Shown here: positions 1 to 58,069 of the stretch, in pieces
Position numbering within the stretch: position 1 is the stretch's first letter
Layout: each line of letters begins with the position of its first letter
DNA from: an uncultured Gammaproteobacteria bacterium
GTDB lineage: Bacteria; Patescibacteriota; Microgenomatia; CAZETR01; Amesbacteraceae
Direction: 5' to 3'
Length of the DNA stretch: 58,069 nucleotides
Assembly: GCA_964633995.1 (NCBI GenBank)
Contig: CAZWKN010000002.1
Coordinates: 179,119-237,187, forward strand
Translations under genes and position numbers: made by a program
Notes under the pieces: model-generated
Database searches by the model: none
What the model saw: the letters and a program-made list of their open reading frames with translations, nothing else
What the model was told of the DNA's origin: nothing

Positions 1-77
1 AATCGATAGACTCTAACAAAACACGCAAAAAGTAAAATTATTATGACTAGTCCGTAATATATCTTTTGCTTAAACAT
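1..77 (-). CDS. Partial CDS (first ~25 codons only; the rest lies beyond the window start). Membrane protein, possibly another GT-C type glycosyltransferase.
   Basis: Hand translation of the minus strand from ATG at 77-75 gives MFKQKIYYGLVIIILLFACFVRVYR with no stop before position 1. A hydrophobic helix followed by an R-x-Y-R-type motif resembles ArnT/PMT-like N-termini. Too short for a firm call. Confidence 0.3.
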   Translation of the reverse strand, partial: MFKQKIYYGLVIIILLFACFVRVYR

Positions 78-100
78 ACACTGATACATATCACTTTACT

Positions 101-200
101 GCGATAATGTCATCGCGAACCCGCCTTGGCGGGGTGTGGCGATCTAAACTAGATTGCTTCACTGCGTTCGCAATGACAAAAGAAATCGCTTCGCAATGAC
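101..200. repeat. Cluster of short intergenic palindromic repeat units. Imperfect hairpin GCGATaatgtcATCGCgaaCCCGCCttgGCGGGgtgtgGCGATC at 101-144; GATTGCTTC..TCGCAATGAC units at 151-177 and 182-200.
   Basis: Read directly. The same GTCATCGCGA..(C)CCGCC-loop-GGCGG(G)..GTGGCGATC unit recurs in reverse orientation at 53233-53270, and in degenerate form at 15344-15423. Confidence 0.7.
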
Positions 201-235
201 ATGTTCTATTAAATACATTGCATGGCTAATTGCAC

Positions 236-2434
236 TCATTTTCCGGATGGATTGGGTACTAATTTGAAGAGTCTTACTCCCCATGGGAAATCCCATGTGT
301 TATCAATTTTGGCCCATCCAAAAGCTGCTATTTCCCACAACGGATGGCCAATTGGCTCACAAATAGCCGATTCACAAATTACAAATAACTGGTCGGTAAG
401 TTTTTGGTGAATCGTTTTGGAGGGGGTATTTAGCACATCTAAAAAGTATCTGTAGCTGGCGTCATAATTTGACTTGGATATCAGGGCTAGATTGAATGGC
501 TTACCGTCTGAGTGCTTGGCAATAAACTCGGAAACCTCTCTTGTATGCGACATTTGATTGTTGGGGGGATACAACAGTGGATTGTTAATCAAATTAACGA
601 CCAATAGCCAAATAAGCCACAAAAACCCAACCAGCTTTAGCAAATTAGAGCGGTCTAGTATATCCAGCGAAAACCCAAGTAATAAAAACGGCACAGGGAA
701 AATAAATCCGAAGTAGTGAGCATAGATATGTTGTTTATACAAAGCTAATCCCAAAACGCCCACCATTCCCCATAGTAAAACAAATAACAAGTCTTTTACT
801 TTGGAGTCTTTGGTTCGTTTTATTAAAAATAAAAGTGTGATATCAAAAACGGCAAACGCCACAATCCGACCAGACGTAGGCGAGCCAGCCCCCAATAGAT
901 CGGTATTTATACTCTCCCAAACCGGCCAAAGATTTGGCAAAGCCTTATAAGGCTTTAAATTCACTGTTTCCTGCCGTTCCAAAAAAAACTTGGCAATGGC
1001 TTTTGAATTCATCCAATCGTGTCTTAAGTCAAAAAGAAACATGGGTGAGATTAATAATAAAAACAATGCCAATGAACCCACGGTATACTTCGCACTGGCT
1101 GATGTCTTTTTGGACATGACCCAGAAAAAGCCTATTGTTGGAAACAGTAATAAACCTAAATAATGGGAATTGAGAACAAAACCCAGACTTACTGCCGTAA
1201 CCAATAACCAACGCCAATAACCAAGTCTCCACACTTTCCATATCCCATACATAGCAAGGAGTGCAAAAAACGGCATAATATTCGGGTTCCAAGACGAGTG
1301 GGAGTAGGTAATCACGGTGGGCGAGAGAGCATAGAGAAGCGAAATCGCGAGAGCTGGTGTGCGACCAAACAATTGTCTTGCCATCCACCATAAAAGCCAT
1401 ACCGTAGCGACACCCAAGACAGCCACCTGGATTGCTGGGCCAACGGGGGAAAAGTTTGTTAACCATAAGGGAACCAGCATTAGGTAATAGTAAAGTGGGC
1501 CTAAATACATATTGCCTATCGAAGTCCCAGGTCCCAAAAGGGTAAATTTGCGCCCCAACAACATGTCCCGAACCACTTGAACATCTCGACCTTCGTCGCC
1601 TAAAAATGTCATGTAGCCCGAAATATGCCAGAGGCGGGAAAAAGCAGCCACTACCAAAATAACTAAAATTCCCAACATCTCCCACTTAAAAACCGCCCGA
1701 CCTTGCTCGACCATAATCTCTGACCGTAACTGCCACCAGAATTTAAACAGATCTAAAAATGATTGGATAATTACTCTTAAATTGCCCCCGGTCGATGCGC
1801 CAGCTGTCCTGGGTAGATGGGTGACAGGCATCTCTACAACCGAATATCCCCTGGCCCTGGCACCGGCCAAAAACTGGGTATCAATCATGGCTCCTCTTTC
1901 GGAAGTAAGTTTTATGTGAGACAAAATTTCTCTTTTGAAGAGCTTGAAACCACTATCCACGTCGGTGGCTAAATAGCCGAACAATGCCCTTACTATCGAA
2001 TTCCATCCCCATCTATTTAGTCTTCGCACAAACGGATCTACTCCCCCACCGACTCTTATTCCTGAGACAATATCAGCATTGGTCTCTCTTTGTTTGGCAA
2101 GTAGTTTGGTGACCTCAGAAAAATTGAACTGATTATCAGCGTGGGCAATGGTAATAAATTCCTTGGTAGCAGTATCGTAACCCTTTCGAAGTGAACCGCC
2201 ATATCCCCGATTGGGTTTGTTTTCAACCACCACCAAGCCGGGAATTTTTTTGAGGAAGCTTTTGGCTATTTCTCCTGTTTTGTCCTTGGAGCCATCATTG
2301 ACTACGATTATTTCGTAATCGAGATCTAGTTTTTTTAAAACGGAACTGACAGAGTTAATGCATTCAGCGATATTTTTTTCTTCGTTATAGGCCGGGACTA
2401 CTACGCTTAAACCCGTTTTCATAAGCCTAATCAT
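236..2434 (-). CDS. Fusion protein: N-terminal GT2 polyprenyl-phosphate-sugar synthase (Dpm1/GtrB-like) plus C-terminal multi-pass GT-C (ArnT/PMT, GT39-like) membrane glycosyltransferase.
   Basis: N-terminus reads SVVVPAYNEEKNI..IIVVNDGSKD..HADNQF (GT2 DXD-type motifs). From about aa 250 onward there is a long run of hydrophobic helices typical of GT-C enzymes. Single uninterrupted 732-aa ORF. Confidence 0.8.
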   Translation of the reverse strand: MIRLMKTGLSVVVPAYNEEKNIAECINSVSSVLKKLDLDYEIIVVNDGSKDKTGEIAKSFLKKIPGLVVVENKPNRGYGGSLRKGYDTATKEFITIAHADNQFNFSEVTKLLAKQRETNADIVSGIRVGGGVDPFVRRLNRWGWNSIVRALFGYLATDVDSGFKLFKREILSHIKLTSERGAMIDTQFLAGARARGYSVVEMPVTHLPRTAGASTGGNLRVIIQSFLDLFKFWWQLRSEIMVEQGRAVFKWEMLGILVILVVAAFSRLWHISGYMTFLGDEGRDVQVVRDMLLGRKFTLLGPGTSIGNMYLGPLYYYLMLVPLWLTNFSPVGPAIQVAVLGVATVWLLWWMARQLFGRTPALAISLLYALSPTVITYSHSSWNPNIMPFFALLAMYGIWKVWRLGYWRWLLVTAVSLGFVLNSHYLGLLLFPTIGFFWVMSKKTSASAKYTVGSLALFLLLISPMFLFDLRHDWMNSKAIAKFFLERQETVNLKPYKALPNLWPVWESINTDLLGAGSPTSGRIVAFAVFDITLLFLIKRTKDSKVKDLLFVLLWGMVGVLGLALYKQHIYAHYFGFIFPVPFLLLGFSLDILDRSNLLKLVGFLWLIWLLVVNLINNPLLYPPNNQMSHTREVSEFIAKHSDGKPFNLALISKSNYDASYRYFLDVLNTPSKTIHQKLTDQLFVICESAICEPIGHPLWEIAAFGWAKIDNTWDFPWGVRLFKLVPNPSGK

Positions 2435-2467
2435 ACCAGTCGGGACCGAAAATGATAATATTGGATT

Positions 2468-3523
2468 ATGCGGGATAAACTAATCCTGGTCGGGGTGATA
2501 TGCGTATCGACGGTAATACTTTGGGTTGGGGCAGGATTTAGGACTATTTATCAGAACTTTGATGGCCCATATTATGCTGTGGTCGCAAAGTGTGGATACA
2601 ACAAAGAGTGCATCGGTAACAACTTTTCTTTTCCATTACCACTGGAGTATTACCCCGCCCACTTGCCGGCATATCCGGCCTTGATCAAGATTTTCAGTTT
2701 TGCGGGATCCCTAAGAGCAGCGGTTGGGATCAATCTGTTGGCCACAATTTTGGCCGCGTTAGTGCTTTATAGATTGGTGGAAAGAAATAAGTGGGGTAAC
2801 CCGTTGTGGCTAAGCTTGGCTTGGTTATTTATTTGGCCGAGAATGTGGGTGGTCAGATCTGTGGGAAGTCCGGAAACGTTGTTTGCACTGTTTATATTGA
2901 CCTCAATCTATTTCTTTGTGGAAAAAAAGTATTGGTTGGCAGGCATAGCTGGAGCACTGGCAGTACTTACCAAATCACCGGGAATACTCCTGTTTATTGC
3001 TTATTGCTTAGTGCCTATTACATATAAAAAGAGGGCGTGGCCGATACTTTTGATTCCACTGGCGCTGGTGGGATTGTTTGGTCTTTATCAGTATCAGATG
3101 GGAGACTTTTGGGCTTATTTTCACAGCGGGGACAATATTCATTTACAAGCATTACCGTTTAAAATTTTTGACAGTAATCAATCGTGGGTGGGGACATTTT
3201 GGCTAGAAGACGTGCTGTGGGTATATCTAATCGGATTGATTGGAATATGGCGTGCTTACAGAAAGTCGCCGGTGTTGGGGACTTTTGGGGCTGTATTTTT
3301 GACCACAATATTTTTTGTATCTCACCGGGATATTTCTAGATATAGCTTGCCCATAGTCCCAGTTGTCTTGGTCGGGTTGTCTGAAATATTTGAGCGCCGC
3401 GAAGTAAGGTGGGGACTAGCGTTACTTGTTGTTCCGATTTTTTTCTACAGCTTAAATTTTCTTTCTCACAACACTCTAGCTATTGCTGACTGGAAGCCTT
3501 TTTTGCAGACGTTTTCCAGATAA
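2468..3523 (+). CDS. Polytopic membrane protein, GT-C fold glycosyltransferase-like (PIG-V/GT87/DUF2029-like mannosyltransferase).
   Basis: 351-aa ORF, hydrophobic throughout with short loops. It is divergent from the GT2-GT-C fusion and sits inside the polyprenyl-P-sugar cluster. Family assignment is from memory of similar sequences, not from a search. Confidence 0.5.
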   Translation: MRDKLILVGVICVSTVILWVGAGFRTIYQNFDGPYYAVVAKCGYNKECIGNNFSFPLPLEYYPAHLPAYPALIKIFSFAGSLRAAVGINLLATILAALVLYRLVERNKWGNPLWLSLAWLFIWPRMWVVRSVGSPETLFALFILTSIYFFVEKKYWLAGIAGALAVLTKSPGILLFIAYCLVPITYKKRAWPILLIPLALVGLFGLYQYQMGDFWAYFHSGDNIHLQALPFKIFDSNQSWVGTFWLEDVLWVYLIGLIGIWRAYRKSPVLGTFGAVFLTTIFFVSHRDISRYSLPIVPVVLVGLSEIFERREVRWGLALLVVPIFFYSLNFLSHNTLAIADWKPFLQTFSR

Positions 3524-4631
3524 ATTTATTGTAGATAATGTAGTTGACGACCAGGACAATAACGATCGCTCCGAAATAAAAGAATTGAATAATCAGCTTG
3601 TTGCCGGAGGCAACTTTTTGACCTATTCCTAGAATTATAAATTGGATCGTTAAGGCAATTAGTGAAGTAAGATTAAATTGGATAAATTTTCCGAACATTT
3701 TAAAACCGGTGACCTTGTGATCCGAAAAAGTCCACGCGTTGTTAAGGATAAAATTACTAATGATTGCTATTTCGCCACCAATAACCGTGGCTGTTTGAGG
3801 TGAAAGAGTATTGGTAATAACGCCAAATACTTCGAAAAAAAGTGTCTGAAGAAATAGACCAGTTCCTCCAACTATGCCAAATTTGAAAAACCGAATTATT
3901 TTGGGATTATGAAGCTGCAGTAGAAAAATAACTCTGAGCGTTTCTTGTAGTTCGTTTTTGATTATTTTGGATTCCCCTTTTTCCCGGTTGCCAAAAGCAA
4001 ACGGAACTTCTTTGACCTTGGCACCTTTTTGCACCATATAGTGAAAAAGGTGGACCTTGTAGGCAAAACGCTTTGATAATAGCTTGGAAAAATCAAATTC
4101 GTCCATAAAGCCTTTGACCCTAGATAACTTAAAACCACCGGTGACGTCGTGAATTTTCGGCATAATAAGCAGTACTCTGGCAACGAGATTGCCCACAACG
4201 CTTAAAAATTTCCTATTAAAACTCCAGTTATCCGGAATGGATCCACCTGGAACATAACGGGAAGCAACAATATAGTCGTAGCCATTGTCTATTTCGGCGA
4301 TAAGCCTTGGAATGTCTTGCGGCGGGTGCTGGAAATCACTATCAAATTCCATCAACCAATCGGCATGTAATTCTTTCATGGCATAAGTCATTGCCGATGC
4401 ATAGGCCACGCCCAATCCACCTTTAACCGGATTGACCAATAAATGCAACCAGGGATACTTTTCACAATTTTTGCGAACTATGTCTGCCGTCCCATCAGGC
4501 GATGAATCGTCGACATACAAAACCATGACTTCGTGATTTTTTATCGTAGGAATAATATGGGCCAGGGTTTCGATCATTCTGGGAGTACCCTCCGCCTCGT
4601 TGTAAGTGGGAATTATTACTACGACTTTCAT
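3480..4631 (-). CDS. GT2 dolichyl/polyprenyl-phosphate mannose(hexose) synthase-like enzyme fused to a C-terminal GtrA-like membrane domain.
   Basis: VVVIIPTYNEAEG..VDDSSPDGT..FDSDFQHPP..NREKGESKI (Dpm1/GtrB signature). C-terminal FFKFGIVGGTGLFLQ...NFILNNAWTF is GtrA-like. ATGA overlap with the upstream gene at 4628-4631. Confidence 0.8.
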   Translation of the reverse strand: MKVVVIIPTYNEAEGTPRMIETLAHIIPTIKNHEVMVLYVDDSSPDGTADIVRKNCEKYPWLHLLVNPVKGGLGVAYASAMTYAMKELHADWLMEFDSDFQHPPQDIPRLIAEIDNGYDYIVASRYVPGGSIPDNWSFNRKFLSVVGNLVARVLLIMPKIHDVTGGFKLSRVKGFMDEFDFSKLLSKRFAYKVHLFHYMVQKGAKVKEVPFAFGNREKGESKIIKNELQETLRVIFLLQLHNPKIIRFFKFGIVGGTGLFLQTLFFEVFGVITNTLSPQTATVIGGEIAIISNFILNNAWTFSDHKVTGFKMFGKFIQFNLTSLIALTIQFIILGIGQKVASGNKLIIQFFYFGAIVIVLVVNYIIYNKFIWKTSAKKASSQQ

Positions 4632-5392
4632 TGGTTCATCATACCCTTTTCGGCTCTAATTTTGAAGGCAAGTGCTATGTATTCGCAGATATCCCGGATG
4701 TAAGTCTTTATATATTTGGGATTGAAACTAATTTTTGATTCGCCTTTAACCCTAAACTTATATGTAATCGGAAATTCGCAAATTTTTTCTGTTACCCGGG
4801 TAAGGGCGTAAATCCAATAAAAAAAGAAGCCAAAGCCGGTGGGAAATTTTGTGAAATCCAGTTTATCCAAAACTCCCTTGACCCGGACAGCCCTAAAGGC
4901 TCCATTGTGATCATTTACTTCGGCCACTCCGGCTATCAGACTTGCAAAAAAGGTGTTTGCAACCCAATGGTTTAACCGCCGTGTTAATGTCCAACCAATA
5001 GTCCCCCCACCTCCAACATGCCTCGAACCCACAACGACATCTGCGCCTTCTGATATCTTTTGCAACATAAAGGGGATGTGAGCAGGATCGAAGGCAAAAT
5101 CAGCTTCATTTGCGATGACAATATCGGATCGCAGATTGCGAATTGCGTATATTAGTCCCCGAATCATAGCGGCTCCCAAGCCTTTTTTGGGTCCTGAAAG
5201 GAGGACCACCTTACTAAATCGGGGTCTGAATTTTGTAACCACACTGGCGGTTCCATCTGGAGAATTGTCGTCGACCACCAAAGTGATAAATTTATATTTT
5301 GGATTTTTGTGCGCCAGATCATCCAATACATTTAACATATCGGTAATATTTTCGCGTTCGTTGTATGTGGGGATTAAATTTACTACAATCAT
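4628..5392 (-). CDS. GT2 polyprenyl-phosphate-sugar synthase (Dpm1-like), soluble form.
   Basis: IVVNLIPTYNERENI..VVDDNSPDGT..NEADFAFDP..RVKGESKI motifs. Confidence 0.8.
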   Translation of the reverse strand: MIVVNLIPTYNERENITDMLNVLDDLAHKNPKYKFITLVVDDNSPDGTASVVTKFRPRFSKVVLLSGPKKGLGAAMIRGLIYAIRNLRSDIVIANEADFAFDPAHIPFMLQKISEGADVVVGSRHVGGGGTIGWTLTRRLNHWVANTFFASLIAGVAEVNDHNGAFRAVRVKGVLDKLDFTKFPTGFGFFFYWIYALTRVTEKICEFPITYKFRVKGESKISFNPKYIKTYIRDICEYIALAFKIRAEKGMMNQ

Positions 5393-5395
5393 GGA

Positions 5396-6079
5396 ATGGA
5401 AATTGATGTTTTGACCCTGTTCCCGGACATGTTTTCCGGCCCGATTGATTTCTCAATAGTAAAAAGGGCTAAGGAAAGGGGCTTGGTCAATATTAACATA
5501 CACAATCTGCGCGATTGGTCTGATGATAAGTATAAGTCTGTAGACGACAAACCGTATGGGGGCGGGGCGGGAATGATTATGAGAGTGGATGTGATTGATA
5601 GGGCTATACAAAAACTCAAAAATTCGAAAACTCGAAGTGCAAAGGTGGTTTTGTTGGATGCGGGGGGGGAAAAGTTTACGCAAAAGACTGCAGCGCGGTT
5701 GAGTAAAGAACAAAATTTGATACTTATTTGTGGACATTACGAAGGCATCGATCACAGAGTCCATGAACAGATTGCAGACGAGGTAATTTCGATAGGTGAT
5801 TATGTCCTGTCCGGCGGGGAAATTCCCGCCATGGTGATTATTGATGGAATAGTAAGATTGCTGCCAGGGGCTTTGGGAAACTCTGAATCTCTGGTAGAAG
5901 AATCACACAACGACGAAAACGTCGAATATCCTCAATATACCCGACCAGAAGTGTATAAAGATTGGCAGGTGCCCAAAGTATTACTATCCGGTGATCCAAA
6001 AAAGATCAACCAGTGGAGAACTGATCGACAACTTGATAGTAAGGCCCGGTCTTTGACACAAGACTTTCAAAAAGAGTGA
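5396..6079 (+). CDS. trmD: tRNA (guanine37-N1)-methyltransferase.
   Basis: MEIDVLTLFPDMFSGP..DDKPYGGGAGMIM..LICGHYEGIDHRV..SIGDYVLSGGE are classical TrmD motifs. Confidence 0.95.
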   Translation: MEIDVLTLFPDMFSGPIDFSIVKRAKERGLVNINIHNLRDWSDDKYKSVDDKPYGGGAGMIMRVDVIDRAIQKLKNSKTRSAKVVLLDAGGEKFTQKTAARLSKEQNLILICGHYEGIDHRVHEQIADEVISIGDYVLSGGEIPAMVIIDGIVRLLPGALGNSESLVEESHNDENVEYPQYTRPEVYKDWQVPKVLLSGDPKKINQWRTDRQLDSKARSLTQDFQKE

Positions 6080-6572
6080 CCCGTTCCACTGTAAAGGCCG
6101 GAAGAGGAGTAAATTCAAATTTAGCCACCTGGTCTAAATATTGTTTGGTCGAAGTGGGATCGGTCCGTTTGAGACGGCCTACTGTAATGTGGGGTAAATA
6201 ACGATTTTGCTGGGGCAATTTGAGGGTGGCGTATTCTGAGTTTAAAGCTTGCTGAAGAGCTATTAACATATCAACCTGGCCGGCAATACCCAAATAAATT
6301 TTGGATTTTTCATGTCGACTGTATAAAGTTTCTAAAAAGGCTGGGACTAACGTAAATTTCTCAAATGTAGACACAACTCGTCTGGTAACACCTTTTATTT
6401 GGGGGATGGAATCCTCCGGGGTGGGCCCAAGAAAATTCAGGGTCAAGTGAAGTAGTGGCTGAGGTTGCCATTCGACGGGCATGGCAAGTTTATCCAGGTC
6501 ATGTTGCAACGAGGATATTTGGGCGGCTAGGGGCTCTACAATCTTGATGGCGAAAAAAAGTCGGTGTTTCAA
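6006..6572 (-). CDS. thpR: RNA 2',3'-cyclic phosphodiesterase / 2'-5' RNA ligase family (2H phosphoesterase).
   Basis: Two H-x-T/S-x motifs (HLTLNFLG and HITVGR). The track ORF extends to 6686, but a TTG at 6572-6570 gives the typical KHRLFFAI N-terminus and forms a TTGA overlap with the stop of the upstream ORF, so I shortened the call. Confidence 0.75.
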   Translation of the reverse strand: MKHRLFFAIKIVEPLAAQISSLQHDLDKLAMPVEWQPQPLLHLTLNFLGPTPEDSIPQIKGVTRRVVSTFEKFTLVPAFLETLYSRHEKSKIYLGIAGQVDMLIALQQALNSEYATLKLPQQNRYLPHITVGRLKRTDPTSTKQYLDQVAKFEFTPLPAFTVERVTLFESLVSKTGPYYQVVDQFSTG

Positions 6573-6847
6573 GTTCGGAGAATCATTGAGCCAAAGGTTA
6601 ATACGGCCAAGAGACTGACGAGAATATACTCGAAAACGATCTTCATATGCAAGTCGTGATGCTGAGAATGATGAATAATGCCCCAAACTACATAAGAAAT
6701 AGCCATGGAAACGACGATGGCAAATTGGGTGGAGGCATCGTAACTAAACCAAAATATACCCCAAAGCCCCACTAACATCAGACTTAACAGAAAGAAATAA
6801 TGTAACGGGTGGCGGGGGAAATCTTTTTCAAAATCTATTTTTGCCAT
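6569..6847 (-). CDS. Small membrane protein with a His-rich loop (IHHSQHHDLH); function unknown.
   Basis: 92-aa ORF with hydrophobic helices, tightly packed in the operon (6-nt gap upstream, 4-nt overlap downstream). Confidence 0.5.
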   Translation of the reverse strand: MAKIDFEKDFPRHPLHYFFLLSLMLVGLWGIFWFSYDASTQFAIVVSMAISYVVWGIIHHSQHHDLHMKIVFEYILVSLLAVLTFGSMILRT

Positions 6848-6853
6848 AACTTG

Positions 6854-7735
6854 TTAAATAATCTGGCCGCGCAAAATACCGGCGGCCGCAATAATTAATG
6901 CCAAGATAAATATGAAATGAGCCATGCTTTTACTAGTCCAACGAGCAATTTTTTTAGTGTGAACCATCCAGATATCTACCGCCAAAATAAGGGCAAACAT
7001 AGCGAGTAAGCCTACAGAGAAATATTTAGTGACATGGAATGGGGTGACCAAAGGAGCCGGAGCAGCGACTGGCGGAACAGGAGCGACATTTTCAGCCGCT
7101 TTGACTGATATGGATGTACTAGTAACCGCAGGTGCTGCTGACAATTTGGTGCCAAACATCTGGACTACTAATGTTGTTTCCCGACCGCTTAATTTACCGT
7201 CTACAACAGCCACTCCTATGTCTGCATAGCGTGCATTTAAGAGATTTTCCCTGTGGCTGGGTGAGTTCATCCAAGCTTTGACGACTGACCCTGGGTCGGC
7301 AAAATCACGAGCCAGGTTTTCGCCGGCATAACGATATTCATAGCCTGAGTCGGTGATAAATGCCCAGGGTTGCGTACCAGCGGGAGAAACATGCGCCCAA
7401 TAATCACGGGCAAACATGTCTGCGGCTTTGTGGGCTGCAGCCGCGGATAATTTTGCGTCGTAAACAACCGCCGTCAAACCACGAGTAGATCGTTCTACAT
7501 TAGTCAGCCGGATAATTTCTTCGGGGGGGATTTGGGATGCATAACCTAGAATTTGGGGGTAAGAAACAGCAACTTTGGTGATAGTGAATTGGATAACCAA
7601 AAACACAGCCATAACAACAACCAGAGCTGATGGGTGGAGAAGTTTTGCACGTTGATTGTTTGTGTGATGTGGAACGAATAGATGCCGAAGCCAGTCCATA
7701 AGCATCATTATGGGAGTAAACAATCTAGGGGTCAA
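6854..7735 (-). CDS. Membrane-anchored CAP/SCP (PR-1-like) domain protein.
   Basis: YWAHVSPAGTQPW..YAGENLARDF..WMNSPSHRENLLN..DIGVAVV is a CAP/SCP_bacterial signature. There is an N-terminal TM helix, an Ala/Pro/Val-rich linker and C-terminal TM helices. The track start at 7735 is TTG; in-frame ATGs occur at 7708 and 7705. Confidence 0.75.
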   Translation of the reverse strand: MTPRLFTPIMMLMDWLRHLFVPHHTNNQRAKLLHPSALVVVMAVFLVIQFTITKVAVSYPQILGYASQIPPEEIIRLTNVERSTRGLTAVVYDAKLSAAAAHKAADMFARDYWAHVSPAGTQPWAFITDSGYEYRYAGENLARDFADPGSVVKAWMNSPSHRENLLNARYADIGVAVVDGKLSGRETTLVVQMFGTKLSAAPAVTSTSISVKAAENVAPVPPVAAPAPLVTPFHVTKYFSVGLLAMFALILAVDIWMVHTKKIARWTSKSMAHFIFILALIIAAAGILRGQII

Positions 7736-10393
7736 CTAGGGAGCGACCATTTCCTGGCTAATTTTCTTGCGCAGTCCTACCCTACCCAGTTCGTATGTAA
7801 GTTGGGGAGAAAAACTGACATACACTGCCGGGTCTAGTCCAGCATAAGTTCTGCCGGACATATCTACACCATTCATGCCGATGACAGACCCATCAATTCT
7901 TAATTTATTTGTACTTGATCCGGCATCAAATGCGCCTTGTGTGTAGAAGATTCCTTTGAGGTGGGGAGCATACCCTGCTCCACCTATGTCAACTAATGAG
8001 TCGCTCTCCCCCACTGTTCCACTTACCTGGATATCATCATGTGCCAATATGGCAAGCAAGCCAATGTTGTCTGTAAACATTTTGTCACCAATCACTACGT
8101 TTCCGGTATCTACCAACAAAAGAACCTTCCTGGAACCCAAATTAAATTCACCATCCATAAACCTTAGTGATCCAGAAGCCGTTTTTCTCATGATGACTAT
8201 TCCTGAAACTTTTGCGGTAGGTGGCGCGGAATCAATGAGATTAACGAACGCAGTCGGGTCAACTTTTCCACCGGGACCCGGAACAAGAGAAACTGTGGTT
8301 TGACCTTTGGATAGGGCTCTTTCGCGTAAGGCCTGATATGTATTTTGCTGACTAGATACCAAACCACCCCAACCGGAACCAATATCGATTAACCACTGCT
8401 TGTTCTGAGTGACATTTGAGGATGACAAATTACCAAACCACCCGTTTCCGTATGCCACACCCGGAAAACCATCTGCTTCATCACTTAGATATCTGACCGG
8501 GTCCGGCGACACGGGTAAGGTGGTTCCCAACTGGCCACCAGCTGCCACCACATCTCCTCCCCGGGTCCCAAAAAACGAGGTGAATTGGGGTGAAACCGAG
8601 ACTATTGAGGAGGTTGTACAGGTACCAGTTTGTCCTAAAATATTTGAAACACGGGCAGTGGCCCGGACGCTACCTATACCTGCTGCCAACCAAGTAAGGG
8701 TCGTGGAATACGGAGTTAGGTTGTCTGGAGTGGTAACACTGAAAGCCGTGGCACCGGGAAAAGTGGTTGTAAAATCTACTCCATTAACAGTTGACCCAGC
8801 GTTTGGAACCACTGTGGCAGTCATGGTTCCGGGAGGGTTACCTACCCGGCCGGAAATAGCTGGAAAGGAAGTGATGCTGCACCCTGGTGGTGGACAAACA
8901 GATGAACTAAACGAGAGAGCCCCCGGAGATCCACAACCACAAGAGTTGCAACCATGCACCCAAGCGTTGTAAACCCGGCCGTCGGCCACGATATTTTTGG
9001 TATAACCATTACCAATCCTGTCGTCCACACAAACGTCTCCGGCATTTTGACGAGCTATGCAACTTCCCACCCAGGGATTACTAGTATCGTCAATTCTTAA
9101 GTTGTATTTCCAGGCTCCTGCCGGAGCAGTCCAGGTCATGGAGACGACGGAATTGCCACAAGTCAGAGGAACGGGTGGCGTCAAAAACGTGGGAGCTGTA
9201 GCCGGAATTGTCTCCCTTGTAACCGTAGTGGCTCCACAAAAAGTAGTCGAGGCTCCGGCAGTTGACCCCATCCAGACATGAGTGTTAATTGTTCCGTCTC
9301 CCGGATGGCTGGCCAGATCAATGGTGGCCCGCCAGACTCCTCCACCAAGATCTACCCCCTGATACCAAACAATATCATCCTGACCACCCACAGTTGTCCA
9401 GGTAGGAAACTTGACATTGGCAGCTGATACGCCACTGACAGTTACAGTGTATGTCCCGGAATTTCCACAGGTAGTGGTAACGCTGGGCGTAATTGTGGCT
9501 GCGTTACATGTGGGAGTACAAGTTACTGACTGGGGATTGCCTGATAAGATGGTATCTATTCCTGTGGTCCCGACTGCTCTGGCTTGGATAGAATGAGCCA
9601 GGCCGTCACGAAGCGAATTGGGGACACTATAGCCATTGAATCTGTGATTGGCAAATCCACCACATGATCCAGAAACACCTGCTTCGGCGGGCACATTGGC
9701 AACGGTAGAGCCAACCAGATTTGCACCTTCAATAAAATTGACCGTCAGCGCCTGGGCATAATTGTCCGGGTCACACGCCCAACCGTTTAACACACAACTT
9801 CCTGGCCCATCATGCCAACCAATGGCGGGATTGTCTGAAGGTGGAGTTGTGGGCACTGGGCCTCCGCAATTTCCGCTACATGAACCATTTCCGTCAGTGT
9901 CTCCAACCCCAGCGCATTGAGTAGGATTTCCCAAAATACATGTTGAATTATCACAATTTCCGCACCACATGGTTCCGGGTTGAGGGGTAGATGTGGGTGC
10001 GGGAGTATTTGTCGGGGATGCAAAAGAGCAACTACAACCCGAACTATAAAGCCTGTCATTCCCCCCACACCCTGATCCTCCGGGCAAAATAACTTTGTCA
10101 CAAGTTGACGCCGTAAGAGGAACGCACATTTGTCCGGCTGGCGCACAAACACCACAATCACCCGCGCTTCCACAAACGGACGGTCCCCCTTTTAGAGAAC
10201 ATGCTCCAGTTACAGCATGAATTGTTTTCACGCAATCTGCCATTCCTGCGGGAAAATTTGGAACACAGTCGTATGTATCATAACTTCCGGAGTTTACACT
10301 TCCACCACAACTTTGGGCATATACATGTTTCGGATTCCTAATCAAACCAAATCCTAGAATAAGTGCAAAAAGGACAATTGTTTTTTTTATCAT
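7736..10393 (-). CDS. Large secreted Cys-rich multidomain surface protein with one GBS Bsp-like repeat; function unknown.
   Basis: Signal peptide MIKKTIVLFALILGFGLI..VYAQ. About 18 Cys in aa 28-180 by hand count. Pro/Thr linkers are present. VKFPTWTTVGGQDDIVWYQG...THVWM (nt ~9266-9436) matches the GBS_Bsp-like repeat from memory. ATGA overlap with the upstream gene. Confidence 0.7.
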   Translation of the reverse strand: MIKKTIVLFALILGFGLIRNPKHVYAQSCGGSVNSGSYDTYDCVPNFPAGMADCVKTIHAVTGACSLKGGPSVCGSAGDCGVCAPAGQMCVPLTASTCDKVILPGGSGCGGNDRLYSSGCSCSFASPTNTPAPTSTPQPGTMWCGNCDNSTCILGNPTQCAGVGDTDGNGSCSGNCGGPVPTTPPSDNPAIGWHDGPGSCVLNGWACDPDNYAQALTVNFIEGANLVGSTVANVPAEAGVSGSCGGFANHRFNGYSVPNSLRDGLAHSIQARAVGTTGIDTILSGNPQSVTCTPTCNAATITPSVTTTCGNSGTYTVTVSGVSAANVKFPTWTTVGGQDDIVWYQGVDLGGGVWRATIDLASHPGDGTINTHVWMGSTAGASTTFCGATTVTRETIPATAPTFLTPPVPLTCGNSVVSMTWTAPAGAWKYNLRIDDTSNPWVGSCIARQNAGDVCVDDRIGNGYTKNIVADGRVYNAWVHGCNSCGCGSPGALSFSSSVCPPPGCSITSFPAISGRVGNPPGTMTATVVPNAGSTVNGVDFTTTFPGATAFSVTTPDNLTPYSTTLTWLAAGIGSVRATARVSNILGQTGTCTTSSIVSVSPQFTSFFGTRGGDVVAAGGQLGTTLPVSPDPVRYLSDEADGFPGVAYGNGWFGNLSSSNVTQNKQWLIDIGSGWGGLVSSQQNTYQALRERALSKGQTTVSLVPGPGGKVDPTAFVNLIDSAPPTAKVSGIVIMRKTASGSLRFMDGEFNLGSRKVLLLVDTGNVVIGDKMFTDNIGLLAILAHDDIQVSGTVGESDSLVDIGGAGYAPHLKGIFYTQGAFDAGSSTNKLRIDGSVIGMNGVDMSGRTYAGLDPAVYVSFSPQLTYELGRVGLRKKISQEMVAP

Positions 10394-11013
10394 TTGATTA
10401 CATAGGCTTGTCTAATAACAGGCGTGCAGTTGTTGAACTTATTTCCTAAAGGAAGTGCGTCAGCGAATTGTCTGTTGCATTTTGCGTAGATTTGCCATCT
10501 GGTAAGTAGGTTTTGGTCCGTTGCTTTGTCTGAATTTTCAATCACTTTCGTCAAAATAACTTTTATACTTTTACCTTTATACTGACCCAATCTATCCTGA
10601 ATATTATTTGATGTTAATTCATTGTGGAAGTATTCGCTCGACAGTGGAAACAATGTTTTTACGGTTTGCTCTTCTAGATAAAATTTGTCGTCATAGTTTC
10701 GATCTAAAATTTCAATTTTTTGTTTTCTTTTCGCTCCAGAATTATTTGCGTAAAGCACTTCAATGAAGTATTTATTTTTTTCCGGAAAGACGTTTTCTAT
10801 TTTTGCTATGAATCGGGTTATCTGGTCTTTATTTCCTCCTGAAGAAAAATAACCATATTTCAGGCCTATCCCTTTGTCGTCGACAAACTCAGAACTTACA
10901 CTCCGCAAGCCTGCTTCTCCAACATACCGCCATCCCAAATATCCTATCCCCAGAAGAACCACCAAAAATAGCACAATTTTCAAAGCTGTAGACACAGCTT
11001 TAAGTATACTCAA
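10390..11013 (-). CDS. N-terminally membrane-anchored protein; function unknown.
   Basis: 207-aa ORF with a TTG start 5 nt after the upstream stop. One TM helix (IVLFLVVLLGIGYLGW). Translationally coupled to the 885-aa gene. Confidence 0.55.
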   Translation of the reverse strand: MSILKAVSTALKIVLFLVVLLGIGYLGWRYVGEAGLRSVSSEFVDDKGIGLKYGYFSSGGNKDQITRFIAKIENVFPEKNKYFIEVLYANNSGAKRKQKIEILDRNYDDKFYLEEQTVKTLFPLSSEYFHNELTSNNIQDRLGQYKGKSIKVILTKVIENSDKATDQNLLTRWQIYAKCNRQFADALPLGNKFNNCTPVIRQAYVIK

Positions 11014-11018
11014 TTTCT

Positions 11019-12686
11019 TTACGGCTGGTCAACGGCCTTCCAATCGCTTCCTCTAAAAAAAACATTAAATACGTTTGGTAGTAAGTTCGGATTAATATCA
11101 CCGTTTAAATCTGAGTTCAGGCCATAGGGTGGCGTGGGTGTCTGGGTGTTATTTTTTGATCTATCCTTTATATACTCGGCTAATATTTTCGCGTCCTCAA
11201 AATCTTGGCTCAAATAATCAAGCATCCGCTGGTCCAATCTCGAAAGGTCTCCCCAGGTGGAAAAATTGTTAATGGTGTGAATCATTACCACTTTGTTCAG
11301 AAATTTATTTAATCTCTCTATTAACTCTAACCCTGTCAATGCTTCCACTTTCTGGTTATTGGCATCTTTAGCCTTTTCTGTGTCCCCCGACCGATAAACC
11401 TGCACCGAAAGATCGTTAAACGGTGGCTGCATCTCCCCAAAATTATACGCAATGGTATAACGAATTCCGTTTTTGTCTTCGTACCCTACAACCCCAACCA
11501 CGTTTCCCAATACTTCTCGTGCACCCAACAATACCCCCACGCTCAACACACCTGAACCGCCTTCGGTTTGAAATCCAAGTTCTCTGGGTTTTCCATCTAG
11601 CTGGATTATCCTGCTTTCGTTGGGTATCTGCGTCTCACCACTATTCCACGCAGCGACATTTGTGGTCAATTGTTCGACATTGTTAAGCTGTTCACCGATG
11701 GGGCGATCAATAACCTTAGTCACTTCGTTTACAATAACAGTTGCTCTGCCTTTTGTTTTTACTTTATCATCTGGATCGTACATGTGACCAGAAACAAATC
11801 GCTCTTCGCCTTTTGGACCAAAATAAGCCCCTTTTACTACCCCATCCCCGTCAAGGAATAGCCCGCCCCACGCCCAATTATTGATAGCCTCTGGGAACCT
11901 GACCCAAATCCTGGTCCCGTCACTGTATGTGGCAATGCCGTTTTCAACACTTACTAATGTTCCCAAGGCCGGCAATTCATTTGGTACAACCGCTGACGTG
12001 TATTTCCAACCATCTTCCATGGTCACCGTTGAACCAATAAGCCCACCTTCTGCTACAAATACAGTTTTCCCTTCATCTAGTAATCTGTTGGCCCCGAAAA
12101 TATCAACTTTACCTCCGGGTCCTCCAGCACCTTCAGGCTGAGCGTTTAGAATACTTCCGCCTGGAGTTTTTTGGGGTTCAGGAGTAGAGGATGAATCTGG
12201 CAACGGAGTGGCTATTGCAGTAACAACGGCGGTTGGGGTTCTGCTGGAATCCGGCGTGGGCATGGGGGCGGTGGCGGTAGAACGAATTGCAGTGTCTGTT
12301 GGGCTTATGGTCCTAGGTATGACCGCACAAGCAGCTGTGACCACAAGCACAATGATTTTAACTGCTCCCTTCTGTGCTGGGGTGAGTCGGTCATAGATTT
12401 TCATCATCTCTTGAATAAATACACCCCCAATTGCCAAGGCAACAAGTGGATCAGGTCCGGAGTCGACGACTTGATCTTTGTGCTTTTCGGGTCCTAACAT
12501 AATCGGAGGAAGCATTGAGGCAAAGGCTACTTTGCTGAAATCGGCGAGGTTGGTATTGGGGTGTAAAACCAAGGCGTCTTTGGGTTTAGACTGCTCTTGT
12601 CCCTTCCGAACATACTGAGGATCGCGACGGTCAAACCGGGCATTATGATTCTGTACTTTGAGCATTTCATCGCTTGGCATAGGCAT
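11019..12686 (-). CDS. Single-pass membrane protein with a Pro/Thr/Ser-rich linker and a large extracytoplasmic domain; function unknown.
   Basis: 555-aa ORF. About 110-aa N-terminal region, then TM helix KIIVLVVTAACAVIP, then the linker TATAPMPTPDSSRTPTAVVTAIATPLPDSSSTPEPQKTP. Confidence 0.6.
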   Translation of the reverse strand: MPMPSDEMLKVQNHNARFDRRDPQYVRKGQEQSKPKDALVLHPNTNLADFSKVAFASMLPPIMLGPEKHKDQVVDSGPDPLVALAIGGVFIQEMMKIYDRLTPAQKGAVKIIVLVVTAACAVIPRTISPTDTAIRSTATAPMPTPDSSRTPTAVVTAIATPLPDSSSTPEPQKTPGGSILNAQPEGAGGPGGKVDIFGANRLLDEGKTVFVAEGGLIGSTVTMEDGWKYTSAVVPNELPALGTLVSVENGIATYSDGTRIWVRFPEAINNWAWGGLFLDGDGVVKGAYFGPKGEERFVSGHMYDPDDKVKTKGRATVIVNEVTKVIDRPIGEQLNNVEQLTTNVAAWNSGETQIPNESRIIQLDGKPRELGFQTEGGSGVLSVGVLLGAREVLGNVVGVVGYEDKNGIRYTIAYNFGEMQPPFNDLSVQVYRSGDTEKAKDANNQKVEALTGLELIERLNKFLNKVVMIHTINNFSTWGDLSRLDQRMLDYLSQDFEDAKILAEYIKDRSKNNTQTPTPPYGLNSDLNGDINPNLLPNVFNVFFRGSDWKAVDQP

Positions 12687-12710
12687 ACAAAAATCCCGCC
12701 GGCGGCGGGA
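12687..12710 (-). terminator. Intrinsic-terminator-like hairpin (UCCCGCC-GCC-GGCGGGA followed by UUUUUGU) ending directly at the ATG of the 555-aa gene.
   Basis: Plus strand 12694-12710 reads tcccgccggcggcggga (7-bp GC stem), preceded by acaaaaa on the plus strand, which is a U-run on the minus strand. Confidence 0.6.
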
Positions 12711-12757
12711 AATAGTTTAAGTTATGACTTTAAAAGACTTGCGATTAACACAAAGCA

Positions 12758-12786
12758 ATTATACTCCCCCATTTACTATAGGTCAA
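12758..12786 (-). promoter_or_regulatory. Sigma-70-type promoter candidate TTGACC-N17-TATAAT.
   Basis: Minus strand: -35 TTGACC at 12786-12781 (overlaps the sortase TGA stop), a 17-nt spacer, and -10 TATAAT at 12763-12758. Confidence 0.45.
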
Positions 12787-13274
12787 ATTGGTTGGGCGAC
12801 GAGGATGAAACGTTTAGAATCGAAAAGCCCGATACAGGTATACACCGTAATCCGAGCATCTGTGGTCTGTTTGATTACTGCGGTTTGGTCTGAGTCCACT
12901 ATGGAGGTGGAAATGATCCTAAATTTGACAAGTTTGGAGTCTGAAAAGCTAATGTGCACCTCCTGCCCGGGAACCAGAGTGTGAAGTTTACCCAAAAGAT
13001 TTGGCCAGTTGTGGCCATAAAAAACAGAATTGCCTGGGGTTCCCGGCAGTGGAGTAGAAGTAACGTAAGAGACTCCTTTGGGGGTGGTTCCGTTTTCGGT
13101 AGGAATGACCGGCAGGATTAGGCCCAAACTTGGAAAGGAAATGGTTTTAGGTAGACCTGTGGCCGTGTTGGCCACTGCCTGAATGGGAGCATGGCGTTGC
13201 CAGATAAAAAAACCAGACAGAACAAAACAGGCAAGTGAAGCTACGAGTGTCGTTCTGAAGAAGATTTTAGGCAT
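12783..13274 (-). CDS. Sortase family transpeptidase (small, membrane-anchored).
   Basis: N-terminal TM helix; His motif SVFYGHN; Cys motif ITVYTC (TLxTC-type); downstream Arg (KRFILVAQ). Confidence 0.8.
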   Translation of the reverse strand: MPKIFFRTTLVASLACFVLSGFFIWQRHAPIQAVANTATGLPKTISFPSLGLILPVIPTENGTTPKGVSYVTSTPLPGTPGNSVFYGHNWPNLLGKLHTLVPGQEVHISFSDSKLVKFRIISTSIVDSDQTAVIKQTTDARITVYTCIGLFDSKRFILVAQPI

Positions 13275-14125
13275 AAAGAAAGACCAAACAATATAACTCC
13301 GGCTCCAAGTGCGAGAAGTACTTGAGTAGTGTTGCCAGTGGAAGCAAGGCCTAAAACTTGACCCGTGGAAGCCCCCAAGACTTGGCCACCAGGACCAGAG
13401 GCATCTGACGGCATACAGTTGTTTACGGCCCGAACGGAGAAATAATAGGTTTTGGACGGATCAAGACTGCCTATGGTGTAGGTGGTTACTTTGCCGGTGT
13501 TGGGAACGCCATAAATGTAGTTTCCCGGAGCTAAACCGTAGGAAATGGAATAATGAGTGGCATCTGAAACGGCTGACCAGGTAAGAATCGCTGTCGAGCC
13601 ATTTCTGACAACCGAATTTAGCGATGGGGCGGCTGGTTTTTTGGAATCACAGACCGGGGCTTGGCCACCTCCGCCTGTGCCACCATTGCTCCCACCACCG
13701 TTTCCTCCAGTCAGACAACTGTATGGAAAATTTTTGGCCATGTAGGGTGAATCGTCTAAGCCCCACGCAGATCCTGAGGGGACGAAAATCCAACCCAGTT
13801 TTTCAAGCGTAGCAATTTGCGACTGACTAAGAGAGCTTACTTTCCACCAATCGGTTTGGATGCCATTACCCGCCGATGAGCAGAAACATTGACTGAGCTG
13901 ACTATCGTTAACGATATACACCTGATCACTACCCACATAGGTGTTCGTGTCGCCGACTATGCCGTGAATCCCTGAATCATAGCTAATTTTAAGAGAACCC
14001 GTGGGGCTAGTACATGCCGGAAAATTCGGGACAACAAGCTCTGAAACAGCAAGCGAGGTAAGGGGCAATAGAAGACCTAGGAGCAGAAACAGAATACCAA
14101 ACAGCAGTGTTTCACCTAATTTCAT
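13241..14125 (-). CDS. Secreted FN3-domain surface protein with a C-terminal sortase sorting signal (LASTG + hydrophobic helix + basic tail).
   Basis: Signal peptide. FN3-like TAILTWSAVSDATHYSISYG..YYFSVRAVN. The C-terminus reads LASTG-NTTQVLLALGAGVILFGLSLCL-KSSSERHS (nt 13244-13348). Confidence 0.75.
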   Translation of the reverse strand: MKLGETLLFGILFLLLGLLLPLTSLAVSELVVPNFPACTSPTGSLKISYDSGIHGIVGDTNTYVGSDQVYIVNDSQLSQCFCSSAGNGIQTDWWKVSSLSQSQIATLEKLGWIFVPSGSAWGLDDSPYMAKNFPYSCLTGGNGGGSNGGTGGGGQAPVCDSKKPAAPSLNSVVRNGSTAILTWSAVSDATHYSISYGLAPGNYIYGVPNTGKVTTYTIGSLDPSKTYYFSVRAVNNCMPSDASGPGGQVLGASTGQVLGLASTGNTTQVLLALGAGVILFGLSLCLKSSSERHS

Positions 14126-14161
14126 TGATTGAAGAGCAGGAGGAAAGTTAAGACTTGTAGT

Positions 14162-14190
14162 ATTTTACTGCCGATTAGCCAGTAATGCAA
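14162..14190 (-). promoter_or_regulatory. Promoter candidate TTGCAT-N17-TAAAAT upstream of the substrate-sortase pair.
   Basis: Minus strand: TTGCAT at 14190-14185, a 17-nt spacer, and TAAAAT at 14167-14162. A 10-bp palindrome ATTGATCAAT lies just upstream at 14194-14203. Confidence 0.4.
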
Positions 14191-14227
14191 GCTATTGATC
14201 AATTATTGTATTCGAGTACAAAAATAC

Positions 14228-15313
14228 CTAGTTAAATTTGTTCATTACCTCTACAACGCGAGCTATATCCTCATTGGTATGCGAGTAAGATATGGGAAGG
14301 CTTAGAGTGGTGGCATGAATTTCCTCGGAAAGCGGAAAACTTTGCCCTCTAAATAGGTCTGATAATGCCGGTTGTTTATGGGGTGGAGTGGGGTAATGGA
14401 TGGCTGTTTGAATTTCATGATCCAACAAATACTGGCGTAATTGGTCACGACGGGGATGGCGAATATTATATATATGGTATACATCGTAGAAGTCGGGGCG
14501 AACAACCGGCTTAATAAATTTGTCAGACAAGTTGTCCTGATAAATTTTGGCTAGTTGGCGTTTGTGGAGATTAATGGCGTCGAGTTTTGTTAACTTGATA
14601 CGCAACAATACTGCTTGAAGTTCGTCCAATCGTTGATTAGTACCAATAAGATCGTTTTGGTATTGAACAGTGCTTCCGTAATTACGAAGTTTTCTGATTG
14701 CTAAATCGAGCGCGAGATCGCTGGTAACTACAGCCCCAGCCTCACCTAAGGCTCCTAAATTTTTGGTGGGATAAAAACTAAAAGCTCCAATACCAAAGGT
14801 TCCAGTAAATTTGTTTTTATACTTGGCGCCATGACTTTGGGCGCAATCTTCTATAAGCACTAGGTTGTGTAATCTACAGATATCTTCTATCGGGCCCATG
14901 TCAGAGGACTTGCCGTACATATGGACCACTAATACCGCTTTGGTTTTGGGTGTAATTTTTTCGGTAATTTTGGAGGGGTCTATATTGTAAGTAGTGATGT
15001 CCGGTTCTACTAAAATGGGAATATGGCCGGTATTTAGAATGGCCAGAATGCTGGCAACATATGTATTTGATGGGACAATAATTTCACTTTTGGGAGGGAA
15101 GTTGCAAGCCTGGATACTTAATTCAAGAGCAGCAAGGCCCGAGCCTACGCCAACACTAAGCGGGGCTTGCAAGTAAGTTGCAAACTCTTTTTCAAAGGCA
15201 TCGACGTTTTGGCCTAAAACGTATTTGCCGCTATTTAGAAAGTCTGAAAAGCCTTTAATAAAATCCGGGAAAAACTCGGAATTGGTGTTTTTGAGATTTT
15301 CGTAGTAAATCAT
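14228..15313 (-). CDS. DegT/DnrJ/EryC1/StrS family PLP-dependent sugar aminotransferase.
   Basis: 361 aa. Typical family layout (..VPSNTYVASI.., ..FSFYPTKNLGALGEAG..) with the Lys in YPTKNLG. Confidence 0.85.
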   Translation of the reverse strand: MIYYENLKNTNSEFFPDFIKGFSDFLNSGKYVLGQNVDAFEKEFATYLQAPLSVGVGSGLAALELSIQACNFPPKSEIIVPSNTYVASILAILNTGHIPILVEPDITTYNIDPSKITEKITPKTKAVLVVHMYGKSSDMGPIEDICRLHNLVLIEDCAQSHGAKYKNKFTGTFGIGAFSFYPTKNLGALGEAGAVVTSDLALDLAIRKLRNYGSTVQYQNDLIGTNQRLDELQAVLLRIKLTKLDAINLHKRQLAKIYQDNLSDKFIKPVVRPDFYDVYHIYNIRHPRRDQLRQYLLDHEIQTAIHYPTPPHKQPALSDLFRGQSFPLSEEIHATTLSLPISYSHTNEDIARVVEVMNKFN

Positions 15314-15343
15314 GATATGAATTATAACGTATCACTTGATGGG

Positions 15344-15444
15344 GATCGCCACGCCCATTACATTCGCTCGCGATGACAGGAAATTGTCATTGCGATCCCA
15401 CCATCGGCGGGGGAAGCAATCTCTTTGGGGTCACTCGCGAGGAC
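15344..15444. repeat. Degenerate copies of the GATCGCC..TCGCGATGAC / GTCATTGCGA..AGCAATC intergenic repeat family.
   Basis: gatcgccacgcccattacattcgctcgcgatgac at 15344-15377; gtcattgcgatcccaccatcggcgggggaagcaatctc at 15386-15423. These account for the spurious N-terminal extension of track ORF 15336-16439. Confidence 0.6.
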
Positions 15445-15461
15445 ATGTTATTATTTCTGCA

Positions 15462-16439
15462 ATGGATCTGGCGGGGAAAAATATCATGGTGACTGGTGGA
15501 CTGGGATTTATTGGCAGCAACCTGGCAATTCGGCTGGTCAAAATGGGGGCTAATGTAACTATTGTAGATGCAAAAATTCCTGATACTGGGTGGAACAGCC
15601 ACAATATTGTAGAGATTAAAAACAAAGTCAAAGTTGTGGAAGCCAACATAGCAGATCCGGAAGTCGCTAGATTGATAAGAAAAAGCGAATATGTTTTTAA
15701 CTTGGCTGGAGTACTAAGCCACGTGGATGCCATGAAAGACCCGGTGTTTGATTTGCAAATAAACACTGTTGACCAACTTAAGTTCCTGATGATGTGCATT
15801 AAAGAAAACAAAGATATTAAAATAATTTACACGGGAACCAGAAACCAATACGGAAGAATAGACAAGTTGTTTATAGATGAAAGTTACCGGTTTGACCCGA
15901 TTGACACCAATGGCATTTCTGAAATCGCCGGGGAGGCGTACCATAAACTGTATTGGAAATTGAACGGCATTAGGTCTACCAGTTTGCGGCTTTGTAACGT
16001 ATTTGGCCCCCGGCACCAAATGAGGCATTCCAGGCAGGGGGTTTTGAACTGGTTTATCAGACGATTGATTGACAATGAAAAGATTCAACTGATGGGGGAC
16101 GGATCGCAAATCAGGGACTGCGTATATGTGGAAGACGTAGTGGACGCGCTAATTGACCTGGCTACCACTTCAGACTTGGTGTGGGGAGAAGCGTTTAATA
16201 TAGGAGCTTTTCCGGTATCACTAAAAGAATTTAGCCAAAAGGCGATCGAGGCGAACGGCTCTGGCGAATACGAGCTAGTCCCCTTTCCTAGCGAGCGAAA
16301 ATCCATCGAGCCGGGAAATTACGTAGCCAATTGGGATAAACTAAAAAAGACCGTCGGGTGGACACCTAAATATTCTCTAGATTTAGCTCTTGCCGAAACT
16401 TTTGAGTATTACCGATTGAATAAAGCGAAGTATTGGTAG
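15462..16439 (+). CDS. Extended-SDR NAD-dependent sugar epimerase/dehydratase family protein lacking the canonical YxxxK dyad.
   Basis: IMVTGGLGFIGSNL Rossmann motif right after ATG 15462. The upstream part of the track ORF is repeat DNA. NVFGPR and GDGSQIRDCVYVEDVV are family motifs. At the YxxxK position the sequence reads N-G-I-S-E. Confidence 0.8.
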   Translation: MDLAGKNIMVTGGLGFIGSNLAIRLVKMGANVTIVDAKIPDTGWNSHNIVEIKNKVKVVEANIADPEVARLIRKSEYVFNLAGVLSHVDAMKDPVFDLQINTVDQLKFLMMCIKENKDIKIIYTGTRNQYGRIDKLFIDESYRFDPIDTNGISEIAGEAYHKLYWKLNGIRSTSLRLCNVFGPRHQMRHSRQGVLNWFIRRLIDNEKIQLMGDGSQIRDCVYVEDVVDALIDLATTSDLVWGEAFNIGAFPVSLKEFSQKAIEANGSGEYELVPFPSERKSIEPGNYVANWDKLKKTVGWTPKYSLDLALAETFEYYRLNKAKYW

Positions 16440-17615
16440 TAAGAAAAAGTCGCGCGTCTGGGAATCCAAAACTACTTCCATTTTTTCTTTGGTAACATCG
16501 ACATTTATAAATTTATCTCTAAAACCAGGCGCAGAAACGGAAATGGTCGAATAATCCGAAAGGACGGGAACTAACCCAGTAAAATTCCGGCCAAGATAGA
16601 TTATTTTGGCGTTTGTGAGTAAATTTCCTTGCCTATCAATCACACTTACGGATACTATCTTGGGGGAAAAAAATGAAGCAATCACATCGACCGCCGGCTT
16701 TTTTTCCAGATTAGCCCCCTGCCAAATTTCAGTAGAACCGTCGGCATTTATCCAATAATTTAAGCCCATTAAACCGGGAATTTGAATAAGTTTGCCCATA
16801 GCTTCTTTAATCCACTTGGCTTGACCTTCGGCCGTCATGCTGCCATGAATATCGGGAATTGGCACACCATACTCCCCCAAGACGATTTGGGCGTTTGTTT
16901 TCTTGGCCATGGAGGCAACGTCTTTGGCTAACTTTGTCGGAGTATCGACATAGTGATCCAAAACTATAATTGAATCCAGAGCCGTTACGGTTTGTTTGTC
17001 CATAATTAATTTAGCCACATCCAGATTCATGGAGAAATAATTTGAGGCCACATTTTTTCCTATTTCTTTGAAGGCTTCCTTGGTCGTACCATACTCATCT
17101 ATTAAAAATTGGCGATAACCTTTGACATCACCCGTAGATCTGGGATCACCATCTCCTCCGTTTTCGCATTCATGACACGGTGAATATATATCACCATCGG
17201 CAAACAAATCAGGATTGGCTAAAATAAAGGCCTTGGTTTTGTTAATGTGGTCTACCCTGGAAATGTCCGGGTAGCCGAACCAATTTTCCCAACCAGAGAA
17301 GTTACCCCTAAACCAAACCAACAGCCCGTGAGACCTGGCGGATTTTGTCCACCTGGTCAAAAAAGGAATAAATTCGGCGTCGTAGGGGGTAGCTATGGCT
17401 ACATGGGTGGCTCCGGTAGATGCAATGTCGCTCATCTGTTTATCTATCATGTGATCAAAAGCAGGATTATTGGATTCTGATCTGGCCATATCCCGGGAAA
17501 ACTTCATGGTATCTATGGATTGAATTTTCCAAAGTGTGGGTCGCGAGTCTGCGGCGTGAACCGGGGTGGCCAACAAAAAGATCAAAACACTTAATGAGAG
17601 TAAGACTAATTTCAT
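16383..17615 (-). CDS. Secreted protein, probably a glycoside-hydrolase-like TIM-barrel with a C-terminal beta-sandwich domain.
   Basis: Signal peptide MKLVLLSLSVLIFLLATPVHA. The pattern of alternating strand/helix segments with conserved acidic residues (..HECENGGD.., ..VLGEYGVP..) suggests a GH clan-A-like fold. Weak call from memory only. Confidence 0.4.
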   Translation of the reverse strand: MKLVLLSLSVLIFLLATPVHAADSRPTLWKIQSIDTMKFSRDMARSESNNPAFDHMIDKQMSDIASTGATHVAIATPYDAEFIPFLTRWTKSARSHGLLVWFRGNFSGWENWFGYPDISRVDHINKTKAFILANPDLFADGDIYSPCHECENGGDGDPRSTGDVKGYRQFLIDEYGTTKEAFKEIGKNVASNYFSMNLDVAKLIMDKQTVTALDSIIVLDHYVDTPTKLAKDVASMAKKTNAQIVLGEYGVPIPDIHGSMTAEGQAKWIKEAMGKLIQIPGLMGLNYWINADGSTEIWQGANLEKKPAVDVIASFFSPKIVSVSVIDRQGNLLTNAKIIYLGRNFTGLVPVLSDYSTISVSAPGFRDKFINVDVTKEKMEVVLDSQTRDFFLLPILRFIQSVILKSFGKS

Positions 17616-19264
17616 AAGTTGCGTTCAAAGATCAGAATATCTTCCGATGTATAAACTTTTTTATAGTGAACATACAAGCGCCCTTGTTTTTCTGGAGTGT
17701 CGAAATAATTTTTCCAAAGAGCGTCGTCTTTTTGAAGAATAATCCACTGAGCATGTCTTTGGGGAGAGACGAGGGTTTCTTCCCAATACGGCCTGGTACC
17801 AATATAGATAATGTTCTGCATAGGCAGCTTGGAAGTGATGACACTAAAGATGCGCTTATAATCGTCCATGATCAATAAGCCGCCGGTGTAGTTTTTGGCT
17901 AACCAGCCTACCGCGTCCGGATACTTGTTGGCTGAAAGCCCGATGGTGGCGTCATCATAAGTTACCACACGAGAGTAACCATTTATGTACAGGCCAAATT
18001 GAAGCAGGAAGAGCGTAACGAGAACTATGCGACCTGGAATTTTGCATTTGGTGAAAAGGTAGGCAAACAATATCGCACAAGTGGGAATCATCATCAGGCC
18101 ATACCGGACATTGAAGAGACGCCACTCAAAACCTACTGGGGTAATCGAAGGGATAAAAATCAAAGACTGACCTATATAAAGCGTGAGGACATAAAAAATA
18201 AAGGGTGAAAGCAAAACCAAAGACGTAAAGAACGAATAGCGCGTTTGTTTGTCTTTTACGAAAGAAATAAAGCCTATGATGGAAACCGCAAAGATAAGAA
18301 TACCCACATTGCTCATAGATGTGGCGGTGTAATAGACGACAGAACTGGGAAGATTTTTGTAGGACGGGAGTTGTTTTTTGGCCAGCCAACCTTTTTGCTG
18401 GGACTTGGCCGAGAATTGACTAGTGGTAAAGTAAAACGGATTACCAAGGATCAAAGCCCCCCAACCCAACCAGAGGAAAACACCAAAAAAAGCCAGGGTG
18501 CAAAAGATAATTAATATCCCCTCACCCTTTTGGGTCAGAAGCGTCAATCTGGTGAGTTGGCCATGGAAGAGATTTTTAATAAAGGTGTGGATTTTCGTAT
18601 TAAGCAGGCCAATGATTCCCGCTTGGATCAGAACAATTATCCAGCCGTCGTAACGAGTGAGAGTAGCGCAAAATCCATAGAATGCAGCGAGAATTAAATC
18701 GGTAAGTTTGTCCTGATCATGCAGATATCTGACGAAGTAATAACTATTTAGTACAAAAAAAACTATCAGTGGCAATTCCGTCATGGGGGTGGATTGCATG
18801 TATAAAATGTTCGGATTGGTGATAAAAAGCAAGGAGGCAAGAAAGGCGGCGGATGTATTTTTGGTGAGGAGTTCCGTGAGTTTAAAAATGAAGGAGGCGG
18901 CAACAACAAAGCAAATTCCAGACACGATTGAACCCGCTAAACCAGTCCTCCAAAGGTAATCTGACGCAATAAGAGGCAGCATTAAAATGTGTGGCAATGG
19001 CAACCAAATGCCTCCCAATTGAGCGGCTCCTGGCGTAAGACTGTGGATGACTCTTTTGGCGATGTTTAAATGGGATTCAGCGTCACCATAAGAGATGATG
19101 GTGTGATTTTGAAAAGTAATAAAGGTGGCCACCATAGCAATGGTCACCGACAGTGAAACAGAAATGCTTAGAAGTGGCAATCTGCTGATCCAAGCTAACA
19201 ATCTAGTCAACGGTTTTTTGGGAAGAGTGATGTCAATGGTCATGTTTAGTAAATAAAGGAACAA
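17612..19264 (-). CDS. GT-C fold membrane glycosyltransferase (ArnT/PMT, GT39-like).
   Basis: Polytopic 550-aa ORF with YGDAESHLNIAKRV in the first extracytoplasmic loop (Asp/Glu loop typical of GT-C). By my hand check the codon at 19264-19262 reads TGT, so the real start is more likely ATG 19243-19241. Confidence 0.65.
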   Translation of the reverse strand: MFLYLLNMTIDITLPKKPLTRLLAWISRLPLLSISVSLSVTIAMVATFITFQNHTIISYGDAESHLNIAKRVIHSLTPGAAQLGGIWLPLPHILMLPLIASDYLWRTGLAGSIVSGICFVVAASFIFKLTELLTKNTSAAFLASLLFITNPNILYMQSTPMTELPLIVFFVLNSYYFVRYLHDQDKLTDLILAAFYGFCATLTRYDGWIIVLIQAGIIGLLNTKIHTFIKNLFHGQLTRLTLLTQKGEGILIIFCTLAFFGVFLWLGWGALILGNPFYFTTSQFSAKSQQKGWLAKKQLPSYKNLPSSVVYYTATSMSNVGILIFAVSIIGFISFVKDKQTRYSFFTSLVLLSPFIFYVLTLYIGQSLIFIPSITPVGFEWRLFNVRYGLMMIPTCAILFAYLFTKCKIPGRIVLVTLFLLQFGLYINGYSRVVTYDDATIGLSANKYPDAVGWLAKNYTGGLLIMDDYKRIFSVITSKLPMQNIIYIGTRPYWEETLVSPQRHAQWIILQKDDALWKNYFDTPEKQGRLYVHYKKVYTSEDILIFERNL

Positions 19265-20768
19265 CGAATAAAATTAAAATTGCCAATACAACAACTACGC
19301 CAAGAATAATTAGAAAATAATTGGTTAGATTCATATAATTGTTGATAAATGTGTTGTACATAAAACTACTGCTTCTGTTTGCCGCGATAAACGGTATATT
19401 TTTTACAAAATTATATTGAGTGTGCAAATAAATGGCTTCGGGAGTGGGAGGAATAGTATTGGTTGTTAAGGCCCCCAACAGGGCAACCGCCGATGAATAA
19501 ATAAACAGAACTAGAGCTAGAAGTTTTTTTAGGAACTTGCCATCTGAGATCCAAGCCGCCACGAAAGGGCTTAGTAAGCCAAAAACAGGAATTAAATATC
19601 TGGGTCCATATGCCCAACCACCCCAGGGATCTCCCCAACTACTATACAAAAAGACAACCACCATAACATTAGCAATCATGACGGACGAAAATAATTCAAG
19701 CCGCCGGAGACGGGCAAGTATGCCCAATAAACCCAACACGAAGAGTGGGGAGTATAGGACCAGGCCCCGGTCGTCGGAAACGGTAAGCGTGTAAAAACCG
19801 AACGGGAATTTCTGCTCCGTAAAAAATTTGGTGGGGTTGATTTTTTTCTCTATGGATTTAATAACTAAATCTCCGGACGCAGAGGCTAACAAGTTGGACT
19901 CCTTAATAGTTTTGTAATCGATTAGTCCACCGCTTATTTTTGTCCAACCACCAAATTGAGTTTTGTTGTAATAGCCATGCAGAAGCGTAATGGCAATAAA
20001 AATTGCAGAGGTTGCAACCACAACCGGCCGAAAACTTAGCTTAATATTTCTCACCGTTTGGTCGAGAGAAAATGAGGTTAACCCCAGATAAACAATTACC
20101 GGAGCCATGAGGGCAATATTTGGATAGTCGACACTGATAGCCAAAGCGTATGCTAACCAAACGTAAAGAGAATAAAGCCAGCTGAAGCCTGATTTTTGGG
20201 CATATTTCCAAACCGCATAGATACCCGACAAAATGAAAAATGTGGTGGCCTGGTGCTGATACAGGGTAACTGCGTAGGCCCAGGAGATTGAACCGAAACT
20301 AAAAGCTACGCTTGAAAACACACTTGCCCAAACAGGTAACTTAAACATGTAACGGGAGATTTTGAAGAGGACTACTGCGCTTCCTGTTGCAAAAAGCGAT
20401 GACAAAAAGAAACTGGCGACCTGGGCTAGGCCGTATTTGGCACCTAATATATATAGTGGGAGTGCCATGAGTGAGATGCCGGGGGCAAAGAGGATATAAA
20501 ATCTGCCCTGATGCCAACCGACGTCCGGATAAACTGCGTCCGCCAGACCCGGTCCCAAGTCAAACCGACCGGTGTTGACCAGCGCCATAATGAGGGCATA
20601 TCTACCGCGTTCTGGCGAAAGCTCCAATGGCTTGGTGGCTTGGTCGAGATTATTTTTGATATCCGAGGTAACTGGATTGCCTGCAACTCCTCTTAGAGTA
20701 AAAATATAGAGGGCCATCACAAACATCACCGCGGTTATCGAAAAAAATAAGGTTATGATTTTTTTCAT
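19233..20768 (-). CDS. GT-C fold membrane glycosyltransferase (GT39/GT83-like).
   Basis: 511-aa polytopic ORF with an early loop LSPERGRYALIMALVNTGRFDL..YPDVGW. ATGA overlap with the upstream SDR gene. Confidence 0.6.
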   Translation of the reverse strand: MKKIITLFFSITAVMFVMALYIFTLRGVAGNPVTSDIKNNLDQATKPLELSPERGRYALIMALVNTGRFDLGPGLADAVYPDVGWHQGRFYILFAPGISLMALPLYILGAKYGLAQVASFFLSSLFATGSAVVLFKISRYMFKLPVWASVFSSVAFSFGSISWAYAVTLYQHQATTFFILSGIYAVWKYAQKSGFSWLYSLYVWLAYALAISVDYPNIALMAPVIVYLGLTSFSLDQTVRNIKLSFRPVVVATSAIFIAITLLHGYYNKTQFGGWTKISGGLIDYKTIKESNLLASASGDLVIKSIEKKINPTKFFTEQKFPFGFYTLTVSDDRGLVLYSPLFVLGLLGILARLRRLELFSSVMIANVMVVVFLYSSWGDPWGGWAYGPRYLIPVFGLLSPFVAAWISDGKFLKKLLALVLFIYSSAVALLGALTTNTIPPTPEAIYLHTQYNFVKNIPFIAANRSSSFMYNTFINNYMNLTNYFLIILGVVVVLAILILFVVPLFTKHDH

Positions 20769-21520
20769 ATATCCTGTTTTACTGATTTAAATACTACACT
20801 TTCGAAATCAATGTTTTCCGACTCAATAATGGTTTTTATAAGATTTGCCACTTGATAGGGTGATAAAAAATTTCTGCCCTTGGTTGATAAAAAGGTTGTC
20901 ACCGTTCCCGGCATTAAACAGGTTACCCTGATGCCAAAAGGCTTGAGTTCTTTGTTTAACGCAAACGAAAAACCCTCCAGGGCATACTTGCTTGTCGCAT
21001 ATGTGACTTTGTTGGGCGCGACATTGGTATTGTGACTGATTTTGGAACCAATATTAATGATAAGTCCTTTGCGGTTTTTTTTCATGCTTCCAAGAACAGC
21101 CTTGGACATGTTAAACGCACCAACAAGATTGGTATCTATCGTCTGTCTAAACTCTTCGACAGAAGTTGACTCTAATGACTTGTTGGCAAAAATGCCAACA
21201 TTATTAATTAATACGTCAATTTTTTTAAATGTGTTTAGGGCTTTTGCGATACTCTCAATACAATCCTTAGTTTTGGTGACATCGCACCGAAGAGCCAGTA
21301 CCCGGGACGAATCCTGAAAATGATGTTTGACAAGAAGAGCGCTACGGCTAATTAATACTAATTTCGCCCCTTTTTTGTACAATAGCTCCGCACACGCCCG
21401 ACCAATCCCATGACTGGCCCCGGTAATGACAATTACTTTATCCGAAAACTCGGTAGCTGGCTCGATTAGAGGAACTGGGTAAAAAAGCTGTGAGACAAAT
21501 TGCATTATTGAATTTTTCAT
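20765..21520 (-). CDS. Classical short-chain dehydrogenase/reductase.
   Basis: VIVITGASHGIGRA (TGxxxGxG), NNVG, YATSKYALEG (YxxxK). I moved the start to ATG 21520, which forms an ATGA overlap with the upstream stop. The track extension to 21619 overlaps the upstream gene. Confidence 0.85.
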   Translation of the reverse strand: MKNSIMQFVSQLFYPVPLIEPATEFSDKVIVITGASHGIGRACAELLYKKGAKLVLISRSALLVKHHFQDSSRVLALRCDVTKTKDCIESIAKALNTFKKIDVLINNVGIFANKSLESTSVEEFRQTIDTNLVGAFNMSKAVLGSMKKNRKGLIINIGSKISHNTNVAPNKVTYATSKYALEGFSFALNKELKPFGIRVTCLMPGTVTTFLSTKGRNFLSPYQVANLIKTIIESENIDFESVVFKSVKQDI

Positions 21521-23442
21521 ATGTTTTTGACAGCCCGTACAGCAACTGTGACTGGGAAATACGGATCGTTGTCCTCCAACTCCTCCGGAGCAAGATCCTG
21601 GATTGCCATGCCAACCCAAAATGCTTGCCCAGCCAAAGCGTTTCCAAAGGTCTCCACAGTTAAGTTGTCAGGGCTGAAATATTTGTTGAATATATATTCG
21701 GCCGAAGCCTTGGTAAATCTCCACATGTTGGAGGCGATGTTCCAAACGGGGCTTAGGGACGAAACCGTAACTAATAGTACTCCACCTGGCTTGAGGATTC
21801 TTTTGCACTCTCTTATAGCCGCTTCGTAATCAGGAATCATTAATAGCGTTTGGGTGAGAATCACACAATCATAGGTATTGTCTCCAATCTGAGGCATATT
21901 CTGAAGATCCGCATAGATGGTGGCTTGCTTGTTTCCTCGATTGATGTCCAATATGTCTCCCCTACTTACTTTGGAACCACCAAATTTTTTGATATAGGCA
22001 TCGTCGGTTATTTCAAGACAGTTGCCCTTAATATCTTTTTTGTTAAGTGCTAAAAATTTTTCTATATAATAGCGGTCGACCGGAACTCCGCGGTCAAAAC
22101 CATACGAGATACTAATTGGTTTTATGTTTCTTTTGGGAGTCGGAAACAAAAAATAATTTTTTCTTGGTTTGAACCACCTGGCAACGGGGCGCTGAATCTT
22201 CCGAAACGCGTCGACTAAAACCTTTACCCAGGGCCTGGAAAGTACGGGGTGGAGAGCAGGAGAATTGGACGTTGGAGTCGGGCCGCTTGAATAAAGTGTC
22301 TCCATTTTTCTGGCCACATTTGCCCAGGAGTTTTCGCGACCATGATCTAGGTTGTACCGTTGGATTGTTTTAATTGCTTTTTTATTTTTTGGATCTAGGA
22401 TGAAGTTGATTTTATTGGCAAGCGCTACGTGGTCAAAGGTTTCTACCAAAAATCCGTTAATTTTATCTTTTACTAAATATGGCAAGGCGGTATTGTTAGC
22501 TACGATACAAACTAAACCCTGACTAATAGCCTGATGCACCACGTTGCAAAAACTTTCCCATTTGGCCATATGGACAAAGGCCAGGGCATGTCTATTTATA
22601 TAATATTTATCAGCACCCATAATAACCCCAGGAAATATGACTCTGTCTGAAACCCCTAGTCGTGATGCCAAGTCTTTGAGGTCATTGAGGTATTTAGAAT
22701 CTCCAACTGTTCCAATATTTACTAACTTTATATCTTTTGGAATAGACGGAAGAGCCTTGATGATAGTTTCCTGATTTTTTATTGAATAAATCCTAGCGTC
22801 TTCAAAGATGTATCTTCCCCAGCTCTTAACTAATTTTTTTGTTTTTGAGGTCACATCGGTATCATCAGAATTGAATGCTGCGTCCTCAAGGCCATTGGAA
22901 ATGGTTTGAATTTTTTTGGGATCTAAACCCCTGGAGAGCATCTCATTTTTTTCCCAATCGGAAACTGCCCGTATGCCATCGACGGTCAAGTTGATCAACA
23001 AAGATCCGAGGGTATAGGTATATGTTTTTTTGATTAAGGCTCTAAACTTTGAATAAATCTTCCATTCCGGATTAAATCCACCATGTGGGGTGAGGAAAAG
23101 TCTAAAACGTTTTTTACCTAGTACTTTTAACCAAAGTGTGTAAAGCATGAAGAACACATGGGGAAAGATGTCGAAATTATGTAGAGCAATAACGCAATCG
23201 TCATTCCAATCTAGGTCTGGAAAAAAACCAAACCACTTGAATGGGTAACGTTTGACCTGAAGCGGTCCAATTACTTCGTCCTTTGGCAAACAATTTTTTT
23301 TAAGGTAGGTGTCTTTGGATGTATGGATAACTATTTCCCACTTTTCCGGGTCCAACCGTTTATAGGTTTCGAATATATTTAATTCTATTCCGGCAACTAC
23401 GGGATAAAAATATTTGGTTATAACGTGAAGTTTTTTAGGCAT
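21517..23442 (-). CDS. Fusion protein: N-terminal GT4 glycosyltransferase plus C-terminal class I SAM-dependent methyltransferase.
   Basis: N-terminus LHVITKYFYPVVAGIE and KWESFCNVVHQAISQGLVCIV (GT4). C-terminus CLEITDD..YDCVILTQTLLMIPDYEAAIRECKRILKPGGVLLVTV (methyltransferase type 11/12-like). Confidence 0.75.
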   Translation of the reverse strand: MPKKLHVITKYFYPVVAGIELNIFETYKRLDPEKWEIVIHTSKDTYLKKNCLPKDEVIGPLQVKRYPFKWFGFFPDLDWNDDCVIALHNFDIFPHVFFMLYTLWLKVLGKKRFRLFLTPHGGFNPEWKIYSKFRALIKKTYTYTLGSLLINLTVDGIRAVSDWEKNEMLSRGLDPKKIQTISNGLEDAAFNSDDTDVTSKTKKLVKSWGRYIFEDARIYSIKNQETIIKALPSIPKDIKLVNIGTVGDSKYLNDLKDLASRLGVSDRVIFPGVIMGADKYYINRHALAFVHMAKWESFCNVVHQAISQGLVCIVANNTALPYLVKDKINGFLVETFDHVALANKINFILDPKNKKAIKTIQRYNLDHGRENSWANVARKMETLYSSGPTPTSNSPALHPVLSRPWVKVLVDAFRKIQRPVARWFKPRKNYFLFPTPKRNIKPISISYGFDRGVPVDRYYIEKFLALNKKDIKGNCLEITDDAYIKKFGGSKVSRGDILDINRGNKQATIYADLQNMPQIGDNTYDCVILTQTLLMIPDYEAAIRECKRILKPGGVLLVTVSSLSPVWNIASNMWRFTKASAEYIFNKYFSPDNLTVETFGNALAGQAFWVGMAIQDLAPEELEDNDPYFPVTVAVRAVKNI

Positions 23443-23449
23443 AGTACTA

Positions 23450-24277
23450 TCAAATTAATTTAACAAATGGTGTATGAGATAAAATACTTCTAAACATAGT
23501 CGAAACTGGCAAAATTGCAGATTGAACTTCTATTGGCGTAAATGATTGATCCAATCCAACCCGGGGAAGAGCAAACCGATTTGACGCTTTGGTTAACAAG
23601 TCGCTATCCATAGACAGTCCTAATTCATAACCAGTTTTCTTAACCGCAGTGATAATTTTTTCTGAGTATCCTCCTTTGGGGTAGGCAATGTACGGTATTG
23701 AAATATCCAGCTTCTTTTCGAGTGTTTTTTTTGATTTTATTATTTCAATATTTATTTGATCGTCCGATAAATTTGACATAAGTGCGTGTGTGGCAGTATG
23801 ACAACCAATCTCCCAACCTTGTTTATAAAGATTTTTTATCTGTGACGAAGAAAGCAGGGACTGTCCATTGTCCAGCTCGTGTCGGTTTGCGTTTTTTGGG
23901 TCTGACAAGACAAATACCGTGGGTTTTAGATGATACTTGGCTGCCAAATCCGTTATCTGCATGAGATTAGCATAGCCATCATCAAAAGTGATCACTAAAG
24001 ATGGGGAGTCGATGCTTGTTTTCCCATCTAAAAAATTTACCAGGTCTGCTAGAGAAATGAACTTGTAAGATTTTGAGAAAACCTCTAGTTGCCTGGAAAA
24101 CTCATCCTTGCTCAGATTGAAACGCCATTGATCTGACGATATTCCGTGATAGCAAAGAATCGTGATCAATGGTTTTCGGCTAACAATATTATTCAATAGC
24201 AATGTAACCGCATAGACGGTTTTCCGGAGCAGTAATCCGGGGCTTAATTTTGTTTTTGAGTTGATATATTTGATCAT
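23450..24277 (-). CDS. Polysaccharide deacetylase (CE4, NodB homology domain).
   Basis: LVITFDDGYANL, GWEIGCHTATH, IAYPKGGYS motifs. Confidence 0.85.
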   Translation of the reverse strand: MIKYINSKTKLSPGLLLRKTVYAVTLLLNNIVSRKPLITILCYHGISSDQWRFNLSKDEFSRQLEVFSKSYKFISLADLVNFLDGKTSIDSPSLVITFDDGYANLMQITDLAAKYHLKPTVFVLSDPKNANRHELDNGQSLLSSSQIKNLYKQGWEIGCHTATHALMSNLSDDQINIEIIKSKKTLEKKLDISIPYIAYPKGGYSEKIITAVKKTGYELGLSMDSDLLTKASNRFALPRVGLDQSFTPIEVQSAILPVSTMFRSILSHTPFVKLI

Positions 24278-25179
24278 ACGGAAATTGCTTTTTTAGAGCT
24301 TGTTACAAATGCCCATGCGTTTTGGGTGTGATTAATAAACCTTGATCTAACAAGAGAAAATATATAAATTATCACGTTGACTATGACTAAAATGGGGTGG
24401 CGCAAAAGATATACAAAAGTCCAATAGATTACATTTAACCATGGGGTTTTGGTTAACTCGCGAACATTTGATATTCCAAATTCTTTGTTTATTTTCTCAA
24501 TTGCTTGGACAAAACGAATGGATTGTTTTTCATGGTCCGAATAATTTGTTGGCAACCGGTAAGTAATAAAAGCGTGACTTACAAAAAGGTATTTAAAACC
24601 TTTAGTTAGGCAATAGACGTAAGAATACAAATCCTCACCAGCACTAAACTTAACATTAAGTTGCTTATACAATCGCTTTGAAAAGGCCCTGGCCAGGCCA
24701 TGACAGGTGTAGAAATTGTTGCCGTTTTTATAATGATTGAAGACAGATCTTTTTATGTCTTCACTTACCAGCAATACCTGCTCAAAAAAACCTTCAGGTT
24801 TAAGCTGTTCTATGTCTGCGGATGTCAGATCGACATTGTTTTCTATTATTGGCCGCGCCATCTTGTCCAAAAAGAATTTGTCCGGGATCCGAACATCGGC
24901 GTCGATAACAAACAAAATTGGTGTCTGAGAAAGTCGTGACACTTCGTTTATGCTAAATGCTTTGCCCTGTCTTTTGGCATGCTCAATGATTTTTATTTTT
25001 TTTGAATTTATTTTTTTTACGATTAAAACCGTATCGTCTGTACATTCGTCGCAAACTACATAAATGGTTTTAACCATGGTTAACTCACTCTGTTGAGCCA
25101 ACAAATCCGTAAGAACATTCTTTATATTTGCGGCCTCATTGTAAGCCGGGATACAGATAGTAATTTGTGTTTTGCTCAT
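24274..25179 (-). CDS. GT2 glycosyltransferase with C-terminal TM helices.
   Basis: ITICIPAYNEAANI..VVCDECTDDT..VIDADV. The start is set at ATG 25179 (ATGA overlap with the upstream stop) rather than the track start at 25209. Confidence 0.8.
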   Translation of the reverse strand: MSKTQITICIPAYNEAANIKNVLTDLLAQQSELTMVKTIYVVCDECTDDTVLIVKKINSKKIKIIEHAKRQGKAFSINEVSRLSQTPILFVIDADVRIPDKFFLDKMARPIIENNVDLTSADIEQLKPEGFFEQVLLVSEDIKRSVFNHYKNGNNFYTCHGLARAFSKRLYKQLNVKFSAGEDLYSYVYCLTKGFKYLFVSHAFITYRLPTNYSDHEKQSIRFVQAIEKINKEFGISNVRELTKTPWLNVIYWTFVYLLRHPILVIVNVIIYIFSLVRSRFINHTQNAWAFVTSSKKAISV

Positions 25180-26084
25180 AGCGATTTGGTTTTCCCTACC
25201 ACGGTCCATATTCCCCGTGACGAGTCCTCAAGATAAAATGGTTTTACTAGTCTGAGTACTATTTGAAGGATGATAGCTAAAATTGAATAAATAGGATTTC
25301 TTAGCGTTTCAGTGAGAACTCCCTGAATTTTTTGAGACAACGTTGGATTGTGGTCGGCATAAATATTCTGGCTAAACAGTTTTTCAATGTGTACTTGGGT
25401 GTCTACGTAACGGCTGTTTTGAAGGAGAAAATCGTGCAGATTATCTGCAATTCTGTAATAAACACTGGCCGATGGTACCATTACAAATTTGTATCCCTGT
25501 TTTTTTACATCTAGATATTCATATGCGTCGATAGCAAATAAATTTTTGGGGTAATGTATGTTTTTGGCTATGTTTTTTCGCAGGCCATTAACACATCCAT
25601 GTAAATTATGAATTGAATCTCCGGTATTGATTTTTACACGAATTTCATACCAAATATTGACTCCGGCTTCAACAATTTTCTCAAAGAATTTTTTGGCAGG
25701 AAATGGAATGTCATGTCCAGCCACAGCTCCGACCTTGTCATCATTAAACGGTCCGACGAGATCTTCTATTACCGTATCCATTGCCAAAACTGAATCAGCG
25801 TCAAAAGTAATAAATATATCGCTTGTATTAAGGTGATAAAACTGCATTAGTCTTCCGGCTTGACCCAGTCTTTTTCCATCATTAATTAATTTTACGGTAG
25901 GGTGTTTTTTTGCAAATTTTTTTACTAAATCTACCGTGGAATCAGTGCTCCCATCATTAGCAATGTAAACTTTTTCCAATGTATAGTTTTTATGCTTTTG
26001 GGCATAAATAGAATCGAGAACACGGACTATCCCCTTTTCCTCATTAAAGGCTGGAATTCCAATGGTAACTGTAAACTTTTTCAT
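25176..26084 (-). CDS. GT2 glycosyltransferase with a C-terminal TM helix.
   Basis: VTIGIPAFNEEKGI..IANDGSTDST..TFDADS motifs. Confidence 0.8.
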   Translation of the reverse strand: MKKFTVTIGIPAFNEEKGIVRVLDSIYAQKHKNYTLEKVYIANDGSTDSTVDLVKKFAKKHPTVKLINDGKRLGQAGRLMQFYHLNTSDIFITFDADSVLAMDTVIEDLVGPFNDDKVGAVAGHDIPFPAKKFFEKIVEAGVNIWYEIRVKINTGDSIHNLHGCVNGLRKNIAKNIHYPKNLFAIDAYEYLDVKKQGYKFVMVPSASVYYRIADNLHDFLLQNSRYVDTQVHIEKLFSQNIYADHNPTLSQKIQGVLTETLRNPIYSILAIILQIVLRLVKPFYLEDSSRGIWTVVGKTKSL

Positions 26085-27010
26085 TTTGACTGTAACAAGT
26101 TGTTTAAGTGAGCTGGTTTGGATGCATTAATTTTTAGAAAGGCACCCGAACCTAATGTGTGGTGTAGTGCAATATATTTTTCAAAGAACGGTTGTGCGCG
26201 TAAGGCATACTTGTCCTTCAATGTTTTATACACTGCCGAGCAATTGGGCTGGTTTGACAGGAACGAAATATCGTAACCTTTTGCCGTATATACAAAACTT
26301 TCTCCATCAACCAGATAAACTCTATGATTTTTTATCAAAATATTGTTAGGTGTTAGGTCGCGGTGGGACAGATAAAAGTTATTCAAATCCAAGGTGGCAT
26401 AGTCTTTAAGACATGCAGTAAATGTTTTGAAATATAGCATTGCGTTTTTAAAATCGTGAATTATTGTCAACAATGTAATAAATGGCAACAATAACAAGTA
26501 GAACCAGCCTGGACGGATTGTTAGCGGTTTTGCGGATTCTTCGTGACTAATCTTTATTGAATTTATTTTATTAATGACACTGGCTACAATCTTTGCTTGA
26601 TAAGTAGTTGGGAAGTTGTCTAAGGGCGTACCGTTATCAATAAATTCGTAAACAAATGCGGCTCCAAATGACCCAAGTATGCATTCTACTGATTTAGGTA
26701 TTGAAAAACTGGCTTTAGAAAAAACTTGTATAAGATGTTGATTAGTCAGATATTCATTAACCAGAAAATTGTAATTTAAGTCTCTCAAGCCGCCTAACCA
26801 GAGTTTTACGAAATATTTTTTGGAATTTTTTTTGTAAATACAGATGGACATGTTACTGAATTTATCCGATTTTGGAATTTGCCTGACTAGAGTGTAGTTT
26901 CCAAATTTAGACGGGGGCAACTTTGGTGATTTAAAAATCAAAGAGTTTAACTGCAACGCAACCCCGCTAAAAAGCAATTGGAATAAATTTGGTTGCGTTA
27001 AATTGGTCAT
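26081..27010 (-). CDS. Protein-kinase-like fold phosphotransferase (LPS/sugar kinase or APH/choline-kinase-like).
   Basis: Catalytic-loop-like LSHRDLTPNNILI followed by YLVDGESF (DFG-equivalent). It is embedded in the glycosyltransferase operon with ATGA overlaps on both sides. Confidence 0.55.
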   Translation of the reverse strand: MTNLTQPNLFQLLFSGVALQLNSLIFKSPKLPPSKFGNYTLVRQIPKSDKFSNMSICIYKKNSKKYFVKLWLGGLRDLNYNFLVNEYLTNQHLIQVFSKASFSIPKSVECILGSFGAAFVYEFIDNGTPLDNFPTTYQAKIVASVINKINSIKISHEESAKPLTIRPGWFYLLLLPFITLLTIIHDFKNAMLYFKTFTACLKDYATLDLNNFYLSHRDLTPNNILIKNHRVYLVDGESFVYTAKGYDISFLSNQPNCSAVYKTLKDKYALRAQPFFEKYIALHHTLGSGAFLKINASKPAHLNNLLQSK

Positions 27011-30000
27011 TGATTTGTTTGATTCTGATAAACCGGGTGTTTATTTATCATATAGTCATATTTGTGATTTAAATTTGTATTTATTACTTCCATAAATTTA
27101 TTTGAGCAGGTGGGCCAACTGAAATTTTGACCCCAGGCAACTGCGTTTTTGGCAAGAGCGTTTCTAAGTTTTGTATCTTTGACGAGTTTTAGAATTGCGG
27201 CTTCTATGGCCTCCGGGTCCATAGGTTTAACCAATAACCCGGTTTGGCCGTCCAAAACGGAATCCTTCAATCCATCGACATTGGCGGCAATAACGGGAGT
27301 TCCACATAGATTGGCTTCAATATTAGTAATCCCCCATCCTTCTACCATAGAAGGTTGAACAGCAATCCAGCTTTTTGTGAACAATTCTGCCTTTTCCTCA
27401 TCTGAAACCTTGCCTAAAAATTCGATGTTACTTCCCATCTCCAACTGAGCCGCAATGGTTTTGAGCCGATGCTCGTCTTCTCCGGAACCTGCTATATAAA
27501 GTTTAATGTCCGGAATTGTCACTTTGGCATTGGAAACGGCCATAATGAGAAGATCGATGAATTTGTATGGTCTGAGTCGACCAAGGTAGATTACCGAGGG
27601 AAATTTAGTTTTTGCTATTTTGGCTTTTTTAATCTCTACTCCTGGCTCGACAATATTGATTGCCCGGGATTTCCCAAGTCCGATGGACTCAAAAGATTTT
27701 TTAGCGGATGGCGATACGGCCACCATCTCAATGTTTCTGTAAACAAACGGCAATGCTTGGCCTTCTAGAAACATGGAAATTTGCTTGAATGGAAATGCCA
27801 ATCCAGTACGAAACATCTCCTGGTGAACTTGAAAAATTAGACAAACAATTGGCACGCCAAATACATATAGGGGGGTAAAAAATGGAACGCCTTTGGGGAC
27901 GTCAATAATGACGTCGAAATGGCCTCTAAACTTGAGAAGATAATAAATCATTCCCCAAAGAGCTACTGTGAACTGACCACCCCGACGGACAACACTTACT
28001 CCATCTATCGTCTCGTGCTGGGAACTTCTTTGGTCGTTACCGGTAAACATGGTTACCTCATGACCTGCTTTGACCCATTCCTTGGCCATATTATGAACAT
28101 ATAGTTCGGCCCCACCAGCCCAAACGTGCTTTACGTCATACCAGTTAAAGATAAGAATTCTGAGATTGCCGGATGTGGGACGCTTGACGTGCCTAAAGGA
28201 CTTGAATAGGTCCAATAAATCAAGAACGTGGCTTGAAACTATTTTGAGCTGATTTTGAAAAATGTGTAATGTTAGGACCACAAACAAATAAACAAGCCCC
28301 ATGACCAACATGTCTAAGACAACCAATTTCAAACTGGAATGGTAGACATAAAGTACGATTATTTGGAGAATATTTATAAAAAAGCCAACTATTGGAAAAT
28401 GGTACTGCTTGCGAATTTGATGGTAATTGACAATAGTCGTGGCGATAGTGAAAGCCGCCATACTAAGACAAAAAGCTGGCAAGTATGAGACAATGGCCAG
28501 CGCTTTCGGGCCAAATAGAAGCGGTACGGTGATGTAACCTAATACCCCAACCAACACAAAGGCTACGAAACTTGAAAAAGAGATGGCTGCCAGTAGTTTG
28601 TAGAAGACATTTTTGGAATTGGCTCCTTCACCTTCGGCTTTGCTAACAATAGGGGTCACAAACTGGGAAAACAAACTGCCGACAAAATAAACCATTTTCC
28701 CAACTAAGGCAATGAGGGCGTACTGCCCCGCCTGGACTGGGGAAAGAAATATTTTGGCCAGAATAACATCGAGACTTAGGAAGGCCATCGAGGAAAGTCG
28801 AACCAGAATTGATGTCGCAAAAAAACGTCTGGGGAAATAAAGTGTCGTCTGGTCGTCCAGTGATTTGGCAGAATCTTGCATAGATTTGGCCACAAACCAC
28901 ACCACCATAAAACTGACAAGCATGGACAGTGGAATTGAGGCGTAAATATATTCCGGTAGATTTAGATGTACAAAAACCATCGTAATAAGAAGTTTGAAGA
29001 CTGCTTCTAGCACAGAAGACAGGGCCATCAGTCCAAATTTTTGGTAGCCATATAGAAACCCACCATCTACGGCTGTTAGTAAACTTAGGATCCAAACCGG
29101 ACTAAAGATGAGGAATGGTAAAACGGAGTTGGAGTGAAAAATCTGAGCGAGGACTGGCGACAGTACTAACCAAACAAGGGTTAAAAGAATAGAAACAGGA
29201 AAAATACGTTTTCTAAGAGATTGCCAGAATCGTTTAACGGTCACTTGATGCTTGCCCAAAAGATATGCACTGCGGTATGTAACCGTCCTGGAAAGGGCGG
29301 ATGCCGGGATCTGAGAAATGTACAGGAGACTACTAACGAGACTTAACATACCAAACTCTTCTACCGACACGTTCCTCGCCCGGCCCAGGTAAGCGTTGTA
29401 CAGGAAATTGAAAAAGTTGCCAAACAGGGAGGCACCGATGAGTAGTCCCCCGGGGACGTACTTGTAATAATTTTTTAGACTAAACGCCGACTTGACGGAA
29501 ACGTTTAATCCGTGGGTAGTTTTTTCCCAATAGTGGGGCTTGAAAATAAGCTGGGAAAACGCTTTGAAAGCCGCAATGCTGACTAATAACCAATAAAACG
29601 GGATTAAAAATACATATTTAATCACCGGCCAGGCTCCCCGCTTGGCACAACCGATCATGTAGTAATAAACATATAAAAAATTGCCAAAGACCAGGGAGAT
29701 GGCAGCTAAATAAAAGATTATTGACGGGTACAACGCTTCGATGGCCGGACCCACAAATTGGTAGAGAGTAAAGTAGGCAATCGTGGCCAACCACAAAAAC
29801 GGATTGATAATCATAAAGGCCATACGCATACCTATTACGAGTTGGAAAATTAGAGCATGGATGCCATGTTCTTTAATAAACCGGAGGGGATGGCGATTGT
29901 GAACAAAAAAGGTCTGCATGTAACCCTTTATCCACCTGGACCTCTGACGGATCCAGTTGCCGATTTTACTGTTGGCTTCTTCGAGGGTTATAGAATCAAC

Positions 30001-31641
30001 TATTCCGGTGGTGTAACCTAGTTTAAAAAGTCGAGAACCCAGGTCGCAGTCTTCGGTCACATTGAAAGCGTCCCAACCATGAAGCTGCTTTAGGACTTTG
30101 GTTTTGAAATGATTTGATGTGCCCCCCAGTGGAATAGTGGTACTAAGTGACTGCAAACCGGGCAATACTACGTCGAACCACAAAGAATATTCGGCGGTAA
30201 AAAACCGAGTCAGTAGATTTTGGTGGGGATTGTAATAATTTAATTTGGCCTGAAGACAAACTGTCTTTTCAGATGATTTCAAAAACCCCAAATAGGCTTT
30301 TTTGAGTTGGCTTGGTTCCGGTTCATCTTCAGCGTCATAAATAACTACGTATTCGCCTTTGGCGTGGGAAAGACCATAGTTACAAGCTTTGGGTTTGGTT
30401 TTGGGAAATGAATGGGGAACAACCAAAACCCTGAAATACTCCGGCAGATTCATAGATTTGGCGGCTTCTATTGTCTTGGAATCGTCTTCTTCCAATAACA
30501 ACAGCACATCTAACTTTGCTTTGGGCCAATCGAGTTTGGAAATGTTTTCTACAAATTTTGGCAAAACATGGGCTTCTTTGTAGAGAGGACAAAGGATAGA
30601 GTAAGTTGGCAGTTTGTCAGTTTTACAGTTGTCCAGTTCAGCAGATGAGAAAGATAGCTCGGGGGGGAAGTGTAAACTTTTAAGCACCAAAAAGAGACTG
30701 AAGACGACGTCGGCAAAGTAGATAGAGCTAAGAAGGGCTGTAAACACAATCCCGGTAAGAAGCGGGTTAACAAAAAGACCTAAAAACAAAACGGCAAACA
30801 GGCCAAGAAGTGTATATTTTTGCCAAGGCACTAAAGTGTAAATGGCTGAGTGATGATGGGGTAGTGTGGAATGGGTGATAAACCTATGTTTTTTGTAGGC
30901 AAAACCAGCCCCCACCATCGAGTCCGCTCCTGTGGCCGGAAATTCGTAAACCTTGTGTTTGGCAAAACGAGTTTTGATAGCTCCAATACCGATTTGTTTG
31001 GCTGCGACTAAAAACTCCTGTTTAAGTTTGGAAATGCCCACTTGACGGGTGACAAAATCGATTGGAACCTGGCCTAAGGTGTAACCCAGCTCTCGATTGG
31101 TATGTAATAACGGAATATCAATGGACCAAGCCCCAACGAGGGAGGAGTCAATGTGGGTAATTACCTCACGCCGAAAAAGCTTGAGACCAGATTGAATGTC
31201 GCAGTTAAGACCCAATAGTAGGCGGCCAAAAAGGATCGAGTGGGAATTGGAAGCTAGGTGGCGCAAAAAACCAGTGTGAGTGGTAATTCGTTTGGCGACA
31301 ACAACGCCATGGGTGTGCATTTGGTCATACATGACAGGAATTGCTTCGGGCGGGTATTCCAAATCCGCGTCAATCATGGCTAAAACCGGAGCGGTAGATA
31401 AACTGGCACCTTCCAAAATTGAAAATGCTTTGCCTGGTATGCCTTCTTTTAACAGGTGGGTGATGGGAAATTTTTTGGAGAGTCTTTTGAGTATCTTTGC
31501 GGTATCGTCGGTTGATCTGTCGTCGACATAAATTATCCGATAGGATATTTTGTCTTTGAGGGCTTTATCTATGCGCGTGACTAATTGCAAGAGGCTGGCA
31601 GCTTCGTTTTTTGCGGGTATGATTATGTCTAATTCAGTCAT
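27007..31641 (-). CDS. 1544-aa multidomain glycan-assembly protein: Dpm1-type GT2 + TM block + processive GT2 synthase (QRSRW) with TM helices + MOP/Wzx-like polysaccharide-transporter domain + GT4.
   Basis: Module 1 (aa 1-225): IIIPAKNE, YVDDRSTDD, IDADLEYP, TRQVGISKL. Module 2 (aa ~345-590): SILCPLYKE, IYDAEDEP, NVTEDCDLG, QRSRW (nt 29932-29946, hand-verified). Module 3 (aa ~725-1135): long hydrophobic region resembling a polysaccharide biosynthesis/flippase protein. Module 4 (aa ~1160-1544): ILIFNWYD..GGAE and EGWGITNIEANLCGTPVIA (GT4). Confidence 0.8.
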   Translation of the reverse strand: MTELDIIIPAKNEAASLLQLVTRIDKALKDKISYRIIYVDDRSTDDTAKILKRLSKKFPITHLLKEGIPGKAFSILEGASLSTAPVLAMIDADLEYPPEAIPVMYDQMHTHGVVVAKRITTHTGFLRHLASNSHSILFGRLLLGLNCDIQSGLKLFRREVITHIDSSLVGAWSIDIPLLHTNRELGYTLGQVPIDFVTRQVGISKLKQEFLVAAKQIGIGAIKTRFAKHKVYEFPATGADSMVGAGFAYKKHRFITHSTLPHHHSAIYTLVPWQKYTLLGLFAVLFLGLFVNPLLTGIVFTALLSSIYFADVVFSLFLVLKSLHFPPELSFSSAELDNCKTDKLPTYSILCPLYKEAHVLPKFVENISKLDWPKAKLDVLLLLEEDDSKTIEAAKSMNLPEYFRVLVVPHSFPKTKPKACNYGLSHAKGEYVVIYDAEDEPEPSQLKKAYLGFLKSSEKTVCLQAKLNYYNPHQNLLTRFFTAEYSLWFDVVLPGLQSLSTTIPLGGTSNHFKTKVLKQLHGWDAFNVTEDCDLGSRLFKLGYTTGIVDSITLEEANSKIGNWIRQRSRWIKGYMQTFFVHNRHPLRFIKEHGIHALIFQLVIGMRMAFMIINPFLWLATIAYFTLYQFVGPAIEALYPSIIFYLAAISLVFGNFLYVYYYMIGCAKRGAWPVIKYVFLIPFYWLLVSIAAFKAFSQLIFKPHYWEKTTHGLNVSVKSAFSLKNYYKYVPGGLLIGASLFGNFFNFLYNAYLGRARNVSVEEFGMLSLVSSLLYISQIPASALSRTVTYRSAYLLGKHQVTVKRFWQSLRKRIFPVSILLTLVWLVLSPVLAQIFHSNSVLPFLIFSPVWILSLLTAVDGGFLYGYQKFGLMALSSVLEAVFKLLITMVFVHLNLPEYIYASIPLSMLVSFMVVWFVAKSMQDSAKSLDDQTTLYFPRRFFATSILVRLSSMAFLSLDVILAKIFLSPVQAGQYALIALVGKMVYFVGSLFSQFVTPIVSKAEGEGANSKNVFYKLLAAISFSSFVAFVLVGVLGYITVPLLFGPKALAIVSYLPAFCLSMAAFTIATTIVNYHQIRKQYHFPIVGFFINILQIIVLYVYHSSLKLVVLDMLVMGLVYLFVVLTLHIFQNQLKIVSSHVLDLLDLFKSFRHVKRPTSGNLRILIFNWYDVKHVWAGGAELYVHNMAKEWVKAGHEVTMFTGNDQRSSQHETIDGVSVVRRGGQFTVALWGMIYYLLKFRGHFDVIIDVPKGVPFFTPLYVFGVPIVCLIFQVHQEMFRTGLAFPFKQISMFLEGQALPFVYRNIEMVAVSPSAKKSFESIGLGKSRAINIVEPGVEIKKAKIAKTKFPSVIYLGRLRPYKFIDLLIMAVSNAKVTIPDIKLYIAGSGEDEHRLKTIAAQLEMGSNIEFLGKVSDEEKAELFTKSWIAVQPSMVEGWGITNIEANLCGTPVIAANVDGLKDSVLDGQTGLLVKPMDPEAIEAAILKLVKDTKLRNALAKNAVAWGQNFSWPTCSNKFMEVINTNLNHKYDYMINKHPVYQNQTNQ

Positions 31642-31653
31642 TTTTGAGCTGGA

Positions 31654-31684
31654 GAAAAAAATAATTCAACCTGGCTGGTTGAAC
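31654..31684 (-). terminator. Intrinsic terminator-like hairpin (GUUCAACC-AGCCA-GGUUGAAU followed by UAUUUUUUU).
   Basis: Plus strand: ttcaacc at 31665-31671, ggttgaa at 31677-31683, A-run at 31654-31662. It lies between the VanZ-like gene stop and the start of the 1544-aa gene. Confidence 0.6.
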
Positions 31685-31691
31685 TTGGGGT

Positions 31692-31720
31692 ATTATACTC
31701 TGAAATAGCCTATAGCGCAA
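31692..31720 (-). promoter_or_regulatory. Promoter candidate TTGCGC-N17-TATAAT.
   Basis: Minus strand: TATAAT at 31697-31692; TTGCGC at 31720-31715, inside the 3' end of the VanZ-like gene next to its stop codon (31710-31712). Confidence 0.35.
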
Positions 31721-32072
31721 TGAGGAAGACCGAGGAAAAAATTCCCACTGAATCGATTATTACATCCTGTATTTTACCCTCGCGACCGAACACAAAGGTC
31801 TGATGAAATTCATCTGAAACGGCAAAGAGCAATGAAATTATGATTGCAAGCAAAATAATTGCTTTTTTGGACTTGTGAAACGTTTTTTTGAGTGAGTATG
31901 AAGCAAGGATGGTTAGTAGAAAATATTCCGTAACATGGGCCGATTTACGTAACGTAAAATCCTGCCAGGCTACCTGAGATACCCGCAGAGATGGTTGGTT
32001 TGAAAGGTAAAACATGATCCCCATCCAGCAAAACGTGGGGAGCCAGAAAATTAGTTTGGTCAGTTTTCGCAC
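31710..32072 (-). CDS. VanZ-like family membrane protein.
   Basis: 120 aa with several TM helices. C-terminal motif SDEFHQTFVFGREGKIQDVIIDSVG is typical of the VanZ family. Confidence 0.7.
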   Translation of the reverse strand: MRKLTKLIFWLPTFCWMGIMFYLSNQPSLRVSQVAWQDFTLRKSAHVTEYFLLTILASYSLKKTFHKSKKAIILLAIIISLLFAVSDEFHQTFVFGREGKIQDVIIDSVGIFSSVFLIAL

Positions 32073-32086
32073 CTACTAAGTATATC

Positions 32087-32869
32087 CTAAATTGCTTTTT
32101 TGAAGACCAAAAACGTCCCTAAACCTAAAAGAATAAATGCAGAAAAAATAAGCGCCAATGACGGCACTAAACTTGGAGGCCGGGAAGGGTTTTGAACACC
32201 AAGAACGGATGGGGTGGGAATAGGGGTTGGGGATTGGGGGATAGGGGTTGGAGTGGTGAATGTGGGGATAGGGGTTGGGGGTTTGGGGATGGATGTGGGA
32301 ATAGGGGCTAGGGTAGGGGTAAGGGGTTTAGGGGTTGGGGATTGGGGGATGGATGTGGGTCTGGTTGTGGGGTTGGGTTTGGGAACTGAGGTCGGAATTG
32401 GGGTTTGTGTGGGAATGGGAGAGGGACCTGTGACAGAGATGACCACCTGATTAGCCCAGGTCGCACTACTGTTGGCCGACGTGTAGCGGCCAATTTTGAA
32501 ATGATATTCTCCAGGACCTGAATAATATTGGCTGTCAGGATCTAACTTAAACCTGAGTGTACCACTCCAGCTGGCGTCGGAAAAATCTTCGTGTGAGACG
32601 TGAAAATAGAGTGACTTATCGCTGGCAGAATTTATCCATTCTCCGTTATTATTGGCTGTGTAACCAAAATAGTTTGTAGTGTCGCCTTTAAAAAACACCC
32701 CTCTTAGATAGGTTTCTCTACAACTTTGACAAGTTAAGTTGACTAGGATTGAAAAGTCTTGAGTTTGATCAAGAGACGAGGGGGTATTTGAAAATGAAAT
32801 GTCGACTGCTAGAACAGAAGTCGTAGAGACGACAAAAAACAGGAGGATTGCCCATCCCCAATGTTTCAT
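32087..32869 (-). CDS. Secreted protein with a globular N-terminal domain, a long Pro/Thr-rich repeat linker and a C-terminal TM anchor.
   Basis: Signal peptide MKHWGWAILLFFVVSTTSVLA from ATG 32869 (the track start at 32884 is GTG). Linker PIPTQTPIPTSVPKPNPTT...TPTPIPQSPTPIPTPS. C-terminal LALIFSAFILLGLGTFLVF-KKAI. Confidence 0.65.
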   Translation of the reverse strand: MKHWGWAILLFFVVSTTSVLAVDISFSNTPSSLDQTQDFSILVNLTCQSCRETYLRGVFFKGDTTNYFGYTANNNGEWINSASDKSLYFHVSHEDFSDASWSGTLRFKLDPDSQYYSGPGEYHFKIGRYTSANSSATWANQVVISVTGPSPIPTQTPIPTSVPKPNPTTRPTSIPQSPTPKPLTPTLAPIPTSIPKPPTPIPTFTTPTPIPQSPTPIPTPSVLGVQNPSRPPSLVPSLALIFSAFILLGLGTFLVFKKAI

Positions 32870-32887
32870 AATTTGAGTATACACCGA

Positions 32888-34045
32888 TCATGTCTTTTGG
32901 TAGGTGGAGACGGTTAGGATATTGCCTGTGGAATAGAAATTTTGAAAGACCAGATCGTAACCTTCCCAAGGATCGTTCATCATGTAGTTTGAGCCAGATT
33001 TACCCTTGATAACAATGAAATGCCGCCCATATGAGGTACTTGTGGTTCTGATCTGAACTACAACTGGTCGCCCTGCAGACAATTCGGAATTGATGATGTT
33101 TAGGTCGCGGCCGTAATTGGTAAATTTGAATCCGGGTTGGGCTGGCCAGGGGATGAGCATTAAGTCCTGGAAGAAATAACTTGAATTTCTGGCAATAACA
33201 CCAGGGTTGGTATCTACGCCATTTTTCTTTTGCATCATGGCAATGCTGGTTATCAGACAACCCACTTCCCAAACGAAACTGGGGGAATTTGAACAAGTAG
33301 TGCCGATGCATTGATTACCCCATCGCTCATCTCGCTGGCTAAAAAACCAGCCATCAGGTTGAGGCTGTGGAGGAAGAATATTGCCACCTTTGGCGTGGGC
33401 GAAAGCTCTGAAAGAATCTCGCTCGGCAATAGCCTGACTTAATAATTTTTGATAGGTGGCTTCGTCGTTTCTGGTTTGAGAAAGCAGACGATCGCGATCT
33501 TTTCTTAGGCTGGCAAGTGAGGTTTGTTGAGCTATTAATCTTTTTTTGGAATCCTCGATCAGGGTCTTTTGCTGGCCGTAATTGCTCTGAACTTTTTGAG
33601 TATCGTGCAAGAACTTGCGATTGTTTAACTGAAGAAGCTGAGAGTATTTAAATCTGGAAATGATCTCCGAAAAGCTAGTCGACGAAAACAAAATTTGCAT
33701 GGGGTCGATACTCCCCTGCTTATAAGTTTGGACTATCTGTTTTTCTAAGACTTCAGATCTACTTTGGAGTTTGTCTTCTAAAAGTAGAATTTTGGAAGTG
33801 ATAGAGGTTATGAGTTCCTCGGTTTGGGATATTTTTAAGGACGTTAGACTAATTTGCCCGTCATAATAGGCAATTTGGCCGGCTAGAGTTTGGGAGGTCT
33901 GCTGCGCGGCAGAAATCTTGGCTTCCAGATCGGCAATTTCTTTGGCATATTCTTCTTCCGTCTTGGCAAATGCGGGGTGAGCTGGCAAAAAGATAAGCCC
34001 CAAGGTTAAAATGATAAGAAGTAGGCAGAAAATTTTTTTGGTCAT
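32888..34045 (-). CDS. PcsB/CwlO-like putative peptidoglycan hydrolase: N-terminal coiled-coil plus C-terminal papain-like (C39-like/CHAP-like) cysteine peptidase domain.
   Basis: Signal/anchor, then heptad-rich region aa ~30-200. The C-terminal domain has VGCLITSIAMM (Cys) and GRHFIVIKG (His). It sits immediately downstream of ftsEX with an ATGA overlap. Confidence 0.6.
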   Translation of the reverse strand: MTKKIFCLLLIILTLGLIFLPAHPAFAKTEEEYAKEIADLEAKISAAQQTSQTLAGQIAYYDGQISLTSLKISQTEELITSITSKILLLEDKLQSRSEVLEKQIVQTYKQGSIDPMQILFSSTSFSEIISRFKYSQLLQLNNRKFLHDTQKVQSNYGQQKTLIEDSKKRLIAQQTSLASLRKDRDRLLSQTRNDEATYQKLLSQAIAERDSFRAFAHAKGGNILPPQPQPDGWFFSQRDERWGNQCIGTTCSNSPSFVWEVGCLITSIAMMQKKNGVDTNPGVIARNSSYFFQDLMLIPWPAQPGFKFTNYGRDLNIINSELSAGRPVVVQIRTTSTSYGRHFIVIKGKSGSNYMMNDPWEGYDLVFQNFYSTGNILTVSTYQKT

Positions 34046-34920
34046 GACTTTAGGAAACGTCGAACGGCAGTGGCTCCGCCGATACCACCGACCAACGCCC
34101 CTAAAGCCAGCTCGACTCCCAAAACTTCAAACATAAAAAATACTGGGGGCGGCAATATGGGAATGCCAGCCAAAAAACTAACCAAAAAACCCATGGAATA
34201 TAAAAGAATGAGATAAGTGATGCCCCAAGCGATAATGGCCCCAAAAACACCGTAAAGGACACCTTCCCAGATAAAGGGTGATGATATGTATCCTGAGGTA
34301 GCGCCGATTAACTGAAGCGTAAGAACTTCTTCCCTGCGATTGGCAACTTTGATCCCGATGATCAAAAGAATTATGACGAAAGTGATAAAAACGTGAGCAC
34401 CAACCAGAGACGCACCAATGGCTCTAACCGATTTGGTCCAAAGAGTAAGTGAGTCAACTATGTCTTGTGCGAATTGGACGTCTTCGATATCTGGTTCTTT
34501 TTTAAGTAGTGTTGCCAATTCCGGAAGATCCTGAGGATTTTTGGCTGAGACTTCGATTGAGGCTGGTAGCATGCTGGACGTAACCGCCTCTAAAAGAAGA
34601 GGGTTTGATTTGTTGAGATCTTTGTAGATACGTAAGGCGTCTTCTTTGGATACGTAAGTTACTACGTCTGCTTTGCCGGTTCCTACAAGAAGAGTTTTTA
34701 TTCTCTCTATGTCCTGGGGTTTAGGAATAATGTCCTGTTTGTAAAAGGCGTTTACTTGGGGGCGGGTTTCGAAATACTTAAGAATTGCCTGGGAGCCAGC
34801 GGCAACAAGAAAAAAAACACTAGCCAAAAACAAGGTCATGGTCATAATGGAGACAGCAGCCATAGTCTGATAGGGCGCTCGACGGATCCTTTGGAGGGCT
34901 ATCTTAATTGCTTTGGTCAT
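34042..34920 (-). CDS. ftsX: Cell-division ABC transporter permease FtsX.
   Basis: 292 aa: N-terminal TM, a periplasmic loop domain, then three C-terminal TM helices (FtsX-like permease). It follows ftsE with a 17-nt overlap. Confidence 0.85.
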   Translation of the reverse strand: MTKAIKIALQRIRRAPYQTMAAVSIMTMTLFLASVFFLVAAGSQAILKYFETRPQVNAFYKQDIIPKPQDIERIKTLLVGTGKADVVTYVSKEDALRIYKDLNKSNPLLLEAVTSSMLPASIEVSAKNPQDLPELATLLKKEPDIEDVQFAQDIVDSLTLWTKSVRAIGASLVGAHVFITFVIILLIIGIKVANRREEVLTLQLIGATSGYISSPFIWEGVLYGVFGAIIAWGITYLILLYSMGFLVSFLAGIPILPPPVFFMFEVLGVELALGALVGGIGGATAVRRFLKS

Positions 34921-35590
34921 ACTTGCCTTTTAACTCGTCTTTGGTGAGCTTGCCACCTTCTAACAGGATAACTCTAAGTGACTGGTTGTTTACAAGGCCT
35001 TCATTGTGAGTGGCCATTAAAACAGTGGTTTTGAGTTCGGAGTGAATATCTTTGAGCAATTTAAAAATTGACTTGGCGGTTTTGGGATCTAGGTTTCCGG
35101 TCGGCTCATCGGCCAAAATTAGTTTTGGCTTACCTACAATGGCTCTGGCTATGGCGACGCGCTGAAGTTCTCCCCCGGATAGTTGAGAAGGAAACAACAG
35201 TGCCCTGTCCGTAAGGCCAACCATCTCCAAGGCAATTTTGACGGCCGCGACAATATCCGACCCCCGAACGTTTCTTACCTCAAGAGGCAAAGAAATGTTT
35301 TCCCAAACGTTGCGATCCGGCAATAGCCGAAAATCCTGAAAAACCGTACCAATGTTCCTCCTAAAAGCTGGGAGATGAGAAGGTTTTATTTTTGACAGAT
35401 CCTGACTATCGACGGTGAGGCTACCGGAATCTGCCTTGAGGTCGCGAAGAATTAATTTTAGGAGGGTAGTTTTTCCGGATCCGGATGGGCCGGTTAGAAA
35501 AACAAACTCGCCAGGTTCAACAGAAAAGCTCACCTCGGACAAGGCAGATATGGGGCCAAATTTTTTGGTTAGTTTGTTCGCCTTGACCAT
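34904..35590 (-). CDS. ftsE: Cell-division ATP-binding protein FtsE.
   Basis: Walker A GPSGSGKTT, signature LSGGELQRV, Walker B LILADEPTGNLD. Confidence 0.9.
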   Translation of the reverse strand: MVKANKLTKKFGPISALSEVSFSVEPGEFVFLTGPSGSGKTTLLKLILRDLKADSGSLTVDSQDLSKIKPSHLPAFRRNIGTVFQDFRLLPDRNVWENISLPLEVRNVRGSDIVAAVKIALEMVGLTDRALLFPSQLSGGELQRVAIARAIVGKPKLILADEPTGNLDPKTAKSIFKLLKDIHSELKTTVLMATHNEGLVNNQSLRVILLEGGKLTKDELKGKYDQSN

Positions 35591-35611
35591 GGCAGGATTG
35601 GTACTTAACTA

Positions 35612-36049
35612 TTATTCTACGAGAGTCACGCGGCCGACGTCCATAAGCCAGGCTGCTTTTTGGGCTTTGACGGTCTGGCCGAATACTTCTACTTTTTTAC
35701 CAATGAACTGATCCAGGTCAACAATCGAGGAAATAAGATAGACTGTTTGGCTAGGGCCACCATCGCGAACCAGGTTATGGGTCCCCTCACCCTTTAGACC
35801 ACCCGCGTTAATAACTCCAGTGGCGTTGTCGCTAAACGTCTTGGTGTCCATGGAACCGACCGTGTTGGCAGATTTGACAACATCATTACTACCAGACTGA
35901 GTGATTTTGGATGATTTGACGGGAAGTTTAGTAAGTAAAAAACCAGTAACGACACCCAACAATACGAGGGTTAAAATTGCACCGACAAATTTGGGCCACG
36001 ATGGGGGCGGTGGAGTAGGAACTGGACTTGGGTTAATCAGGTTTTCCAT
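35612..36049 (-). CDS. Membrane-anchored protein; function unknown.
   Basis: 145-aa ORF with a Pro-rich N-terminus, one TM helix (FVGAILTLVLLGVVTGFLL) and a small C-terminal domain. Confidence 0.5.
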   Translation of the reverse strand: MENLINPSPVPTPPPPSWPKFVGAILTLVLLGVVTGFLLTKLPVKSSKITQSGSNDVVKSANTVGSMDTKTFSDNATGVINAGGLKGEGTHNLVRDGGPSQTVYLISSIVDLDQFIGKKVEVFGQTVKAQKAAWLMDVGRVTLVE

Positions 36050-36601
36050 CTAACTTTGAGTATAGCATATTAGATACTCGTGATTCCCCCCTTTTTCGCC
36101 AACAATTGGCGACTCTAAAATAGCACTTATTGCGTAGTGCATAGCGCGTAATTCGGAAACCGTTTTTTGGGCAATTTCAAAAGCCTCTTGCTGCGAAAGA
36201 TGAGGATTTTTAGCTTCATAATGGGGCTTTAATAAAGAGATAATTTGACCTTGGGGTTTTAGCAGACTTGCGGCATGAGGAAAAATTAATTTTTGGGGAG
36301 TCCAACCTACGTCTATGGAAATAAAATCAACTGGTTCCGACAAAGTGACATGCATGGCGTTTTGTCTTTCAAAGACTACCACCCGGGGGTCTATGCGCAA
36401 TTTATAATCCAACACTCCATAGCCTGTGTCTACGGAATAAATTTTACCGGCTCCACGACGCAAAAGACAATCGGTAAAACCTCCGGTGCTACAGCCCAAA
36501 TCGGCACAAATTTTCTCATTAACATCGATTCCGAATTGGTCCAAGGCGAATTCAAGTTTTTGACCGGCACGAGAAGCGTATGTTGAGTTTTTCAGTTGCA
36601 C
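36050..36601 (-). CDS. tlyA: TlyA-family rRNA 2'-O-methyltransferase (FtsJ-like) without the N-terminal S4 domain.
   Basis: YASRAGQKLEFALDQFGIDVNEKICADLGCSTGGFTDCLLRRGAGKIYSVDTGYG is a clear TlyA methyltransferase core. GTG start at 36601 lies inside the octamer repeat array. Confidence 0.75.
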   Translation of the reverse strand: MQLKNSTYASRAGQKLEFALDQFGIDVNEKICADLGCSTGGFTDCLLRRGAGKIYSVDTGYGVLDYKLRIDPRVVVFERQNAMHVTLSEPVDFISIDVGWTPQKLIFPHAASLLKPQGQIISLLKPHYEAKNPHLSQQEAFEIAQKTVSELRAMHYAISAILESPIVGEKGGNHEYLICYTQS

Positions 36602-36642
36602 AGTTTTACAGTTGGCCAGTTAAGTTGGCTAGTTAGTTAGTT
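36593..36642. repeat. Octamer tandem array, copy 1: CAGTTgca CAGTTtta CAGTTggc CAGTTAAGTTggctagttagttagtt.
   Basis: CAGTT at 36593, 36601, 36609 and 36617 (exact 8-nt period), then AGTT repeats. It spans the tlyA start and the prfB stop. Confidence 0.85.
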
Positions 36643-37708
36643 GCCTGAGTTCGGCGTCGATAAATAAATCCAGGTCACCGTCCAGAACAGACTCGGCTTG
36701 GGAAGTTTCTACTTGAGTGCGCAGATCTTTGACTAATTTGTAAGGGTGCAGGACGTAAGAGCGGATTTGGGTGCCCCAGGAAGCGGTGACAAATTTTCCT
36801 TTGAGTTCTTTTTGAGTGGCCGCCACTTCTTCCTGGCGTTTTTGCCAAAGTTTGGCTTTAAGTAGTGACAAGGCGATTTTTCGATTTTGTTCCTGCGATC
36901 TTTGGGTCTGACAGGTGACTGAAAGTCCTGTAGGTTTGTGGGTAAGTCTGACGGCGGTGGACACCTTGTTGACGTTTTGACCACCATGGCCACCCGACCT
37001 AAAAGCTTCAAATTCAATTTCATCCTCGGGAATATGAATATTTTCATCTTCGTCTGGCAACTCGGGCATGATTTCCACTAATGCAAACGATGTTTGCCTT
37101 AACGCGTCGGCATTGAAGGGTGATTGCCGAACCAGACGATGAGTTCCCTTTTCCCCCGAGAGATATCCATAGGCGTAAGAACCGGCGATTGAAAGTGTGA
37201 CAGATTTGAGACCAGCTTCTTCACCGGGTATCTGATCCACCACTTCGACCTGCCAACCCCGATTCTCACAAAACTTGATATACATGCGAAGAAGCATGGA
37301 TACCCAATCCATGGCCTCGGTGCCACCCTGGCCAGCGTGAATATTGAGTATTGCGTTGGACATGTCGTATGGGCCATTGAGAAAAGTCCTGATTTCTAGC
37401 TGACTTAACTTTTTTTCCAGTCTTTTGACGTCTTTTTCCAGATGGGGATCATCGGGCATTAACTCGCCTAAGACGCTTAAATCGCTTAAGTCGCTGGAGA
37501 GTAAGTCTATTTCTTTTTGTTCGTTTTGAAGTGCGGCCAAGCGCTTCATTACAGCCTGAGCGGCCTGGGAATCCGACCAGAATTCTGGATCTGCCGACTT
37601 GTGTTCAAGTTCCTGAATTTGTTTTGCGCGGAGATCGGGATCAAGTTTGACCTTGATTTGAGAAAGCCTGGTTTGAAGATCAAGTAGTAGGGGTTTTAAA
37701 TCGGCCAT
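36629..37708 (-). CDS. prfB: Peptide chain release factor 2, encoded in a single frame.
   Basis: SPF motif (RQSPFNADA), GGQ motif ([12 protein letters not shown]), 359 aa, no internal frameshift site needed. Confidence 0.95.
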
Positions 37709-37721
37709 GTTATGAGTTTTA

Positions 37722-37760
37722 CAGTTATCCAGTTTTACAGTTTTTCAGTTAAGTTAACTA
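37722..37760. repeat. Octamer tandem array, copy 2: CAGTTatc CAGTTtta CAGTTttt CAGTTAAGTTaacta.
   Basis: CAGTT at 37722, 37730, 37738 and 37746. Same orientation as copy 1. It overlaps the stop codon of the four-helix-bundle gene. Confidence 0.85.
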
Positions 37761-38117
37761 ATGATTTAATTTGTTAAGTATTGACGAAAAAAGACGAAGA
37801 TACTCGTCTGCTTCAGATTTTAACATTTTGGCTTCGTTTGCTAGATTTGGAACTGTATTCTCAATTATTTCCAACCAGTAAATCGATTCCTTACTCTCTT
37901 TGCGACAAATTTTTAACCGCATATAAAAATCTTTCCCGCCCAGTGACTCGTTCGCCTCTATGTAATTAGCCCCCACTGAACTTCCCGAACGACTTAACTG
38001 ATCAGATAAATTTTGATTTATCCTGTCTTTGGGGAGTTTTTTACAAAATAAAATTATTTTTTTAGAAAATCCCAGTAGACGAGTTTGGAGTTGTTGGGCA
38101 AATTCACGGTTATCCAC
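37758..38117 (-). CDS. Four-helix-bundle protein (23S rRNA intervening-sequence protein / Avd-like family).
   Basis: SGSSVGANYIEANESLGGKDFYMRLKICRKESKESIYWLEII is characteristic of this family. 119 aa, GTG start. Confidence 0.85.
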   Translation of the reverse strand: MDNREFAQQLQTRLLGFSKKIILFCKKLPKDRINQNLSDQLSRSGSSVGANYIEANESLGGKDFYMRLKICRKESKESIYWLEIIENTVPNLANEAKMLKSEADEYLRLFSSILNKLNH

Positions 38118-38120
38118 AGA

Positions 38121-38165
38121 TCTAACTATCGTCCTTAACTGGTCAACTGTGCAACTGGTAAACTG
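38121..38165. repeat. Octamer tandem array, copy 3, inverted orientation. Its reverse complement reads CAGTTtac CAGTTgca CAGTTgac CAGTTAAGgacgatAGTTAGa.
   Basis: AACTG at 38137, 38145, 38153 and 38161 on the plus strand (8-nt period). Confidence 0.85.
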
Positions 38166-38170
38166 TAAAA

Positions 38171-38527
38171 CTACTTTGCAGACGGTGATGCTGGGGCGCA
38201 GATGATCTGCTGGATCTGCTTGACTTGATCGGGGGGAAGGCCTTGGATGACATCCACTAGCTTTCCTATACTTTCATTAGTAATTTTTACTCCCAGCACA
38301 ACCGGTGAATTCTTGTCTGGGTGAGTAACCAGGTTGTCCAGAGCTAAGCTAAGTTGACCGCCTACACTTGAGACATCGACTTTTTTAAAATCGACCAATT
38401 TTTTGACATCTGAAAAACTGGTTATTTTGGGAATTTGAGGAATCTTGCCGCCATGAAGAGTGAAATACCAGCCAACTCCGACTACCACCCCGGCAATAAT
38501 TAACATCTTAAACAAAAATCCAAACAT
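38171..38527 (-). CDS. N-terminally anchored small protein; function unknown.
   Basis: 118-aa ORF with TM helix MLIIAGVVVGVGWYF. A 7-bp hairpin (gtgatat-ttatc-atatcac, 38528-38546) abuts its ATG. Confidence 0.5.
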   Translation of the reverse strand: MFGFLFKMLIIAGVVVGVGWYFTLHGGKIPQIPKITSFSDVKKLVDFKKVDVSSVGGQLSLALDNLVTHPDKNSPVVLGVKITNESIGKLVDVIQGLPPDQVKQIQQIICAPASPSAK

Positions 38528-38557
38528 GTGATATTTATCATATCACGCTGGATAAAA

Positions 38558-39178
38558 TTAGACCGCTTTTACCAAGTACGTGACCCAAGGACTGTTGCCT
38601 GGCTCAATTCTTCTTTTATGAACTACTTCAAAACCAACAGCTTTCAGGTCGTTTTCAAATTCGCTTTGACTCCAGAGTGAATAATGACGTCCGGGGCGAC
38701 TTTCCAACATATCTTCCGAGCCTTCCATGATCGAAATAAATCCAATTCCACCTGTTTTTATCACACGGTGGACATCGTCTAGGGCATTATGTAATTTGTT
38801 TTTTGGAAGATGAATTATCATGGCGGATATCCAAAAGCCATCGAAGACATGGGGAGGAAAATCTAAGCTATAAATGTCCATAAGACGTAAGTCTGCCCCG
38901 GGATTTCTGGATTTGGCAATTTTGAGTAAACCCGAAGAGGCGTCTATGCCTGTATAGTTTTCGATACCGTAATGTTTTATAAGCTGAATTGCGTCACCGC
39001 CATGACCTGTTCCTATTTCTAATATTTTTCCCTGATGGACAAGCTGAAATAACAACTCCATTTCGGGTTGAAACATAAGATGTCCTCCGGTTAGCCCATG
39101 CTTTTGCGACCACAACTCCGCATTGTCGTCATACCATTTGATTGTTTTCTCTTCCTCGGATGTTAGCTTGTTTCCCAT
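38558..39178 (-). CDS. Class I SAM-dependent methyltransferase.
   Basis: ILEIGTGHGGDAIQL (motif I) and FDGFWISAMIIHLP (motif II/III region). Confidence 0.75.
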   Translation of the reverse strand: MGNKLTSEEEKTIKWYDDNAELWSQKHGLTGGHLMFQPEMELLFQLVHQGKILEIGTGHGGDAIQLIKHYGIENYTGIDASSGLLKIAKSRNPGADLRLMDIYSLDFPPHVFDGFWISAMIIHLPKNKLHNALDDVHRVIKTGGIGFISIMEGSEDMLESRPGRHYSLWSQSEFENDLKAVGFEVVHKRRIEPGNSPWVTYLVKAV

Positions 39179-39180
39179 AT

Positions 39181-40212
39181 TTACGGTTGGCAGAGGTCGG
39201 GGTATATCATTGGGATGGTTTCTAGTATTTTTTTGGTGACTTCTTCGACGTTTGAATTGTTGAACCTGGCGGCGGAGGCAGGTTTGTGACCACCACCACC
39301 AAACTCTTTGGCAATAATAGAAACATCTCTAAAATCTGCCGGATTGTTTGACCTGAAACTGACGCTTATAGTCCCCGGTGTTCTTTCGGAGAGGATAACT
39401 GCAATCGAACAGTCATTACAACTGGAGAGCTGGTAGGCAATAAAGGCATAAACGTCTCCGATCAGGTCGGGATTGTATCCATTTTCTACTAATTTGGAAT
39501 GCGGAAGCGCAGTGACAATAACTTTCCCCCCGAAATACTTAGTTAAAGTTGAAAGGCCAAGTCCTAAAAGGCGAAGGCTGTCCGCGGGAAGCGAAATGAC
39601 TGAAAACACTATTTTGGGAAAATCGATGCCTAAATCGAGTAGTTTTGCCGCTATTTCATAAGATCTCGAAGTGGTTGCAGGGAATCTAAAACCGCCCGTA
39701 TCGCTATATATCCCCGCATAAATGGCTGAAGCAATGTCTTTGTCTAAAAGCTTCTCGTCTTTTTGAGATATTAATTCGAATACTATCTCCGCGGTGGAAC
39801 TAATCATAGGTTCGATCAAACTCATATCGCCATACCCATCGTTAGTTTTGTGATGGTCTATGACCAGGGTTGGAATGGGGAGAGGAAATTTTAATTCGAT
39901 TTTTCTAGTTATGTGAGTAATTGGACCGGTATCTAGAGCAATAAACAGATCAAAATCATGTAAGTTTATTTGTGAAAAATCTTGAACAAGAATTTCGTCG
40001 AATCCCTTCAGATAGCTTAGTGTTTGAAGTGGGGGGTCGTCTCCTGAAATTAAAGTTGCTTTCTTGCCCATTTTTTCCAATACCAATTTCATCGCGAGAG
40101 CTGAGCCCACTGAATCAGGGTCGGGACTGGCATGGCAATGGAGGAGAATTTTATTGGCCTTTTGGATTTCTGCCCAAATGGCCGGAGCTAGTTTTTTAAC
40201 CTGATCACTCAC
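39181..40212 (-). CDS. DHH/DHHA1 family phosphoesterase (NrnA-like oligoribonuclease / pAp phosphatase).
   Basis: HASPDPDSVGS, LVIDHHKTN (DHH) and FGGGGHKPASAA (DHHA1 GGGH). GTG start. Confidence 0.8.
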   Translation of the reverse strand: MSDQVKKLAPAIWAEIQKANKILLHCHASPDPDSVGSALAMKLVLEKMGKKATLISGDDPPLQTLSYLKGFDEILVQDFSQINLHDFDLFIALDTGPITHITRKIELKFPLPIPTLVIDHHKTNDGYGDMSLIEPMISSTAEIVFELISQKDEKLLDKDIASAIYAGIYSDTGGFRFPATTSRSYEIAAKLLDLGIDFPKIVFSVISLPADSLRLLGLGLSTLTKYFGGKVIVTALPHSKLVENGYNPDLIGDVYAFIAYQLSSCNDCSIAVILSERTPGTISVSFRSNNPADFRDVSIIAKEFGGGGHKPASAARFNNSNVEEVTKKILETIPMIYPDLCQP

Positions 40213-40224
40213 GACTCAAGTATT

Positions 40225-40821
40225 TTAGTCGTTGTCTAGGCTTTTCCACAAGTACCAGCAGGCCAGCGTCCTGAATGGCTTCCACGAATTGCTTGTTTTG
40301 AGCATATTGTTTTTTAGATTTTTATTGTCTTTAAGCTTGTAGAGTTTTATCATGGCGTTTTGAATACCCCGATCGTCAAGCGGCATGACGTCTGGACGGT
40401 GGAGTGTGAACATGAGTTTCATGTGGGCTGTCCAAGGGCCAATGCCTTTTACCTGGGTAAGGTGACTTACGACCTCGACGTCGGTCAGAGTTTCTAAGTT
40501 TTCCAGTTGCACAGTTTTGTCTAATATTTTCTGGGAAAGGTCTTTAAGGGAGCGGATTTTGGCCCAGGAGGTACCGGCTGCGCGAAGTTGAGCGTCTTGT
40601 GTGGCCAGTAGGGAAGCAGGATCGATTTTCGTAATTTTGAGAACCCGATTATAGATCGTATCAGCGGCTTTGTTTGAGAGTTGTTGGCCGATAATTGTGG
40701 AAACTAAATTTTCAAACCTATCTTTGGGTTTGGAGTAGTTGATAATGCCAAATTTGTCGATAAGCGTGGCTAAAATCGGATCGTGGCGAAGGTGCTCGAG
40801 ACCCCTATGAAGATTCTGCAT
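40225..40821 (-). CDS. HhH-GPD superfamily DNA glycosylase (3-methyladenine DNA glycosylase II, AlkA-like).
   Basis: LTQVKGIGPWTAHMKLMF (HhH-GPD loop) followed by PLDDRGIQ (catalytic Asp region). Confidence 0.75.
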   Translation of the reverse strand: MQNLHRGLEHLRHDPILATLIDKFGIINYSKPKDRFENLVSTIIGQQLSNKAADTIYNRVLKITKIDPASLLATQDAQLRAAGTSWAKIRSLKDLSQKILDKTVQLENLETLTDVEVVSHLTQVKGIGPWTAHMKLMFTLHRPDVMPLDDRGIQNAMIKLYKLKDNKNLKNNMLKTSNSWKPFRTLACWYLWKSLDND

Positions 40822-41350
40822 ATATTTTGGCTAGGTGTTTTTTGGCCCGATACATTTTACCCTCCACGCTTCTGGGATTTAGATGCAGTTTGAGGGAGAT
40901 TTGTCTAAGACTTAATTCTTCGTAATACCTTAAGTGAAGTAGTTGGCGATATTCTTTTGGGAGTAGATCCAAACAACGATTAACGCGGGTTTTAAGTTCA
41001 TCTAGGGCTAATTTTTCCTCGGGTGAAATATCGGGGTCGATAATTTTATTTATTTCCTCTGACAGCGGAACTATGATTTTAGAGCGATGGCGAACCTGGT
41101 CCCTGTAGTAATCCGAAAGTTTATTGAGAGCAATTTTACAGATCCAGGTAAAATAGGTGCTCTTGCTGTGAAAAGTATGAAAAGATTGGTATGTGGCTAC
41201 AAAGGCGTCTTGAAGAACGGCTTCGGCGACTTCTAGGTCCCCACCATTTCTTTTGAGGAGGAATTTTAGGATTTTTTGACCTAGATTTTTGTAGAGAAAA
41301 TCAATCGAGGAGTTGAGCTTGGTGTTCATGTTGGCTTTATAAGTATACAA
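40805..41350 (-). CDS. ECF-type sigma-70 family RNA polymerase sigma factor.
   Basis: Region 2 (AEAVLQDAFVATYQSF..FTWICKIALN) and region 4 (YRQLLHLRYYEELSLRQISLKL..VEGKMYRAKKHL). The track start is TTG 41350; an in-frame ATG occurs at 41329. Confidence 0.8.
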   Translation of the reverse strand: MYTYKANMNTKLNSSIDFLYKNLGQKILKFLLKRNGGDLEVAEAVLQDAFVATYQSFHTFHSKSTYFTWICKIALNKLSDYYRDQVRHRSKIIVPLSEEINKIIDPDISPEEKLALDELKTRVNRCLDLLPKEYRQLLHLRYYEELSLRQISLKLHLNPRSVEGKMYRAKKHLAKIYAESS

Positions 41351-41388
41351 CGTGGTAGAATAAGGTGCGCTTGGAAGGCGCTTTTATT

Positions 41389-43197
41389 ATGCAGGACATT
41401 AGAAATATAGCCATCATTGCCCACGTTGACCACGGGAAAACCACCTTAGTAGATGGACTACTAAAACAAACTCACACGTTTCGAGATAACCAGGCTGAAA
41501 TGAACCAAACTACCATCCTGGATAGCAACGATCTGGAACGGGAACGGGGAATTACTATTTTGTCTAAAAATACGGCAGTGTTTTATAACGGAGTAAAGAT
41601 AAATATTATCGATACGCCGGGACATGCTGATTTTGGCGGTGAAGTGGAGCGAGTGTTGAACATGGCTGATGCTGCACTTTTGGTGGTAGACGCGGCCGAG
41701 GGGCCATTACCTCAAACTAAGTTTGTCTTACAAAAAGCCCTGGAGACTGGCCTAAAAATTATTTTGGTAGTAAACAAGATTGACAAAAAAGACGCCAGAC
41801 CAGAGGAGGTGCTGGCCGAAACAGAAGAATTGTTTTTAAAACTTGCCACATCCGACGCACATTTGGATTTTCCTGTCGTTTACGCAATTGGCCGCGAGGG
41901 ACGGGCGGGGCTCTCTCCTGACAAAATGGCAGACGATTTGTCCCCATTGTTTGACATGATCTTAAAAGTGGTTCCAAATGCCGTAATAGATGTGGACAAA
42001 CCTGTACAAATGCTTATTTCTACGCTTGATTTTGATAACCACTTGGGTAAGTTGGCCATCGGCCGAATCAGAAGAGGAAAATTAACCCTGGGTCAACGGA
42101 TTGCCTTGGTCACACCCGAACACAATTTTGGTTCATTTAGTGTAGACAAAATGTATACAAGTAAAGGAATTGCCCGTGAAGAAATAAAGGAGGCAGTGAG
42201 TGGAGATATTGTAGCTTTGGCTGGAATTAAAGGAGTTGAAATTGGTCAAACAGTAGCAGACACATCAGTGCCAGAAGCACTACCGATCATCTTGGTCGAA
42301 GAACCTACACTTAAAATGACCATCGGAGCCAATACATCACCATTTGCGGGCAGAGACGGTAAGTTTGTGACCAGCAGGCAGATAGGTGATCGGTTGTTTA
42401 AGGAAAAGGAAACTAATCTGGGGATGAGGTTTGCAGACCTAGGGGGCGGCGAATTTGAGGTGGCTGGTAGAGGGGAGCTGCATTTGGCGGTTTTGATTGA
42501 AAATATGCGCAGAGAAGGATATGAGATGCAGGTGTCCAAGCCACAAGTAATCATTAAGGGTGACCTGGAACCTTTTGATGAGGTTACGATAGACGTACCC
42601 GACGAGTATGTGGGGGCCGTGACCACAGAAATGGGCAAACGAAGAGGAGAAATGAAGGATATGGAAGCTGATGGAAATGGCGGAACTATGATTGCATATC
42701 TTATTTCCCAAAGGAATATGATCGGAGTTCGAAATACACTGCTAACAGCAACGAAAGGCACGGTGATATTTAATACGACGTTTGCCGGTTTTAAGCCAAT
42801 TGGACCAGTGGCTGAGCGACTTAGAAACGGAGCCATGGTGGCTCTGGAAACCGGAAAAGCGCTGAGTTACTCATTGGAAAGTGCTCAGGAGCGGGGAATT
42901 ACATTTGTCGATCCCGCGGAAGAGGTCTATGAAGGTATGGTAATAGGGCTTAATAGCCGTGAAAACGACATGGATATCAATGTGTGCAAAGGTAAACACT
43001 TAACCAACATGCGATCAGCTAGCGGAGATATCAAAATTGCACTAACGCCAGCCGTTAAACTGTCTTTGGAACAGGCGTTGGACTTTATTGAAGAGGACGA
43101 ACTACTGGAAGTAACCCCGCACTCTTTAAGAATAAGAAAGAGATACCTGACTAAGTTGGATAGGATTAGAGGCGAGAGGCGACAGAAGCCCAATTGA
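41389..43197 (+). CDS. typA: Translational GTPase TypA/BipA.
   Basis: [32 protein letters not shown] and NKID motifs with BipA-type C-terminal domains. I prefer ATG 41389, with GGAAGG 10 nt upstream, over the track GTG at 41365. Confidence 0.93.
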
Positions 43198-43687
43198 TCA
43201 CATTCCACCAATTCTCGATATATTCTGCGCGGCGATTTTGATACTTGAGGTAGTAAGCGTGTTCCCAAACATCGAGACCCAATACTACCTTGCCTTCCGG
43301 AACGTCTTGATTTGGGGTATCGACTATTTCTAATTTACCGGCTTTTTGAACAAGCCATACCCATCCGGAACCAAAACGACCCATAGCTGCTGCGGTAAAT
43401 TGATCTTTGAGCTCGGTCGTAAAGAAAGCCGGAACTGGGCTTGGGGTTGGACTCATAAAAGTCCAGAACAATGAGTGATTTATGTGGCCACCGGCATTGT
43501 TTCTGACTTTGGGATTTTCGTGTTTGAGAAGTGAAACCAAACCGGATTCGGTCATATCCGGTACCAGATCGTTGAGTACCTTGACGTAGGCTGCGTGGTG
43601 CTTGTCGTGATGTATTTGCATGGTGGCAGTATCGATAAACGGCTCCAGAGCATCGTAAGCGAATGGGAGATCCGGAAGGGTAAACAT
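43166..43687 (-). CDS. sodA: Superoxide dismutase, Mn-type by signature residues.
   Basis: [35 protein letters not shown] and DVWEHAYYL motifs. Confidence 0.9.
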
Positions 43688-43688
43688 G

Positions 43689-46157
43689 TTAGTTTATTAA
43701 GTCTACAGTATAGTGCGATTTTTTGCTTTGGGGAATTAATTTGAACACCGATCCGGAAACTAAGGTATTTTTTAGAATTGCCTTACCTATAATATCCCCT
43801 ATTTCTACATCCACGATGCGGCGCATAGGCCGGGCACCAAACTCTGGTTCAAAACCATCTTCTGCCAGTTTGGCACAAACGTCATCGGTAATTTGAAGGC
43901 TGATATTTTGATCCTTTAATTTGGCCGCCAATTCTTGTAAAAGCAGGGAGGCTATGTGCTTTAGATCTGGCTTGGACAGTGGCGTAAAAACAACAACCCC
44001 ATCAAAACGATTAAGAAATTCTGGAGAAAAAGTATGATTTTTCTGAACATAGTCCAGAACTTCTGTTTGTAATTTTTCCCCTTCTACACCTTTTATTACC
44101 GATTGGCGAATATACTCAGATCCGGCATTTGAGGTGGCAATGACAAAAAGATGGCGGGCGCTTATTTTTCTGTCGAAAGCATCGACGATATAACCTTCGT
44201 CTAGCAAATTGAGAAACAGGTTAAATATTTCCGGAGGAGCTTTTTCTATTTCATCCAAGAGCAATATGCTCGATGGTTTATTTTTGATTGCCGTGGTTAA
44301 CGCACCGGGAAAATTTTTTCCTACTGAACCTATTAATCTGGCCAGGCCTTCATCACCGGTGTATTCGGCCATATCAAAACGAATGATGTTTTTTTCACTC
44401 CCATAATAAACCTGAGATAACACTTTGGCGGTTTGAGTTTTTCCTACCCCGGTTGGGCCTAAAAATAGAAAGGAGCCTATGGGGCGCGATTCATCTTTTG
44501 CCCCCACGCTTCGTGACCGCAGACTTTTGGCAATTTGCGAGATGGCTATTTCCTGACCTATTAATTTTGTGTGTAACACTTCTTCCAAGTTGCCTAGTAT
44601 TTCTTTTTCTTTTTCGGTAAGCCTGGCAAGTGCAATTCCAGTCTGATCCGCTAAGACTGAATCGACGTCGTCGGGAAAAATGGTATTTTTGTCTTTGCGT
44701 TCGATTAAACTAATTGTCCTGTCTAACACTTCCAAAGCTTTTTCCGGAAAAGGTGTTTCGGTGATATATTTATCGCTACCCTCGATAATCTCGGTAAGAG
44801 CTTGGGTTGTTACAGTGATCTTTTTGGAAATTTCCCAATCGTCTGCCGAATTGGTGAGAATTTCCAGGGCTACATCTTTGGATGGTGGGACGACCTCGAT
44901 GGCTTCAAAATGTTTTCTAAGTCTGGAATTGGAAAATAAAAAGCGCTCATAGTCCTCTTGGGAAGAAACGGCGATTATTTTTAGATTTCCGGATTCCAAA
45001 TGTTTCTCAAATACATCGGTAAAATCCAAACCCTCGACATCGCGCGACGTAAGTCTGTGTAAATCTTTGATAACCAAGATCACGTTTCCGGCCTGTGATG
45101 CTTCGGAAAGCAAGACCGACAAGTTGGCCTTTTTTTGACTTATGTCCATAGACTGGGACATCAAAAAGGTGTAATCCAGTTCCAAAACACGTTTGTAAAT
45201 CAGGCCTTTGCCCAAATCCCCATTCATCGCCCTCTTGGCAAACTCTAGAACTACCGTCTTTTTCCCTACGCCCGGAAGACCGGTTAAAACTATACTAGAA
45301 CCACTCGATAAGGCTCGTTCCATGCGGACAACCAACTGTTCCCGTCCTACGAGGTGGTGCGAAAATGGTTGAGGCTTACTCAGGTCGTCAACATATTTAT
45401 TTAATTCGGGTGTATAGCCGAAAAGTAGTTCCGTACCAATTCCGGGACCACTAAAGCGAATGTCTGCTATACCCCCAAGGAATGAATCTACATGTCTGGC
45501 ATCCCATCTTTTGGCGGTTAACCTAAGATCTTTGTAGTTGATGTTTATTTTTTTGAGTGTAGTTTCTGGCCACACTTCGGGCGTAAGACAGGTTTCGACA
45601 AGGTCGGAAAACGTACTGATTTTGTCTTGTGAGAACTTGGGAATAGGGCCATTTGCAAGCGCGGAAAAATCCGACGGTGATATAGCGAGGTGATTTAGTA
45701 AAAATTTTCCTGGGAGGGACTTAAGCAGCAACATTAATCTAGATGAATCGGTAGCTGCATTTAGGGAAGTAACTAATTTTTGTAGCTGCCTAAAGGCGTA
45801 GTGGTCGGAAAATAAAAACGTCGGGAGGCCCAATGGAGGACAAATCAGCCATAAAAACAGACAGAATAATCCTATGGCAAACGCCAGCGACAAGTGGATT
45901 ATTCCCGCAACAAAAACAAGAGACCTGACAATAGCTCCGATCAACCTGGAAATAAGATTGAAGGTAAATTGCTCCAGGAGCTTTTCGGGGTGAAAGCCTG
46001 GTTGTTCAGAGTTGTCTACCAGCCTTTTCCAAGGTGAAAAAAGAGTAAAAGGCAGCAGACTTAATGAGTAGTAATGAACTATCCCTCCTAAAATCTGATA
46101 CCATTTGAGTAGAAATGTTCGCACACCACGTGTATAGTGCCAAAGCAGGAAGTGCAT
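43689..46157 (-). CDS. Membrane-anchored two-ring Clp/Hsp100-like AAA+ ATPase with a degenerate first nucleotide-binding domain.
   Basis: N-terminal ~115 aa are hydrophobic (TM helices). D1 Walker A is GLPGVGKKT (hand-verified at 45255-45281) and the Walker B position reads LVIKDLH. D2 is canonical: [35 protein letters not shown]. Confidence 0.8.
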
Positions 46158-46902
46158 GATTAAGATTATATATTACACATTCTTCTTTGGGTATTTTATT
46201 TATTGCTATCTAAAGAAGAGGATTGCCCTGAAGTGGCAGTTTATCTTGGGTGCGGTGTTTTTACATGCTTACTATTTCTTTGGACTGAATGGTCTGGTAT
46301 TTTTATTGATGGCCGCAATGATCACTACTACGGCCGAATTGCTAAGCCTAACAACCAGATTTAATTTTTTTGGGGTGGGATATAAATATAATTTACAATC
46401 AAAATTTTTCCCTTCAAGAATTGTCTTAATGAATGTGTACCCACTGGATGTGACAGCTGCGTGGGTTTTGTTAAAGTATTTGGCTTTTTTTGTCAGTCAA
46501 ATGATATGCAAACAAGCAGGCATCCCAGTTTTATTGAGCGCGGTGCTTACTGCCAGTATTTTGGTGTCGTTTGATTTATTAATCGATCCAGTTGCCGTCG
46601 GCTCCGGTGCTTGGAAATGGGCCAAAACGGGATGGTTGTTTGGAATCCCCTGGCAAAATTTTTTGGGATGGTGGATGGTGGGATTGCTTATTTCATTGGT
46701 GCCAATTAATTTGCCATTTGTAAATCCTATGGATTTTATTATGGGGGCAGCGGTATTGTTTGTGATGGCAGTATTTCCGATTAGTTATGGCAAAAAACTG
46801 ATGAGAAGAAACAAAATCCAAGGTATTTTGGCCATATTACCCATTTGTTTCTTCATTGCCTGGGGAGCATTGACACTACTCTCACACTACAGAGTATGGT
46901 AG
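46156..46902 (+). CDS. Polytopic membrane protein, possibly the carotenoid-biosynthesis-protein/DUF422 family.
   Basis: 248 aa with multiple TM helices. DLLIDPVAVGSGAWKW..GIPWQNFLGWW resembles PF04240-type motifs from memory. The start codon shares CATG with the divergent AAA+ gene. Confidence 0.4.
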   Translation: MIKIIYYTFFFGYFIYCYLKKRIALKWQFILGAVFLHAYYFFGLNGLVFLLMAAMITTTAELLSLTTRFNFFGVGYKYNLQSKFFPSRIVLMNVYPLDVTAAWVLLKYLAFFVSQMICKQAGIPVLLSAVLTASILVSFDLLIDPVAVGSGAWKWAKTGWLFGIPWQNFLGWWMVGLLISLVPINLPFVNPMDFIMGAAVLFVMAVFPISYGKKLMRRNKIQGILAILPICFFIAWGALTLLSHYRVW

Positions 46903-46972
46903 TTAGATAGTTTCGTGTTTGTATGAATACGTTCAGGGCTTTACGGAAGTACGGATTTCCTGGGGAGTGACT

Positions 46973-47419
46973 TTAAGCTCCGGGGTGGCGAATCTTACTA
47001 AGCTTAGGTCCGGATATTAATCTCATTAGTCTCTCTTTTTCTTCCAACAATAAAGCAGTGAATTCCTCTTCTTCGTCTAACCGTTTAATCCAAACCCGAG
47101 CTTGGTCTTCGGCGTCGGTGGCCTTTCGTATTACTTGGATAAATTTCATAATATCTTCATCTGTTGCGATTCTGGTGCCATATTTTTCCCCACCACCACC
47201 CCCTACCGCTGGTTCTGTAAACACCTCAAGTCCTTTACCATTGTAATCTTCCATTTGAGCTACCCATGTTATAAACCATTGCTCGCCCTCGACTGGCTCT
47301 TTATCGACAAAATACAAAGCTGCCTGGTCAATTTCCCCACTTGAGGTCAATCGTTCATGAAACAATAACTGCCCAACTTTTGGCTTCAATGACGAATTCA
47401 TTGCTTGATTATATGCCAA
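46973..47419 (-). CDS. Acidic cytoplasmic protein; function unknown.
   Basis: 148-aa ORF with a GGGGGE loop and a Glu-rich C-terminal helix. TTG start in the track; ATG alternative at 47401. Confidence 0.45.
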   Translation of the reverse strand: MAYNQAMNSSLKPKVGQLLFHERLTSSGEIDQAALYFVDKEPVEGEQWFITWVAQMEDYNGKGLEVFTEPAVGGGGGEKYGTRIATDEDIMKFIQVIRKATDAEDQARVWIKRLDEEEEFTALLLEEKERLMRLISGPKLSKIRHPGA

Positions 47420-47500
47420 GGACTAGGATTGCGCGAGTTAATTAGGCCAGTGGCGCCTTATGAGAGGTTAGCTAAATAGGGTACCACATAAAATACTTGA

Positions 47501-48304
47501 TTATGGACTCCAAAACTGATTTGTCATGTGAATGAGGTACCATTTGTTATCAGATTCAGTAAAAATTAAATGTAGACTTGCTCCATCATGATAAGCATAC
47601 TCATCGGTTCCGGGAAAATAATACTCAACTTCGATTGTTTTATCATCAAAATAATCGTCTAGACAATTACTACCGCTTCCTGTCCACTCTCTGTACTCAT
47701 TAAAATGTACTTCAGGGGAATTGGCAAAATCGTGATCGTACAGATCTTGGTAAAGAAATTTGCTTATTGTCTTTTTTACTGGAAGTCCAGAGGCATAAGG
47801 TCTACCCCACATATAAACAGTGTTGTCGTTAGGGATATTTTTTATTTCCTGGGGTGTGAAAGTTTGTGCGTCACTTGGATTAAAGCATACTCCGGCAGTA
47901 AGGGATAATCCTTCATAAGGTCTTACGTATTTTGATAGTGTTAGAAAATCCTTTGTTTTAATCGCATTTATTACTTTGGAAGCGGTTTCTGAAATCATAG
48001 CTTGAGCCGCCTCCGGGGAATACATTCTCGTCGATTGTGTTAAAGGGGGATACGGCGTGGGCGATTTCGGCAGGATTTGCTTTACGCCTGGAGTAATATT
48101 TTTTGGCGAAACCGATGTTGATGAAGATTGAATTGTATTCTTGGGAATTAATGATCGTGGATATCTTTGACCCAGCAAGAAACCCGCAAAAGGTAGGGTA
48201 ATAAACAGAATGACGGCAATGAATTTTGAAAGTGGGGTAATTGTGGTTAGAAAGGTTAGCGATTTTTTTGGGGTGGTTTGAATCTGTGTCAATGGTTCGT
48301 TCAT
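47501..48304 (-). CDS. N-terminally anchored extracytoplasmic protein; function unknown.
   Basis: 267-aa ORF with TM helix FIAVILFITLPFAGFLLG, then a Ser/Pro-rich stretch and a globular domain. Confidence 0.5.
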   Translation of the reverse strand: MNEPLTQIQTTPKKSLTFLTTITPLSKFIAVILFITLPFAGFLLGQRYPRSLIPKNTIQSSSTSVSPKNITPGVKQILPKSPTPYPPLTQSTRMYSPEAAQAMISETASKVINAIKTKDFLTLSKYVRPYEGLSLTAGVCFNPSDAQTFTPQEIKNIPNDNTVYMWGRPYASGLPVKKTISKFLYQDLYDHDFANSPEVHFNEYREWTGSGSNCLDDYFDDKTIEVEYYFPGTDEYAYHDGASLHLIFTESDNKWYLIHMTNQFWSP

Positions 48305-48374
48305 GCTCTAAGTATACATTCCCTTAATAAATCAAGTGATAATTTTTGGGGTGGCATTGATGTATGATTTCCCG

Positions 48375-48722
48375 CTATGGTCGCGTGAAAAGTGACGCAA
48401 GATACTGTCTTCGAAGATACTCTGCTAGGGTAATTGACGCTATGCCTAAAATCAAAAGCAAATAATTTATTTTTATTTTTTTGTAGTGGAGGTTTTGATT
48501 TACGGGAACATCGCCACTGATCAGGCGTAGAGGAATCTCGATCAGCAACCAAGTTATTATTTTGAACAAATTATTAGTAGTTTTCATTTTTATATACTTG
48601 TAAATATTGCCGGAGAAGCGTTGTAGTTTGGCTGTGATTTTTCCCGGAATATTGCTAGAAAATATTATGAATATAATACCGATAACTTCGAATAAATACC
48701 ATCTGTCCTCGAAACTGATCAT
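48375..48722 (-). CDS. Possible small membrane protein in an AT-rich region.
   Basis: 115-aa ORF with two hydrophobic segments and no recognisable motifs. It overlaps another ORF of similar size, so the call is weak. Confidence 0.3.
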   Translation of the reverse strand: MISFEDRWYLFEVIGIIFIIFSSNIPGKITAKLQRFSGNIYKYIKMKTTNNLFKIITWLLIEIPLRLISGDVPVNQNLHYKKIKINYLLLILGIASITLAEYLRRQYLASLFTRP

Positions 48723-48885
48723 TGGGTCTATGATAGCATGAATTGATTTGGTTGTTTTCTAATATATGGTTAAAAATTATTTATCCTGCTCACTGGAAGT
48801 GGGGGTTTTTAGCTGACGTTAGATTCAATTTGGAAAATGACATCGCTTGTCCGACTTCACTGAAGCTTCGCCGGACTGCGAAGTG

Positions 48886-51675
48886 TCAATTTGGATAGTG
48901 ACACTTCTTGTATTTTTTGCCGCTGCCGCACCAGCAGGGATCGTTGCGGCCGAGATCTTTGTGAGATTTTTCTACCCCACCTTTTTTTAGACTCTGCATT
49001 GCAGAAAGAAAATCCCCAGAAACCGCCTTTGGTTTCCCCTTAAAAAACGGAAGTTTTTGGAACGTGGACCCTCCTTGAGCTGGAATTTTTTCAGCTGGCG
49101 ATGGCGGTCCGGGCATATCGAAATCGGGCTTAATTTCGATTGCATTCGGAGTTCGAGTGGGCTGATTTATGTCCCCCATTCTAAGTAGGCGCCTGCTAAA
49201 TTCCGAATCAATTTGGGTAACTAAACGTTCAAACATGGAGAAGGCCTCGGCCTTGTATTCAACCAATGGATCTCGTTGGCCATAACCACGCAAACCAATA
49301 CCAGATCTTAGATCATCTATTGAGTCCAAATGTTCCACCCATAAATTATCAATTGACGACAGATAGGCGTATTTTTTTATCTTGGACCACGATTCATCTC
49401 CAACTTGTGATTTGCGTTGTGATAAAGCATCGGAAACGATGCCATTGGTGAGTTTAATAATTTCGGAAGCGGTACCCATTTGTCTAAACTGCATGGCCAG
49501 GGCCGATTGAGAGTTATCATCAAATGGCACAATTTCCACCAAAGAATTGACAATGGGAGTAACCTCCTGATCTACAATACCTTTGGGCGCGTAGACATTG
49601 ATTGTATTTTTAATTAGGTTTTGGAGTTTGGTGATGATTTCTCCTTCAGAAATTTCGTCATGTAACACCCGGTGGCGAAGTCCATAAACAATTTCACGCT
49701 GCTTGTTCATCACGTCATCGTATTCGACCACATTTTTTCGGGCGTCAAAATTAAAGCCTTCAACCTTGATCTGCGCTTGCTCGATAGCCCTAGATACCAT
49801 GGAATGAGCTATGGGCTCGTCCTCGGGGATTTTGAGAAAATTCATGATCTTGGCCACTTGCTCACCTCCAAAAATACGCATGATTTCATCGTCCAAAGCC
49901 AAATAAAACCTGGTCGAACCCGGATCGCCCTGACGGCCGCTGCGACCACGTAGTTGATTATCGATCCGCCTTGATTCGTGACGTTCGGTACCTATGACAT
50001 GTAGACCCCCAAGACCTACCACTTCGTCGTGAAGTTTTTGCCAACGGGCCAACTCTTTGACATATTGAGCATCGGTAAGTTTGTCTTTACCCAAGACGAA
50101 TTTGGGGTTTGGAGGAGGAGTACCGCCTAAGATGATATCCACACCACGACCGGCGATGTTGGTAGCGATAGTAACAGCTGACTTGCGACCTGCTTCTGAA
50201 ATAATTTGGGCTTCTTTTTCGTGATTTTTTGCATTGAGCAACTGGTGTGGAACTCCTTTTTGTGTAAGCAATTTCGAAAGAGTTTCGTTTTTTTCTATAG
50301 AGGTAGTACCCACCAAAACCGGTTGGCCGGTTTTGTGAAGTGCAGCAATTTCTGCCGCCAATGCCGAGTATTTGGCATGAGTGGTTTTATAAATAACGTC
50401 GGCGTGATCGATTCTGACATTGGGACGATTGGTGGGAATAATCACAACTTCAAGTTTGTAAATTTTGTTCAATTCCTCGGCCTCGGTCGCCGCTGTACCT
50501 GTCATACCCGCCAGTTTGGTATACATCCTGAAATAATTTTGAAACGAAATGGTAGCCATGGTCTTGGACTCCTGCTGAATGGGTACATTTTCTTTGGCTT
50601 CGACGGCCTGGTGCATACCATCCGACCATCGCCTGCCTGGCATGAGCCTTCCCGTAAACTCGTCTACGATAATTACTTCATTGCCCCGAATAATGTAGTC
50701 TTTATCCAGATGAAAAAGTGACCGGGCCTTGAGGGCGTTTTCCAAATGGTGAATTGTATCAAAATCCTTCTCATAGAGGTTGTCCAAGCCCAAAAGTTTT
50801 TCCACCGACTTGATACCATCTTCTGTTAAGTTTGCCGTTCTATGCTTTTCGTCCATGACGTAGTCTTTTTCGGGAGAAAGCCTGGCGACTATTTTGGCAA
50901 AGTCGTAGTATTTCTGAGTCGGCTCGGTGTCCGGCATGGAGATAATAAGCGGTGTACGGGCTTCGTCAATAAGAATCGAATCAACTTCGTCGACAATAGC
51001 GAAATGATGACCTCGTTGAACCATTTCAGAGGTTTCACCCACCATATTGTCCCGTAAATAATCAAAACCAAATTCGTTGTTGGTCCCATAGGTGATATCC
51101 GCTGCATAGGCTTGGGCCCTAGTACAAGGTTTAAGGTGAGCTAAACGGTCATCGCCATGACTGGGATCAAAGTACGAGGGGTCGTATAAAAAAGATGCTT
51201 CATGTACTATCACCCCGACAGATAAACCCAGTAAATTAAAGGTCGGACCATTCCAACCTGCGTCACGACGGGCCAGGTAATCGTTTACTGTTACTAAATG
51301 GGCCCCTTTACCAGTCAGGGCGTTTAGGTAAAGAGCTGGAATGGCAGATAAGGTTTTGCCTTCGCCGGTTTTTTGCTCGGACACTTTACCTTCGTGAAAC
51401 GCAACACCAGCCATGAGTTGGACATCGTAAGGCCGGAGGCCAATGGCCGTTTTTGAGGCTTCTCTAACCAGGGCAAACGCCTCTGGAAGCAGATCGTCTA
51501 AAGTTTGACCTCCAGCTAAACGGGCCTTAAAATCTGCCGTAAACGAAGCGTAGTCGGCCGGTTTTTTGAGATGGGAAAATTTGTCCGTTTGGGAATTGAT
51601 GGCATCAACACGCCCCTGAAGACGGGTGACTTCTTTTTGGTTGACGTCTAAAAATTTGGTAAGAAATTTAAACAT
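48886..51675 (-). CDS. secA: Preprotein translocase ATPase SecA.
   Basis: MFKFLTKFLD.., DEAD-like motor motifs (GEGKTL, IVDEVDSILIDEARTPLIIS), and the C-terminal zinc-binding tail CWCGSGKKYKKCH. Confidence 0.97.
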   Translation of the reverse strand: MFKFLTKFLDVNQKEVTRLQGRVDAINSQTDKFSHLKKPADYASFTADFKARLAGGQTLDDLLPEAFALVREASKTAIGLRPYDVQLMAGVAFHEGKVSEQKTGEGKTLSAIPALYLNALTGKGAHLVTVNDYLARRDAGWNGPTFNLLGLSVGVIVHEASFLYDPSYFDPSHGDDRLAHLKPCTRAQAYAADITYGTNNEFGFDYLRDNMVGETSEMVQRGHHFAIVDEVDSILIDEARTPLIISMPDTEPTQKYYDFAKIVARLSPEKDYVMDEKHRTANLTEDGIKSVEKLLGLDNLYEKDFDTIHHLENALKARSLFHLDKDYIIRGNEVIIVDEFTGRLMPGRRWSDGMHQAVEAKENVPIQQESKTMATISFQNYFRMYTKLAGMTGTAATEAEELNKIYKLEVVIIPTNRPNVRIDHADVIYKTTHAKYSALAAEIAALHKTGQPVLVGTTSIEKNETLSKLLTQKGVPHQLLNAKNHEKEAQIISEAGRKSAVTIATNIAGRGVDIILGGTPPPNPKFVLGKDKLTDAQYVKELARWQKLHDEVVGLGGLHVIGTERHESRRIDNQLRGRSGRQGDPGSTRFYLALDDEIMRIFGGEQVAKIMNFLKIPEDEPIAHSMVSRAIEQAQIKVEGFNFDARKNVVEYDDVMNKQREIVYGLRHRVLHDEISEGEIITKLQNLIKNTINVYAPKGIVDQEVTPIVNSLVEIVPFDDNSQSALAMQFRQMGTASEIIKLTNGIVSDALSQRKSQVGDESWSKIKKYAYLSSIDNLWVEHLDSIDDLRSGIGLRGYGQRDPLVEYKAEAFSMFERLVTQIDSEFSRRLLRMGDINQPTRTPNAIEIKPDFDMPGPPSPAEKIPAQGGSTFQKLPFFKGKPKAVSGDFLSAMQSLKKGGVEKSHKDLGRNDPCWCGSGKKYKKCHYPN

Positions 51676-51694
51676 ATTTAAAACCTCACCCCTG

Positions 51695-51720
51695 CCCCTC
51701 TCCTCAATTTAGGAGAGGGG
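51695..51720 (-). promoter_or_regulatory. Perfect 9-bp GC-rich stem-loop (CCCCTCTCC-8 nt-GGAGAGGGG) in the secA 5' leader.
   Basis: Read directly. On the minus strand it is followed by CAGGGGTGAGG (SD-like) and then the secA ATG. A TATAAT lies upstream at 51748-51743, without a convincing -35. Confidence 0.5.
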
Positions 51721-51753
51721 AATCTTAGCAGTTAGTTTTATTATTATAACTTG

Positions 51754-52386
51754 TTAAGAGCAAATTAGCAGCAAGTTGGCGAGACTGCGAACCAACGATA
51801 CTTTGGGGTAAATCGTCGAAAGGGTTTTTACCAATTCTTCGGCTGTATGTTTGTTTTGTGATGAATAAAAAAGATGGTTAACAACAACTATCGGTGCCAA
51901 TTTTTTAAGTGCCGACAAAAAAGCAGTCGAGTAAACAAAGGCGGGAAGCAGCTCACCTATATAAATATCTACTAAGACATAATCAAATTTTTCTTTTGTT
52001 TTTTTTGCATAGGTATTGGCATCGGTATTAATAATGGTCAGGCCGGGAATCTGATCAGTATGAAAGTATTTTTTTCCGACATTAATCATCACCGGGTCAA
52101 TTTCTATACCTGTCATATGTAACGGCCGATAATTATCACTTAACATCTGGAGCAGGGTGCCACCCGCGACACCAAACACAAGCCAGGACTTGTTTGGTTG
52201 GGCAATTTTTTTTAATACCGGACGCCAGACATCTTTAACAATGCCTCCGCTTTGAGTGACATTGGCATCGTCGGTGTGAATATATGTGTAACCCCACCCT
52301 TGTTTTACAATGACTCTACGGTTATATTTTGATGGTAGGTCAGCCAGAACTTTTGGTCTAAGTGAATCCAGAAATTTTGAAAACAT
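51754..52386 (-). CDS. Spermidine-synthase-like class I methyltransferase-fold protein.
   Basis: FGVAGGTLLQML..TGIEIDPVMINVGKKYF..IINTDANTY..FDYVLVDIY matches the spermidine synthase-like fold. First ATG is at 52386; the track start at 52389 is TTG. Confidence 0.55.
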   Translation of the reverse strand: MFSKFLDSLRPKVLADLPSKYNRRVIVKQGWGYTYIHTDDANVTQSGGIVKDVWRPVLKKIAQPNKSWLVFGVAGGTLLQMLSDNYRPLHMTGIEIDPVMINVGKKYFHTDQIPGLTIINTDANTYAKKTKEKFDYVLVDIYIGELLPAFVYSTAFLSALKKLAPIVVVNHLFYSSQNKHTAEELVKTLSTIYPKVSLVRSLANLLLICS

Positions 52387-52399
52387 CAAGCAATTATAT

Positions 52400-53224
52400 A
52401 TGTATTTAGCTATAGATATCAGACATTCAGAAGGTTGGGCAAGGTATATGGAGTGGTTGGGGTGGAAAACAGAGAGATTGCATATTGCAAATCGCCTATT
52501 TCATATATTCATTCGGAGATTGGGGCCGGGAGCTATCGCCAAGATACAAAGAACTAAGGGATCCTTGCCGTGGGAAGCGGTCAATAAAATACTCAAGGAT
52601 AACAAAGTGGTATTGACCCGTTTTGAACCATGGGAGTGTGACTTTGCAGAAATAAAGAAAGCAGGATTTCATCAGGACAAAAGTCCACTTAGAGCTACTA
52701 AATTATTGCTAGTGGATATTTCGGGTAGCGAGACTGAGATTCTAAACTCGTTTGACAGGGCCAGATCGTGGATTAAAAAAATTGGACCTAAAACAGCCAA
52801 AATTAATGATCATGAACTATTTTATAAAATTTGGAGAAAGGCGACCAGGATTAAAAACATATGGTGTTCATCGGAAAAAGATTATCAGGCACTGGTGAGG
52901 GGTTTTGGCGATAAGGCCTTTTGTATAACAATAGACGACAACTGTGGGGCACTAATATTAATGCACAAAAACGTGGCTTATTATTTTTACGCAGCAGCAC
53001 TGCCTGAGGCCAAAGAAAACAATTTACCCTATGCCGTTACATGGGAAGCGATGAAAGAAGCAAAAAAAAGAGGATGTAAAACCTGGGATTGGGAAGGTAT
53101 ATATGATCCTAGGTGGCCAAATAAAGCTTGGAGGGGCTTTTCGCAATTTAAAAAAACCTTTGGGGGTGAGGTTATAGATTTGCCGGGGAGCTATTCTAGA
53201 ACCAGTTGGAAAAATATATTTTGA
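52400..53224 (+). CDS. FemAB-family peptidoglycan bridge-formation aminoacyltransferase-like protein.
   Basis: The C-terminal GNAT-like region ..FYAAALPEAKENNLPYAVTWEAMKEAKKRGCKTWDWEGI..WRGFSQFKKTFGG resembles the FemX/FemAB family. Start set at ATG 52400; the track extension to 52310 overlaps the divergent gene. Confidence 0.6.
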   Translation: MYLAIDIRHSEGWARYMEWLGWKTERLHIANRLFHIFIRRLGPGAIAKIQRTKGSLPWEAVNKILKDNKVVLTRFEPWECDFAEIKKAGFHQDKSPLRATKLLLVDISGSETEILNSFDRARSWIKKIGPKTAKINDHELFYKIWRKATRIKNIWCSSEKDYQALVRGFGDKAFCITIDDNCGALILMHKNVAYYFYAAALPEAKENNLPYAVTWEAMKEAKKRGCKTWDWEGIYDPRWPNKAWRGFSQFKKTFGGEVIDLPGSYSRTSWKNIF

Positions 53225-53280
53225 ATTTAAGAGATCGCCACACCCCGCCTGCGGCGGGGCTCGCGATGACACTTTAAATT
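53223..53280. repeat. Long imperfect palindrome of the GATCGCC..TCGCGATGAC repeat family; a candidate bidirectional terminator between convergent genes.
   Basis: GAATTTAAgaGATCGCcacaCCCCGCCtgcGGCGGGGctcGCGATgacactTTAAATTC. 7-bp GC stem with outer GAATTTAA/TTAAATTC arms. Confidence 0.7.
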
Positions 53281-55088
53281 CACTGATAACTTTTGGCCTG
53301 GAGTTTAAAAAGTCTAGCGTAAACACCCTTTTGCCTTAGTAAGGCCTCGTGACTGCCATGTTCAATAACTTTCCCCTCATCTAACACAACTATTTTGTCT
53401 GCACGGCGAACGGTACTGAAACGGTGGGAGATAAAAATAATTATTTTATCGGCACCAATGTCTAATATTTGGTTAAAGATTTGTTCTTCGGCTTCGGGAT
53501 CCACATTACTGGTAGGTTCATCCAAAATCATTACCTCAGGATCTTTGAAAAAAGTACGGGCTAGGGCAATGCGTTGCCATTGGCCCGAAGAAGGTGCAAC
53601 TCCGTGTTCAAAATCCCTGCCAATTGGATTGTCGTATTTTAAGGGTAATGTTTCTATCCAATTTTTCACTCCGGTGGCGTTGGTATAGTGTTTTATTCTT
53701 TCTACATCAGAAACACTATCTATTTTGGAAGCGGCAATAATTTCTTTTATGGTCACACCGAAAGCGTCTGATTCCTGAAATAAAGCCGAAAGCCGGCGCC
53801 AATATTCAACCTTGTTTAGGGTAGATACGTCGTGACCATCGATAGTAATAACACCTTTGTCAGGTGTATAAAAACCACATAACAATTTAACAATGGTGGT
53901 TTTTCCGGCCCCGTTTTTACCTACTATGGCAATGTTTTGTTTTGGCAGTATGTCAAAACTGACCCCTTTGAGAATCCAACCATCTGACCCAGGGTATTTA
54001 AACCACACGTCGTCAAATTTGATGGCTTGGGAAATTTTTCCAGAGAGCTTGAAACCCTGTGAATTGAAATACGGACTTTCAAGATTTAGAAACCAAACTA
54101 AGTCAGTGAGATATAAATAATTTTCGTACAACTCGAGGACAGAGGAAGTAAGATTGGTAACGTTTTCTTTAAAGTTGGAAATGGCTCTGATGTAGGCTTG
54201 GGCAGTTCCTATAGTAATCTTACTAATGATTACCTGAAAGCCAAAGACTCCATCGAATGAGTAAGAAATGGCTGTGTCAAATAGGCTGGCCAAAAAGCCC
54301 CAACTGCGCTTACTTTTGAAAAGCTGTGTCCTCTGATCAATAATTTGCTGCCAGTAATTACGAATTTTTTCGGCGAGATTTTCGTGGATGTTTAGCAATC
54401 GAAGCTCCATGAAAGATTTTGACCGGCCCAAAAAATAGTAGTACATACCTCTAAACCTATGAAGAACTGAAGTACGCTTGTCTAGTTCATAATCTTTTTT
54501 TATAAATACTCTTTCCACTGCTACCGTCGGAAAGAGTGATAACAAGGACAAAACGACGACGAACGGTTCTGTAAAAACAAATAGAGAAAGTGACGAAATA
54601 ATTCCGGCAATGTGTTGGGGCAGACTAACAAAATTATTGGTAATGCTTTGAAGTCTGTTTAAGCTTTCCCGCTCAATACGGTTGTACCGATCTTTGAAGG
54701 CGGGATCTTCAAGCATCGGAACGGCGATAGTGGCATATTTCAAACCAATAATTGATTCTGCTTTTTGGTTTTGTTTCCAAATTAGGACCCTGGAGAAGTA
54801 GCCCGTTAGACTGCGGGCCAAAGTGCGTAAAGCCTGAAAAGCAAAACGAGCAAAAACGATAAGCAAAATCGCCCGAAATACACCCTGGGGATTAGGATTT
54901 TTTATATTGCCCACCAATGTGTCAAAAAAAGCTTTATCCAAAAGCAAATTGGGAATAATAAAAAGACTTAGCGATGTGTTTAATAAAATTACATAGATGA
55001 GGGTCTTTTTGTCCGTATCCCATAGAAACCTGGCAATAAACTTGAGGATGAAACCGATTTGTCCCAGGGCGGAAAACTTTCTTTTCAT
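53280..55088 (-). CDS. ABC exporter, fused permease plus ATPase (MsbA/type IV exporter-like).
   Basis: N-terminal six-helix-type TMD. Walker A GKNGAGKTT, signature SSGQWQR, Walker B ILDEPTSNVD. Confidence 0.85.
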   Translation of the reverse strand: MKRKFSALGQIGFILKFIARFLWDTDKKTLIYVILLNTSLSLFIIPNLLLDKAFFDTLVGNIKNPNPQGVFRAILLIVFARFAFQALRTLARSLTGYFSRVLIWKQNQKAESIIGLKYATIAVPMLEDPAFKDRYNRIERESLNRLQSITNNFVSLPQHIAGIISSLSLFVFTEPFVVVLSLLSLFPTVAVERVFIKKDYELDKRTSVLHRFRGMYYYFLGRSKSFMELRLLNIHENLAEKIRNYWQQIIDQRTQLFKSKRSWGFLASLFDTAISYSFDGVFGFQVIISKITIGTAQAYIRAISNFKENVTNLTSSVLELYENYLYLTDLVWFLNLESPYFNSQGFKLSGKISQAIKFDDVWFKYPGSDGWILKGVSFDILPKQNIAIVGKNGAGKTTIVKLLCGFYTPDKGVITIDGHDVSTLNKVEYWRRLSALFQESDAFGVTIKEIIAASKIDSVSDVERIKHYTNATGVKNWIETLPLKYDNPIGRDFEHGVAPSSGQWQRIALARTFFKDPEVMILDEPTSNVDPEAEEQIFNQILDIGADKIIIFISHRFSTVRRADKIVVLDEGKVIEHGSHEALLRQKGVYARLFKLQAKSYQ

Positions 55089-56311
55089 TTAATAATATCT
55101 TTCCCCATGTAGGGGCGGAGGGCGGGGGGAACAGTGACCGATCCGTCTTCGTTCTGGAAATTTTCCAAAATTGCAATCGGGGCTCTGCTTAATGCCAGAA
55201 CCGTACCATTAAGGGTGTGGACGTATTCTGACTTTCCGTTAATTTTTGTTTTTATATTTAATCTCCGAGATTGGAAGTCCGTGGTGTTTGAGGTGCTGGT
55301 TACTTCCCGGTATTTGTTTTGGGAAGGCATCCAGGCTTCAATGTCGTACTTTTTTGTAGCCGCGTTACCCAAATCCCCGGTAGCCATCTTTATAACCTGA
55401 TATGGGATATTGAGTTCCTGCCAGATTTCTTCTTCTATTTTCAATAATTTTTCATGCCATGTGACTGAATCTTCCGGCAGGCAAAAAACTACCATTTCAA
55501 CTTTTCGAAACTCGTGAACCCGCAAAATTCCTCGCACATCTTTGCCGTAACTACCAATTTCCTGACGATAGCAAGAGGAATAACCTGCATATAGTAAAGG
55601 TAATTTCTCCGCTGGAATAGTTTCGTCTGTGTGAAGTCCCACTAGCGTAATTTCGGCAGTAGCAATTAAATCCAAGTCTTCGCCCTCGACGTGGTATATT
55701 TGGCGCTCTTTATCACTTCTGGCTTGAAAACCACAACCGACTATATTTCTCTCTTTGGCGACGTTTGGCGTAATAACCGGAGTAAAACCATGCTTGGAAA
55801 GCCTGGAAAAGGCAAAGTTTATTAAAGCCAACTCTAAAAGAGCCATATCCCCTTTTAGATAATAAAAACCAGACTGAGCAACTTTCGCACCCCGTTCCAA
55901 GTCAATCGTGTCGGTCAGTTTTCCAATGTCGACATGGTCACGGACAGTAAAATTGAAGTCGGGACGATCACCCACGGTTTTTATAACTTCATTATCTTCT
56001 GGAGTGCCGATTAAAACATCTGGTGCCGCTGGATTGGGAATTTTTAACAGGGCTTCAGTGAGATCTTTTTCTGCCTGAGCTAGTTGTTCTTCTTGATCCT
56101 TTAGCTCAACTTTTAACTTTTGGGCTTCTACTAAATCCTCTTTTGTTAAAGTGTTTCTTTTGGCACGCAACGATTCAACTGAAGCCAGAAGTGTTTTTTT
56201 GGCGTCGAAAGCTGCAATGGCCTCTGCGACTGGTTTGATATCAAAACCTTTGGCTGCTGTGGCCTGCTCGATAGCTGTTTGATTATCTTTGACAAATTTT
56301 ATGTCTAACAT
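55085..56311 (-). CDS. serS: Seryl-tRNA synthetase.
   Basis: N-terminal coiled-coil arm; class II motifs (..YAGYSSCYRQEIGSYGKDVRGILRVHEFRKVE.., ..GTVLALSRAPIAILE..). Confidence 0.95.
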   Translation of the reverse strand: MLDIKFVKDNQTAIEQATAAKGFDIKPVAEAIAAFDAKKTLLASVESLRAKRNTLTKEDLVEAQKLKVELKDQEEQLAQAEKDLTEALLKIPNPAAPDVLIGTPEDNEVIKTVGDRPDFNFTVRDHVDIGKLTDTIDLERGAKVAQSGFYYLKGDMALLELALINFAFSRLSKHGFTPVITPNVAKERNIVGCGFQARSDKERQIYHVEGEDLDLIATAEITLVGLHTDETIPAEKLPLLYAGYSSCYRQEIGSYGKDVRGILRVHEFRKVEMVVFCLPEDSVTWHEKLLKIEEEIWQELNIPYQVIKMATGDLGNAATKKYDIEAWMPSQNKYREVTSTSNTTDFQSRRLNIKTKINGKSEYVHTLNGTVLALSRAPIAILENFQNEDGSVTVPPALRPYMGKDIIK

Positions 56312-56332
56312 ATTAGTGCTAAGGGCTAAGGG

Positions 56333-56950
56333 CTAGATAGCATGTAGGGATAAATCTGATTGTAACTTATTTAGGTGCGAGATGTCATTATGATATACAA
56401 CCCGGGGGACACTGGCTGTATTAATAAGTGTTACTGCAGTAGATTGGGGGAAAAAATCATAAATAGCATTCAGATCCCGACCAAAGAGATAAGTCAGTAA
56501 TATCTGGATTATATTTCCGTGAGTGACGGCGGCAATTGTCCCCGGTTTAGACAACGTCGAATCTAGCCAGGCTATCGATCTTTTGGCAGTGTCCTGAAAA
56601 TGTTCGCCTGCCGGAAATTGGACATCGGAAGGATGTGTTTGCCATCTCTGATACAGATCTGGCCAAGTTTGTCTAATGACATCTTTCGAGAGCCCCTCCC
56701 AGGCACCGTGATTGGTTTCCAAAAGACTCGGCTCTAAAACAATGTCCCCCAAAACCTGGGCTGTTTGTACAGTGCGTTTGAGAGGACTGGCAAAAACAGT
56801 GTCAAATTTTTCACCGACGAAACGATCGGCGAGAGCTTTTATCTGCAATAGTCCGAGGGGAGAAAGGTCTGTATCGTAAGATTGACCCTGATAAATACCC
56901 CGGGTGTTGGCCAGGGATTCGGCATGCCTTATCAAATAAATTTTAGTCAT
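56333..56950 (-). CDS. Histidine phosphatase family protein (phosphoglycerate mutase-like/CobC-like).
   Basis: IYLIRHAESLANTRG (RHG-type motif) and a downstream VTHGNIIQ (second catalytic His). Confidence 0.8.
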   Translation of the reverse strand: MTKIYLIRHAESLANTRGIYQGQSYDTDLSPLGLLQIKALADRFVGEKFDTVFASPLKRTVQTAQVLGDIVLEPSLLETNHGAWEGLSKDVIRQTWPDLYQRWQTHPSDVQFPAGEHFQDTAKRSIAWLDSTLSKPGTIAAVTHGNIIQILLTYLFGRDLNAIYDFFPQSTAVTLINTASVPRVVYHNDISHLNKLQSDLSLHAI

Positions 56951-56985
56951 AAGTTGTCATTAATTGTCATTAGTAGTCATTGCAA
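56946..56985. repeat. Four GTCAT motifs phased at exactly 10 nt (56946, 56956, 56966, 56976). The first includes the phosphatase start codon.
   Basis: Plus strand reads gtcat aagtt gtcat taatt gtcat tagta gtcat tgcaa. Confidence 0.7.
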
Positions 56986-56996
56986 GTTTTTTTGCA

Positions 56997-57021
56997 CAAA
57001 AAAACCGCATTGTGTTGCGGT
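56997..57021 (-). terminator. Intrinsic terminator hairpin (ACCGCA-ACACAA-UGCGGU followed by U7) inside the leader of the phosphatase-serS-ABC gene string.
   Basis: Plus strand: accgca at 57004-57009, tgcggt at 57016-57021, A-run at 56998-57004. Confidence 0.65.
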
Positions 57022-57136
57022 CTCAGGTGCCACCTCAACTTGTACTTAATTTATTAGCTTTAACGGGCTAACCCGGCCCGGTTGCGACACCGAGCTGCAT
57101 CGTCCGATGGAATTCGGACTCCTGCGCATTTAGTCT

Positions 57137-57164
57137 ATTTTAGCAAATATTTACAGGTTGGCAA
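57137..57164 (-). promoter_or_regulatory. Promoter candidate TTGCCA-N16-TAAAAT.
   Basis: Minus strand: TTGCCA at 57164-57159 (1 nt after the GDSL gene stop), a 16-nt spacer, and TAAAAT at 57142-57137. Confidence 0.45.
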
Positions 57165-57165
57165 A

Positions 57166-58069
57166 TCAGATACCTGCTTGGTGGAGAATTTCGGATTCGG
57201 TAAAGGGAACAATTGTTGTACCGAAAGAGGAATTAAAGTTGTTGGTGATGTAGTTGGCGTAAATTCCTGAGGTAATTGTCCCCTGGTGAAGATATGGAGC
57301 TTCGTCTAAAAGAAAATGATGTGGCTCGTTGCCTCGTGTACGAACATCAATACTTTCACCGCCAATAACGTGATAGGTATTTGATATCAGATTAGACATC
57401 ATTTCTGTGTAAAACTCGTTGCTATTCCAATACGAGATAGACAGGTTTGCGGCCAGAGTTTGCAAACCAGCATTATATTCGGCCATAGCCGTTAAGATAC
57501 GTTGGCGTTGGACAGGATCAGGAATTTCGTTGCTGAAGAAGTCGTCGTTTGTAGGGATGCCCACCAGAAGAACATGAGGATTCCCCGCGGCTTTGACAGT
57601 AGTAATAGCGGTATTTACGTTACTGACCCAATAATTAATTGTGCTGGTAATCTGAGCCGGTGTCATTGACCCGCTCATAATGGCGCTGGCAACCGAGCTA
57701 AAGTCGTTCACCCCAATGATGACCACGACATAATCAACTTCCCCGCTGGCCACCTGGGATGCCAACCCGGTATGCTGTCCTTCCGATAATAATGTAGACG
57801 TGGTAGCGCCGCTTCTGGCCCAATTATGTGAATACCCCGATCTTCTGGGACCACCCCAAGTACCCCATGGACCCAAATCAAATCCGCCTTTTCTGACTAA
57901 TAATTCTGCCCAGTTTAGGGTGGTGGCGGCATAGATCCCCCCTCTATTATCGTCGGCGCGGTATTCATCGGTCAGACTGTCGCCAAGTATGCCCAATTTG
58001 ATCAAATATGGGGGTGTCGGTGTGGGGGTGGGAATTACTGTCGGTGTGGGGGTGGGAATTACTGTCGGT
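57166..58069 (-). CDS. SGNH/GDSL hydrolase-family secreted esterase/lipase. It is partial: the N-terminus with a Pro/Thr repeat runs off the window end.
   Basis: GILGDSLTDEY (GDS block I), VVVIIGVNDF (block III region). The reading frame stays open upstream of the track TTG start (58005) and encodes PTVIPTPTPTVIPTPTPTPPYL to the window edge. Confidence 0.75.
   Translation of the reverse strand, partial: PTVIPTPTPTVIPTPTPTPPYLIKLGILGDSLTDEYRADDNRGGIYAATTLNWAELLVRKGGFDLGPWGTWGGPRRSGYSHNWARSGATTSTLLSEGQHTGLASQVASGEVDYVVVIIGVNDFSSVASAIMSGSMTPAQITSTINYWVSNVNTAITTVKAAGNPHVLLVGIPTNDDFFSNEIPDPVQRQRILTAMAEYNAGLQTLAANLSISYWNSNEFYTEMMSNLISNTYHVIGGESIDVRTRGNEPHHFLLDEAPYLHQGTITSGIYANYITNNFNSSFGTTIVPFTESEILHQAGI

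Follow-up and report, generated by a model that had tools for sequence, protein, structure and literature searches.

The Pel synthase complex comprises PelF, a GT4, together with PelD/E and the deacetylase PelA, and its PelG component belongs to the PST/MOP group. In this synthase-dependent system the glycosyltransferase, PelF, is a protein distinct from PelG, the inner-membrane transport subunit (PMC8892547, PMC7112168). Systems that bring together a GT-A enzyme, a Wzx-type flippase and a GT-C enzyme have also been reviewed and, in streptococci, the Wzx-type flippase GacK has been proposed as the partner of the GT-A protein GacI and the GT-C protein GacL (PMC8035078). NfrB of E. coli carries at its C terminus a c-di-GMP-binding MshEN domain (PMC8669469). 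A preliminary description of the DNA studied here had held that a processive synthase is not normally paired with a flippase; Pel and GacK are precedents for a transporter of this sort alongside other glycan enzymes.

The window that we analysed, a stretch of 58,069 nt from a Microgenomates (CPR) genome, contains an ORF that begins with ATG and runs without interruption for 1544 aa, carrying, as had been claimed, four modules. We found no paper in the searchable literature that characterizes this architecture, in agreement with the earlier view of it as uncharacterized. The features of the ORF and of the genes downstream are as follows.

27007..31641, minus strand: whole ORF, in the order GT2a, two TM helices, GT2b, about four TM helices, 12-TM MOP domain, GT4
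30856..31641, minus strand: module 1 (aa 1–262), a DPMS/GtrB/ArnC-like polyprenyl-phosphate GT2 according to PF00535, PDB profiles and Foldseek
30637..30855, minus strand: TM hairpin (aa 263–335), homologue of the two N-terminal TM helices in stand-alone synthase relatives
29872..30636, minus strand: catalytic domain of module 2 (aa 336–590), a GT2 of the membrane-embedded synthase type (PF13641/PF13632)
29497..29871, minus strand: C-terminal membrane helices of the synthase (aa 591–715), with a terminal invariant P-x-x-W-E-K-T-x-H-G motif
28162..29496, minus strand: module 3 (aa 716–1160), 12 TM helices, MOP superfamily, a divergent PST/Wzx (Polysacc_synt) member
27010..28161, minus strand: module 4 (aa 1161–1544), a GT4 of the GT-B fold and retaining type (PF00534, PF13439)
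24274..26084, minus strand: two genes for GT2 proteins of 302 and 311 aa, both with a single TM helix at the C terminus
23450..24277, minus strand: CE4 polysaccharide deacetylase, best matches IcaB/PgaB-like
19233–20768, minus strand: M511, a polytopic membrane protein and LA_3751-like putative GT, within 17612..20768
17612–19264, minus strand: GTC550, a polytopic membrane protein and PMT_2 GT-C, within 17612..20768
16383..17615, minus strand: U410, secreted (signal peptide present), with acidic residues that are invariant; closes the glycan cluster

The sequence motifs quoted in the preliminary description were all located, at aa 6–13 (IIIPAKNE), 38–46 (YVDDRSTDD), 90–97 (IDADLEYP), 198–206 (TRQVGISKL), 566–570 (QRSRW) and, for the GT4 motif EGWGITNIEANLCGTPVIA, aa 1434–1452, and the junctions that it placed at about nt 30610, 29470 and 28165 agree with our module boundaries at nt 30636/7, 29496/7 and 28161/2. 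The whole protein has about 18 TM helices; its three GT domains are all predicted to face the cytoplasm, and the number of helices between cytoplasmic domains is even each time (2, ~4 and 12). Family and fold searches, together with catalytic residues that are invariant in alignments of 31–120 homologues, confirmed that the modules are real and their motifs intact.

Module 1 matched PF00535 at aa 6–160, with an E-value of 5.5e-34 for the whole protein, over two stretches, and of 1.3e-21 for the N-terminal segment alone. In profile searches against the PDB it matched the Pyrococcus furiosus DPMS (5mlz; 2e-31), with ArnC and GtrB also found, and Foldseek likewise returned 5mlz (rmsd 3.2 Å, 26% identity) and ArnC (9bhe; TMt 0.62). 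Among its features are a DAD motif (D91, D93), an amphipathic helix (206–225) and a β-hairpin; D41, D45, D91, D93, D148 and Q150 are invariant. Module 1 is thus of the same GT2 type as in DPMS, ArnC–ArnT and the transmembrane glycosylation systems (GtrB/CsbB/GacI with GtrA or GacK and the GT-C proteins YfhO/GacL), and the likeness to the latter extends to the Wzx-type domain in the same chain and to PMT_2-type GT-C genes a few genes downstream. In contrast with those systems, the components are here covalently joined to a synthase and a GT4, and GT2a, itself without a TM domain, leans on the TM hairpin of the synthase. Because this hairpin shares homology with the two N-terminal TM helices of stand-alone synthases, we assign it to module 2; non-CPR matches to the protein start at about aa 263.

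The catalytic domain of module 2 is the best-conserved stretch of the protein (70–78% column identity over aa 336–590). It matched PF13641 at 345–573 (3e-24) and PF13632 at 431–626 (1.5e-20), with a weak GT21 match in the same Pfam search, and PgaC_IcaA was the best NCBIfam match (4.3e-25 across aa 325–702), although the PgaC, BcsA and MshA family scores all fell far under the equivalog cut-offs. The profile matched BcsA in the PDB (7lby; 3.4e-16), and Foldseek retrieved BcsA, Chlorella virus HAS and Xenopus HAS1, with HAS and BcsA matched along about 450 columns. Module 2 resembles HAS, BcsA, PgaC/IcaA and NfrB in its D, DxD, TED and QxxRW motifs (D386/D387, D436-A-E-D439, T529-E-D531 and Q566-R-S-R-W570) and in a GT-A domain flanked by two N-terminal and ~4 C-terminal TM helices; QxxRW-type GT2s also comprise non-processive lipid glycosyltransferases. 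With NfrB it has TED, RQxSRWI and W-[ED]-K-T-T-H in common, and the NfrB sequence WDKTTHD resembles the P-x-x-W-E-K-T-x-H-G motif. As the c-di-GMP-binding MshEN domain follows this motif in NfrB, the synthase–MOP junction is placed in the cytoplasm. Module 2 differs from the known synthases in being only 11–20% identical with those of solved structure and 22% with NfrB, in having neither a PilZ or MshEN c-di-GMP receptor nor a BcsB/PgaD-type partner, and in being fused to three more modules; its non-CPR relatives bear MshEN domains in place of the CPR partner modules. Chondroitin polymerase of E. coli K4, found among the Foldseek matches of the two-GT2 half, also has several GT domains per chain, but it is a soluble enzyme in which the two GT-A domains take turns on a single chain, whereas the two GT2 domains here are membrane-integrated and of different functional classes.

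The middle region (aa ~716–1160) itself matched nothing in Pfam or NCBIfam, even at E≤10, and consists of 12 hydrophobic helices. Its homologues did give matches, to PF01943 in nine of 28 (best 4.8e-11) and also to PF13440 and MatE, and the AlphaFold2 model (pLDDT 92.6, pTM 0.90) retrieved by Foldseek only MATE, MurJ or WzxE structures among its best 50, full-length and with TMq up to 0.74, bearing out its identification as MOP/Wzx. The 12-TM MOP fold resembles WzxE (9g95; TMt 0.73) and MurJ (TMq 0.73–0.74), but module 3 is only 12–16% identical with any solved MOP protein, does not have helices 13–14 of MurJ and, unlike Wzx, is embedded in a multi-GT chain; its conserved residues include R754 and D958. 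Module 4 matched PF13439 at 1176–1337 (7.8e-10) and PF00534 at 1338–1500 (1e-43) and, in PDB profile searches, MshA, PimA, TarM and PglH-type GT4s; its EX7E motif (E1434…E1442), GG loop (G1176, G1177), R1355 and K1360 are invariant in homologues.

The protein is not the self-contained machine first proposed, since it heads a conserved cluster of ~15–19 kb that encodes GT2s anchored in the membrane, a CE4 deacetylase, a further GT4, a pair of polytopic membrane proteins and a secreted protein. Among 44 CPR loci surveyed, homologues of the 302- and 311-aa GT2 genes occurred in 30 and 27 respectively, M511 in 30, GTC550 in 33, the deacetylase in 11 and U410, closing the glycan cluster, in 22; neither M511 nor U410 gave a structural or family match. 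In Amesbacteria, a PIG-L deacetylase–GT2 fusion gene lies in the part of the cluster that corresponds to the CE4 gene. The adjoining surface proteins include one that is Pro/Thr-rich and one sortase substrate. The window also holds other glycosylation fusions, GT2–PMT_2 at 236–2434 and GT2–GtrA at 3480–4631.

The same survey, whose counts ignore kinship and include many loci that end at contig edges, showed that in Patescibacteria the modules are fused, partly fused or encoded by adjacent genes of one surface-glycan cluster. Besides the full fusion we found fusions without GT2a and GT2a–GT2b–GT4 proteins without MOP, and split forms with the order kept (GT2a–GT2b followed by MOP–GT4, GT2b followed by MOP–GT4, and GT2b followed by MOP), so that every intermediate state exists in related genomes and the fusion is no one-off. 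The module order in fusions was always the gene order in split loci. A GT4 was present in 25 of the 28 MOP-bearing loci (odds ratio 6.25, P=0.04, kinship ignored), nearly always in one ORF with MOP, and MOP–GT4 proteins of ~720–900 aa were the commonest fused form in a library of 1.84 billion proteins. Unlike in the transmembrane glycosylation systems, the presence of MOP did not track that of GT2a (odds ratio 1.35, P=0.73, CPR loci, kinship ignored), and flipping of the GT2a product by MOP therefore has no co-occurrence support. Eight loci have a GT4 without a MOP domain and, as six loci join GT4 directly to the synthase without MOP, the partner of GT4 may be the synthase instead of the flippase. 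Many loci have GT2b relatives without any MOP gene. The same downstream genes are retained across many Patescibacteria lineages, and GTC550 relatives accompany the synthase outside the CPR too: the GT2b–GT-C linkage holds in Firmicutes, Chloroflexi and Actinobacteria, Ktedonobacteraceae fuse GT2b directly to GT-C, and one locus (L053) has a Pfam-confirmed GT2b–PMT_2 fusion, with L056, L058 and L059 sharing its ORF lengths. These data demonstrate the four folds or families, the intact catalytic motifs, the consistent topology and, for the fusion, its conservation and gene-neighbourhood linkage.

We considered whether two to four genes had been united by an assembly or frameshift error, since in a few relatives (L009, L010 and L016) overlapping ORFs split the protein at module borders. 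However, of the best 120 database relatives one is the window's own protein, and 118 of the 119 others, from many independent assemblies, cover 98–100% of its length; at least 118 protein clusters do so at ~50% identity. In addition, an intact Amesbacteria orthologue of 1569 aa occurs on 24 contigs and, at the two independently sampled places examined, lies in the window's gene order; G+C is uniform along the ORF (0.42–0.455) and the topology is coherent. The artefact reading is effectively refuted for the family, the chance that it holds being negligible, and that the ORF encodes a real four-module protein is practically certain. A very unlikely arrangement is a Wzx/Wzy-type pathway in which the GT2s and GT4 build an undecaprenyl-PP repeat unit, MOP flips it, M511 is the Wzy polymerase and GT2b is non-processive. 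Membership of MOP in the Polysacc_synt (Wzx) family, the non-processive-looking GT2 and GT4 genes downstream and the polytopic nature of M511 would suit it, but the ~30 neighbours scanned included no initiating phosphoglycosyl transferase of the Bac_transf or MraY/WecA type, no Wzy or O-antigen-ligase match was obtained, GT2b shows the complete synthase architecture, flanking TM helices included, and in many loci its relatives occur without any MOP gene.

More plausible, while still improbable, is a Pel-like double synthase, with MOP–GT4 as a fused PelG–PelF analogue whose GT4 polymerizes an α-linked chain that MOP exports, and with GT2b making a second, β-linked polymer or alternating with GT4 in a heteropolymer. 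Pel shares with this cluster a GT4, a polytopic transporter and a polysaccharide deacetylase, the last also encoded by pga and ica operons; most loci fuse MOP and GT4, and GT2b–GT4 fusions without MOP suit two GTs on one chain. Against this, the transporter and the GT4 are separate proteins in Pel, a HAS-like GT2 synthase is present here in addition, the MOP alignment members matched only Polysacc_synt, Polysacc_synt_3 and MatE and not the PelG family, PelF was absent from the best 25 of 64 NCBIfam families matched by the protein, no PelD/PelE equivalents were seen among the neighbours, the polymer would be left without an exporter in the eight loci with GT4 but no MOP domain, and a role of PelG itself as the conduit is a proposal. 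We give similarly little credence to a fusion that merely ensures co-expression, in which the modules would serve at least two glycans (a secreted homopolymer, lipid-linked sugars for O-glycosylation of the nearby sortase substrates, a glycolipid) and be joined to keep the stoichiometry constant or, the genome being small, to economize on regulatory elements. Independent gain and loss of modules, the further fusions in the window and the adjoining surface proteins fit such a view, as does the fact that PMT_2 proteins include protein O-mannosyltransferases, whereas the invariant correspondence of module and gene order, the retained downstream genes and the persistence of the GT2b–GT-C linkage across phyla argue otherwise.

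On balance, we lean towards a multi-enzyme in which steps of one surface-glycan pathway, those at the cytoplasmic face and the translocation across the membrane, are fused. We infer the processivity, the substrates, the flipped species and any coupling between modules, and that the synthase and flippase domains serve one glycan is our proposal. In this pathway the central HAS/BcsA/PgaC/NfrB-like GT2 (aa 263–715) would polymerize a nucleotide sugar, probably HexNAc, as hinted at by the IcaB/PgaB-like matches of the deacetylase and the PgaC-like match of GT2b, and would thread the growing chain through its own helices. The N-terminal DPMS/GtrB-type GT2 would put a sugar on polyprenyl phosphate, the C-terminal GT4 may glycosylate a lipid-linked acceptor (our guess) on the cytoplasmic side, and the MOP domain that precedes GT4 in the fusion would flip the GT4 product outward. 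At the outer face, GTC550 and M511 might use lipid-linked sugars, again a guess for the GT-C substrates, to decorate, extend or anchor the polymer, which the deacetylase would then modify, or might alternatively glycosylate the nearby surface proteins. The 1544-aa fusion is widely conserved and common in Microgenomates, and in related Patescibacteria the same steps are divided among two to four neighbouring genes.

The feature at positions 27007-31641 (minus strand) is a single uninterrupted ORF of 1544 aa, and its translation contains all of the motifs from which the preliminary description had read four glycan-assembly modules in one polypeptide. The module borders drawn here, i.e. GT2a at aa 1-262, GT2b at aa 263-715, a MOP region at aa 716-1160 and GT4 at aa 1161-1544, lie within a few codons of the junctions placed earlier. 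Pfam detects a GT2 domain at aa 6-160, a second GT2 domain (PF13641/PF13632) at aa 345-626 and a GT4 domain (PF13439 plus PF00534) at aa 1176-1500. The N-terminus fits the family consensus MxxLDIIIPVxNE, the DAD, DxD, TED, QRSRW and EX7E residues are invariant across the family, and G+C along the ORF is even (0.42-0.455, with a window mean of 0.429).

Such an ORF could in principle be an assembly or frameshift artefact joining separate genes, and the relatives of the protein bear directly on this. Among its best 120 database matches, one of which is the window's own protein, 118 of the 119 others are 1513-1593 aa long, with 98-100% query coverage and 48-57% identity. In addition, an orthologue from Amesbacteria (P0009) is present on 24 contigs, and two of its loci, examined from different samples, both have the gene order of the window, with RF, ftsE, ftsX, a pcsB-like gene and a gene of unassigned family before the large glycosyltransferase gene, and genes for a kinase-like protein, a deacetylase-GT2, a methyltransferase, a GT4, two membrane proteins, a secreted protein, an fn3 protein and a sortase after it. 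The abundance of near-full-length relatives and this shared gene order indicate that the fusion is genuine, and make an artefact very unlikely. The named sources of the best matches are Amesbacteria, Gottesmanbacteria, Curtissbacteria and unclassified Microgenomates, and the proteins are annotated as ‘hypothetical protein’, ‘glycosyltransferase’ or ‘XagB’; an exact-sequence look-up with the window protein returned no record. Literature searches on this architecture in CPR bacteria, or on Wzx-synthase fusions, found nothing relevant, and the suggestion that the architecture had not been characterised stands in so far as we found no paper describing or testing the four-module fusion. Each module is nevertheless of a known kind, and the sequences are already public under generic names.

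GT2a is a DxD-containing GT-A domain close to DPMS, GtrB and ArnC in both sequence and structure, juxtamembrane helices included. A profile of 31 homologues matched PDB sequences over aa 2-212 (Pyrococcus furiosus DPMS 5mlz at 2e-31, ArnC at 1.4e-26 and GtrB at 4e-23), Foldseek retrieved the same three proteins (rmsd 2.7-3.6 Å, identity 22-26%), and D91-A-D93 is invariant. Enzymes of this type have a C-terminal TM domain of their own, with two TM helices in GtrB and ArnC and four in PfDPMS. GT2a is followed only by the helices at aa 272-324, whose counterparts in stand-alone synthase relatives are a homologous TM pair at the N-terminus; these helices may serve both GT2a and the synthase. Module 1 would be expected to make a polyprenyl-phosphate sugar.

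GT2b, covered by PF13641 and PF13632 matches, has the D, DxD, TED (catalytic base) and Q(R/Q)xRW motifs of the BcsA/HAS/PgaC-type GT-A domain, and the residues concerned (D386/D387, D436..D439, T529-E-D531 and Q566-R-S-R-W570) are all invariant among 31-120 homologues. AF2 modelling of aa 1-720 (pLDDT 89.4, pTM 0.86) places helices at 272-324, 560-581 and 594-700, so that TM helices flank the GT domain on both sides and an interface helix bears the QxxRW motif. Foldseek aligned module 2 and its helices with Chlorella virus HAS (TMt 0.51-0.57), Xenopus HAS and BcsA over approximately 450 columns, and the profile of 31 homologues matched BcsA over aa 344-623. The best NCBIfam match for aa 325-702 was PgaC/IcaA, with a score far under the cut-off. 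The closest characterised relative tested was E. coli NfrB, whose identity to the window synthase is only 22%. NfrB is a c-di-GMP-activated synthase for which a ManNAc polymer has been proposed as product, and its MshEN domain is C-terminal (PMC8669469). Whereas NfrB thus has the c-di-GMP receptor MshEN fused to its GT2, the window protein has no MshEN match in Pfam. An invariant WEKTxHG-type motif closes the synthase module, and in E. coli NfrB it is the c-di-GMP-binding MshEN domain that comes next. Module 2 would polymerise and extrude a β-glycan, possibly a HexNAc polymer that is de-N-acetylated later.

The region at aa ~716-1160, which contains 12 hydrophobic helices, had no match in Pfam or NCBIfam when isolated, even at E≤10, and a search of PDB sequences with its profile gave nothing but a spurious hit to a GPCR and retrieved no MOP protein, so that a comparison of folds was needed. 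Polysacc_synt (PF01943) is matched by 6/31 full-length homologues and 9/28 isolated domains (best 4.8e-11), and some aligned homologues also match PF13440 and MatE. Homologues encoded as separate neighbouring genes are 37-39% identical to the window region and match PF13440 at 4.7e-8 over positions 2-291 of 293. The AF2 model (pLDDT 92.6, pTM 0.90) agrees with the MOP fold, in which 12 TM helices form a pair of six-helix bundles, and its top 50 Foldseek matches were all MATE, MurJ or WzxE proteins (424-462 aligned columns), with scores of TMq 0.73-0.74 for MurJ and TMt 0.73 for the lipid III flippase WzxE. The AF2 alignments paired the window fragment with whole database proteins, and in one of them about ten residues at the start of the fragment were misplaced, which is harmless. 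As the window sequence itself has no direct match to PF01943, PF13440 or PF14667, membership in the PST/Wzx group depends on transitive homology and fold. Judged by these, the region is a divergent 12-TM Wzx/PST-type MOP domain, and the Wzx/MOP likeness claimed in the preliminary description is borne out by the agreement between the Pfam matches of homologues and the modelled fold.

GT4 is a GT-B retaining glycosyltransferase with two Rossmann-like domains (PF00534 at 1e-43, PF13439 at 7.8e-10) and an EX7E motif in which E1434 and E1442 are invariant. The whole product is predicted to be an 18-TM polypeptide with three catalytic domains. As the numbers of helices between its domains are all even (2, ~4 and 12), and as the WEKTxHG-type motif precedes MshEN in NfrB, GT2a, GT2b and GT4 should all face the cytoplasm. 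Working at the cytoplasmic face, GT4 would extend a lipid-linked acceptor, and its product would be flipped by the MOP domain to which GT4 is fused.

Module order is constant in 44 Patescibacteria loci, whatever the state of fusion. Fused forms comprise all four modules in one ORF, one ORF without GT2a, and GT2a-GT2b-GT4 without MOP, whereas the split forms are GT2a-GT2b beside MOP-GT4, GT2b beside MOP-GT4, and GT2b beside MOP alone; the modules are a Rosetta-stone series. A phmmer search of the MOP region against 1.84 billion representative proteins gave 141 clusters at E≤1e-30, and among the 150 matches listed, counted by eye, roughly 50 were stand-alone MOP proteins (~410-470 aa), about 45 were MOP-GT4 proteins (~720-900 aa), a few were of ~1100-1420 aa and nine were full-length (1530-1611 aa). 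MOP occurs with GT4 in 25/28 loci (odds ratio 6.25, p 0.04), and its presence is not associated with that of GT2a (odds ratio 1.35, p 0.73), both statistics ignoring phylogeny. Because GT2a and MOP are uncorrelated across loci, we reject a GacI/GacK-like arrangement in which the MOP domain would serve only to flip what GT2a makes. One locus, from a Saccharimonadales-labelled MAG (L024), has three GT2a-GT2b genes, a fourth gene in which a partial MOP remnant is joined to GT4, and then a separate MOP gene, a layout that suggests that modules have duplicated and decayed locally.

The surroundings of the large ORF include the following genes.

236-2434, minus strand: GT2-PMT_2 GT-C fusion, 732 aa
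3480-4631, minus strand: GT2 fused to a GtrA/DPMS TM domain, 383 aa
12783-14125, minus strand: sortase substrate-like protein, 294 aa, then a sortase of 163 aa
16383-17615, minus strand: U410, secreted protein, 410 aa, with homologues in 22 CPR loci and invariant E110, E149, E151 and E248
26081-27010, minus strand: kinase-like protein, 309 aa, with a weak Choline_kinase/APH match (5e-5, under the cut-off)
32087-32884, minus strand: protein of 265 aa with a signal peptide, a long region rich in Pro and Thr, and a TM helix at the C-terminus

Downstream of the large ORF, homologues of two single-TM GT2 genes occur in 27/44 and 30/44 CPR loci, those of the polytopic protein M511 in 30, those of GTC550, a PMT_2-type GT-C protein, in 33, those of the CE4 deacetylase (best matches IcaB/PgaB-like) in 11 and those of the downstream GT4, which in the window is fused to a methyltransferase, in eight. 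This recurrence of conserved glycan genes speaks against the ‘self-contained machine’ of the preliminary description and makes the large protein the head of a pathway instead. Outside, the GT-C-type proteins would transfer lipid-linked sugars to the polymer or to surface proteins nearby. Neither M511 nor U410 had a match in Pfam, or in the PDB with single sequence or profile; synthase-type operons usually encode a hydrolase that trims the glycan, and U410 might be the one here. We do not claim it as a clan GH-A hydrolase, for which one could cite only the invariant glutamates and a β-glucuronidase match at E 0.24.

The kinase-like gene shares 4 nt with the large ORF at its stop codon, lies directly downstream in two further loci (L002 and L010) and further downstream in a third (L013), and in Amesbacteria its position is occupied by a 329-aa gene without a Pfam match; its product might phosphorylate a sugar or substituent of the glycan. 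Together with the pair of small GT2 genes and the gene for the deacetylase, it forms a block of low G+C (23450-27010; 0.35-0.38 compared with 0.43), directly downstream of the large ORF, which is the most variable part of the cluster between loci and may be an exchangeable specificity region. The 294-aa protein, with its signal peptide, fn3 domain, C-terminal LASTG, hydrophobic helix and charged tail, looks like a sortase substrate, and the pair that it forms with the sortase ends the cluster in several loci, those of Amesbacteria included. Upstream of the large ORF, the glycan cluster adjoins the division genes ftsE and ftsX and the pcsB-like gene; the Pro/Thr-rich protein, encoded between these and a VanZ-like gene, is a plausible target of O-glycosylation. 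Judging by the two further GT2 fusions at 236-2434 and 3480-4631, this genome seems prone to joining the parts of transmembrane glycosylation systems. A scan of the window for tRNA and Rfam families found none present; a 23S rRNA intervening-sequence protein is encoded at 37758-38117 (minus strand), although the window contains no rRNA.

Module 2 with its helices has relatives in Firmicutes, Chloroflexi, Actinobacteria and Planctomycetes, with 56-64% identity in the catalytic domain. Among the non-CPR proteins scanned, synthases of Paenibacillus, Desulforamulus, a Chloroflexi MAG and a Solirubrobacterales MAG carry one to six N-terminal MshEN domains (for example L055:7256-11395, L069:8690-11389 and L060:9044-11425, from the non-CPR loci L045-L080), and in Firmicutes, Chloroflexi and Actinobacteria this MshEN-synthase family appears not to have been characterised. 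GT-C genes adjoin the non-CPR synthase, as does a DPMS-like GT2 gene in some Firmicutes, and in Ktedonobacteraceae (L053:9815-12724, ~970 aa) the synthase is instead fused directly to a PMT_2 GT-C domain, which is independent fusion evidence that the two work together; three more loci (L056, L058 and L059) have ORFs of similar length.

The working given above for the modules, which we regard as the most likely, has precedents in systems that combine a GT-A enzyme, a Wzx-type flippase and a GT-C enzyme (PMC8035078), and in the synthase-dependent Pel system, where the glycosyltransferase (PelF) and the inner-membrane transport subunit (PelG) are separate (PMC8892547, PMC7112168). Known export routes offer other readings of the cluster. 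A Wzx-type domain might belong to a Wzx/Wzy pathway, but such a pathway would be expected to have its primase and Wzy in the cluster, and we recognised no initiating phosphoglycosyl transferase or Wzy polymerase among ORFs scanned over nt 236-56311, where M511 is without a family match. The MOP-GT4 pair could instead be a Pel-like exporter. However, none of the 28 MOP-domain homologues matched the PelG family, and of the expected PelD and PelE partners no GGDEF/GAF or TPR-type neighbours were seen.

It might also be argued that uncoupled activities have been fused merely for co-expression. Textbook schemes place the four activities in separate pathways, and we regard their natural fusion as evidence that the HAS/BcsA-like synthase, the GT4, the Wzx-type transporter and the enzyme for polyprenyl-phosphate sugar act together in one. 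The idea is genetically testable, as the synthase-GT-C link reaches into cultivable Firmicutes (Paenibacillus, Desulforamulus), where the synthase carries MshEN. A bolder proposal, to which we give little weight at present, is a fourth strategy of surface-glycan assembly that would combine a processive synthase with a lipid-linked route in one machine: the HAS-like module would extrude the backbone, the GT4-MOP pair deliver a lipid-linked anchor or primer, the DPMS-like module supply lipid-linked sugars, and the downstream GT-C proteins join, anchor or decorate the emerging chain. GPI and lipomannan biosynthesis also use GT4, de-N-acetylase, flippase, DPMS and GT-C enzymes, and a still more speculative variant modelled on them would have as product a de-N-acetylated glycolipid whose free amine could be the acceptor for the sortase at the end of the cluster.

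The MOP-GT4 fusion bears on what the MOP-like subunit transports in Pel-type systems, and, for cryo-EM, a single chain with 18 TM helices and three catalytic domains would make a compact target. To our knowledge, CPR cell envelopes are almost unstudied, although attachment to the host is presumably mediated by the cell surface. The large protein heads what appears to be the main conserved surface-glycan cluster of Microgenomates, and the fusion offers a way into the study of the CPR surface.
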